From Squalus acanthias (taxonomy: Eukaryota), in contig JASTWF010000333.1 in assembly GCA_030390025.1 (NCBI GenBank), positions 124,001-188,000 of the forward strand: DNA of 64,000 nucleotides, written 5' to 3'. The notes under the pieces were generated by a model. It had not been told where the DNA came from. It was given only the letters and a program-made list of their open reading frames with translations, and made no database searches. This document shows positions 1 to 64,000 of this stretch, piece by piece; position 1 is the first letter of the stretch, and the number at the start of each line of letters is the position of its first letter. A program made the position numbers and the translations under genes.

Positions 1-12401: not shown

Positions 12402-14762
12402 CTCTTTGTGGTAGCGTTTGCTTCCAAGTGGAGTTCCAAGTGGAATGACAATGAGGTGCTGTAGCATCAATGCACCTCCCCTTTAAGTACTGAATAAAGC
12501 CTAGGCCAAAAATGACTGGGAATTAGACTGCACCCGATATTGGCCCACCTGTTGGGCTGTAAGCCAATGAGCAGCGGTTTTAGCGCTGAGATCAGCACTA
12601 TAATCATGTTAATGAGGACTGAGCACGAATTTTGCGTGCTACCTACACCAGTTTCACTCAGCACATCTTAATAGCGCTGGGCCATGACACCACCCGTTTT
12701 TGGGCTATATCCAATTACTAGGCCAGAGTGTTAAACGTTTGAATCCTGACCAGAACCCAGATACAACCCGCCCACCTCCGGTTTTAATGGAGGCGGGACG
12801 GGGGGGCGGGCAGCCAACCTACTCCCAGGAGACGGGTCTTCAATTTAAATATTATAATGAGGCTGCCGTGCCTCAGATTAAACCTCCATTTTAAATTTAC
12901 CCACCAGCTAAAGTAAAGCGAGAACTGCTGGATCCAGGAAGTAAGTGCCTTTACATTTACCTTCTGGATCCAGTGTCCCTGCCTAACCCACCCCCCATGT
13001 TCAGAGACCCCCCTCCACGAGGTCTCCGATTCCCCCCCAGACCTGTGATCCCCCTCACAAGGCCTCCCTCCCGCCCATGCTCCTACAGCCCCCATGCTGC
13101 TCCTGGCCCCTTGATCTGCTGCTCCCGGCCCTCCGATGCTCACCCGCCCCCCCCGTACTGCTCTCAGCCCTCCGATCATTATCAACCCCCTCCCCCGCTC
13201 CTCCGATCGTGCTGCTCCCCACTCCAGATCGTTTCGGACCCCCCCCCCCCACTGCCCTGCTCCTCTGGCAGCCCACTCGATCCCTCCCTCTCCCTCTCTC
13301 CTTTCTGCAACCGAGTGCCACAGGCCTACCACCCACCCCCCCACCGCCGCCACAGCCAGTCAGCCTCTCAATCTGGCTGGCTGTGGGTGGGAAACAGAGG
13401 TTTCCCATGCAAATCAGGCCCTGCCGTTAAATTCTGTGGGAAACCAGTTCTCCCGGGTTTCCCGGCCACTTCAGAGACGCCCCCCCCTGCCCCGCTGCCA
13501 ATCCGCATTCCCATTAAAATGCAGGCCAATGTTTCCAGAACGTGTATGAATCTTGTCCTTACGAGCAGCAAGGTCGAGTTGATCTTCTTCCTTCCATTAA
13601 CTTCCGGAATGTCAAGTTAATGAACCTCTTCATGGTGCGGTTACCTGTTTCACTCTGTTCCAGCTGAATCCACTTTACGCATGAGTGACTGTAGCTGGCT
13701 GGCTTAGCTCTCACCTTCCTGGGTCTTCGTCAACTTGTACAATTAAATAGCAAACTTACCTCTGCCTGTAACTGACAAGTGTAGCCTTACACTTTGACCT
13801 AGATAACCTCTTACTTTGGATATACTTTGTGCTTGTGAAAGTATGCTTTCACATCTGCTCGGTAAAGATTACTACACAAGACGACAAAGAGAATCTTCTG
13901 CTTTAACTACAGAAAGAAACAACATCTAACAAAAACAAAGCAAATCTGCTGGAGATGTGTCAAGTACTCCCTTTAAATACGTTAAATTCAAAGAAAAATG
14001 CCATCCATGTAATTGACCAATTTGGGTGACACATGTATCTAAAGGTTTCACCTCTTTTGGTGTCAGTCACTTCTAAGAATTATGCAAAGGTTCTGGAAGA
14101 TGTCAAAATCAATGAGGCACAGATACCTAGCTCTACCAAGTTCCATTTTTACTCCCTAATTTTCCAAATCTTCCTTTTAACAAAGGGTCCGACACAGCAC
14201 CAGATAAGGTATGACACATTTATGTCCCACTAACAGGCTATTCCTGAGCTCAGTCTCAGTGTTAGCTGTCTTATCACTAGCGAGGACTGTTCTTTTTAAA
14301 GAAACATCCTCAGGGTTTTAATTAGTCTTGTTTTCATAGCCATTTCCCAGAATTCAGTTTAACTACTGACTCCATGTTGTGTGGCTACTTTTACTGAAGC
14401 TCCGTTTTCAGAACCTAATTCAAGCAATTTACGAGGCATTTTCCCTACAACTCCTCACGAGGAACCGTCTGGGCTTTATCACCTAGCTGAGGTCTAGGAG
14501 TGTCTTATATCACCCAGTTCAGATTGAGTTTGAGTTCACCTTACCAATTCCCAATGAGGATACTCACAAGCTACTGAGTGAATGAATGAAACCTTTCTTA
14601 CCAAATCAACCAAGAAGAAGTCAGACAACAAGTCATTTAATAACAACTTTTTAATGACTACAAACCACGATTACCACAACTTAAATTTAAACAATTAATA
14701 GACATTTATAGGCATAGACAGGGTCACCTAGCAATTAGGATAATAAATAATTAATAGACAAA

Positions 14763-17302
14763 GGGGGGGAAAAATTCATCCCCTGAGCGCCTTCCTTAGC
14801 ACCAGTAGATGCTGCTAATAGGGTGCTAAACCAGTATCGCCGGGGTGAGGAAAATCCAGCACCACACGCAAAATCTGACCCCCCACCCCGTAGTGCTGCC
14901 AGTAAGAGGTATCGCCGAGAACGTCAACGCCAGGGAGATCGTGACGTCAGTGAATGTGCAATGCTCACTGACCGCCCGATTTGCAAAATTGATTCTCACC
15001 ACTTACCTCGCAGCCTAGATTAAACACCGATGGGGAGAGCTGGCGTGCAGCACCAGGAAGCCAGCTCCAGGGATGTTATTTAAAGGGATCATCAGTAATC
15101 ACTCGCAGCTGTCAAGTTAGTGTAGTTTCATGGTTTTTGTTAGTTTCACCCAATGCTGAGTGTCCATGTGGGAAACTTCAGATGGCCTTGCAGGACGTCC
15201 TTGACCAGCTCTCGACCTGAAAGACTCGGCTGTAGACTACACCACCTCAGCATGGGCGGCAGCAGTCTGGGCTGGCTGGATGACAGGCAGCGACAAGGGC
15301 AGTAGCGGTGTGGCAGTGATGGGAGCAGGAATGCTGTCATCCTGAGAGAGGACAGCAGGTTCCTGCTCCACTGACCACCTGCCCCTCCCCCGGGGCAGCA
15401 CCTCAGCATCCCTAGCAATCTGTTGAAGCACAGATTGCTGGCCTGCTGCGACACCGTGAAAGCCCTGGTCGACGGTGGTAGACCCTGCCACGATGGCAGC
15501 AGTCAGAGCTTGCGTGGCATCAAGCTGAGACTGCATGAGAACAGTCTGAGATTGGGTGCCACCAAGCATAGACTGCATTACAGCCCTAAGACTTTGGGTG
15601 GCTTCCGCCTGTGCAGCAATGGAAGCTGCCAGATCATCCATCACATGCGGCATCAGGTCTGGGTCACCACGATCTCTCTGGGAGTCTACCATCCTTTGCA
15701 GACTGGAAATAATGGTCTCCATGGCGTGCGCAGAGCCTTGTGCAATGTTGGAAGCGGACTCCTCCACGCTTCTTACCATTGCTGAGAGGCTCTCGGGCAC
15801 CCTTGCCATTGCAACTATCATCGCCGTGTGCATACTCATCACCCTTCTTCTAAAGGCCTCCTCATCGAGGTCCTCATCTGAGTCCTGTGCAGCAGAACTC
15901 GCGCGCGCACTCGCCCTCTGGGGAACTGGCCCCCGAGCTACCCTTTCCCCCTGGCCTTACTGCAGCCCATTCGTCCCCGGTGCCTCACCCTGTGCAAATC
16001 CCACTACTATACTAGCCTCTAAAGGATGCATAGTGCCAGTATCTGAGCTGGTGTCTGCGGGTGAGAGATGCAGTTTCACGATGTGTTCTTCCTCCTCCTC
16101 TTCACACGCCTCGCTCTCTACAGTGCCCTGAGGGACAGGCTGCTCAGGTGTTTCCTGATTATCTGAAAGCATAAAGGCACAAGAGTCGGGTTAAGGTGAG
16201 GGGAAGGGGGTGGTGGCAGGAAGGGAGAAATGCATGCATACAGCATGATTAGCTGGAAAGTGCAAAATACTTGTGGGGTGAGGGGGAAGTGGGATGTGAG
16301 AAGAAGGAGTAGCGATGAACATACCATTGTTGTCCCCAAAGGGCTCAACGTCGCTGGTGGCCACAGCCCCACCACCTAGCACCCAATAATCTGCAGCACT
16401 CGATTCTCCAGTGCAGACACTGGTTGGGTGTCGGCTTGCCCCCCGCCTGTGCGCTCCTGCTCCCTCCTTTTTTTCTCCACCTTGGCCTACAAGAGAAAAG
16501 GAAAGTGTGTGAGTGAGTGTGGAGCAATGTGTTTGGGTGATGTGCCTGCCATAGCTGTCATTGTGTGCAAGGTGTGAGATGTGAGTGTGAGTGTTGGTAG
16601 GTAAAGATCGTTGGTGGGTGAGTGCTGGGGGTGTGGTGCTTTTGGGCAGTGTGTGAAGATTGTGGTACAAATGGTGGTATGTAGCATTTGTTGAAGCATT
16701 CACTCACTCTGACCACCTGAGTGAGGTCGTTAATTTCTTCCTGCACTGTGTGTGGATCCTAGGGACCGCAGTGCTACCTGAGACATGCTGCACTACCTCC
16801 CTCCACATGGTGTGGAAGACTTGTGGTGAGGGCCTCCTGCCACTTGTCAGGTAGAGCACCGCCCTCCGTCTCTCCACAGTGAACACCAATGCCTCCAATG
16901 ATTCATCGCAGAGTCTGCGGGCTCTCTCTCTGAGGCGTGGACCTGCCATGAGCACACTTGGTTCAATCCTCCGGCTCCTTCTCCTTGTTCTGCTTCTGCT
17001 TGCTGAGGCAGCTGCACAGCCAGCAATGCTGAGAATGAGGTGCTGCAGCATCAATGAACCTCCCCTTTAAGTAATGAAAAAAGCCTGTGGCAATCATGAC
17101 TTGCGATTAGACTGCACCCGATATTGGTCCACCCTTTAAGTACAATGCCAATGAGCTTGGGTTTTAAGACTTGATTTAGGATTCCAATCATTTTATTGAG
17201 CAGAGAGCACAAATTTTTCATGCAGTCTAAAGCATTTGCGCCTGGCACTAATTCTCCAACTTTTGTACTGACACCACCCATTCCTTGGCTATAATGAATT
17301 TC
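14763..17302. mobile_element. Harbinger derivative B (Myb gene only, no transposase)
   Basis: GGGGGGGAAAAATTCATC left end. The right subterminal region 17030-17300 is homologous to 12450-12720. Confidence 0.85.
15146..16949 (-). pseudogene. Harbinger Myb/SANT-like gene, 3 exons (16949-16708, 16486-16325, 16162-~15146)
   Basis: MAGPRLRERARRLCDESLEALV...MWREVV...QCRKK(F)NDLTQ with the same intron positions as copy A; stops at 15957 and 15237. Confidence 0.85.
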
Positions 17303-17887
17303 AATTGCTTAACAAAATGAATAACAGAAGTTGTAAAGACAGCTTAGTGTATTACTGTAATTCAGCATTAATAATTCAGTAACAAAATAAATAGATGATA
17401 ATTCAGATCTTGATGTGCACAAATTGTCTGTAAAGCACTTTGAGATTTCGCGAGGTGCTATAAAACATTCAAGTTCTTTCTTTCTTGGAATGGAGGACAG
17501 TGTTGGAAAAAATACATTAAAAAAGTACATCAAGAATGTATGCTTGCATTACCTAATTAACCAAATGATTATTTTTGAAAAATATATTTCAACCTTTTCA
17601 AATATATTGACCACAGAGTTAACCACAGTATCCTGTGATATAATGCCTCATCTACTTCCCACAAAATACTATTGTACAAAGTCAACCAAATTACAGGGTA
17701 CGTAATGTTACATCGTATAGTAGAGAGAATTTACTCTGGAGAGAACAGCTTACACAAATTAAAAGGACTGTTGTATGAAATCATGCTGCTACATTGACTT
17801 CCAGTTTTCTGATGTCATTTGACTGAAAACTCTTTATTATATTTAAATTGGACAGCACGTAGATCCATTTAGTCATTTTTAAACATT

Positions 17888-19160
17888 GGCCCTGAATTTG
17901 CGGTCGGCAGCATAGCTAAGGAGTACGCCACCAACATCCGAACGAAATCCGCACTTACCTCGTGCGAAGCCCCAAGTGAAAACTTGCTTTCAGATGCTGC
18001 GGAGCAGGGCACAGCGTAGTGGCTCACGGATCCCGGGGGGCGCACCATTGTGCATATGCGAACCTGGGATCACATGGGCCACTCTGCTCCTTTCACTCCC
18101 TGACTCTTAGCTAATCAGGAAACATAGAAATCTCCAATGAAACATAGAAACATAGAAACATAGAATCTAGGAGCAGGAGTAGGCCATTCGGCCCGTCGAG
18201 CCTGCTCCGCCATTCAATACGATCATGGCTGATCATCCAAATCCAGTACCCTGTCCCTGCTTTAATCCCCACAGTACACATATCCCACCCTACCCCTGTA
18301 ACCCCACGTATTTAATTCCCCCTAACATATCCCATCCTATCCCCATAACCCCACATATTTAATCCCCCCTAACACTAAGGGTCAATTTATCATAGCCAAA
18401 TCAACCTAACCCACACATTTTTGGACTGTGGGAGGAAACCGGAGCACCCGGAGGAAACCCACGCAGACACGGGGAGAATGTGCAAACTCCACACAGACAG
18501 TCACCCGAGGTCAGATTCGAACCCGGGTCTCTGGCGCTGTGAGGCACCAGTGCTAACCACTATGCCACCGTGTTGCATTAAGCTTTGCAGAAAGTTCATC
18601 TGAGCAGCTGACCTGGTTTATTTTTACTGTCACACTGCACTTTCCAACAGATTGCAGCATCTTTCTTCAATTCGCATAAGTTTTGATAAACGATTTGATG
18701 TCCCAGGCTTCGGCTTTTAAATTGCTGACTATTAAAAAAAACTAATTTACATTATTTAGCAGCCAGAAATGCTATTTTATTAATAAATTACGATCATTTC
18801 AATAATAACACACAAACCAAGATTTTAACATTAATAGAATTCAATCAAACACTGAAAAGGCTTGAGATAATTTTTACTAAAGGTGTCCTTAAAACCATAA
18901 AACTCAATTAGGATGCTTTTGATGGGCTGTAGCATAAACCTTGCTCAAAATTAATACAATGTTTTCATCCCCCCCACCCCCTTACGCTGTGCAGCAGCCG
19001 TAAAAATTCAGGGTAATTAATGCGCAGTAGGTGGGCAATTAGCCCAACTTTTCGCCAGCACGTTGATTTCAATGGGTAGGTGAAACGTGCGGAACTTGAC
19101 AGATTGCAAGTTCGGGATTTAGCGCATGCTATAGAGAGTACCGACCTCAAATTCAGGGCC
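17888..19160. mobile_element. MITE with 20-bp TIRs
   Basis: GGCCCTGAATTTGCGGTCGG / CCGACCTCAAATTCAGGGCC (19/20 match), flanks ATT/AAT. Confidence 0.8.
18140..18572 (-). mobile_element. HE1-like V-SINE nested in the MITE
   Basis: The minus strand has a tRNA head (GGTGGCATAGTGGTTAGCAC...GGGTTCGAATC), a V-domain (GTGTGGAGTTTGCACATTCTCCCCGTGTCTGCGTGGGTTTCCTCCGGGTGCTCCGGTTTCCTCCCACA), a CR1-derived tail and (TTTCTATG)n. Confidence 0.9.
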
Positions 19161-20581
19161 AATATGTTTTGTAGCTAACACTCTGGGGAAACCAAAAATA
19201 ATTTACTTTTACTGCGAGACTTCCCCTAAAACTGTAAGCTTGAGCTTTGCTTCTTATTTGTGCGAGTCTAGCTACTTCAGCTGCACTATGAAATCAATAC
19301 CTGGCTGCTATCTCTAGGTCTTCAGAAAATAAACTTAACATACTGCATGTAAAAAAGTCATGGCCTTGATAATCAATATAGAACAAATGTCAGTGTATAG
19401 TAATCTCTCCTTAAATTAGACCAGATTAGCCTGCTGCACCTGCATTCAACTGAGCGATTTTAAGATGTACTTAGCACCAAAGAACTGTCTAGGACATGAC
19501 TTCCAGGGTAAATCCTATCTGCTATATTAAGTAACATCCTCTAACTAAGCTGTGCTATACAGGCCTTAACTTGTAATGCAACCTACCAATCTGCATCTTA
19601 TAAGGGTGTGTGTTTATATACAATAAAAGTACAGAATTAGAGGTCAATGAAATTCAATGAAAGTTGCCAATAACAGCCCAACAAAGCACTCAAATCACTC
19701 ACTGAAAGGCAACCAAGTCAGCCAGTCCATAGAGACGGTAACCAGACACATATCCCTTTAAATCACTCCCCCATCACACAACAACTTCCTCTAAACAGTC
19801 AGCATGTGTCCAGTGGTTGAACACCATATATGCCAGATCCATACCCACTGAGATCAAATGATCCAGAGAGGAATTGTGCAAATTTGGGACCGACATGGGA
19901 GAACGCACTTCTAATGCAATCTTACATGCTTAGCACTCAGACTTGAAGGGACTGAGGAAATTCAGTCACAGAATATCCTTCTAAGTGGTGTCACTCAAGA
20001 GCAAGATAAACAAACTGGCAAATTTTCCCTTTATCCATTTCAAAGTGACAGCCCATTCCAGATCTGCTTTATTTGAATCGGTCCACAATTTAAATGTTGT
20101 CATTTACGTATTACATTTTTGTGAAATCTCAAAAAAAAAGTGCTTTGCCTTTTGGAGCAGGAATCATTTCTTTGTTTTGCAAACTATGACTCCCCGTGAC
20201 TTGCAGCATGCTAACAGTAAGCTAAATGACGAGATAACTTTGCAACACTGTTAGCCGAATATAATTAGAATTGTAATCAAAATGTGTTGTTTAGTACTGT
20301 GCATTAGTTATATTGTAATTATTATGGATGCTTTCTCTATACCAAATCAGATAAATATTGGTACAGCAGGCTGAATAAATAGAAATAATATTCTGGTGCA
20401 AACAGCTTTAATTATAGATTCTTGCATTATTATCCAGCAATCACACATTCACTAACCTGGAAAATCATTTTATAACAAAGGACAATCACTTACAGGTAAT
20501 TGTAAAAAATATATAATTTCAATGTTCAAGTAGTTGTAATTATATGTGAATCAGTACACATCAGATTGAATCAAACACAAA

Positions 20582-21210
20582 GGTCCCGCTACTTCCAGGG
20601 AGGCGGGGAGGGTGCGGGGAAGGCCGAAAATGGCAGAAGAACCCGGTAAGGCCGGGGAGGTGGAGGTTAATGGCAGGACCACATTATAATTTTCTTATTC
20701 ATGTTTGTCGGGCGGGAAAACCCTGGGGATGGTCCCTGGAAACTGGATGGAGGGAAGACCGGCGCTTGGTCAGGGGGCTGGGGGTGCGGAAGAGAGGCCA
20801 TTGTGGCCGGGGGGGTGGGGGGGGGGAGGGGGTGGTGAGAGAGGCCATGATCAGTAGAGGGGAAGCTGAAAGTTTTCTTGAGGGACCGGGGGTGGGGGGG
20901 GGGGGGTGGCAGGAACTCCTGCTCCTCCTGTCCCACAAAGAATGCTGTAAAAGACACTTAACTTGTGGAGCCGACAGCCCCGGCCTCCCTTTCACTGCCA
21001 TGTTTCCTGACCCCTGGGAAACCGGCGCAGCAACTGTAAAATTTAAATCAGACTCCCAATTGCCCTGTTGGAGCACGATTTCAATATTTTAATGAAGTGT
21101 CCCGCCTCTCCACGGCAGGACACTTGGACGTCTCAAAGCCTGCTAACGTAAAAACGGCAACGGGCGCGTACACAGCAGGTTGGAGTCGTGTTTTCCATTG
21201 CCGTTTTTAC
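20582..21210. mobile_element. GC-rich MITE-like remnant
   Basis: Sharp GC-rich block with G-runs, sharing motifs with the other MITE interiors (ATTTAAAT, CCCGCCTC). The termini are not clear. Confidence 0.4.
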
Positions 21211-21717
21211 TTTTTACTCACTATCAATCACAGCATGAATTATCAAAGTTTGCATTTACAATGCAGCTGCAATATATCTAAATGCATGGGGATGGCGAAA
21301 AATTATCATAGCTCAAGAATTTGATATCAAAATTTCTGCTCTTAGCCCGTTCCCACTTTCCAGTCTTCCACTGTTCTGGGTAGCTGCATGGCGTCGGACT
21401 GTGTTTAAAACTGGATCTGACTCACCCACTACATATTTGTGGTAACTTTCCCTCTGTCCTATATTATTCTCTAAAGCCAGTCTGCTACTTGCTGCTACAA
21501 AAGCAAAATACTGCGGATGCTGGAAATCTGAAATAAAAACAGAAAACGCTGGAAATACTCAGCAGGTCAGGCAGCATCTGTAGAGAGAGAAACAGAGTTA
21601 ACATTTCAGGTTGATGACTCTTCGTCAGAACTGGAAAAAGTTACAGATATAACAGATTTTTAAGCAAGTGTGGGGCAGGGAAGGGGGGAGGGGGGAAAGA
21701 ACAAAAGGGAAGGTCTG

Positions 21718-21900
21718 TGTCGTAAGAATGAGCCTTACGCGTGGTAAACTTAATGTAAGCTTTAATCAACTTAAAACGGTGCTGCATACAAAAGAGGTCT
21801 TACCCTATGCCTCTTCCAGAGCTAACTGATCAGTCCAGTATTTATCCTGGACTGATTACAGGAAGTGATGTCATACAGGAAGCTGAAAAGTGTTACCACA
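21718..21900 (-). repeat. 3' LTR (183 bp)
   Basis: Identical to 25955-26137 and preceded on the minus strand by the polypurine tract GGGGGGGGAGAA. Confidence 0.97.
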
Positions 21901-21918
21901 TTCTCCCCCCCCAAAAGA

Positions 21919-24900
21919 TTAGGAGGCCGGAATGCTCCCTCCATTTCGTAGCCGTTGGATGAGGGAGAGCCGCACCCGTTTGGGTTCTCGTAGCGGTAGA
22001 GGGCCCCTAGCCCGTTTACCCGCTGCGGGCCATGGACCAGAGTCCGAGTGCTCCAGCCCGCTCTGTGAGGGGTCAGAACGATCCTGACCGTGTACTGGTA
22101 CCCGAATGGGTGTCGGGCAGGGCTGTGGCAGATCCGTTTCTGAGCGTACGGTACAGGGTTGATCGTGGCTGCGCGTGCGAGCCCCGACGGGCTCATAGTC
22201 AGTCTGCCCCAGGTCGGCACGCTGGAGTGAGGTACCAGCCGGCGTCAGATCCCGATCATGATGAGAGGCACCTGGCAAGCCCAGAGATGTGCCTGGTACA
22301 ATATCATCCCCTGGTGTCCCTCTATGTTTCGGCGGGCAGGGAGCCAGATCCCGCAATGACACGGTAGATTCCCGACCGTCAGGATACCGAATATAGGCGT
22401 AGGTAGGGTTGACGTCAGTGAGCTCAACCTCATCTACCAGGGGGTCATTCTTAGACGCCCGGACATATCTTCGGAGTAGCACTGGTCCCGGTGTAGTCAG
22501 CCACGACGGGAGAGATGTCCCATAGGATGAGCGACGCTGAAATCGGAAGAACCGTTCATGAGGCGTCGTATTTGTGGCGGTCGAAAGGAGGGACCGTGTG
22601 GAGTGTAATGCGTCTGGAAGTACTGCTTCCCATTGCTGGTTGGGTAGGCCCCGAGATCTCAAAGCCAGACGTACCGCATTCCAGATGATAGCGTTAAAAC
22701 GCTCGACTTGCCCATTCCCAACCGGATGATAAGGCGTCGTTTTGCTGGCAGCAATACCCCGTTCCGAGAGATAGGCCTTGAGTTCTCCCGACATAAAAGA
22801 AGGGCCCCGATCTGAATGAACATAGGATGCCATGCCACAGAAAGCAAATACCTGTTCAAGGCAGCTGATAACCGTGGTTGTCAGCATATTGGGGCAGGGA
22901 AAGGCAAACGGAAAACGAGAATACTCATCAACCATTGTTAATAGATAAGTGTTGCGAGTCGAAGAGGGCAACGGCCCCTTAAAATCGATGCTAAGCCTTT
23001 GCATTGGCTGGGTCGCATGTATGAGTATACCACCCGAGGGGCGGAAAAACCGAGGTTTCAATTCCGCACAGACTCTGCAGTCCGAGCACATCTTCTTTAC
23101 ATCCCCGGTAGAGAATGGGAGATTTCGGGACCGCACGAAGTGCAGCATGCGAGTAACGCCTGGATGACACAACCCATCATGGATGTCTACGAGCGTAGAG
23201 GGTGCCATGGCGGAGCAGAATGCTCGTGTGAGGGTATCCGGAGCCACATTCTCCTTGCCAGGTCGATAGTGGATGGTGTAACCAAAAGAGGCCAATTCCA
23301 GCCGCCAAAGCTGGATTTTATTATTTTTAATTTTGGTCCGTTTTCGATTATCGAGCATGAAGGCGACCGATCGCTGGTCCGTGATTAAGGTAAAGTGCTG
23401 GCGAGCCAGGAGATGACTCCACTTCCGTACTGCCTCTATGATGGCTGTAGCTTCTTTCTCGACTGGAGGATAATGTAGCTCAGCCCCTTGAAAAGTCCTG
23501 GACAAAAATGCCACCGGACGACCTTCCTGATTCAGAGTGGCTGAGATTGCCACCTCCGAGGCATCACACTCAACCACGAAAGGAAGACTCTCATCGATGG
23601 AGTGAAGAGCCGCTTTCTCCAACTGCTTTTTCAGGAGGTTAAAGGCTGCAACAGCCGTTGTGTCTAGTGGGAATGTGCTGGCCTTCAGTAGAGGTTGGAT
23701 TCGGTCCGAGAAGTTAGGAATCCATTTCGCATAGTATGCAAACAGGCCGAGGGCCCGGCGCAAGGAGGCCGGATTCTTAGGTGGCGGGAGTTCTTGGAGT
23801 GGGCGAAGCCTTTCAGGGTCAGGTTTAATGATGCCATTGCCCACACAATAGCCAAGGATGTTGATAGTTGGTTGTGACTCAATGGATTTAGCCGCATTCA
23901 ATGTCAAATTACGGTGCTGGAGTGCATCCCAAAATCGTTGGAGATTGGCGTCATGTTCCTGCTGATTGCGACCTGCGACAGTAATATTGTCCAGATAAGG
24001 AAACGTATCCTTCAAGTCTTCCTGTTTGACCAGGTCATCCATTGCTCGCTGGAAGACAGCCACTCCATTAGTGACCCCAAAGGGGAGGCGACGAAATTGA
24101 TACAGCCGCCCATTGGCTTCAAAGGCTGTATACTGCTTGTCTGAGACCTTCAAGGGTACCTGATGATAGGCGCTTTTCAGATCATAAGTCGAGAACACCG
24201 TGTACTCAGCCAATTTATTAACCATATCATCGATGCGCGGCAATGGGTATGCGTCCAAGTCCGTATACTGATTGATGGTCTGTGAATAGTCAATGCACAG
24301 CCGTTTCTTGTGAGGTTGTAGAGGGTTCTTAACAATAACGACCTGGGCGCGCCATGGCGACGAACAAGGCTCGATGATATCCTCTGCTAAAAGCCGAGAA
24401 ATCTCAGCCGCAATAAAAGACTGGTCTTCCTGACTGAAACGGCGTGACTTTGTTATAATCGGTTTGCATCGAGGAGGGATACTGGCAAACAGTGAGGGTT
24501 CATCCAGTGAAGCTGCTGACAAGGCACAGAACGGTAATCGAGGTCGTATATTAGAAATAGTGAGTTCAGGTTTGGATCCGCCGAACTCAATGGTAAGCTT
24601 CTTATGCTGCTTTTGAAAATCCAGCCCTAAGATAAGATCACTACATAAGTCCTTGAGCACCGAAAGCCGGGTGGAGGGATACCTGTGACCTTTAAGCATT
24701 ATTTCAACTACACAGAAGCCAGAAATTCTGGTATTAAGTGATGACTGAGCCATCGCAACTGCCTGGTCCGATGGAAAAACATGTAGCTTTAACTGTGCAA
24801 CAGTCTGTTCCCTAATGAAACTATCAGTGCTACCTGAGTCAATTAAGGCATCTAAAGTATGTCCATTAATTGATGTTTTTGTAGCTGCATGGAATAGATT

Positions 24901-25875
24901 CTGAGGACAAGCAGCTGTAATTGGTGTCGTTGCACAAAGAGTGGCTGAAATTCTAGGTGTGTTTCTTCGAGAAAAAACCCGAGAGGAAGCACGATAGTTT
25001 TTAGTTGGAACATCCTGATAGGCCCTTACTGGGGCAGTTCGGTAGGACTTAGCTTGATAAGCCCTCGTAGAGGCTCTTGATAGGCAAACCTTTACAAAAT
25101 GACCCTTTTTGTTGCAATGACTGCAAAACGCATTGCGAGCAGGGCAGAATCTCCGAGGGTGAAACTCATCACCACAAAAAAAGCATTTCTTAGATTGCCA
25201 AGAGGCTGCCACAGTGGGGTCATCATCCTCTTCATCAGTGAAGTCATCAGATCGATCGTCAGGGATAAAGTCCTCCCTAATAGAGTTCACCTGTGGCCTC
25301 TTAAATTGCCTGACTGTAGTTAAGGCAGCAGACCGAGGTCTGGGCACTGTAAAAAGGTCTGCATTTCTTTTTGCCAGATCTAGAGAGCAAGCCAGGTCAT
25401 AAGCTCTCTGCAGCTCAAGTGTCTTACTTTCCAGTAGACGCTGGCGTATAAATGGGGAGGCAAGCCCGCAGATGAACGCATCACGGATCATTTCTTCGCG
25501 GTATAGCTCAGCTGAGGCTGCCCGAAAGTTACAGTCCATACTAAGCCTGCGAAGCTCTTGGAGGAATTTATCAATGGATTCCTCCGGCCCTTGTTGGGCT
25601 GTAGCTAGTAGATGTCTAGCATAGACCTCATTCGGTGTCTTAGTATATAGTCTCTTAAGCGTCTGAATTGCCTCCTCATAACTGTCCCAGTCTTCCACAT
25701 ACTGAAATACATTCGGGGTGACACAGTTGATGAGTATCCGCAACTTTGAGTTATCATCAGCTTTGCAATACTCAAGAAAATTCTCAAACGTGCGATACCA
25801 GTGTTTCCACACCTTACCGGCTGCTGGGGTGTTTGGGTCCAAGTCAAGACGCGATGGTTTAAGGATGTTTTCCAT
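21919..25875 (-). CDS. Gag-Pol polyprotein, 1318 aa (Gag, zinc knuckles, protease, RT, RNase H, integrase)
   Basis: Zinc knuckles CFFC..H..C and CSHCNKKGHFVKVC; protease LIDSGS; RT DLKSAYHQ / LPFG / YLDN; RNase H CDAS / EKE / TDQ; integrase HHCC plus SIDF / HSDRG / VERFN. No stops or frameshifts. Confidence 0.97.
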   Translation of the reverse strand: MENILKPSRLDLDPNTPAAGKVWKHWYRTFENFLEYCKADDNSKLRILINCVTPNVFQYVEDWDSYEEAIQTLKRLYTKTPNEVYARHLLATAQQGPEESIDKFLQELRRLSMDCNFRAASAELYREEMIRDAFICGLASPFIRQRLLESKTLELQRAYDLACSLDLAKRNADLFTVPRPRSAALTTVRQFKRPQVNSIREDFIPDDRSDDFTDEEDDDPTVAASWQSKKCFFCGDEFHPRRFCPARNAFCSHCNKKGHFVKVCLSRASTRAYQAKSYRTAPVRAYQDVPTKNYRASSRVFSRRNTPRISATLCATTPITAACPQNLFHAATKTSINGHTLDALIDSGSTDSFIREQTVAQLKLHVFPSDQAVAMAQSSLNTRISGFCVVEIMLKGHRYPSTRLSVLKDLCSDLILGLDFQKQHKKLTIEFGGSKPELTISNIRPRLPFCALSAASLDEPSLFASIPPRCKPIITKSRRFSQEDQSFIAAEISRLLAEDIIEPCSSPWRAQVVIVKNPLQPHKKRLCIDYSQTINQYTDLDAYPLPRIDDMVNKLAEYTVFSTYDLKSAYHQVPLKVSDKQYTAFEANGRLYQFRRLPFGVTNGVAVFQRAMDDLVKQEDLKDTFPYLDNITVAGRNQQEHDANLQRFWDALQHRNLTLNAAKSIESQPTINILGYCVGNGIIKPDPERLRPLQELPPPKNPASLRRALGLFAYYAKWIPNFSDRIQPLLKASTFPLDTTAVAAFNLLKKQLEKAALHSIDESLPFVVECDASEVAISATLNQEGRPVAFLSRTFQGAELHYPPVEKEATAIIEAVRKWSHLLARQHFTLITDQRSVAFMLDNRKRTKIKNNKIQLWRLELASFGYTIHYRPGKENVAPDTLTRAFCSAMAPSTLVDIHDGLCHPGVTRMLHFVRSRNLPFSTGDVKKMCSDCRVCAELKPRFFRPSGGILIHATQPMQRLSIDFKGPLPSSTRNTYLLTMVDEYSRFPFAFPCPNMLTTTVISCLEQVFAFCGMASYVHSDRGPSFMSGELKAYLSERGIAASKTTPYHPVGNGQVERFNAIIWNAVRLALRSRGLPNQQWEAVLPDALHSTRSLLSTATNTTPHERFFRFQRRSSYGTSLPSWLTTPGPVLLRRYVRASKNDPLVDEVELTDVNPTYAYIRYPDGRESTVSLRDLAPCPPKHRGTPGDDIVPGTSLGLPGASHHDRDLTPAGTSLQRADLGQTDYEPVGARTRSHDQPCTVRSETDLPQPCPTPIRVPVHGQDRSDPSQSGLEHSDSGPWPAAGKRARGPLPLREPKRVRLSLIQRLRNGGSIPAS

Positions 25876-25954
25876 GATGGGTGATTCCCTGGATCCTTAG
25901 CTCCGAGTTCGTCCAAAAAGTTTGAGTGCGAAGTTTTTCAAAAGTTGATTAAAT

Positions 25955-26137
25955 TGTCGTAAGAATGAGCCTTACGCGTGGTAAACTTAATGTAAGCTTT
26001 AATCAACTTAAAACGGTGCTGCATACAAAAGAGGTCTTACCCTATGCCTCTTCCAGAGCTAACTGATCAGTCCAGTATTTATCCTGGACTGATTACAGGA
26101 AGTGATGTCATACAGGAAGCTGAAAAGTGTTACCACA
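25955..26137 (-). repeat. 5' LTR (183 bp)
   Basis: Identical to the 3' LTR; the minus strand carries a TATA-like GATAAATA and an ATTAAA signal. Confidence 0.97.
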
Positions 26138-26332
26138 GTCTGTGATAGGATGGAAGGCAGGAGAGAGTAAAGACAAAAGAGGTGATGGTGCAAGGCAAAA
26201 GGAGATGGTAATGGGACAAATTAAGAAACAAAAGATGACTCTCGATGAGGTGTAAATGGCAATGGCAGAATCATCAACAGCTGCCATGTGAGAGAAATAA
26301 ACAGAAAAGGAAAATAATATGTAAAAAAAAAA

Positions 26333-26871
26333 ATTCCACCACCTCCAGTGTGATCCCACCACCAAACACATCTTCCCCTCCCCTCCCCTTTCAGCATTCC
26401 GAAGGGACCGCTCCCTCTGCAACACCCTAGTCCACTCCTCTATCACCCCCAACACCCCTTCCCCTTACACTGCACCTTCCCACGCAAGCGCAGGAGATGC
26501 AACACCTGCCCTTTTACCTCCTCCCTTCCCACTGTCCAGGGCTCCTTAAGGTGAAACAGCAATTTACTTGTACTTCTCACAATTTAGTATACTGTATTCG
26601 CTGCTCACGATGCGGTCTCCTCTACATTGGGGAGACCAAACGCAAATTGGGTGACCACTTTGCGCAACACCTCCATTCAATCCGTAAGCATGTCCCTGAG
26701 CTTCCGGTCGCCTGTCACTTTAACTCTCTGCTCCACTCCCACTCTGACCTCGGCATCTTACACTGTTCCAACGAAGCTCAACGTAAGCTCGAGGAACAGC
26801 ACCTTATCTTTCGATTAGGCACTTTACAGCCTTCTGGACTCAACATCGAGTTCAACAATTTCAGACCATAA
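26333..26871 (+). pseudogene. Penelope GIY-YIG endonuclease domain (5'-truncated)
   Basis: AFRRDRSL, CNTC, FTCTSHNLVYCIRCSRCGLLYIGETKR, HFN, EQHLIFRLGTLQPSGLN; frameshifted. Confidence 0.93.
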
Positions 26872-27624
26872 CCTCGGCCCCTATGTTTTCTTTCTTCCCT
26901 CACATGGCCCCTGTTGATGATTCTGCCATTGTCATTTACACCTCATCTAGAGTCATCTTTTGTTTCTTAACTTGTCCCATTACCATCTCCTTTTGCCTTG
27001 CACCATCTTCCCTTTTGTCTTTTAATCTCTCCTGCCTTCCATCCTATCACAGATCTTCCCTTTTGTTCTTTCCTCCCCTGCCCCCTTTCCCTGCCCCTAC
27101 ACTTGCTTAAAAACCTGTTACACCTGTAACTTTTTCCAGTTCTGTCGAAGGGTCATCGACCTGAAACGTTAACTCTGTTTCTCTCTCCACAGATGCTGCC
27201 TGACCGACTGAGTGTTACTTGCTGCTCCCTGATTCTTGGTCCATGGGTGCAGGAGCTAGCATGAGCGCTATTCTTATCTATGCCTTTGGGTTCATGTGTT
27301 TGAATTTAATGTGCCAGTGCCATAACAACCAGGTCTCAGTGCGGCACATCCATTGTATTCTTGAGGCAGTCACTTGAAAATGCATAAACGTAGCCTAACG
27401 GGGTTTAACTTTAGATTTTTCTTCCCTCCCTGTGGGGACAGGACTCTGCATTTGCTCAGTGCCCCATCTAAACAGCCAGGCAGAGTTCACCTGTGGTGCA
27501 TTAAAGAGCTACACTGTTTTACTGCCTGTTACTGCACCAATGAGGGTGAAATTCATCATGGGTGGTAGTGTGAACAGCGCATTGGAAGCCCATGTTACAC
27601 TCCACCCGATTTTCTTTTCCATTA

Positions 27625-27965
27625 GAAGGTTTTGATAGAGTAAATAAGGAGAAACTGTTTCCAGTGGCAGGAAGGTTGGTAATCAGAGGACACAGATTTA
27701 AGCTAATTGGCAAAAGAAACAGAGGGGAAAAGAGAATTATTTTAATGCAGCTAGTTGCTGTGATCAGGCATGTACTGCCTGAAAGGGCGGTGGAAGCAGA
27801 TTCAATAGTAACTTTCAAAAGGGAATTGGATAAACTCTTGAAAAGGAAAAAAATTACAGGGCCATGTGGAAAGAGCAGAGCAGTGGGACTAATTTGAAAT
27901 CTCTTTCAAAGAGCCAGCGGAGGCACGATAGCTGAATGATCTCCAGTGCTGTATGATTCTATGAT
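27625..27965 (+). mobile_element. CR1 LINE 3' fragment
   Basis: GFDRVNKEKLFP...RGH..K...LPERAVEADSI..FKRELD, followed by a (TATGATTC)-type tail. Confidence 0.85.
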
Positions 27966-28856
27966 CTAAAGTAATGGTAGTTTCATAAAAATGCCATCTT
28001 ACCTATCATAAGTAACTTATATTTGAGACACCTTATATTAGGATGAGCTCATGTACCTGTATGGAGCCATATATAATTACAACTACTTAAAATTAATCCT
28101 TGAAATAATATTTTTTAAAAAGCAATTGATGCAATTACCAGTGCTCTGTGCTATAGAAAGCTTTGGCTACAAGGAGTGTGTGCCTCTCCATTTTAAGCTC
28201 TTTTCAGGGATTGTTCTTATTACGTTATTACTGTATTATTAAATTGCTTTCATAGCGTCAAGTTAGTAAGGTATCTCAGTGAATAATAGCTGAGACAATT
28301 ATCCCCTCCCCCACAGAACGTAATTACAACATGCAATGTAACACCTTTTGAAATAAGGAACAATGGTAGTGGTCATTACCTTCACCGTATCACACAAAGG
28401 CTCACAGCGCAGCACTGAGCTCTGGTCCTCTGATTCCTGTTTAGCTGTTGTTGCCTTTCTCTTAAATGTTGTCTCTTTTATCATCGCTACAGACCTCATA
28501 AATTTCCACATATCGCTTCTCGACCTTTGTACATCTGTTTTCTCTGTTCATGACATCCCTGCAGCGTGTCTGACTTGCAGATTCTTAGTATTATGCAAAT
28601 TCCCAATTTACATGATTTTCACGCTTCTTTGGTTTCATTTATTTTAATAACCTTGCTCTCTTTTTTACTTTTTTTTCCATGACTAATTTTGGAATTTTGG
28701 TGTTGAATTGTATTTTGTAATGGAAACCTATGCCCTAAGAATTCAGTGATAATGCAGAGTCTGATTAATGAGAAAGTAGCAATTAAAAAACAAGTACAGG
28801 TAATGCCTTCCAAAAGATACTTACAAAGACCTAATATAGGTGGCCAGTAAATGATT

Positions 28857-29042
28857 GGGGGTAATTTTGACTTAGGGTGATAGTGTAAAATGGGCGACAT
28901 CGATTCAGCCACCCATTATACATCTCTCCTGATTTTTATTTCTTTTGAAGTCAATCGAAATGAAAATTGGGAGAGATGTATAATGGGTGGCTGAATCGAT
29001 ATTACCTGTTTTACACTAACACCCAAAGTCAAAATGACCCTC
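28857..29042. mobile_element. Fold-back MITE (~185-bp palindrome)
   Basis: GGGTAATTTTGACTT / AAGTCAAAATGACCC ends and inner arms ATCGATTCAGCCACCCATTATACATCTCTCC / GGAGAGATGTATAATGGGTGGCTGAATCGAT. Confidence 0.85.
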
Positions 29043-29189
29043 ATTGAAAGGAAACTGCACATTGATTCTAATTCAGTCTTTGCTTACTCTAAAGGAACTA
29101 CAGAAAATCTGATCAAAATGAGACTAGAATCAATATTGGCTTCAGTGCAACGATAATAATGATATTCGCATTTTCCTTAACTTGGAGAT

Positions 29190-30600
29190 ATAAGAACATA
29201 AGAACATAAGAATTAGGAGCAGGAGTAGGCCATACGGCCCCTCGAGCCTGCTCCAGCATTCAGTAAGATCATGGTTTATCTTCGACCTCAAATTCACTTT
29301 CCCACCCTATCTCCATATCCCTTGATTCCCCTACAATCCAAAAATCTATCTCAGCCTTGAATATACTCAACAATTCAGCATCCACAGCCCTTTGGGGTAG
29401 AGAATTCCAAAGATTCACAACCCTCTGAGTGAAGAAATTCCTCTTTGTTCCAGTCTTAAATGGCCGACCGCTTATCCTGAGACTATGCCCTCTAGTTCTA
29501 GACTCTCCAGCCAGGGGAAACAAACTTTCAGCATCTACCCTGTCAATCCCCTTCAGAATCTTACATGTTTCAATGAGATCACCTCTCATTCTTCTAAACT
29601 CCAGAGAGTATAGGCTCAATCTCTCCTCATAGAACAATCCTCCCATCCCAGGGATCAATCCTAGTAACTACAGGCCAGTCAGTTTAACATCAGTGGTGGG
29701 TAAAGTTTTAGAAACAATAATCAAGGAAAAAATTAACGGGCACTTGGAGAGATCCGGCATGGACTCGATGGGCCGAATGGTCTCCTTCTGTGCCGTTATG
29801 ACTATGACTCTAGTGAACCTTCGTTGCTCCGCCTCTAAGGTAAGTATATCCTTCCTCAGATAAGGAGACCAAAACTGTGCACAGTACTCAAGGTGTGGTC
29901 TCGCCAAAGGCCTTGTACTCCAACCCCCTTGCAATAAAGGCCAACATGCCATTTGCCCTCCTAAATGCTTGCTGTACCTGGAGGTTAACTCTCTGTGTTT
30001 CCTGCACAAGGACACCTAAATCTCTCTCAATAACAACATTTAATAGTTTCTCACCATTTAAAAAAATATTCTATTTCTCTATTTTTCCTACCAAAGTGAA
30101 TAATCTCACCTTTCTCCACATTATACTCCATCTGCCACCTATAACCCATTCACTTAACCTGCCTATATCCCTTTGCAGGTGCTTTGTGTCCTCCTCACAG
30201 CTTACTTCCCACCTAGCTTTGTATCATCAGCAAACCTGGATACATTACACTCAGTCCCTTCATCTAAGTCATTAATATAGATTGTAAATATCTGAGGCCC
30301 AAGCACTGATCCTTGCAGCACCCCACTAGTTACAGCCTGCCAACCTGAAAATGAACTGTTTATCCCTAATCTCTGTTTTCTGTCTGTTAACCAATCCTCT
30401 ATCCATGCTAATATATTACACCCTACCCCATGAGCCCTTACCTTGCATAGCAACCTTTATGTGGCACCTTATTGAATGCCTATTGAAAATCCAAATATAT
30501 GACATCCACTGGTTCCCCTTATCTACTCTGCTAGTTACATCCTTGAAAAACTCCAATAAATGTATTCAACACTATTTCCCTTTCATAAAACCATGTTGAC
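29190..30600 (-). mobile_element. 5'-truncated CR1 LINE with deletions and a small inverted insert
   Basis: (TTCTTATG)n tail; [30 protein letters not shown] and QGSVLGP motifs. Confidence 0.9.
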
Positions 30601-30601
30601 A

Positions 30602-33600
30602 TTCTTTTTATTCATTCCTGGGATGTGGGCTTCACTAGCAAGGCCAGCATTTATTGCCCATCCCTAATTGCCCTTGAGAAGGTGGTGGTGAGCTGCCTAC
30701 TTAAACCGCTGCAGTCCGTGCGGTGAAGCTGCTCCCATAGATTTTGACCCAGTGATTATGAAGGAATGGCAATATATTTCCAAGTCAGGATGGTGTGTGA
30801 CTTGGAGGGGAACTTGGATGTGATGGTGTTCCCATGCGCCTGCTGCCCTTGTCCTTCTAGGTGGTAGAGGTCATGGGTTTGGGAGATGTTGTCGAAGAAG
30901 CCTTGGCAAGTTGCTGCAGTGCATCTTGTAGATGGTACACACTGCAGCCACGGTGTGGAGGGAGTGAATGTTTAAGGTGGTGGATGGGGTGCCAACAAGT
31001 GGGCTGCTTTGTTCTGGATGGTGGTGAGCTTCTTGAGTGTTGTTGGAGCTGCACTCATCCAGCCAAATGGAGAGTATTCCATCACACTCCTGAATTGTGC
31101 CTTGTAGATGGTGGGAAGGCTTTGGGGAGACAGGAGGTGAGACACTCACCACAGAATACCCAGCCTCTGACCTGCTCTTGTAGCCATTGTATTTATGTGG
31201 CTGGTCCAGTTAAGTTTCTGGTCAATGGTAACCCCCAGGCTGTTGATGGTGGGGGATTCGGCAATGGTAATGCCGTTGAATGTCAAAGGGCAGTGGTTGT
31301 TGGAGATAGTCATTGCCTGGCACTTGTGTGGCGCGAATGTTACTTGCCACTTATTAGCTCAAGCCTGAATGTCGTCCAGGTCTTGCTGCATGTGGGCATA
31401 GACTGATTCATTATCTGAGGAGTTGTAAATGAAACTGAACATTGTGCAGTCATCAGCAAGCATCCCCACTTCTGACCATATGATGGAGGGAAGGTCATTG
31501 ATGAAGCAGCTGCCGATGGTTGGGCCCAGGACACTGCCCTGAGGAACTCCTGCAGCGATGTCCTGGGCTGAGATGATTGGCCTCCAACCACCACAACCAT
31601 CTTCCTTTGTGTTAGGTATGACTCGCGCCCGTGGAGAGTCATTCCCCTGATTCCCATTGACTTCAATTTTACTAGGGCTCCTTGATACCACATTCGGTCA
31701 AATGCTGCCTTAATGTCAAGAACAGTCACTCTCACCTCTGGAATTCAGCTCTTTTGTCCATGTTTGAACCAAGGCTGTAATGAGGTCTGAAGCCGCGTGG
31801 TCATGGTGGAACCCAAACTAGTTATTGGTGAGTAAGTGCTGCTTGCTAGCACTGTCGACAGTTGTCGGACTTTCTCCTACTACTGTTCAGACCTCGAGAA
31901 TGACAAATAAGCGTAACAATGACAGCTAAGTTTGTTATAAATAAAATGATCTTTATTCACACTACAGTTCACATAGAAGCACCCTGGCACTATATATATA
32001 TGCCCACAGTTTAGTAAGCCCGTACATAGAAGTACCCTCAGCAATTTACAAAAGCAAAATACTGTGGATGCTGAAAATCTGAAATAAAAACAGAAACTGC
32101 TGGCAATACTCAGCAGGTCAGGCAGCAACTATAGAGAGAGAAACAGAGTTAACGTTTCAGGTCGATGACTCTTCGTCAGAACTGGAAAAATTTGGAGATG
32201 TAAAAGATTTTTAAGCAAATGTAGGGGCAGGGAGAGGGGGAAGAGAGGAAAGAACAAAAGGGAAGGTCTGTGATAGGATGGAAGGCAGGAGAGATTAAGA
32301 GACAAAAGGGATGATGGTGCAAGGCAAAAGGAGATGGTAATGGGACAAGTTAAGAAGCAAAAGATGAGTCTAGATGAAGTGTAAATGGCAATGGCAGAAT
32401 CATCAACAGCTGCCATGTGAAAAAAAATAGGGCAGAGGTTATGGCCAGCAATTTATATGCTCTACAGTTTACTCCAGCAATTTATATGCTCTATGTCCGA
32501 CTTTGATACATACACTCCTCCTTGGGTGATCAGTCTGAATTAGTGGTAGGTTTCAAAAGTCGACTGGCCATTCAAAAGAGCTTCCTTTGTCCCTTCTGAG
32601 TTTTCGACTAATTCTCTTCTCGTTATAGTGTCCTCCTGCATGGGCTTCCTCATATTTCTTCAGCTGCCTTCCTCTGATAGGTCAGTTTCACTACCAACTT
32701 TCCCTGATTGGTGTTCCTTCTGCATGATATGATCATGTCCCTGTGATGTGTGGAGGGCGGGACTGCCTCTTCATCCTGTGTTCCCCTTCCTGTCCATGGG
32801 GTCTTACAAACAAAGGATCACACACTGACCTCCTCCATTTTGAATCTGTCCGTTATCATCTCACAATTCATTCGCAATTTCGATCTCCACACGGTAACAG
32901 CGGTTTTATTACGTGTATAGCAGATACACAATACCTGATGATTGAGAGTAGACTGATGGGACGGTAATTGGCCGGATTGGATTTGTCCTGTATTTTGTGG
33001 ACAGGACATACCTGGGTAGATGCCAGTGTTGTAACTGTACTGGAACAGCTTGGTTAGAGGCGTGGCCAGTTCTGGAACGCATGTCTTCACCGCGACAGCC
33101 GGGATAGTGTTGAGGCCCATAGCGTTTGCTGTATCCAGTGCGCTCAGTCGTTTCTTGATATCACATGGAGTGAATAAAATTGGCTGAAGACTGGCTTCTG
33201 TGATAGTGGGGACCTCAGGAGGAGGCCGAGATGGATCATCCACTCAGCACTTCTGGCTGAAGATGGTTGCAAATGCTTCAGCCCTGTTTTTTTCCCTCAC
33301 GTGCTGGGCTCTGCCATCATTGAGGATGGGGATATTCATGGAGCCACCTCCTCCCATCAGTTGTTTAATGGTCTACCACCATTCACAACTGGATGTGGCA
33401 GGACTGTAGAGCTTTGATTTGATCCGTTGGTTGTGGGATCACTTAACTCTGTCTATAGCATGCTGCTTCCGCTGTTTAGCATGCATGTAATCCTTTGTTG
33501 TAGCTTCTCCAGGTTGGCACCTCATTTTTAGGTATGCCTGGTGCTGCTCCTGGCATGCTCTTCTACACTCCTCATTGAACCAGGGTTGGTCGCCTGGCTT

Positions 33601-34812
33601 GATGTTTATGGTAGAGTGAGGGATTGCCAGGATTGCCATGAGGTTACAGATTGTGGTGGAATACAATTCTGCTGCTGCTGATGGCCCACAGTGCCTCATG
33701 GATGCCCAGTTTTGAGCTGCTAGATCTGTTCTGAATCTATCCCATTTAGCACGGTGGTAGTGCCACACAACACAATGTAGGATATCCTCAGTGTGAAGAC
33801 GGGACTTCTTCACCACAAGGACTGTGCGGTGGCCACTGCTACCAATACTGCCATGAAGAGATGCATCTGAGACAGTTAGATTGGTGAGGACGAGGTCAAG
33901 TTGTTTTTTCCCTCGTATTGTTTCTCTCAGCACCTGTCGCAGGCCCAGACTGGCAGCTATGTCCTTCAGGACTTAGCCAGCTCGGTCAGTAGTGATGCTA
34001 CCAAGCCACTCTTGGAGATGGACATTGAAGTCCCCCATCCAGAGTAATTCTGTACCCTTGCTACCCTCAGTGATTCTTCCAAGTGAAGTTCAACATGGTG
34101 GAGTACTGATTCATCAGCTGAGGGAGGGCGCTAGGTGCTAATCAGCAGGAGGTTTCCTTGCCCATGTTTGACCTGAAGCCATGAGACTTCATGGGATCCG
34201 AAGTCAATGTTGAGGACTCCCAGGGCCACTCCTTCCTGACTGTATACCACTATGCCGCCACCCCTGGTGGGTCTGTCCTGCCGGTGGGACAGGACATACC
34301 CAGGGATGGTGATGGAGGAGTCTGTGACGTTGGCTGAAAGGTATGATTCTGTGAGTATGACTATGTCAGGCTGTTGCTTGACTAGTCTGTGGAACAGCTC
34401 TCCCAATTTTGGCACAAGTCCCCAGATGGTGGTGAGGAGGACTTTGCAGGATCGACTGGGCTGGTGTGCCGTTGTCGTGTCTGAAGCCAGTGCCGAGTTT
34501 GATGCCGGGTGGTCTGTCTGATTTTATTCTTATTATTGTTTCTTGTAGCGGTTTGTTACAACTGAGTGGCTTGCTAGGGCATTTCAGAGGGCAGTTAAGA
34601 GTCAACCACATTGCTGTGGGTCTGGAGTCACATATAGGCCAGACCAGGTAAGGACGGCAGATTTACTGATACTTGCTTTTTATTCCAGATTTATTTAATT
34701 AACTGAATTTAAATTCCACAGCTGCCGTGGTGGGATTTGAACTCACATCTCCAGATTATTAGTCCCGGCCTCTGGATTACTAGTCCAGTAACATAATCAC
34801 TATGCTACCGTT
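30602..34812 (-). mobile_element. Near full-length, decayed CR1-superfamily (Zenon-like) LINE, APE plus RT, split by an insert at 31861-32932
   Basis: APE (WGLVPKLGEL...PDIVILTESYL, LDLVLTN, SGHRTV), RT (LDIKAAFDR, GVPQGSVLGP, LADDC), and a 3' UTR ending GAATGAATAAAAAG. The two halves are colinear. The clade assignment is tentative. Confidence 0.85.
32049..32445 (-). mobile_element. Solo Penelope pseudo-LTR
   Basis: Homologous to 21497-21717 plus 26143-26290; 10-bp TSD CAGCAATTTA (32039-32048 / 32446-32455). Confidence 0.88.
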
Positions 34813-35244
34813 CCAAATAAATAACTCCTCCCCATCCTGCCCTAATGGAATGAAGATCTTTGTCAATATCTGTTGTGTGCTTTTGTTATTTTAGTTGATT
34901 TCAATCACAAAGTTGGAGTTTTTGCTTAATTACTTCTGGGGAGAATACTAACACTGTCAGGCTCAGAGATATTGGGCTGGATTTTAATACACAGTCACGT
35001 TGCGATCGGAAAAAGGGCCGATAGCACGTGGGAAACCCGGAAGTAAGTGCAGCGCGTCTGTCAGTCGATTTTTAACTCAGCCACCTCATTATCATTTTAC
35101 TTCTGGGCTTCCCGTCCAATTAGCATCAGCAGGTGTGATGACAACACACATGACATGATTTCAACTCCAGTATTCAAAGGGGCACTCCAAATATGCAAGT
35201 TGAAGGAGTTTGGAGTTGTCATGGAGAGCCACAGACCTCTTGCT

Positions 35245-37153
35245 ATGGAGTCGAGACGGCAAAGGTTGCGCCCCGCTTCAACGATGCCTTCCTGGATGTG
35301 CTGTTGGGGGCTGTAAGGGCCTGGAGGGAGATATTCTTCCCTACTGATGGGAGGGAGGAGCCTATAGCTGAGACCAAGAAGGAGTGGGTGGAGGTTGCTG
35401 AGGAGGCCAGCAGCAGGAGCGTGGTGCCACACTCCTGAATCCAATGCAGGAAGTGATTCAATGATCTAGGCAGGGCAGAAAAGGTGAGAGCAATGGCGCA
35501 TTACCCTACATCCTGATGTGTGTATCCCCTAGTCCCCTCATTCTGCCTTCACAAGCCTACTCCAGCACATCACTCCTCACACCAACGTACCTTGCAGGTG
35601 CACCCGTCTCTCTCTGTCTATGCAATTACTCACATCCCCATCTATCCATCCACCACTGACACTCACCCTCATCCTAATGCAATGTCATGCCTATCCCTCA
35701 TAGTCACCCTCACTAAATGCTCTCCATCTATCGGGTGCGCACATCCCATTACTCTCATTCATAGGTTTCTTCTTTCCCTCCTTGCATGAGGAGAAAGCAG
35801 AGAACACGAGGCAGAGGCAGAGAACCGAAGGATACTTACTGAGCAGCAGCAGAGAATGTGCGATGTACTGGCAGGCATTCCAAGTGCACTGTGCATGATT
35901 GCAGAGCGATTGGAGGAGTCCGTCTCTTAATTAACATCTGCAGAGGAGGAGGCACTGGAGATCAGCGGAGTTTCTGCATGCCTGGCCATCGGAAATGGGG
36001 AGATCGGGGCCTGCCAACTACCTGGTGACAGAATTAAATATCAGGCAGCCACATGGCATACAACACTCGGTCATTTTGACTTGATGTCAGCAGCGAGTGA
36101 AATATGATCATGGGCATAATAACAACTTCAAGTATTCTTATCATCACAGTACTCATTCATATATTTTATCTCGCACAGGGCCTTCACACATCCAGCAAGA
36201 GATGTCTAGGTCACCCACGATGATGACGACTCCTCAGAGGAGCTCACTCCCTCTGAGGTTGCACCATCACAGGACTCATGCAGACCATGCACCAGCTCAG
36301 ACACTCATACTTTGGTGGGACCAGTAAGCAGATAGTTGGATTTTCACCTGGTGACTCACACTTCACAAGTGAGCAAGAGCAGATGGTGGAGTCAGGGACA
36401 TGAGTGGAGAGTCCGCGGTGGAGGGTGCAGGATGCTCCAAGCTCTGCTCAGCTGGACGCAGATGCTGTAACCCGGGGGCCGTCGACGAAGAGGATACTTA
36501 TTGAACCGCAGCAGAAAATGTTCGATGTACTGGCAGGCGTTCCAAAGCGCACTGTGCACTGTGCAGAGAGATTGGGGGAGTCCGTCTCAATCATAAGTGG
36601 GATGATGTCGCAGGCCTTTATGATGATGTCGTCTTCCATGGAAAGAGTGGCCACCTGCATAGAGCATCAAACGCGGCAATCACACGAGTGCATGCAGGCC
36701 TTCACCGATGACTTGCACACTATGAATGCCACCTTAAATAGGATGAATGATACCCTAGTCTTGGCCGTTCATCGCCCCAATGATGTGCAGCAAAGTGTTC
36801 TCCAACACATTGCTAGCAGGGAAGTGCGGCTGGGCCATGAGAGGGATGATGGCGAAAGGAGACATGGAAGTGGGGACTCCGCTCAAAGCGCTCCCACTTC
36901 TCACCCATTGCTCCACCCCTCAGTCAGTACCACACATGCTACCTCGAGTCCAGATGGCCGAGTCTGCCCTGCACAGGTGCAGGTGGAGCGGTCTTTGGTG
37001 GCGCCCTCACGGGCTCCAAAGCCCAGAGGATGTCGGCCAAGAGCAACTCAACAATCAGAGCAGGGATCTGAACAACCTGCCTCTATCTCTGCTGAAGCCA
37101 TAGGGGTCGCACCACATAGAAGTGCTAGGAAAAGGAAGAGTCAAGATTTGTAG
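35245..37153 (+). pseudogene. Harbinger Myb/SANT-like gene, 3 exons (35245-35483, ~35788-36025, 36179-37153)
   Basis: KVAPRFNDAFLDVLLGAV...EWVEVAEE..SRSVVP..IQCRK*FNDL, a GTGAG donor, and a coiled-coil-like last exon ending in basic RSARKRK; stops and frameshifts are present. Confidence 0.8.
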
Positions 37154-37199
37154 TTGCACAAGGGTATGCACATGGGTGCCTTAGACATTGTTAGATTGT

Positions 37200-37481
37200 T
37201 AAGCTCCAAATGTCTGCCACCACCTGACGCAACACCCTGAGCCTCCTCAGAAACTGGTGTTCCGACATGTCAAGGAATCTTATCCTCTGCCTGTAAATCC
37301 TGTGTGCTGTGTATGGCCTCCTGTGAGCTGCACCTCTCTGCTGCTCCCCTCTCTCCTGTGGAGCTGCAGGTCTGGGAGCAGCAGGCTGTTGCTGGTGCAG
37401 GTCCTGCTGCTGCTGGTGCTGCTGGTGGTCATCTTGGTCCTCATCTGAGGTCCAATCTAATACAGTGTAAGCGGCACCCAT
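37200..37481 (-). pseudogene. Harbinger transposase N-terminus only
   Basis: RRPY...RIYRQRIRFLDMSEHQFLRRLRVLRQVVADIWSL, typical of HARBI1-like N-termini; the catalytic part is deleted. Confidence 0.75.
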
Positions 37482-38281
37482 ACTGATCTGATAGATCGAG
37501 TTCCAAAGTGCAGATCAGACCTCCAAACTGTAGATGACACCTCCAAAGTGTGTAAAGTAACCTCCAAAGTACGCAAAGTAACCTCTCAGCATAAGTACTG
37601 TGAACAAACCCTTTCACACAAGCAGGTAAGAAAGCAACTGTGAGTACTGATACTTATTGGCATTTTTCCCTGTCATAGCTTCAGCCCCCTCAATTGCTAC
37701 TATGTTTTCGTCTTGCTTTCACTGGCGAGTTCCCGGAAGCCCGAGAAACCCATGGACTCAAAGTTAAACTGCAAAACCCTCTAATTGAGCGATTAACATA
37801 TGTCAATTGACAACCCTCCTCTCCCGAGGGGTTTGCGCGCACACAGGCTAATGCAGAAAATGGTGGGTTGGAATCGGTTTCCCGACGCGCTCGCGTTTCA
37901 CCCCCACTGTTCACCCATGTTAAAATTCCTCCCAGTCTCTCCGCAGACTTGAGGACTGACCGTTCACTGTAACTAATCTTTAGGATGGAGCAATCTTCCT
38001 TTATTTTCTCTGCATTTTTATATTAACTGGACTTCACGTTTTAAGGACTCAAGGAATAGCATTTCTGCGTGAGGCATTGAGATAGATTTACATTTAAAGT
38101 GGTATTAGATATCAAAAAAGTCTTTAGTTATGGTCATAATCTGGTTTATACGGTATAATGCTTTTCACCATTGGGGAAATTGGAAAGGGGATTTATAGAT
38201 TCAGCCTAATGGGAAATGGCAATGATATTAAGGTACTGTGAGTGTATCATATCAAAATACAAATTCAGCTGTACACGAAGG

Positions 38282-38978
38282 AGGAGAAATTCATTATCGC
38301 CCCGTTTGGGGGCGGTAACTTTTGAAAGCTGGGAAACTTAGCGCCAGGCGCTAATGATTCCCAGCTTTCACAAAATTGGGTTTAACGCTCCAGGAAGTAA
38401 GTGGAACACAAAATCAAGCGCTCCACTTCCTTCCTGGAGCGCTAAAGGACACAGGCGGGGTGGTAGTGGTGCAGCGCTGCACAATGTCCCGTGCAGCGCT
38501 GCTGCGATCCAAGGTTCCTTCCCTCACTTAAAGGGAAGGGCCATCACTGCAGGCTCTGCATTGGGATCAGTTAGCTGGTCCCTGACGGCAGCCGCGATCC
38601 GGCCCGATCAGCCCCATGCGCTCCAGCAGAGTGCCAGGCTGATCGATCGCGGCCCAGGAGAAGTGAAAAAAATTGCAAAATTTTTTTTAGAAATGTTGTT
38701 ACTTATTTCGGCAACCTCCCCTTTTATTTACACCTCCGAAGCTCCCGGCCTCCCGAACAACGCCTCCTGCAGCTGTCGGTGTCGTCGCCCGGCGATGCTG
38801 CAGGGGGTGGAATCGGAGCTCGGGTCCGGGGCGCTACTGGGGCGATGCGCACGGCAATGACGTCACGATCTCCGGGTGCAGGAGATCGTGGCACAAAGTT
38901 TTACCACCGCCGCAAACCTCCCGGCCGAGTTAGCGGTAAGTCGTTAGCGTTCCATTATCGCCCCACGAATTTCTCCCC
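38282..38978. mobile_element. GC-rich MITE
   Basis: GGAGAAATTC ... GAATTTCTCC termini and internal inverted motifs (GCAGCGCTGC). Confidence 0.65.
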
Positions 38979-39097
38979 CCCCCCAATCTAAAATAAAGTT
39001 CAAATCAAAATCCTGTAATTGCAAGGCAAAATGAATAAAATAATAAAATGTGGTTTCGGAAGTAGGAATTCTAGAATCTTTTTCTTGTTGTAAAATT

Positions 39098-40066
39098 AAC
39101 AACAACAACTTGTATTTATATAGCACCTTTAACACAGTAAAACGTTCCAAGGAGCTTCACAGGAGCATTATCAAACAAAATTTGACACCGAGCCGCATAA
39201 GGAGAAATTAGGGCAGATGATCAAAAGCTTGGTCAAAGAGGTAGGTTTTAAGGAGCGTCTTAAAAGAGGAAAGAGAGGTAGTGAGGCGGAGAGGTTTAGG
39301 CAGGGAATTCCAGAGCTTAGGGCCGAGGCAACAGAAGGCACGGCCACCAATGGTTGTGCAATTATAATCAGGGATGCTCAAGAGGCCAGAATTAGAGGAG
39401 CGCAGAAATCTCGTGGGGGTTGTGGGACTGGAGAAGATTACAAAGATAGGGAGGGGCGAGGCCTTGGAGGGATTTGAAAACAAGGATGAGAATTTGAAAA
39501 TCGAGGCATTGTTTAACTGGGAGCCAATGTAGGTCAGCGAGCACAGGAGTGATAAGTGAACAGGACTTGGTGCGAGTTAGGACACGGGCAGCCGAGTTTT
39601 GGATGACCTCAAGTTTATGTATGGTGGAATGTGGGAGGCCAGCCAGGAGTGCGTTGGAATAGTCAAGTCTAGTGATAACAAAGGCATGGATGAGGGTTTC
39701 AGCAGCAGATGAGCTGAGGCAGGGGCGGAGATCGGCGATGTTACGGAGGTGGAAATAGGCGGTCTTAGTTATGGCGCAGGCATGTGGTCGGAAGCTTATT
39801 TCAGGGTCAAATATGACACCAAGGTTGTGAACAGTCTGGTTCAGTCTCAGACAGTTGCCAGGGAGAGGGAAGGAGTCAGTGGCTAGGGAACGGAATTTGT
39901 GGCGGGGACTGAAGACAATGGCTTCGGTCTTCCCAATATTTAGTTGGAGGAAATTTCTGCTCATCCAGTACTGGATGTCAGCAGTCTGACAATTTAGAGA
40001 CAGTGGAGGGGTCGAGAGAAGTAGAGGTGAGGTAGAGCTGGGTGTCGTCAGTGTACATGTGGAAAC
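39098..40066 (-). mobile_element. 5'-truncated L2 LINE
   Basis: FHMYTDDT, WMSRNFLQLNIGKTE, LIHAFVITRLDYSNALL, LHWLPV, FKTLLKTYLF, and the L2 tail GCTATATAAATACAAG(TTG)n. Confidence 0.93.
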
Positions 40067-40156
40067 TTTAAAGGCAAATGTTGCAAGAATTCGGCTATCT
40101 CTTCTCTCATTCTTGCTATCTCTATCCCTGTACCTGTCATCTCAGTCCATGCTCCT
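40064..40156 (+). repeat. 93-bp direct repeat, copy 1 (proto-satellite seed)
   Basis: 87/93 identical to 61549-61641 by manual alignment. Confidence 0.92.
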
Positions 40157-43100
40157 ACTATCTCTACCCATCCTCCTTCTATCTCTACCTGTGAACCTGC
40201 TATCTCTACCCATGATGCTGCTGTCTCTACCCGTGATCCTGCTATCTCTACCTGTGATCCTGCTATCTCTACCCGTGATCCTGCTATCTCTACCCGTGAT
40301 GCTGCTATCTCTACCTGTGATCCTGCTATCTCTACCCGTGATGCTGCTATCTCTACCTGTGATCCTGCTATCTCTACCCGTGATCCTGCTATCTCTACCC
40401 GTGATCCTGCTATCTCTACCTGTGATCCTGCTATCTCTACCCGTGATGCTGCTATCTCTACCCGTGATCCTTCTATCTCTACCTGTGATCCTGCTATCTC
40501 TACCCGTGATCCTGCTATCTCTACCCATGATCCTGCTATCTCTACCCGTGATGCTGCTATCTCTACCCGTGATCCTTCTATCTCTACCTGTGATCCTGCT
40601 ATCTCTACCCGTGATCCTTCTATCTCTACCTGTGATCCTGCTATCTCTACCCGTGATCATTCTATCTCTACCTGTGATGCTGCTATCTCTACCCGTGATG
40701 CTGCTATCTCTACCTGTGATCCTGCTATCTCTACCCATGATCCTGCTATCTCTACCCGTGATCCTTCTATCTCTACCTGTGATCCTGCTATCTCTACCCG
40801 TGATCCTGCTATCTCTACCCGAGATCCTGCTATCTCTACCCGTGATGCTGCTATCTCTACCCGTGATCCTGCTATCTCTACCCATGATCCTGCTATCTCT
40901 ACCCATGATCCTGCTATCTCTACCTGTGATCCTGCTATCTCTACCCGTGATCCTGCTATCTCTACCTGTGATCCTGCTATCTCTACCTGTGATCCTTCTA
41001 TCTCTACCTGTGATCCTGCTATCTCTACCCGTAATCCTGCAATCTCTACCTGTGATCCTGCTATCTCTACCCGTGATCCTGCTATCTCTACCCATGATCC
41101 TGCTATCTCTACCTGTGATGCTGCTATCTCTACCCGTGATCCTGCTATCTCTACCTGTGATCCTGCTATCTCTACCCGTGATCCTGCTATCTCTACCCAT
41201 GATCCTGCTATCTCTACCCATGATCCTGCTATCTCTACCTGTGATCCTTCTATCTCTACCCGTGATCCTGCTATCTCTACCTGTGATGCTGCTATCTCTA
41301 CCCGTGATCCTTCTATCTCTACCCGTGATGCTGCTATCTCTACCCATGATCCTGCTATCTCTACCCGTGATGCTGCTATCTCTACCTGTGATCCTTCTAT
41401 CTCTACCCGTGATGCTGCTATCTCTACCCGTGATCCTTCTATCTCTACCCGTGATCCTGCTATCTCTATCCATGATCCTGCTATCTCTACCCGTGATGCT
41501 GCTATCTCTACCTGTGATCCTTCTATCTCTACCTGTGATCCTGCTATCTCTACCTGTGATCCTTCTATCTCTACCCGTGATCCTGCTATCTCTACCTGTG
41601 ATCCTTCTATCTCTACCCGTGATGCTGCTATCTCTACCTGTGATCCTGCTATCTCTACCTGTGATCCTTCTATCTCTACCCGTGATCCTTCTATCTCTAC
41701 CTGTGATCCTGCTATCTCTACCTGTGATCCTTCTATCTCTACCCGTGATCCTGCTATCTCTACCTGTGATCCTTCTATCTCTATCCGTGATGCTGCTATC
41801 TCTACCCGTGATCCTTCTATCTCTACCCGTGATCCTGCTATCTCTATCCATGATCCTGCTATCTCTACCCGTGATCCTGCTATCTCTACCCGTGATCCTT
41901 CTATCTCTACCCGTGATGCTGCTATCTCTACCCGTGATGCTGCTATCTCTACCCGTGATGCTGCTATCTCGACCCGTGATCCTGCTATCTCTACCCGTGA
42001 TGCTGCTATCTCTACCCGTGATCCTGCTATCTCTACCCGTGATCCTGCTATCTCTACCCGTGATCCTTCTATCTCTACCCATGATCCTGCTATCTCTACC
42101 CGTGATCCTGCTATCTCTACCTGTGATCCTGCTATCTCTACCTGTGATCCTGCTATCTCTACCTGTGATCCTTCTATCTCTACCTGTGATCCTGCTATCT
42201 CTACCCTTGATCCTGCTATCTCTACCTGTGATGCTGCTATCTCTACCCGTGATCCTGCTATCTCAACCCGTGATGCTGCTATCTCTACCCGTGATGCTGC
42301 TATCTCTACCCGTGATGCTGCTATCTCTACCTGTGATCCTTCTATCTCTACCCGTGATCCTGCTATCTCTACCCGTGATGCTGCTATCTCTACCCGTGAT
42401 GCTGCTATCTCTACCCGTGATGCTGCTATCTCTACCAGTGATCCTGCTATCTCTACCTGTGATCCTTCTATCTCTACCTGTGATCCTTCTATCTCTACCT
42501 GTGATCCTGCTATCTCTACCAGTGATCCTGCTATCTCTACCTGTGATCCTTCTATCTCTACCCGTGATCCTTCTATCTCTACCCGTGATCCTGCTATCTC
42601 TACCCGTGATCCTGCTATCTCTACCCGTGATCCTGCTATCTCTACCCGTGACGCTGCTATCTCTACCCGTGATCCTGCTATCTCTACCCGTGATGCTGCT
42701 ATCTCTACCCGTGATGCTGCTATCTCTACCTGTGATCCTGCTATCTCTACCTGTGATGCTGCTATCTCTACCCGTGATGCTGCTATCTCTACCTGTGATG
42801 CTGCTATCTCTACCCGTGATGCTGCTATCTCTACCTGTGATCCTGCTATCTCTACCCGTGATCCTTCTATCTCTACCTGTGATCCTTCTATCTCTACCTG
42901 TGATCCTTCTATCTCTACCTGTGATCCTGCTATCTCTACATGTGATCCTGCTATCTCTACCCGTGATGCTGCTATCTCTACCCGTGATCCTTCTATCTCT
43001 ACCCGTGATGCTGCTATCTCTACCCGTGATCCTTCTATCTCTACCCGTGATCCTTCTATCTCTACCCGTGATGCTGCTATCTCTACCCGTGATCCTTCTA

Positions 43101-46100
43101 TCTCTACCCGTGATCCTTCTATCTCTACCCGTGATGCTGCTATCTCTACCCGTGATCCTTCTATCTCTACCCGTGATCCTTCTATCTCTACCCGTGATGC
43201 TGCTATCTCTACCCGTGATCCTTCTATCTCTACCCGTGATCCTTCTATCTCTACCCGTGATGCTGCTATCTCTACCCGTGATCCTTCTATCTCTACCTGT
43301 GATCCTGCTATCTCTACCTGTGATCCTTCTATCTCTACCCGTGATGCTGCTATCTCTACCCGTGATCCTTCTATCTCTACCCGTGATCCTGCTATCTCTA
43401 CTTGTGATCCTGCTATCTCTACCCGTGATCCTTCTATCTCTACCCGTGATGCTGCTATCTCTACCCGTGATCCTTCTATCTCTACCTGTGATCCTTCTAT
43501 CTCTACCCGTGACGCTGCTATCTCTACCCGTGATCCTTTTATCTCTACCTGTGATCCTTCTATCTCTACCCGTGACGCTGCTATCTCTACCCGTGATCCT
43601 TCTATCTCTACCTGTGATCCTTCTATCTCTACCTGTGATCCTTCTATCTCTGCCAGTAATCCTGCTATCTCTACCTGTGATCCTGCTATCTCTACCCGTG
43701 ATGCTGCTATCTCTACCCGTGATCCTTCTATCTCTACCTGTGATCCTTCTATCTCTACCCGTGATGCTGCTATCTCTACCCGTGATCCTTTTATCTCTAC
43801 CTGTGATCCTTCTATCTCTACCTGTGATCCTGCTATCTCTACCCGTGCTCCTGCTATCTTTACCCATGATCCTGCTATCTCTACCTGTGATGCTGCTATC
43901 TCTACCCGTGATGCTGCTATCTCTACCCATGATCCTGCTATCTCTACCTGTGATCCTTCTATCTCTACCTGTGATCCTTCTATCTCTACCTGTGATCCTG
44001 CTATCTCTACCCGTGATCCTGCTATCTCTACCCATGATCCTGCTATCTCTACCTGTGATGCTGCTATCTCTACCCGTGTTCCTGCTATCTCTACCTGTGA
44101 TCCTGCTATCTCTACCTGTGATCCTGCTATCTCTACCCGTGATCCTGCTATCTCTACCCATGAACCTGCTATCTCTACCCATGATCCTGCTATCTCTACC
44201 CGTGATCCTTCTATCTCTACCCGTGATGCTGCTATCTCTACCCGTGATCCTTCTATCTCTACCCGTGATCCTGCTATCTCTACCCATGATCCTGCTATCT
44301 CTACCCGTGATGCTGCTATCTCTACCCGTGATCCTTCTATCTCTACCTGTGATCCTGCTATCTCTACCTGTGATCCTTCTATCTCTACCCGTGATCCTGC
44401 TATCTCTACCTGTGATCCTTCTATCTCTACCCGTGATGCTGCTATCTCTACCCGTGATCCTTCTATCTCTACCCGTGATCCTGCTATCTCTATCCATGAT
44501 CCTGCTATCTCTACCCGTGATGCTGCTATCTCTACCCGTGATCCTTCTATCTCTACCTGTGATCCTGCTATCTCTACCTGTGATCCTTCTATCTCTACCC
44601 GTGATGCTGCTATCTCTACCCGTGATGCTGCTATCTCTACCCGTGATCCTGCTATCTCTACCCGTGATGCTGCTATCTCTACCCGTGATGCTGCTATCTC
44701 TACCCGTGATGCTGCTATCTCTACCCGTGATGCTGCTATCTCTACCTGTGATCCTTCTATCTCTACCCGTGATCCTGCTATCTCTACCTGTGATGCTGCT
44801 ATCTCTACCCGTGATCCTGCTATCTCAACCCGTGATGCTGCTATCTCTACCCGTGATGCTGCTATCTCTACCCGTGATGCTGCTATCTCTACCTGTGATC
44901 CTTCTATCTCTACCCGTGATCCTGCTATCTCTACCCGTGATGCTGCTATCTCTACCCGTGATGCTGCTATCTCTACCCGTGATGCTGCTATCTCTACCAG
45001 TGATCCTGCTATCTCTACCTGTGATCCTTCTATCTCTACCTGTGATCCTTCTATCTCTACCTGTGATCCTGCTATCTCTACCAGTGATCCTGCTATCTCT
45101 ACCTGTGATCCTTCTATCTCTACCCGTGATCCTTCTATCTCTACCCGTGATCCTGCTATCTCTACCCGTGATCCTGCTATCTCTACCCGTGATCCTGCTA
45201 TCTCTACCCGTGACGCTGCTATCTCTACCCGTGATCCTGCTATCTCTACCCGTGATGCTGCTATCTCTACCCGTGATGCTGCTATCTCTACCTGTGATCC
45301 TGCTATCTCTACCTGTGATGCTGCTATCTCTACCCGTGATGCTGCTATCTCTACCTGTGATGCTGCTATCTCTACCCGTGATGCTGCTATCTCTACCTGT
45401 GATCCTGCTATCTCTACCCGTGATCCTTCTATCTCTACCTGTGATCCTTCTATCTCTACCTGTGATCCTTCTATCTCTACCTGTGATCCTGCTATCTCTA
45501 CATGTGATCCTGCTATCTCTACCCGTGATGCTGCTATCTCTACCCGTGATCCTTCTATCTCTACCCGTGATGCTGCTATCTCTACCCGTGATCCTTCTAT
45601 CTCTACCCGTGATCCTTCTATCTCTACCCGTGATGCTGCTATCTCTACCCGTGATCCTTCTATCTCTACCCGTGATCCTTCTATCTCTACCCGTGATGCT
45701 GCTATCTCTACCCGTGATCCTTCTATCTCTACCCGTGATCCTTCTATCTCTACCCGTGATGCTGCTATCTCTACCCGTGATCCTTCTATCTCTACCCGTG
45801 ATCCTTCTATCTCTACCCGTGATGCTGCTATCTCTACCCGTGATCCTTCTATCTCTACCTGTGATCCTGCTATCTCTACCTGTGATCCTTCTATCTCTAC
45901 CCGTGATGCTGCTATCTCTACCCGTGATCCTTCTATCTCTACCCGTGATCCTGCTATCTCTACTTGTGATCCTGCTATCTCTACCCGTGATCCTTCTATC
46001 TCTACCCGTGATGCTGCTATCTCTACCCGTGATCCTTCTATCTCTACCTGTGATCCTTCTATCTCTACCCGTGACGCTGCTATCTCTACCCGTGATCCTT

Positions 46101-49100
46101 TTATCTCTACCTGTGATCCTTCTATCTCTACCCGTGACGCTGCTATCTCTACCCGTGATCCTTCTATCTCTACCTGTGATCCTTCTATCTCTACCTGTGA
46201 TCCTTCTATCTCTGCCAGTAATCCTGCTATCTCTACCTGTGATCCTGCTATCTCTACCCGTGATGCTGCTATCTCTACCCGTGATCCTTCTATCTCTACC
46301 TGTGATCCTTCTATCTCTACCCGTGATGCTGCTATCTCTACCCGTGATCCTTTTATCTCTACCTGTGATCCTTCTATCTCTACCTGTGATCCTGCTATCT
46401 CTACCCGTGCTCCTGCTATCTTTACCCATGATCCTGCTATCTCTACCTGTGATGCTGCTATCTCTACCCGTGATGCTGCTATCTCTACCCATGATCCTGC
46501 TATCTCTACCTGTGATCCTTCTATCTCTACCTGTGATCCTTCTATCTCTACCTGTGATCCTGCTATCTCTACCCGTGATCCTGCTATCTCTACCCATGAT
46601 CCTGCTATCTCTACCTGTGATGCTGCTATCTCTACCCGTGTTCCTGCTATCTCTACCTGTGATCCTGCTATCTCTACCTGTGATCCTGCTATCTCTACCC
46701 GTGATCCTGCTATCTCTACCCATGAACCTGCTATCTCTACCCATGATCCTGCTATCTCTACCCGTGATCCTTCTATCTCTACCCGTGATGCTGCTATCTC
46801 TACCCGTGATCCTTCTATCTCTACCCGTGATCCTGCTATCTCTACCCATGATCCTGCTATCTCTACCCGTGATGCTGCTATCTCTACCCGTGATCCTTCT
46901 ATCTCTACCTGTGATCCTGCTATCTCTACCTGTGATCCTTCTATCTCTACCCGTGATCCTGCTATCTCTACCTGTGATCCTTCTATCTCTACCCGTGATG
47001 CTGCTATCTCTACCCGTGATCCTTCTATCTCTACCCGTGATCCTGCTATCTCTATCCATGATCCTGCTATCTCTACCCGTGATGCTGCTATCTCTACCCG
47101 TGATCCTTCTATCTCTACCTGTGATCCTGCTATCTCTACCTGTGATCCTTCTATCTCTACCCGTGATGCTGCTATCTCTACCCGTGATGCTGCTATCTCT
47201 ACCCGTGATCCTGCTATCTCTACCCGTGATGCTGCTATCTCTACCCGTGATGCTGCTATCTCTACCCGTGATGCTGCTATATCTACCTGTGATCCTTCTA
47301 TCTCTACCTGTGATCCTGCTATCTCTACCCGTGATGCTGCTATCTCTACCCGTGATGCTGCTATCTCTACCCGTGATGCTGCTATCTCTACCAGTGATCC
47401 TGCTATCTCTACCTGTGATCCTTCTATCTCTACCTGTGATCCTTCTATCTCTACCTGTGATCCTGCTATCTCTACCCGTGATCCTGCTATCTCTACCTGT
47501 GATCCTGCTATCTCTACCCGTGATGCTGCTATCTCTACCCGTGATCTTTCTATCTCTGCCCGTGATCCTTCTATCTCTACCCGTGATCCTGCTATCTCTA
47601 CCCGTGATCCTGCTATCTCTACCCGTGATCCTGCTATCTCTACCCGTGACGCTGCTATCTCTACCCGTGATCCTGCTATCTCTACCCGTGATGCTGCTAT
47701 CTCTACCCGTGATGCTGCTATCTCTACCTGTGATCCTGCTATCTCTACCTGTGATGCTGCTATCTCTACCCGTGATGCTGCTATCTCTAACTGTGATGCT
47801 GCTATCTCTACCCGTGATCCTTCTATCTCTACCCGTGATCCTTCTATCTCTACCTGTGATCCTGCTATCTCTACCTGTGATCCTGCTATCTCTACCCGTG
47901 ATGCTGCTATCTCTACCCGTGATCCTTCTATCTCTACCCGTGATGCTGCTATCTCTACCTGTGATCCTGCTATCTCTACTTGTGATCCTGCTATCTCTAC
48001 CCGTGATCCTTCTATCTCTACCCGTGATGCTGCTATCTCTACCCGTGATCCTTCTATCTCTACCTGTGATCCTTCTATCTCTACCCGTGACGCTGCTATG
48101 TCTACCCGTGATCCTTTTATCTCTACCTGTGATCCTTCTATCTCTACCTGTGATCCTTCTATCTCTACCTGTGATCCTTCTATCTCTACCTGTAATCCTG
48201 CTATCTCTACCTGTGATCCTGCTATCTCTACCCGTGATGCTGCTATCTCTACCCGTGATCCTTCTATCTCTACCTGTGATCCTTCTATCTCCACCCGTGA
48301 TGCTGCTATCTCTACCCGTGATCCTTTTATCTCTACCTGTGATCCTTCTATCTCTACCTGTGATCCTGCTATCTCTACCCGTGCTCCTGCTATCTTTACC
48401 CATGATCCTGCTATCTCTACCTGTGATCCTTCTATCTCTACCTGTGATCCTTCTATCTCTACCTGTGATCCTGCTATCTCTACCCATGATCCTGCTATCT
48501 CTACCTGTGATGCTGCTATCTCTACCCGTGATCCTGCTATCTCTACCCATGATCCTGCTATCTCTACCTGTGATGCTGCTATCTCTACCCGTGTTCCTGC
48601 TATCTCTACCCGTGATGCTGCTATCTCTACCCATGATCCTGCTATCTCTACCTGTGATCCTTCTATCTCTACCTGTGATCCTTCTATCTCTACCTGTGAT
48701 CCTGCTATCTCTACCCGTGATCCTGCAATCTCTACCCATGATCCTGCTATCTCTACCTGTGATCCTGCTATCTCTACCCGTGATCCTGCTATCTCTACCC
48801 ATGAACCTGCTATCTCTACCCATGATCCTGCTATCTCTACCCGTGATCCTTCTATCTCTACCCGTGATGCTGCTATCTCTACCCGTGATCCTTCTATCTC
48901 TACCCGTGATCCTGCTATCTCTACCCATGATCCTGCTATCTCTACCCGTGATGCTGCTATCTCTACCCGTGATCCTTCTATCTCTACCTGTGATCCTGCT
49001 ATCTCTACCTGTGATCCTTCTATCTCTACCCGTGATCCTGCTATCTCTACCTGTGATCCTTCTATCTCTACCCGTGATGCTGCTATCTCTACCCGTGATC

Positions 49101-52100
49101 CTTCTATCTCAACCGTGATCCTGCTATCTCTATCCATGATCCTGCTATCTCTACCCGTGATGCTGCTATCTCTACCCGTGATCCTTCTATCTCTACCTGT
49201 GATCCTGCTATCTCTACCTGTGATCCTTCTATCTCTACCCGTGATGCTGCTATCTCTACCCGTGATGCTGCTATCTCTACCCGTGATCCTGCTATCTCTA
49301 CCCGTGATGCTGCTATCTCTACCCGTGATGCTGCTATCTCTACCCGTGATGCTGCTATATCTACCTGTGATCCTTCTATCTCTACCTGTGATCCTGCTAT
49401 CTCTACCCGTGATGCTGCTATCTCTACCCGTGATGCTGCTATCTCTACCCGTGATGCTGCTATCTCTACCAGTGATCCTGCTATCTCTACCTGTGATCCT
49501 TCTATCTCTACCTGTGATCCTTCTATCTCTACCTGTGATCCTGCTATCTCTACCCGTGATCCTGCTATCTCTACCTGTGATCCTGCTATCTCTACCCGTG
49601 ATGCTGCTATCTCTACCCGTGATCTTTCTATCTCTGCCCGTGATCCTTCTATCTCTACCCGTGATCCTGCTATCTCTACCCGTGATCCTGCTATCTCTAC
49701 CCGTGATCCTGCTATCTCTACCCGTGACGCTGCTATCTCTACCCGTGATCCTGCTATCTCTACCCGTGATGCTGCTATCTCTACCCGTGATGCTGCTATC
49801 TCTACCTGTGATCCTGCTATCTCTACCTGTGATGCTGCTATCTCTACCCGTGATGCTGCTATCTCTAACTGTGATGCTGCTATCTCTACCCGTGATGCTG
49901 CTCTCTCTACCCGTGATCCTTCTATCTCTACCCGTGATCCTTCTATCTCTACCCGTGATCCTGCTATCTCTACCCGTGATGCTGCTGTCTCTACCTGTGA
50001 TCCTGCTATCTCTACCCGTGATTCTTCTATCTCTACCCGTGATGCTGCTATCTCTACCCGTGATGCTGCTATCTCTACCCGTGATCCTGCTATCTCTACC
50101 CGTGATCCTTCTATCTCTACCTGTGATCCTTCTATCTCTACCTGTGATCCTTCTATCTCTACCTTTGATCCTGCTATCTCTACCAGTGATGCTGCTATCT
50201 CTACCCGTGATGCTGCTATCTCTACCCGTGATGCTGTTATCTCTACCCGTGATGCTGCTATCTCTACCCATGATCCTGCTATCTCTACCCGTGATGCTGC
50301 TATCTCTACCCGTGATCCTTTTATCTCGTCCTGTGATCCTTCTATCTCTACCTGTGATCCTTCTATCTCCACCTGTGATCCTTCTATCTCTACCTGTGAT
50401 CCTGTTATCTCTACCCGTGATCCTGCTATCTCTACCCGTGATGCTGCTATCTCTACCCGTGATCCTTCTATCTCTACCTGTGATCCTGCTATCTCTACCT
50501 GTGATCCTGCTATCTCTACCCGTGATGCTGCTATCTCTACCCGTGATCCTTCACTCTCTACCCGTGATGCTGCTATCTCTACCTGTGATCCTGATATCTC
50601 GACCTGTGATCCTGCTATCTCTACCTGTGATCCTGCTATCTCTACCCGTGATCCTTCTATCTCTACCCGTGATGCTGCTATCTCTACCCGTGATGCTGCT
50701 ATCTCTACCCGTGATCCTTCTATCTCTACCCGTGATGCTGCTATCTCTACCTGTGATCCTGCTATCTCTACCTGTGATCCTGCTATCTCTACCTGTGATC
50801 CTGCTATCTCAACCCGTGATCCTGCTATCTCTACCCGTGATGCTGCTATCTCTACCCGTGATCCTTCTATCTCTACCCGTGACGCTGCTATCTCTACCCG
50901 TGATCCTGCTATCTCTACCTGTGATCCTGCTATCTCTACCTGTGATCCTTCTATCTCTACCCGTGACGCTGCTATCTCTACCTGTGATCCTGCTATCTCT
51001 ACCCGTGATCCTGCTATCTCTACCCGTGATGCTGCTATCTCTACCCGTGATCCTGCTATCTCTACCTGTGATCCTGCTATCTCTACCTGTGATCCTGCTA
51101 TCTCTACCTGTGATCCTTCTATCTCTACCTGTGATCATTCTATCTCTACCTGTGATCCTTCTATCTCTACCCGTGACGCTGCTATCTCTACCTGTGATCC
51201 TGCTATCTGTACCCGTGATGCTGCTATCTCTACCCGTGATCTTTCTATCTCTGCCCGTGATCCTGCTATCTCTACCCGTGACGCTGCTATCTCTACCCGT
51301 GATCCTGCTATCTCTACCCGTGATGCTGCTATCTCTACCCGTGATGCTGCTATCTCTACCTGTGATCCTGCTATCTCTACCTGTGATGCTGCTATCTCTA
51401 CCCGTGATGCTGCTATCTCTACCCGTGATTCTGCTATCTCTACCCGTGATCCTGCTATCTCTACCCGTGATCCTTCTATCTCTACCTGTGATCCTTCTAT
51501 CTCTACCTGTGATCCTTCTATCTCTACCTTTGATCCTGCTATCTCTACCAGTGCTGCTGCTATCTCTACCCGTGATGCTGCTATCTCTACCCGTGATGCT
51601 GCTATCTCTACCCGTGATGCTGCTATCTCTACCCATGATCCTGCTATCTCTACCCGTGATGCTGCTATCTCTACCCGTGATCCTTTTATCTCTACCTGTG
51701 ATCCTTCTATCTCTACCTGTGATCCTTCTATCTCTACCTGTGATCCTTCTATCTCTACCTGTGATCCTGCTATCTCTACCCGTGATCCTGCTATCTCTAC
51801 CCGTGATGCTGCTATCTCTACCCGTGATCCTTCTATCTCTACCTGTGATCCTGCTATCTCTACCTGTGATCCTGCTATCTCTACCCGTGATGCTGCTATC
51901 TCTACCCGTGATCCTTCTATCTCTACCCGTGACGCTGCTATCTCTACCCGTGATCCTTCTATCTCTACCTGTGATCCTTCTATCTCTACCCGTGACGCTG
52001 CTATCTCTACCCGTGATCCTTCTATCTCTACCTGTGATCCTGCTATCTCTACCTGTGATCCTGCTATCTCTACCCGTGATCCTGCTATCTCTACCCGTGA

Positions 52101-55100
52101 CGCTGCTATCTCTACCCGTGATCCTGCTATCTCTACCCGTGATGCTGCTATCTCTACCCGTGATGCTGCTATCTCTACCTGTGATCCTGCTATCTCTACC
52201 TGTGATGCTGCTATCTCTACCCGTGATGCTGCTATCTCTACCCGTGATGCTGCTATCTCTACCCGTGATCCTGCTATCTCTACCCGTGATCCTTCTATCT
52301 CTACCTGTGATCCTTCTATCTCTACCTGTGATCCTTCTATCTCTACCTTTGATCCTGCTATCTCTACCAGTGATGCTGCTATCTCTACCCGTGATGCTGC
52401 TATCTCTACCCGTGATGCTGCTATCTCTACCCATGATCCTTCTATCTCTACCCGTGACGCTGCTATCTCTACCTGTGATCCTTCTATCTCTACCTGTGAT
52501 CCTGCTATCTCTACCTGTGATCCTGCTATCTCTACCCGTGATCCTGCTATCTCTACCCGTGACGCTGCTATCTCTACCCGTGATCCTGCTATCTCTACCC
52601 GTGATGCTGCTATCTCTACCCGTGATGCTGCTATCTCTACCTGTGATCCTGCTATCTCTACCTGTGATGCTGCTATCTCTACCCGTGATGCTGCTATCTC
52701 TACCCGTGATGCTGCTATCTCTACCCGTGATCCTGCTATCTCTACCCGTGATCCTTCTATCTCTACCTGTGATCCTTCTATCTCTACCTGTGATCCTTCT
52801 ATCTCTACCTTTGATCCTGCTATCTCTACCAGTGATGCTGCTATCTCTACCCGTGATGCTGCTATCTCTACCCGTGATGCTGCTATCTCTACCCATGATC
52901 CTGCTATCTCTACCCGTGATGCTGCTATCTCTACCTGTGATCCTTTTATCTCTACCTGTGATCCTTCTATCTCTACCTGTGATCCTTCTATCTCTACCTG
53001 TGATCCTTCTATCTCTACCTGTGATCCTGCTATCTCTACCCTTGATCCTGCTATCTCTACCCGTGATGCTGCTATCTCTACCCGTGATCCTTCTATCTCT
53101 ACCTGTGATCCTGCTATCTCTACCTGTGATCCTGCTATCTCTACCCGTGATGCTGCTATCTCTACCCGTGATCCTTCTATCTCTACCCGTGATGCTGCTA
53201 TCTCTACCCGTGATCCTGCTATCTCTACCTGTGATCCTGCTATCTCTACCCGTGATCCTTCTATCTCTACCCGTGATGCTGCTATCTCTACCTGTGATCC
53301 TGCTATCTCTACCTGTGATGCTGCTATCTCTACCCGTGATCCTGCTATCTCTACCCGTGATGCTGCTATCTCTACCCGTGATCCTGCTATCTCTACCCGT
53401 GATCCTTCTATCTCTACCTATGATCCTGCTATCTCTACCTGTGATCCTGCTATCTCTACCCGTGATGCTGCTATCTCTACCCGTGATCCTTCTATCTCTA
53501 CCCGTGATGCTGCTATCTCTACCCGTGATCCTTCTATCTCTACCCGTGATCCTTCTATCTCTACCTGTGATCCTGCTATCTCTACCCGTGATCCTTCTAT
53601 CTCTACCCGTGATGCTGCTATCTCTACCCGTGATCCTTCTATCTCTACCCGTGATCCTTCTATCTCTACCCGTGATGCTGCTATCTCTACCCGTGATGCT
53701 GCTATCTCTACCCGTGATCCTTCTATCTCTACCCGTGATGCTGCTATCTCTACCTGTGATCCTGCTATCTCTACCTGTGATGCTGCTATCTCTACCCGTG
53801 ATCCTGCTATCTCTACCCGTGATCCTGCTATCTCTACCTGTGATCCTGCTATCTCTACCCCTGATGCTGCTATCTCTACCTGTGATCCTGCTATCTCTAC
53901 CTGTGATCCTGCTATCTCTACCCGTGATGCTGCTATCTCTACCCGTGATCCTTCTATCTCTACCCGTGACGCTGCTATCTCTCCCCGTGATCCTGCTATC
54001 TCTACCTGTGATCCTGCTATCTCTACCTGTGATCCTTCTATCTCTACCCGTGACGCTGCTATCTCTACCTGTGATCCTGCTATCTCTACCCGTGATCCTG
54101 CTATCTCTACCCGTGATGCTGCTATCTCTACCCGTGATCCTGCTATCTCTACCTGTGACCCTGCTATCTCTACCTGTGATCCTGCTATCTCTACCTGTGA
54201 TCCTTCTATCTCTACCCGTGATCTTGCTATCTCTACCTGTGATCCTTCTATCTCTACCCGTGATCCTGCTATCTCTACCCGTGACGCTGCTATCTCTACC
54301 CGTGATCCTGCTATCTCTACCCGTGATGCTGCTATCTCTACCTGTGATTCTGCTATCTCTACCTGTGATCTTTCTATCTCTACCCGTGATCCTGCTATCT
54401 CTACCTGTGATCCTGCTATCTCTACCTGTGATCCTGCTATCTCTACCCGTGATGCTGCTATCTCTACCCGTGATGCTGCTATCTCTACCCGTGATCCTGC
54501 TATCTCTACCCGTGATCCTGCTGTCTCTACCCGTGATCCTGATATCTCTACCTGTGATGCTGCTATCTCTACCTGTGATCTTTCTATCTCTACCCGTGAT
54601 GCTGCTATCTCTACCCGTGATCCTGCTATCTCTACCCGTGATCCTGCTATCTCTACCCGTGATCCTGCTATCTCTACCCGTGATGCTGCTATCTCTACCC
54701 GTGATCCTGCTATCTCTACCTGTGATCCTTCTATCTCTACCCGTGATCCTGCTATCTCTACCCGTGATCCTGCTATCTCTACCCGTGATCCTGCTATCTC
54801 TACCCGTGATGCTGCTATCTCTACCCGTGATGCTGCTATCTCTACCCGTGATCCTGCTATCTCTACCCGTGATCCTTCTATCTCTACCCATGATCCTGCT
54901 ATCTCTACCCGTGATGCTGCTATCTCTACCCGTGATCCTGCTATTTCTACCTGTGATCCTTCTATCTCTACCTGTGATCCTTCTATCTCTACCTGTGATC
55001 CTGCTATCTCTACCCGTGATCCTGCTATCTCTACCCATGATCCTGCTATCTCTACCTGTGATGCTGCTATCTCTACCCGTGTTCCTGCAATCTCTACCTG

Positions 55101-58100
55101 TGATCCTGCTATCTGTACCCGTGATCCTGCTATCTCTACCCATGATCCTGCTATCTCTACCCATGATCCTGCTATCTCTACCCGTGATCCTTCTATCTCT
55201 ACCCGTGATGCTGCTATCTCTACCCATGATCCTTCTATCTCTACCCGTGATCCTGCTATCTCTATCCATGATCCTGCTATCTCTACCCGTGATGCTGCTA
55301 TCTCTACCCGTGATCCTTCTATCTCTACCTGTGATCCTGCTATCTCTACCTGTGATCCTTCTATCTCTACCCGTGATCCTGCTATCTCTACCTGTGATCC
55401 TTCTATCTCTACCCGTGATGCTGCTATCTCTACCCGTGATCCTTCTATCTCTACCCGTGATGCTGCTATCTCTACCCGTGATCCTGCTATCTCTACCCGT
55501 GATGCTGCTATCTCTACCCGTGATCCTGCTATCTCTACCCGTGATGCTGCTATCTCTACCCGTGATCCTGCTATCTCTATCCATGATCCTGCTATCTCTA
55601 CCCGTGATGCTGCTATCTCTACCCGTGATCCTTCTATCTCTACCTGTGATCCTGCTATCTCTACCTGTGATCCTTCTATCTCTACCCGTGATGCTGCTAT
55701 CTCTACCAGTGATCCTGCTATCTCTACCCGTGATGCTGCTATCTCTACCTGTGATCCTTCTATCTCTACCTGTGATCCTGCTATCTCTACCCGTGATCCT
55801 GCTATCTCTACCCGTGATCCTGCTATCTCTACCCGTGACGCTGCTATCTCTACCTGTGATCCTGCTATCTGTACCCGTGATGCTGCTATCTCTACCCGTG
55901 ATCTTTCTATCTCTGCCCGTGATCCTTCTATCTCTACCCGTGATCCTGCTATCTCTACCCGTGATCCTGCTATCTCTACCCGTGACGCTGCTATCTCTAC
56001 CCGTGATCCTGCTATCTCTACCCGTGATGCTGCTATCTCTACCCGTGATGCTGCTATCTCTACCTGTGATCCTGCTATCTCTACCTGTGATGCTGCTATC
56101 TCTACCCGTGATGCTGCTATCTCTACCTGTGATGCTGCTATCTCTACCCGTGATGCTGCTATCTCTACCCGTGATCCTTCTATCTCTACCCGTGATCCTT
56201 CTATCTCTACCCGTGATCCTTCTATCTCTACCCGTGATCCTGCTATCTCTACCCGTGATGCTGCTGTCTCTACCTGTGATCCTGCTATCTCTACCCGTGA
56301 TTCTTCTATCTCTACCCGTGATGCTGCTGTCTCTACCCGTGATCCTTCTATCTCTACCCGTGATGCTGCTATCTCTACCCGTGATGCTGCTATCTCTACC
56401 CGTGATGCTGCTATCTCTACCCGTGATCCTGCTATCTCTACCCGTGATCCTTCTATCTCTACCTGTGATCCTTCTATCTCTACCTGTGATCCTTCTATCT
56501 CTACCTTTGATCCTGCTATCTCTACCAGTGATGCTGCTATCGCTACCCGTGATGCTGCTATCTCTACCCGTGATGCTGCTATCTCTACCCGTGATGCTGC
56601 TATCTCTACCCATGATCCTGCTATCTCTACCCGTGATGCTGCTATCTCTACCCGTGATCCTTTTATCTCTACCTGTGATCCTTCTATCTCTACCTGTGAT
56701 CCTTCTATCTCTACCTGTGATCCTTCTATCTCTACCTGTGATCCTGCTATCTCTACCCGTGATCCTGCTATCTCTACCCGTGATGCTGCTATCTCTACCC
56801 GTGATCCTTCTATCTCTACCTGTGATCCTGCTATCTCTACCTGTGATCCTGCTATCTCTACCCGTGATGCTGCTATCTCTACCCGTGATCCTTCTATCTC
56901 TACCTGTGATGCTGCTATCTCTACCTGTGATCCTGCTATCTCTACCTGTGATCCTGCTATCTCAACCCGTGATCCTTCTATCTCTACCCGTGATGCTGCT
57001 ATCTCTACCTGTGATCCTGCTATCTCTACCTGTGATGCTGCTATCTCTACCCGTGATCCTGCTATCTCTACCTGTGATCCTGCTATCTCTACCCGTGATG
57101 CTGCTATCTCTACCCGTGATCCTTCTATCTCTACTTGTGATCCTGCTATCTCTACCCATGATGCTGCTATCTCTACCCGTGATCCTTCTATCTCTACCCG
57201 TGATGCTGCTATCTCTACCCGTGATCCTTCTATCTCTACCCGTGATCCTTCTATCTCTACCTGTGATCCTGCTATCTCTACCTGTGATCCTTCTATCTCT
57301 ACCCGTGATGCTGCTATCTCTACCCGTGATCCTTCTATCTCTACCCGTGATCCTTCTATCTCTACCCGTGACCCTGCTATCTCTACCTGTGATCCTGCTA
57401 TCTCTACCCGTGATGCTGCTATCTCTACCCGTGATCCTGCTATCTCTACCCGTGATGCTGCTGTCTCTACCCGTGATCCTGATATCTCTACCTGTGATGC
57501 TGCTATCTCTACCTGTGATCTTTCTATCTCTACCCGTGATGCTGCTATCTCTACCCGTGATCCTGCTATCTCTACCCGTGATCCTGCTATCTCTACCCGT
57601 GATCCTGCTATCTCTACCCGTGATGCTGCTATCTCTACCCGTGATCCTGCTATCTCTACCTGTGATCCTTCTATCTCTACCCGTGATCCTGCTATCTCTA
57701 CCCGTGATCCTGCTATCTCTACCCGTGATCCTGCTATCTCTACCCGTGATGCTGCTATCTCTACCCGTGATGCTGCTATCTCTACCCGTGATCCTGCTAT
57801 CTCTACCCGTGATCCTTCTATCTCTACCCATGATCCTGCTATCTCTACCCGTGATGCTGCTATCTCTACCCGTGATCCTGCTATTTCTACCTGTGATCCT
57901 TCTATCTCTACCTGTGATCCTTCTATCTCTACCTGTGATCCTGCTATCTCTACCCGTGATCCTGCTATCTCTACCCATGATCCTGCTATCTCTACCTGTG
58001 ATGCTGCTATCTCTACCCGTGTTCCTGCAATCTCTACCTGTGATCCTGCTATCTGTACCCGTGATCCTGCTATCTCTACCCATGATCCTGCTATCTCTAC

Positions 58101-61100
58101 CCATGATCCTGCTATCTCTACCCGTGATCCTTCTATCTCTACCCGTGATGCTGCTATCTCTACCCATGATCCTTCTATCTCTACCCGTGATCCTGCTATC
58201 TCTATCCATGATCCTGCTATCTCTACCCGTGATGCTGCTATCTCTACCCGTGATCCTTCTATCTCTACCTGTGATCCTGCTATCTCTACCTGTGATCCTT
58301 CTATCTCTACCCGTGATCCTGCTATCTCTACCTGTGATCCTTCTATCTCTACCCGTGATGCTGCTATCTCTACCCGTGATCCTTCTATCTCTACCCGTGA
58401 TGCTGCTATCTCTACCCGTGATCCTGCTATCTCTACCCGTGATGCTGCTATCTCTACCCGTGATCCTGCTATCTCTACCCGTGATGCTGCTATCTCTACC
58501 CGTGATCCTGCTATCTCTATCCATGATCCTGCTATCTCTACCCGTGATGCTGCTATCTCTACCCGTGATCCTTCTATCTCTACCTGTGATCCTGCTATCT
58601 CTACCTGTGATCCTTCTATCTCTACCCGTGATGCTGCTATCTCTACCAGTGATCCTGCTATCTCTACCCGTGATGCTGCTATCTCTACCTGTGATCCTTC
58701 TATCTCTACCTGTGATCCTGCTATCTCTACCCGTGATCCTGCTATCTCTACCCGTGATCCTGCTATCTCTACCCGTGACGCTGCTATCTCTACCTGTGAT
58801 CCTGCTATCTGTACCCGTGATGCTGCTATCTCTACCCGTGATCTTTCTATCTCTGCCCGTGATCCTTCTATCTCTACCCGTGATCCTGCTATCTCTACCC
58901 GTGATCCTGCTATCTCTACCCGTGACGCTGCTATCTCTACCCGTGATCCTGCTATCTCTACCCGTGATGCTGCTATCTCTACCCGTGATGCTGCTATCTC
59001 TACCTGTGATCCTGCTATCTCTACCTGTGATGCTGCTATCTCTACCCGTGATGCTGCTATCTCTACCTGTGATGCTGCTATCTCTACCCGTGATGCTGCT
59101 ATCTCTACCCGTGATCCTTCTATCTCTACCCGTGATCCTTCTATCTCTACCCGTGATCCTTCTATCTCTACCCGTGATCCTGCTATCTCTACCCGTGATG
59201 CTGCTGTCTCTACCTGTGATCCTGCTATCTCTACCCGTGATTCTTCTATCTCTACCCGTGATGCTGCTGTCTCTACCCGTGATCCTTCTATCTCTACCCG
59301 TGATGCTGCTATCTCTACCCGTGATGCTGCTATCTCTACCCGTGATGCTGCTATCTCTACCCGTGATCCTGCTATCTCTACCCGTGATCCTTCTATCTCT
59401 ACCTGTGATCCTTCTATCTCTACCTGTGATCCTTCTATCTCTACCTTTGATCCTGCTATCTCTACCAGTGATGCTGCTATCGCTACCCGTGATGCTGCTA
59501 TCTCTACCCGTGATGCTGCTATCTCTACCCGTGATGCTGCTATCTCTACCCATGATCCTGCTATCTCTACCCGTGATGCTGCTATCTCTACCCGTGATCC
59601 TTTTATCTCTACCTGTGATCCTTCTATCTCTACCTGTGATCCTTCTATCTCTACCTGTGATCCTTCTATCTCTACCTGTGATCCTGCTATCTCTACCCGT
59701 GATCCTGCTATCTCTACCCGTGATGCTGCTATCTCTACCCGTGATCCTTCTATCTCTACCTGTGATCCTGCTATCTCTACCTGTGATCCTGCTATCTCTA
59801 CCCGTGATGCTGCTATCTCTACCCGTGATCCTTCTATCTCTACCTGTGATGCTGCTATCTCTACCTGTGATCCTGCTATCTCTACCTGTGATCCTGCTAT
59901 CTCAACCCGTGATCCTTCTATCTCTACCCGTGATGCTGCTATCTCTACCTGTGATCTTGCTATCTCTACCTGTGATGCTGCTATCTCTACCCGTGATCCT
60001 GCTATCTCTACCTGTGATCCTGCTATCTCTACCCGTGATGCTGCTATCTCTACCCGTGATCCTTCTATCTCTACTTGTGATCCTGCTATCTCTACCCATG
60101 ATGCTGCTATCTCTACCCGTGATCCTTCTATCTCTACCCGTGATGCTGCTATCTCTACCCGTGATCCTTCTATCTCTACCCGTGATCCTTCTATCTCTAC
60201 CTGTGATCCTGCTATCTCTACCTGTGATCCTTCTATCTCTACCCGTGATGCTGCTATCTCTACCCGTGATCCTTCTATCTCTACCCGTGATCCTTCTATC
60301 TCTACCCGTGACCCTGCTATCTCTACCTGTGATCCTGCTATCTCTACCCGTGATCCTTCTATCTCTACCTGTGATCCTTCTATCTCTACCCGTGATCCTG
60401 CTATCTCTACCTGTGATCCTTCTATCTCTACCCGTGATGCTGCTATCTCTACCCGTGATGCTGCTATCTCTACCTGTGATTCTGCTATCTCTACCTGTGA
60501 TCTTTCTATCTCTACCCGTGATCCTGCTATCTCTACCTGTGATCCTGCTATCTCTACCTGTGATCCTGCTATCTCTACCCGTGATGCTGCTATCTCTACC
60601 TGTGATCCTGCTATCTCTACCTGTGATCTTTCTATCTCTACCCGTGATCCTGCTATCTCTACCTGTGATCCTGCTATCTCTACCCGTGATGCTGCTATCT
60701 CTACCCGTGATCCTGCTATCTCTACCCGTGATCCTGATATCTCTACCTGTGATGCTGCTATCTCTACCCGTGATCCTGCTATCTCTACCCGTGATCCTGC
60801 TATCTCTACCCGTGATCCTGCTATCTCTACCCGTGATGCTGCTATCTCTACCCGTGATCCTGCTATCTCTACCTGTGATCCTTCTATCTCTACCCGTGAT
60901 CCTGCTATCTCTACCCGTGATCCTGCTATCTCTACCCGTGATCCTGCTATCTCTACCCGTGATGCTGCTATCTCTACCCGTGATCCTGCTATCTCTACCC
61001 GTGATCCTTCTATCTCTACCCATGATCCTGCTATCTCTACCTGTGATCCTGCTATCTCTACCCGTGATGCTGCTATCTCTACCCGTGATCCTGCTATCTC

Positions 61101-61211
61101 TACCCGTGATGCTGCTATCTCTACCCGTGATCCTGCTATCTCTACCTGTGATCCTGCTATCTCTACCCGTGCTCCTGCTATCTCTACCCGTGATGCTGCT
61201 GTCTCTACCCA
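40157..61211. repeat. ~21-kb satellite, ~1000 x 21-bp unit GTGAT(C/G)CT(G/T)CTATCTCTACC(C/T)
   Basis: Continuous tandem array with a single phase shift (a 20-bp unit near 49111) and higher-order duplications. Confidence 0.99.
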
Positions 61212-61550
61212 TCTTCTTCTTCTTAGGCAGTTGCTCGGAACCGAGGATGACTTGCTTCCACATTAAAAATGAGTTCGCAGGTGACTGATGAGTCCAATGC
61301 GGGACCTACAGTCTCTGTCACAGGTGGGGCAGACGGTGGTTGAAGGGGCGGGTGGGTGGGGTGCTTGGGTTGACGTGAGCTCCTTCCAGTGTTTGCGCTT
61401 GGCTTCCACTTGCTCCCGGTGAAGAGACTCGAGGTGTTCAGCACCTTCCCGGATGCTTCTCCTCCACTTTGAGCGGTCTTGGGCCAGGGATTCCCAGGTG
61501 TCGGAGGGGTTGTTGCACTTTTTCAAGGAGGCTTTGAGGGTGTCCTTGAA
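61212..61550 (-). mobile_element. 5'-truncated RTE-clade LINE 3' end
   Basis: FKDTLKASLKKC...WESLAQDRSKWR...CPTCDRDCRSRIGLISHLRTH (C2H2 finger), a short 3' UTR and an (AAG)n tail. Confidence 0.93.
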
Positions 61551-61641
61551 CTTTAAGGGCAAATGTTGCAAGAATTCTGCTATCTCTTCCCTCATTCTTG
61601 CTATCTCTATCCATGTTCCTGTCATCTCAGTCTATGCTCCT
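61549..61641 (+). repeat. 93-bp direct repeat, copy 2
   Basis: Matches 40064-40156. Confidence 0.92.
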
Positions 61642-62034
61642 GCATTCAATCAGTGTCTGGATGGATCCTGGAAGATTAAGTCTTCTCACTCCAGCCATCA
61701 CTAATGACAACTGTTCACTTTCCCAGGACACCTGCTAAACGCCACTACAATGAGATCTATTCTGTCACAGAGTCACCAAAGAAAAAAGTACTGGAACTCT
61801 GAAGGTACAGTTCAGGTGCCTGTTTGGTCCAAGGGTGCTCTAAAATATATTCCAGTAGCCTCTCAAGGATCATGGGGCTGTGTTGTATGCCACACAACTT
61901 TGCTTTAGAAAGAGGCCTCTTCTTGGAGTTACTAAAAGAAGGCGGCACCTAAAGGCTGTAGGGGGGGATCAGGTAGATGAGCAGCAGCATGAGGAGGGTG
62001 TGGAGAGCAACCTTCCAAACGCAAGGGAATATGA

Positions 62035-62207
62035 GCAGCGCTGCCGCTAAGCTGCGCAGCTGCATGGCCACGCAGCGGTCTGGAGGTCCCGCGCAGGTCG
62101 CTCACTGGCTTTTAAATGGGAGTAACCGCACGTGCATGAATATTTGAATGGGTTGCGCAGCCACTTAAAGGGACGGCGCATCCCCCAAAAAATTAAAGGG
62201 AACATTG
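62035..62207. mobile_element. Possible DNA-transposon (hAT-like) end fragment
   Basis: GC-rich block ending AAATTAAAGGGAACATTG (reverse complement CAATGTTCCC, hAT-like); the partner TIR is not seen. Confidence 0.3.
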
Positions 62208-62803
62208 AATACAAGCCAAGTTTATGCAACCTGTTCTCATAGCTTAACCCTTTATTAAATCCTTAAATTCTGCAGAAGCAACCATTGCCCATTATTGTGA
62301 TATCACACTTGACATCTCACAGCAGCTGCCTGCCTGAAACATGGAGCTGTTTCTTATCCTGAAAGATGCAATCCTTGTGGGCAGGTGCTCTGGGAGCAAA
62401 ATATGTGCAATCACTTTGAATTAGGCTATTTGAAAGCTCGCTGTACAGTAGAAATCATGTTGAACTTACTGTTTGATGCTGTGCTGTCTGACTAAACAAC
62501 ATAAGAACTTTCATCTGAATCATGCAATGTAAAGCTTAGATGATGCTTGAAAAACCCGCTGCAGTTTTCTGAAAGGAGCCAAAGGCAATGAAGCTCAATC
62601 CTAGTCTATCCTTTGCATATATTGACAGATTCAATATTTTTTTAAGCTTATTCCAAAGGTGAAGCATTGTCTCTACATTCATCTTGTTCCTTCTGATTGC
62701 CTATTGATGTGTTGGTAAAATACCTAATCCTGGAATAGAACACATCTTCCATCTCTCTGTCATGTGTGCATCCAGTCATGAAGATCCTCTTATTAGAATG
62801 AAA

Positions 62804-62901
62804 ATGAGAAGTCGCACAACACCAGGTTATAATCCAACAGATTTATTTAAAATTACAAGCTTTCGGAGCTATCGCCCCTTCGTCAGGTAAAGTTACAATG
62901 A
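62804..62901 (-). mobile_element. 98-bp Penelope-type mini-insertion with a hammerhead-like motif
   Basis: 14-bp TSD TTATTAGAATGAAA (62790-62803 / 62902-62915). The minus strand reads CTGACGA-A-GGGGC-GATA-GCTCC-GAAA-GCTTG followed by AATAAA. Confidence 0.75.
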
Positions 62902-64000
62902 TTATTAGAATGAAACTCAGAGGTGATACTGTATGGTACTTGTAGTAATTGCAAGTAATTAGCTGTAACTGAAGCCTCATAAATTAATTAACCTGTTGTT
63001 TCCTTTTTCGTGCTTGTAATATTTAATGAGTATTATAAACTGCTACTAAGCTAAAGTGCAATGCCATTAAGCAAATACTTAAAGCAATATTCTATCTAGC
63101 TTCCACAGCCAGGGATTGTTTCTGTGCAATTGCATTTACATGAATAGCAACAATACCTGCAAAAAGAAAATCATCAAATAACTATTTGCAGAAAGAAAAC
63201 TGCAGAATGAAAGATGTATTTACAATGACTGATACAAATTAAGTATGGGCCTAATTCAAGATAGGGACCATACAAAAGTATGTACACTGGTAAAGGGTGC
63301 TTGGGTGCGTTGAAAAAAGCACACAAAAGTGCATGGAGGAGGAGGAGGGTGGGTTTGTCTAAGCACATGGCAGGTAAATTGCTACGCTGCAGCAGCTAGC
63401 AGCTCGTTTAGATATAAGGGGTAATTTTATGATCCGTTCTGCCAGAAAATTGTTTTATGCTGGCATTACATATCTGCTGTATGACATTAGTCATTGTGAG
63501 AGCCTGCCTAAGTCATTGTAAAAGAAGATGGCCTCGTATTTATGTAGCATTTTCGTCGGGTTTGTTGCTTAAAATGAGCGGGACCCATTTCTGACAGGTT
63601 TCTGCCCTGTAACAGCTGCAATCTGGAGTCTTTCACATGTGTACTCGCAAAGCTGCTTATTAGCGTGCTGGAGTCCACCTTGATTGAGCTGGACTTGTTC
63701 CACAGCCTGAAGGCTTCTGATATTACCCTGATACCATTGGGAAATGTTTGCACTCACATACAATAAGAGGTTCTGAATATCAGGTATAGGATTCCCTATG
63801 GCATTCCTTTGTATCTGATATTTAACAGAGGTACAGAAAGACCAGTGCAGGATGGTGGAAAAGAGAGTGAGGCAGCAATGGAGGAGACAGTGGTCTACAA
63901 GATATTAGCCCCCGCCAAAGAAGTTACAGGCCATACAAATCCTATAAAGACCATAGTGAGGTATCTGTTTCTCGCCTGAGAAATGGGCGGCCAGCAATTC

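Follow-up and report, generated by a model that had tools for sequence, protein, structure and literature searches.

The retrotransposon Tf1 is a single-ORF element, and its self-primer helix is 11 nt long. To our knowledge, biochemical proof of self-priming, in which minus-strand DNA is primed by the element's own RNA, has been obtained for fission-yeast elements only and never for an animal element, and Butler et al. (2001) are said to have predicted it for sushi-group elements of vertebrate hosts. In Tf1 and Tf2 of Schizosaccharomyces pombe and Tj1 of S. japonicus, a self-primer in R is described as pairing with the PBS (primer-binding site) and as being cut by the element's reverse transcriptase (RT) (PMC4600332, PMC5341516). 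Self-priming is described as established for Tf1 and Tf2 and as supported for Tj1, and has been predicted for the vertebrate sushi group, fungal relatives, the Tcn1 clade of moss and, outside Gypsy, the TAR lineage of plant copia elements (PMC6317226, PMC6934838, PMC4600332); Tj1 carries a stop codon after gag (PMC4600332). The predictions for the sushi group (sushi-ichi) and the Tcn1 clade, vertebrate hosts included, were drawn from complementarity between the long terminal repeat (LTR) and the PBS (PMC6317226, PMC4600332), and the same complementarity underlies the prediction for the Ty1/copia TAR lineage (Houba, Osr-1) of plants, which lies outside the chromoviruses (PMC6317226). The Mag lineage's C-clade (SURL, Steamer and Steamer-like elements) is described as compact animal Gypsy elements of 4.4-5 kb that have a single gag-pol frame and LTRs of about 170-190 nt with TG..ACA termini and are widely distributed among marine animals (PMC8905726, PMC11046912, PMC6238403, PMC3601003). 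Its primer sites are reported to match tRNA-Leu (TGGTGTCAGAAG) in Steamer, C9 and C10 and tRNA-Asn in MchSLE1 (PMC8905726, PMC11046912), and mosquito Mag elements are reported to have Leu or Ser tRNA sites (PMC3286476); no such site was found in the clade described here.

The 64,000-nucleotide stretch of Squalus acanthias DNA analysed here (the window) contains a complete Ty3/Gypsy LTR retrotransposon of 4420 bp on the minus strand, at 21718-26137 (Table 1). The element is of the Ty3/Gypsy (Metaviridae) type, with TG..CA LTRs, a 5-bp target duplication, a polypurine tract and the domain order PR-RT-RNase H-IN. Its gag-pol frame contains Gypsy-type RT_RNaseH and Integrase_H2C2 domains, and the closest solved relative of the translation is Ty3 Gag-Pol (E = 4e-59). 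The sequence-only reading had called the element intact, and the identical LTRs, the CAGAC duplication and the open frame of 1318 aa bear this out. The family is young, abundant and very active in the host genome (3.7 Gb), in which more than a thousand near-identical copies are indicated; 40 of the 40 copies scored, from 1187 first-look candidates, are approximately 100 % identical over the LTR and the leader with the PBS.

Table 1 Features of the Ty3/Gypsy element in the window (positions are numbered from the first nucleotide of the window)
Feature	Position	Strand	Remarks
Target-site duplication CAGAC (5 bp), upstream copy	26138-26142	(-)	Same 5 nt as 21713-21717
5' LTR, 183 nt	25955-26137	(-)	TGTGG start, ACGACA end; 183/183 identical to 3' LTR
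TATA-like ATAAATAC	26075-26082	(-)	73 nt upstream of 5' arm; sole TATA-like box in the window LTR; putative function
5' arm AAGTTGATTAAA, proposed self-primer	25998-26009	(-)	Exact reverse complement of 25942-25953; covaries with PBS in relatives
Hairpin 1, GCTTA-CAT-TAAGT	25985-25997	(-)	Directly 3' of arm; in minimum-energy fold
Hairpin 2 in U5, CGTAAGG-CTCAT-TCTTACG	25958-25976	(-)	6 Watson-Crick pairs and one G-U; position of U5-IR-like stem-loop; predicted fold
One-base spacer A	25954	(-)	Between LTR-terminal CA and primer site
Primer-binding site TTTAATCAACTT	25942-25953	(-)	Without TGG; complement of 25998-26009 in the LTR of the same element
Single gag-pol open frame, 1318 aa	25875-21919	(-)	Zinc knuckle, aspartic protease, RT, RNase H, integrase, in that order
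Polypurine tract GGGGGGGGAGAA	21901-21912	(-)	Adjoins 3' LTR directly
3' LTR, 183 nt	21718-21900	(-)	183/183 identical to 5' LTR
Target-site duplication CAGAC, downstream copy	21713-21717	(-)	Matches upstream copy

On the minus strand the 5' LTR terminates in ...CTTACGACA, with its last base at 25955. The sequence-only reading had noted that the LTR is followed by an A and TTTAATCAACTT rather than by TGG, that these 12 nt have their exact complement inside the LTR, and that the pairing segment overlaps an ATTAAA; all coordinates and letters given there hold, with the sequences lying at 25955-25942, 26009-25998 and 26003-25998. The helix is exact at 12 of 12 nt, 44 nt separate the two segments, and the ATTAAA poly(A)-type hexamer forms the last six bases of the 5' arm. 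The hairpin previously noticed in the loop was also found, at 25976-25958 (CGTAAGG/TCTTACG), together with an additional first hairpin, GCTTA..TAAGT, at 25997-25985. The predicted RNA fold of 25930-26020 has an energy of -18.6 kcal/mol with both arms paired (z = -3.5), and 0 of 200 shuffles were as good. A variant LTR in contigs from sequencing runs has a one-base deletion at 26008, with which 11 bp of the pairing remain. A search for tRNA genes within the window found none.

Covariation is impossible to observe within the window family because its copies are identical. The RT-RNase H-IN region used as a query matched 1852 database proteins, of which the best 120 are 54-89 % identical; the named hosts among these best 120 of 1852 are a shrimp, a copepod, a whipworm, a tunicate, sea anemones, a mussel and a catshark, and shorter matches add Nematostella, Hydra, soft and stony corals, a sea slug, a liver fluke, a spider and a stingray. 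An alignment of 24 relative proteins was used to scan metagenome contigs, which gave 79 loci with the gag start present in 27, and genome contigs, where 26 loci were found; each of these is a eukaryotic contaminant of a bacterial bin, and 4 contain the gag start of the clade. A second young family was found in the same genome as the window element, with a frame of 1315 aa, 68 % protein identity to the window element, GGTTG as target duplication, and LTRs of 215 nt; in the three copies examined, the two LTRs of a copy are 99.5-100 % identical. BLASTN found no DNA similarity between this family and the window element. The elements with a readable 5' end numbered 35, made up of the window element, 3 copies of the second family, 27 metagenome loci and 4 genome-contig loci. 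Protein identity within this set is 45-75 % and the LTRs are mostly unalignable, and the common build of the clade is one frame in 4-4.4 kb with LTRs of 120-230 nt and TG..ACA ends. Contigs L031, L041, L043, L044 and L053, each of about 4 kb, were considered as transcripts and rejected, being circularly permuted assemblies.

The 260 nt upstream of gag were scanned in all 35 elements for the best helix with its 3' arm 0-2 nt from a CA. A helix between the element's own LTR and the PBS was found in 31 of the 35, with a length of 10-22 nt, a loop of 24-68 nt and a start at CA plus 0-2 nt; the spacer is CA plus one A in 27 of these 31, and the helix is purely Watson-Crick in 20. A TGG-type tRNA site after the 5' LTR was found in none of the 35 elements. 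Aligned in register from the inner end, the helices fall into 29 distinct versions, which over positions 1-13 give 377 cells, 359 of them Watson-Crick, 8 G-U and 10 other. Each of positions 4-13 shows 2-4 Watson-Crick pair types across the 29 versions. Pairing falls to 16 of the 29 versions at position 14, so the helix is about 12-13 bp long. The sequence-only reading had named compensatory changes between the two 12-mers in family members as a check, and such changes are present in related families; with pairing retained in 31 of 35 elements and TGG in none, they support its core claims of a PBS that does not serve a tRNA primer and of priming by RNA of the element itself.

The upstream arm reads AAGTTGATTAAA in the window element, AAGTTGAATAAA in L031 and L160, TATTGTTGATTAAA in L156, CAAGTTTATTAAA in L037, TAAGCTGTTAAAA in L032, TTTAGCTAGTTAAA in L034, TTTAGTTAGTTAAA in L036, TGAGTCGTTTAAA in L035, TTTAGTGGAATAAA in L041, ATTATGTTGCTGATTAAAG in L043, AATTTTGTGAATTAA in L053, TAGTTTTGTTGGGTAAA in L162 and ACCAAATAGTTTT in L082, and in each case the element's own post-LTR sequence matches. 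Matched double changes separate elements with near-identical proteins, from G-C to U-A between L040 and L037, from C-G to U-A between L034 and L036, and from U-A to A-U between the window element and L031. The protein tree has 25 rows; L082, L085 and L109, in which less than 55 % of the columns are covered, were omitted, and the later-fetched elements (family 2, L156, L158, L160 and L162) are not among its rows. One of the four helix-less elements (L104) has no LTR in view. Uncompensated changes are seen in L061, in which 10 of 12 positions match and the LTRs are 93.9 % identical, and in L094, a mutated copy of the L032 family seen without its LTR pair; L102, also seen without its LTR pair, was counted with them, though it is unclear. 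A mismatch or G-U lies close to the primer 3' end in L055, L079 and L109.

The pairing exceeds what chance would give. Controls were carried out with 27 elements, using an exact complement that starts in the first 4 nt of the site and 200 dinucleotide shuffles of the LTR part of each element. An exact complement of at least 10 nt to the element's own LTR was found in 20 of the 27. In the shuffled LTRs a complement of at least 10 nt occurred in 9 of 5400 and one of at least 12 nt in 0 of 5400, and in the LTRs of other elements one of at least 10 nt occurred in 34 of 702 comparisons, largely between elements whose arms are identical or nearly so. In 24 of 24 folded arm-to-PBS segments the predicted minimum-energy structure pairs the two arms, and most of the folded relatives have a predicted GCCU..AGGU-type hairpin, with varying letters, directly after the arm. 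The same 12-mer is retained across otherwise unalignable LTRs in the window element, family 2, L040 and L056, and this persistence shows constraint on the letters beyond pairing.

From this evidence, the element and the clade of compact animal Ty3/Gypsy elements to which it belongs probably prime their minus-strand DNA with their own RNA, as Tf1 and Tf2 do. The route that we infer would begin with a transcript whose first base lies in the 5' LTR, either upstream of the 12-13-nt segment AAGUUGAUUAAA or at it; this segment would fold back across the 44-nt two-hairpin loop and pair with the sequence one base past the LTR-terminal CA. Cleavage at the segment's 3' end (after ...UUAAA), presumably by the element's RNase H by analogy to Tf1, would leave a 3'-OH from which reverse transcriptase would extend through the spacer, U5 and the remaining R. 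The short strong-stop DNA would then transfer to the 3' R, and plus-strand strong-stop DNA would copy the primer into a new PBS, which would keep the two segments complementary and changing together. A PBS one base after the CA is the required seat of a primer 3' end, because that end defines the U5 boundary.

Of the 31 paired elements, only 5, from 3 families, have a TATA-like motif 45-95 nt upstream of the arm; none has one about 30 nt upstream, and no TATA box at a conserved distance from the arm was found across the 31. In the second family the motif is TATAAATA, 90 nt upstream of the arm, and in the window the TATA-like box (26082-26075) would place the RNA start nearer 26050, where the sequence-only reading had predicted a start near 26009. 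If these boxes are used, the arm may lie 40-60 nt inside the RNA rather than at the first base as in Tf1; a start 40-60 nt before the arm would give a primer with a 5' tail unless it were trimmed, and a long tail would complicate plus-strand transfer. Of the 14 sets of sequencing-run contigs listed as matching the element, none is recorded as RNA and 8 are guessed to be RNA. Contigs of four sequencing runs break in a DNA-like manner at the LTR ends (25955 and 26137-26141), with no molecule starts, molecule ends or loose poly(A) ends inside the LTR.

A variant of self-priming in which the arm is supplied in trans, by a co-packaged second RNA or by the 3' LTR region rather than by the 5' end of the same molecule, would draw on an arm that both ends of the RNA carry, provided that the poly(A) site lies downstream of it; the short conserved loop (24-68 nt) with its conserved hairpins argues instead for a local fold in cis, and we regard the trans arrangement as unlikely. 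The LTR-leader helix might alternatively be regulatory or structural only, serving to hide the 5' poly(A) signal, in packaging or in dimerisation, with another molecule as the true primer. The poly(A)-type hexamer at the end of the arm in most relatives, the 12-mer conserved across unalignable LTRs and the G-U pairs tolerated in some older copies (L091 and L082) are in keeping with such a role. However, the register is fixed exactly where a primer 3' end must sit, at CA plus one base in 27 of 31 elements; no other complementary partner is known, and a TGG site is absent from all 35. The pure Watson-Crick pairing of 20 of the 31 helices, with fixed register and sharp ends, is not expected of a helix selected for stability only and fits better with the copying of a primer into the PBS, and a purely structural role is accordingly judged decidedly improbable.

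It has also to be considered that a host RNA ending in ...AAGUUGAUUAAA, such as one half or a fragment of a tRNA, or a small RNA of another kind, could act as the primer and that the LTR copy could be incidental. The commonest PBS version is common to distant families, and half-tRNA priming is described for Ty1/copia lineages (PMC6317226), but between lineages the PBS differs at up to most positions and each time matches the element's own LTR, for which a shared host primer cannot account. Several PBS versions also coexist under one assembly prefix (the L032 type and the L037/L040 type; L055, L070 and L091), a variety that a shared host primer would not give. A search of the host genome found 63 tRNA genes. 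Comparison with 20 host tRNA genes, which are Lys-UUU and Cys-GCA only and too few isoacceptors to count as a test, gave matches to the PBS of at most 7 nt on either strand; the Lys-UUU match seemed to repeat the PBS sequence instead of complementing it, its strand being unrecorded. A host RNA as primer is considered very improbable.

The hexamer in which the arm ends is ATTAAA, AATAAA, GTTAAA or TTTAAA in most relatives, and some lineages have GTTAAA, TTTAAA or GGTAAA at this position. An ATTAAA/AATAAA-type hexamer followed by GCC suggests a poly(A) signal, with an uncertain role given the lineages with GTTAAA, TTTAAA or GGTAAA. Pairing between the arm and the PBS may plausibly also hide the promoter-proximal copy of this signal, as the sequence-only reading had suggested, and if the hexamer is the poly(A) signal, the effective R homology for the first jump would be about 10-30 nt. 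In HIV-1, for which the primer is tRNA-Lys3, a 5' poly(A) hairpin masks a polyadenylation signal that functions at the 3' end. The two cases would be alike in a 5'-end RNA structure that occludes a poly(A) signal, but the HIV-1 hairpin is local, whereas in the present elements the PBS itself would do the masking.

Self-priming from the element's own RNA may be combined with this signal in a broader proposal, which we put forward tentatively and consider possible rather than probable. One segment of 12-13 nt may do two jobs, as a poly(A) signal at the 3' end and, in its 5' copy, as a sequence sequestered by the PBS, with the promoter-proximal signal silenced, and then cut as primer. Unlike the primer of Tf1, it may be internal to R, with tens of bases between it and the cap, and would then need one or two defined internal cuts; copying back of the primer would drive the concerted evolution of the two segments, and tRNA-independent priming would be recurrent, and perhaps ancestral, in a widespread animal lineage. 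If this dual role is real, tRNA-independent priming would not be a quirk of the Tf1/sushi group, and a target of host defence by 3'-tRNA fragments would be removed.

The sequence-only reading had seen no chromodomain in the element, and this proved correct in a wider sample: PF00385 is absent from the window element, from 24 of 24 aligned relatives and from the Pfam lists of the best 120 of 1852 matches. The clade appears to lie outside the chromoviruses, a placement made on domain content and weak hints rather than on a tree with named references. These hints are the similarity-based names carried by relatives, which are only 'pol polyprotein from transposon 17.6' or 'opus', both Drosophila elements, and never Tf2, and matches to Retrotrans_gag in only 4 of 24. 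Chromo matches in the host genome (16) were considered as a chromovirus outgroup and set aside, since the five loci inspected look like host chromobox genes. In build the clade resembles the Mag lineage, particularly the C-clade with SURL and Steamer, the likeness being drawn from descriptions and not from a tree. The Steamer tRNA-Leu primer site TGGTGTCAGAAG is absent from the 109 clade-search loci and occurs in the host genome at chance level (40 matches vs 68 for the reversed control). Five IMG/VR matches to the same motif are not retroelements, and a scan of IMG/VR with the clade protein alignment found nothing. Locus L163 was rejected as a stand-in for Steamer; it carries a tRNA-Leu site, but has two ORFs, 30 % identity and a PNMA-like gag.

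Tf1, Tf2 and Tj1 share with the present elements the lack of a tRNA site, an LTR segment complementary to the PBS (12-13 nt here) and a structured loop. They belong to the chromodomain-bearing Tf1/sushi group, whereas no chromodomain was found here, and their primer consists of the first bases of the mRNA, whereas a TATA-like box 73-90 nt upstream suggests that the arm described here may be internal to R. The present elements differ further in their animal hosts, their LTRs of 120-230 nt and the overlap of the arm with a poly(A)-type hexamer. The sushi group and the Tcn1 clade differ in being chromoviruses with long LTRs, given as about 570 nt for the Sushi training set (PMC3601003), and the TAR lineage differs in belonging to another superfamily with another order of pol domains and other hosts.

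A search of the full-text literature, with most subscription journals and supplements outside its scope, found no paper that links self-priming with Mag, SURL, Jule, the C-clade or other non-chromoviral animal Gypsy elements, and an earlier mention might be contained in Butler 2001, Volff 2001 or Repbase reports; the passages of the sole paper in which those terms co-occur (PMC3601003) concern chromoviruses. The mechanism itself is known; what is new is that we infer it for an animal lineage that is large and widespread and in which the primer overlaps a poly(A)-type signal. The architecture, which covariation across the clade supports, is found in a compact Gypsy lineage without a chromodomain that spans cnidarians, flatworms, nematodes, molluscs, crustaceans, tunicates and sharks, and self-priming in this lineage would widen the known range of tRNA-independent priming in animals. 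It would also explain why PBS finders based on tRNAs leave such elements without a primer site; in a recent survey, a tRNA site is reported for only 1151 of 1512 Gypsy-type elements (PMC13524379). The lineage would offer a natural system whose primer and poly(A) signal consist of the same bases. Self-priming in these elements bears on the idea, put forward in PMC3601003, that it came before priming by tRNA. It bears as well on the control that hosts exert over retroelements by means of tRNA fragments, a control that self-primed elements would escape.

The reverse transcriptase (RT) motif C of the window element reads Y-L-D-N, the usual form of this motif being Y-x-D-D. YxDN was found in 20 of the 23 aligned rows of protein alignment A1, with an FLDN variant in P0004, and among the database protein relatives (P0001-P0240) about 182 carry YxDN and about 38 carry YxDD. 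The matches listed by a full-text literature search on the motif words all concerned BEL/Pao-type elements. In most relatives (metagenome loci L031-L109), the sequence of the N-terminal 90 Gag residues recurs at a position 471-483 nt further downstream, which suggests that part of Gag was duplicated internally. The coordinates of these and other features are listed in the table.

Features of the window element and its surroundings
Feature	Position	Strand	Description
RT motif C	window 23989-24000; ORF residues 627-630		Y-L-D-N
Matching Gag segments	window ORF residues 1-90 and ~158-250		sequence match within Gag
Hairpin abutting arm	window 25985-25997; equivalent place in L031-L162		GCCU..AGGU type
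124-aa open frame	window 26497-26871	+	adjoins element
Direct repeat bracketing the region	window 18139-18257 and 29185-29303		119 nt, 77% identity

A short hairpin lies directly 3' of the arm, the LTR segment complementary to the element's own primer binding site (PBS), and is kept in most relatives while its letters change; the position of the cleavage or the poly(A) region may be marked by this hairpin. The same genome also contains, on other contigs (L153, L154 and L155), a second family of this clade, likewise very young, with LTRs of 215 nt that are 99.5-100% identical and a 1315-aa frame, 68% identical to that of the window element, and open frames are kept in many of its copies. The arm and PBS of this family are CAAGTTGATTAAA and TTTAATCAACTTG, respectively, and TATAAATA is located 90 nt upstream of the arm.

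The summed contig depth over the upstream flank of the window element (window 26137-26250) is very high in three sequencing runs, at up to ~28,000, and the element therefore lies inside another high-copy repeat. The adjoining 124-aa frame contains a motif that resembles a GIY-YIG nuclease, and this frame may have been left behind by a different mobile element.

Animal-type Gypsy elements were also found on contigs filed as bacterial metagenome-assembled genomes (L156-L178), and these bins are therefore contaminated with eukaryotic sequence. A MYND zinc finger opens the pol frame in L166, L167, L172 and L173, and L163:3793-9555 is a two-ORF Gypsy element with 167-nt LTRs and a PNMA-like gag. 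The primer site of L163 is the exact 12-mer printed for Steamer, a Mag-lineage C-clade element (tRNA-Leu), but despite this Steamer-type site L163 shares no more than 30% identity with the window element.

Among database proteins, the RT-IN region of the clade is 55-77% identical across cnidarians, flatworms, nematodes, molluscs, crustaceans, a spider, tunicates and cartilaginous fishes, and runs of six organisms (runs X1-X14) contain DNA nearly identical to that of the window family. Horizontal transfer is possible.

What the first reader, a model, noticed from the sequence alone, without database searches (positions are those of the whole stretch)
40064..61641. Birthplace of a 21-kb satellite: array wedged between an RTE 3' tail and a 93-bp duplication holding the proto-repeat
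Seen: the layout is [93-bp copy 1, 40064-40156][~1000 x 21 bp][RTE (AAG)n tail to 5' truncation, - strand][93-bp copy 2, 61549-61641]. The copies are 87/93 identical and contain about three degenerate 21-bp units (e.g. TCTTGCTATCTCTATCCATGT) that grade into the array. Only the copy touching the RTE 3' end expanded. Inference: the 93 bp is a long target-site duplication, and the array was seeded at the TPRT priming site (reiterative or slipped synthesis, or repair) and then amplified. The 6 mismatches date the event well before the near-identical higher-order duplications. The duplicated segment also starts right at the 5' truncation point of the adjacent L2.
Basis: partly seen in the sequence, partly recalled or inferred. 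Interest (0 to 1): 0.75.

Follow-up and report, generated by a model that had tools for sequence, protein, structure and literature searches.

The report
Giant minisatellite beside its unexpanded seed
A 21-kb run of 21-base repeats in a shark-like genome grew from a few worn repeat units in one of two copies of a short duplicated stretch around an old jumping gene, so the unexpanded seed survives next door, but nothing shows that the jumping gene's own copying made the repeats.

Summary
The layout is real: 93-bp copies 87/93 identical, about 1,000 in-register 21-bp units, then an RTE-type LINE tail. Two related species about 6% diverged carry the same RTE/copy 2/flank junction, and the 93-mer is low-copy. 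The RTE and the proto-units therefore predate that split, and no empty site was seen. The array runs in register from worn host units, with no homology found to either LINE fragment; ordinary slippage and unequal exchange explain it. 'Seeded at the TPRT priming site' has no positive support.

That the 93 bp is the RTE's target-site duplication is only slightly more likely than not. In favour: both ends meet the RTE, there is 2-nt microhomology, and the age fits. Against: RTE duplications are usually 7-15 bp; both window copies share an AG where relatives keep the repeat-consensus TA; and relatives showed no second copy (weak test). A later templated duplication, for example at the neighbouring L2's 5' junction, is a near-equal rival. 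The left side in relatives could not be examined.

Verdict: a well-preserved example of a known process. Interest 0.33.

The parts
39098..40063 (-). 3' fragment of an L2-type LINE (clade label from tail type and recall), (AAC)4 tail at 39098-39109, 5'-truncated at the FHMY(T)DD reverse-transcriptase motif; 1-4 nt microhomology into copy 1; apparent 3-bp target duplication (AAC)
   Evidence: about 50% identity to fish RT proteins; F at motif position -3 in 107 of 116 homologues; its codon includes base 40064
40064..40156 (+). Copy 1 of the 93-bp duplication
   Evidence: 87/93; a second contig over about 61560-61641 with the copy-1 letter at 61633 in a second individual, X5
40093..40155 (+). Three degenerate proto-units u1-u3 in copy 1 (8, 4, 7 mismatches to the array consensus)
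40156..40197 (+). Unhomogenised edge units u4-u5; u4 looks like a hybrid of a u2-type start and a u3-type end (inference)
40156..61212 (+). 21-bp tandem array, about 1,003 units, consensus TGCTATCTCTACCCGTGATCC, four common variable sites (unit positions 2, 14, 15, 20), ends at position 16 of a unit against the LINE tail
42214..47274 (+). Internal duplication with a 122-unit period (42214-44712 = 44776-47274, 0 mismatches in 119 units); recent, or an assembly duplication
54519..60335 (+). Internal duplication with a 140-unit period (54519-57395 versus 57459-60335, 1 mismatch in 137 units)
61213..61224 (-). (AAG)4 3' tail of the RTE-type LINE
61213..61550 (-). 5'-truncated RTE-type LINE (last 94 codons of the ORF, C2H2 finger, short 3' UTR); high-copy family; 2-nt microhomology (61549-61550) with copy 2; junction shared with organisms D and E
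   Evidence: family members run on unlike the window after 61550 in 4 of 4 runs; contigs 61522-62104 unbroken in X9 and X11
61549..61641 (+). Copy 2 of the 93-bp duplication, unexpanded; proto-units at 61578-61640
61642..62038 (+). Low-copy right flank, orthologous in D and E (21 and 25 listed differences in 397 bp); begins with a fourth, partial proto-unit

Best explanation
An old AT-rich site followed by about three worn 21-bp proto-units received an RTE-type LINE on the minus strand before organisms A, D and E split (shown). The insertion duplicated about 93 bp of target, an unusually long target-site duplication (inferred). An L2-type LINE sits at the left edge of the duplication, probably because the same TT|AA step between an A-run and a T-run is nicked on either strand (inferred). 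Later, in-register slippage among the proto-units of the left copy made a u2-type unit in tandem. Unequal exchange then amplified and homogenised it to about 1,000 copies, most recently by block duplications of 122 and 140 units (descent and register shown; mechanism from established minisatellite biology). The LINE's part is passive: it left an unexpanded spare copy of the seed 336 bp from the array end. No function is implied.
For: Duplication ends coincide with the RTE 5' junction (2-nt microhomology) and, across the array, with its tail. Copy 1 versus copy 2 differ by 6.5% (95% range 2.4-14%), matching the 5.5-6.3% between A and D/E. At 61557 and 61633 copy 1 keeps the letter found in D and E. 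Branch counts alone fit a pre-split duplication at least as well as a post-split one (0.0073 versus 0.0029, or 0.0063 versus 0.0057). The duplication starts with A in element orientation, as for most animal RTEs with A-rich tails (PMC6007223, Table 2). Long duplications are a known rare class: 1 of 25 zebrafish L2 inserts in wild-type DT40 cells (PMC2666801), and 'many' in one HeLa L1 set (PMC4245944). Units continue in the proto-unit register, and 9 of 10 units with T at position 12 also carry A at 15, the u2 state.
Against: RTE duplications are mostly 7-15 bp (PMC6007223 citing Ichiyanagi and Okada 2008). Both window copies have AG at u3 positions 10-11 while D and E have TA, the repeat consensus. 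This needs a reversion in D/E or conversion between the two copies in A. D and E show no second copy and their contigs are not broken by a shared 30-mer; a simulation gives that outcome a probability of only 0.28-0.75 if copy 1 were present. The array consensus is 3 of 21 bases from u2, more than about 3% per lineage predicts. The tail now abuts position 16 of a unit, not the end of the duplicated segment, so that junction must have been remodelled.
Confidence: 0.4

Rival explanations
1. Late templated duplication. The RTE inserted first with a short duplication (about 5-6 bp, beginning AACTT). Soon after the A versus D/E split, copy 1 was made in A's lineage by copying the DNA beyond the RTE. 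The likeliest occasion is 5'-end joining of the L2: its cDNA end annealed to the right-hand instead of the left-hand short repeat, copied 93 bp and switched back to the RTE tail. An exchange with an RTE-free allele would give the same product. The array then grew from copy 1.
For: The AG doublet shared by both A copies but not by D/E needs only one event. No copy 1 was seen in D/E (weak). The L2 5' end overlaps copy 1 by 1-4 nt. About half of zebrafish L2 copies have 5' extra bases, a large fraction templated from flanking DNA in cell assays (PMC4245944). A nick after base 5 of the segment gives a 3-of-3 terminal match to the (CTT)n tail.
Against: It needs two template switches and a 93-bp extra, whereas the paper speaks of 'several' extra nucleotides. 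The copies are as diverged as the species, so the event must fall just after the split (mean about 0.75 of the time to the split) with the doublet in that short gap (0.0005-0.001 of the likelihood). No 7-15-bp end of the segment matches the tail. The negative in D/E is weak because X1 also failed to show copy 1, which its species has.
Confidence: 0.33
2. One reading: long RTE target duplication, with the first extra units synthesised during target-primed reverse transcription or its repair (slipped or reiterative copying at the primer), and ordinary amplification afterwards.
For: The extra units lie outside the duplicated 93 bp, between it and the tail. The primer end at base 93 matches the tail at 4 of 6 bases. 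Post hoc hint only: the u4/u5 border and the common TTCT unit start (285 of 1,000 units) resemble a u3 end joined to three tail bases.
Against: No tail-derived bases interrupt the register at the u3/u4 border. Expansion of one of two copies is a 50% outcome. The TTCT variant is a single substitution from the consensus, among 39 of 63 possible variants present. One targeted literature search found no precedent for reiterative copying of target DNA (one paper, on Alu A-tail expansion; listing only).
Confidence: 0.12
3. A longer array already existed before the RTE arrived. The duplication covered several more units, and copy 2 lost them by an in-register deletion before the species split.
For: Both array edges share C at position 12 and A at 15, a type absent from copy 2. 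The consensus is 3 of 21 bases from u2. The flank after copy 2 starts like a unit, more so in D/E (61644 T).
Against: Copy 2 has the same three units in A, D and E with no inserted letters listed (table 4), so the loss must be old. It needs an extra event.
Confidence: 0.08
4. The repeat was imported: a dispersed satellite or a 3' transduction carried by the RTE transcript, primed on the similar proto-units.
For: Other notes on this genome describe large or widespread arrays (e1-7790172, e1-7939187; unchecked). The unit could not be searched genome-wide.
Against: The graded, in-register transition from u1-u3; the low copy number of the 93-mer; no look-alike among annotated windows of this scan (limited coverage).
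Confidence: 0.04
5. Assembly artefact: a false join or false duplication created the layout.
For: Two near-perfect 2.5-2.9-kb internal duplications; a one-base error at 61961; no record spans the array.
Against: The RTE/copy 2/flank junction is in contigs of X1, X9 and X11. A copy-1-type piece ending at 61641 is in a second individual from another study (X5). Six independent mismatches separate the copies. Only the array length remains in doubt.
Confidence: 0.03

Closest known systems
Minisatellite birth by slippage or unequal crossing-over from short local repeats (Haber and Louis 1998, seen only as described in passages of PMC6947457)
   Same: A locally born array that continues in register from host sequence and grows by slippage, conversion or unequal exchange.
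   Different: The seed is three worn whole units rather than 5-10-bp flanking repeats; an unexpanded copy of the seed survives nearby; at 21 kb the array is far beyond the up-to-100-unit size the review gives.
Long target-site duplications (L-TSD, over 20 bp) of LINE inserts: ZfL2-2 in DT40 (PMC2666801, passages); L1.3 in HeLa (Gilbert et al., as cited in PMC4245944 section 8)
   Same: Direct repeat far longer than the clade norm around a 5'-truncated LINE, with 5' microhomology.
   Different: Those are de novo inserts of L1 and L2 in cell culture with a known empty site. Here the element is RTE-type, the empty site is unseen, and an array separates the left copy from the tail.
Flank-templated 5' extra nucleotides of L2-clade LINEs (Kajikawa et al. 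2012, as cited in PMC4245944)
   Same: An L2 5' end joined to a copy of nearby DNA through microhomology.
   Different: Described extras are 'several' nucleotides; here it would be 93 bp taken from beyond another element.
Transposon-derived tandem repeats: Alu-, B1-, LINE- and LTR-derived mini- and microsatellites (PMC9659126, PMC3812793, PMC6947457; passages)
   Same: An array abutting a retroelement 3' tail.
   Different: The unit comes from host target DNA, not from the element or its tail.
Double insertion at one target site (McGurk and Barbash 2018, PMC5932611; abstract only); TSDs as re-cleavable sites (PMC3812793, passage)
   Same: Two elements whose ends meet the same few bases (L2 and RTE 5' junctions both at the first bases of the 93-mer).
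   Different: There the elements themselves become the repeat unit; here the elements are of different clades and did not expand.

Membership tests
RTE-clade target-site duplication | Direct repeat abutting the element's 5' end | tested here: met
   Copy 2 starts at the RTE 5' junction with 2-nt microhomology
RTE-clade target-site duplication | Direct repeat abutting the 3' tail | tested here: not met
   21 kb of array intervenes and the tail joins position 16 of a unit
RTE-clade target-site duplication | Length 7-15 bp (peak 10-12) | tested here: not met
   93 bp against PMC6007223 and PMC4245944; fits only the rare L-TSD class
RTE-clade target-site duplication | First base A with an A-rich tail; T-stretch about 10 nt upstream; primer pairs with the tail | tested here: inconclusive
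   First base A is met; only TT upstream; primer matches the tail at 4 of 6 with 2 terminal bases
RTE-clade target-site duplication | Single copy at an empty orthologous site | tested here: inconclusive
   Both relatives laid already carry the RTE; no RTE-free relative was among the 4 of 11 runs laid
RTE-clade target-site duplication | Copies as old as the insertion (both present in all species with the element) | tested here: inconclusive
   Divergence fits; the AG/TA doublet and the lack of a second copy in D/E lean against
RTE-clade LINE (61213-61550) | ORF C-terminus with C2H2 finger, homologous to endonuclease plus RT proteins; microsatellite tail; high copy | tested here: met
   zf-C2H2 E 8.6e-4, below the Pfam cut-off; 15 homologues, 10 with an RT domain; (AAG)4 tail; summed depth about 1e6. 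That this end is typical of RTE is recalled.
RTE-clade LINE (61213-61550) | Groups with RTE elements in an RT phylogeny | not testable with these tools
   The fragment lacks the RT domain and no named reference set is held
L2-clade LINE (39098-40063) | RT C-terminal half, short-repeat tail, 3-5-bp duplication | tested here: met
   About 50% identity to fish RT proteins; (GTT)4 tail; AAC at both ends, overlapping the tail
L2-clade LINE (39098-40063) | Groups with L2 in an RT phylogeny | not tested
   Hits carry no clade names; the label is recalled
Transposon-derived satellite | Unit homologous to the adjacent element | tested here: not met
   No match of the 93-mer to the RTE or L2 fragments; a 24-bp CR1 resemblance scored 46 against a shuffle maximum of 58
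Single-locus minisatellite | Head-to-tail units of tens of bases with interspersed variants and diverged edge units | tested here: met
   75 unit types, four common variable sites, edge gradient
Single-locus minisatellite | Confined to one locus; length polymorphic | not testable with these tools
Dispersed repeat (93-mer) | Many genomic copies | tested here: not met
   One contig over 61574-61684 in X1, X9 and X11, two in X5, beside depths of 1e4-1e6 on neighbouring repeats; diverged copies could be missed

The most novel reading that the evidence does not exclude
The LINE integration reaction itself (RTE priming, or the L2's 5'-end joining) copied host target DNA and slipped on its proto-repeat, laying down the first tandem units of what became a 21-kb array. 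LINE insertions would then seed minisatellites out of host sequence, not only out of their own tails, and each such event would leave an unexpanded copy of the seed as a built-in ancestral control.
Probability: 0.2. Interest if true: 0.6.

Novelty: new member of a known kind. Interest (0 to 1): 0.33.

Why it matters
Tandem arrays normally overwrite their own origin. Here a pre-expansion copy of the seed sits 336 bp from the array end and is conserved in two relatives. That lets one read which unit founded the array, bound its age (no older than the duplication, about as old as a 6% species split) and see how far the consensus has drifted. This is a useful case study, not a new mechanism. It would matter more if relatives or a genome-wide survey showed that LINE integration makes the first tandem copies of host DNA; the locus makes that question testable with one orthologue comparison.

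Tried and rejected
1) Whole-genome search: no genome is held for this window, so the unit and other RTE copies with long duplications could not be surveyed.
2) CR1 origin of the proto-unit: a 24-bp match at 5883-5907 scored 46, below the maximum of 200 shuffles (58); rejected.
3) Ordering L2 and RTE by decay: 8 of 60 versus 3 of 23 conserved residues changed, CpG observed/expected 0.58 versus 0.52; the homologues are too distant and no order can be drawn.
4) Metagenome scan for a 20-mer common to both copies: 1 hit, L001, 61% GC, 22-bp match only; chance.
5) Host gene: 47 flanking frames gave no Pfam hit. The long open frames across the array follow from a stop-free 21-bp unit and are not taken as a gene.
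7) Absence of a copy-1 contig in D and E is not taken as proof of absence, because X1 also lacked it.
8) u2- and u3-like endings at unit position 18 are not counted as relics, since 39 of 63 possible single variants occur.
9) Earlier scan notes: nothing near this place, by sequence, by words or in relatives.
10) Eight literature searches found no description of this locus or of an array born inside a long LINE target duplication. The library lacks most subscription journals, so this does not establish novelty. No supplements were read; the insert tables of PMC2666801 and PMC4245944 may hold longer templated extras.
Full report
OBSERVATION. The two 93-bp segments match at 87 of 93 bases with unrelated flanks (E 7.6e-34 in a self-BLAST). 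Between them lies one array of period 21 (40114-61210, 1004.7 copies). Cut in register from 40093 it gives 1,006 units of 75 types with a single 1-bp deletion; the first seven units are 8, 4, 7, 4, 3, 2 and 1 mismatches from the consensus. Copy 2 has the same three worn units (6, 3, 8 mismatches). The array stops at position 16 of a unit against (CTT)4 at 61213-61224. Two block duplications inside it are nearly perfect (119 units with 0 mismatches; 137 units with 1) and an older one differs by 0.7%. The description is accurate and far beyond chance (997 matches against 0 expected).

THE TWO LINES. 61213-61550 is the 3' end of a minus-strand LINE: 94 open codons ending in a C2H2 finger (below the Pfam cut-off), with 15 homologues, 10 of them bearing an RT domain. 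That this end and an (AAG)n tail mark the RTE clade is my recall; no phylogeny was possible. 39098-40063 is the 3' part of a second minus-strand LINE, about 50% identical to fish RT proteins, with a (GTT)4 tail; 'L2' is likewise a recalled label. Its 5' cut lies in the RT motif. F precedes the motif in 107 of 116 homologues, and that codon uses base 40064, so the L2 overlaps copy 1 by at least 1 and up to 4 nt. The left flank ends AAAATT and copy 1 begins AACTTT, so the site before the L2 was a TT|AA step between an A-run and a T-run, with a 3-bp repeat that fits the 3-5 bp given for L2 (PMC4245944). Both LINE 5' ends meeting this spot is best read as reuse of one nickable site (inference; compare PMC3812793). 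It is required under both main models below, so it does not decide between them. The relative age of the two LINEs could not be read.

OTHER INDIVIDUALS AND SPECIES. No genome is held. A run search with the right flank listed 11 runs: organism A in two samples, and organisms D and E at shares of about 0.25. Four of the 11 (X1, X5, X9, X11) were laid on 61500-62600. The results:
(a) D and E each have one fully aligned contig from 61522 to 62104, so the RTE junction, copy 2 and flank are shared and the RTE predates the split. Listed differences over 61549-62038 are 27 and 31 of 490 (5.5% and 6.3%; some may be hidden under piled repeats).
(b) Other RTE copies run on unlike the window after 61550 in 4 of 4 runs, giving 2-nt microhomology with copy 2.
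(c) The 93-mer is covered by one contig in X1, X9 and X11 and by two in X5, while neighbouring repeats have depths of 1e4-1e6; it is not a dispersed repeat.
(d) The second X5 contig has the copy-1 letter at 61633 and stops at 61641, so copy 1 exists in a second individual. The X5 copy-2 contig starts at 61560, as expected if that individual's copies share a 30-mer; mismatch 40093 is thus probably polymorphic (inference).
(e) In D and E, copy 2 has the copy-1 letter at 61557 and 61633, private T at 61605 and 61618, T at 61644, and TA at 61629-61630 where both window copies have AG. TA is the repeat consensus, so u3 is 5 rather than 8 mismatches from the consensus in D/E. I read the four remaining mismatch positions as equal to copy 2 in D/E because table 3 appears to list all differences carried by a sole contig; 49 rows were not shown.
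The left side (L2, copy 1, array) in D and E was not examined.

WHERE THE ARRAY CAME FROM. The unit does not match either adjacent LINE fragment, and a CR1 resemblance is chance. The proto-units are host DNA older than the species split, since D and E carry them in copy 2. The array continues in their register with no tail bases at the u3/u4 border. u2 of copy 2 is one base from an array variant, and 9 of the 10 units with T12 also have A15, against 59 of 1,000 units with A15 overall. That is a modest hint of a retained founder type, about p 0.06 for a single origin. Slippage followed by unequal exchange is the standard route (Haber and Louis 1998, as described in PMC6947457) and accounts for the edge gradient and the block duplications. 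I put local birth from the proto-units at about 0.9.

WAS IT SEEDED DURING INSERTION? Nothing requires it. One of two copies expanding is an even bet. In its favour, the extra units lie between the duplicated segment and the tail rather than inside it, and the common TTCT start (285 of 1,000 units) could be a relic of a u3 end joined to the tail; both are post hoc. The present tail junction is mid-unit, so under a long-TSD model the original primer junction has been remodelled and cannot testify. One search for precedent returned a single paper on Alu A-tail expansion (listing only).

IS THE 93 BP THE RTE'S TARGET DUPLICATION? For: its ends meet the element; there is 5' microhomology; it starts with A as for most animal RTEs (PMC6007223); the copies are as diverged as the species (6.5%, range 2.4-14%); branch counts fit a pre-split origin at least as well; and long duplications occur (1 of 25 in PMC2666801; many in one L1 set per PMC4245944). 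Against: RTE duplications are mostly 7-15 bp; the AG shared by both window copies needs a reversion or a conversion; and D/E contigs are unbroken with no second copy laid, which has probability 0.28-0.75 if copy 1 were there and is further weakened by the miss in X1. The rival is a later templated copy, most simply as a 5' extra of the L2, a described L2 behaviour though for short extras (PMC4245944). It explains the doublet with one event but needs two switches and a narrow time window. My split: long TSD with later ordinary growth 0.40; late templated duplication 0.33; long TSD with seeding during insertion 0.12; pre-existing longer array 0.08; imported repeat 0.04; artefact 0.03. These weights are judgement, not computed posteriors.

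COMPARISON AND NOVELTY. It works like a locally born minisatellite beside a LINE. It is not a transposon-derived satellite (unit test not met) and not a canonical RTE duplication (length and 3' abutment not met). Eight searches found no account of this arrangement, in a library that lacks most subscription journals. What I saw of the papers: PMC6007223, parts 1-3 of 6; PMC4245944, passages and section 8; PMC2666801, PMC3812793, PMC9659126, PMC12016303 and PMC6947457, passages; PMC5932611, abstract and outline. Ichiyanagi and Okada 2008, Kajikawa 2012, Haber and Louis 1998 and Gilbert et al. were seen only as cited. Unchecked notes on this genome describe several other arrays of tens of kilobases born at various sites, which suggests that large arrays are common here and lowers the surprise of one beside a LINE.

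VERDICT. Real and well preserved, a new member of a known kind. Its value is the surviving seed and a cheap decisive test: the sequence left of the RTE tail in organisms D and E. Interest 0.33.

Noticed in passing
window 21718-26137: Young Ty3/gypsy-type LTR retrotransposon: 1,325-aa open frame (21919-25896, minus strand; protease, RT, RNase H, integrase), LTRs 99.5% identical, 5-bp GTCTG duplication, inserted into another repeat.
   Followed up: partly
window 62225-62600: Only 8 differences in 376 bp (2.1%) against both D and E, versus about 6% at 61549-62038; possibly a constrained non-coding element. No Pfam hit.
   Followed up: no
window 61961: One base is left out in all four runs, so the window probably has a homopolymer error here.
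   Followed up: yes
window 40031-61288 and 39990-49118: The stop-free 21-bp unit gives open frames of 7,085 and 3,042 codons; the 1-bp deletion near 49110 swaps the frames. No sign of coding.
   Followed up: no
window 40198-61196: G at unit position 20 is never followed by T at position 2 of the next unit (0 cases; 311 G-G, 282 C-T, 400 C-G): three junction types, two of them separate one-step variants.
   Followed up: partly
window 62040-62276: Two short high-copy repeats (about 62058-62200 and 62207-62254) present in A, D and E.
   Followed up: no
window 9659-10198: DDE_Tnp_4 transposase fragment fused in frame behind a LINE-like stretch; related blocks at 10823-12639 and 15154-17223 are 67-73% alike.
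   Followed up: no
window 3795-4347: A 20-bp minisatellite (20.7 copies) next to a 13-bp one (9 copies).
   Followed up: no
window 35829-35926 and 36491-36588: Another direct repeat of about 98 bp, 87% identical, 662 bp apart.
   Followed up: no
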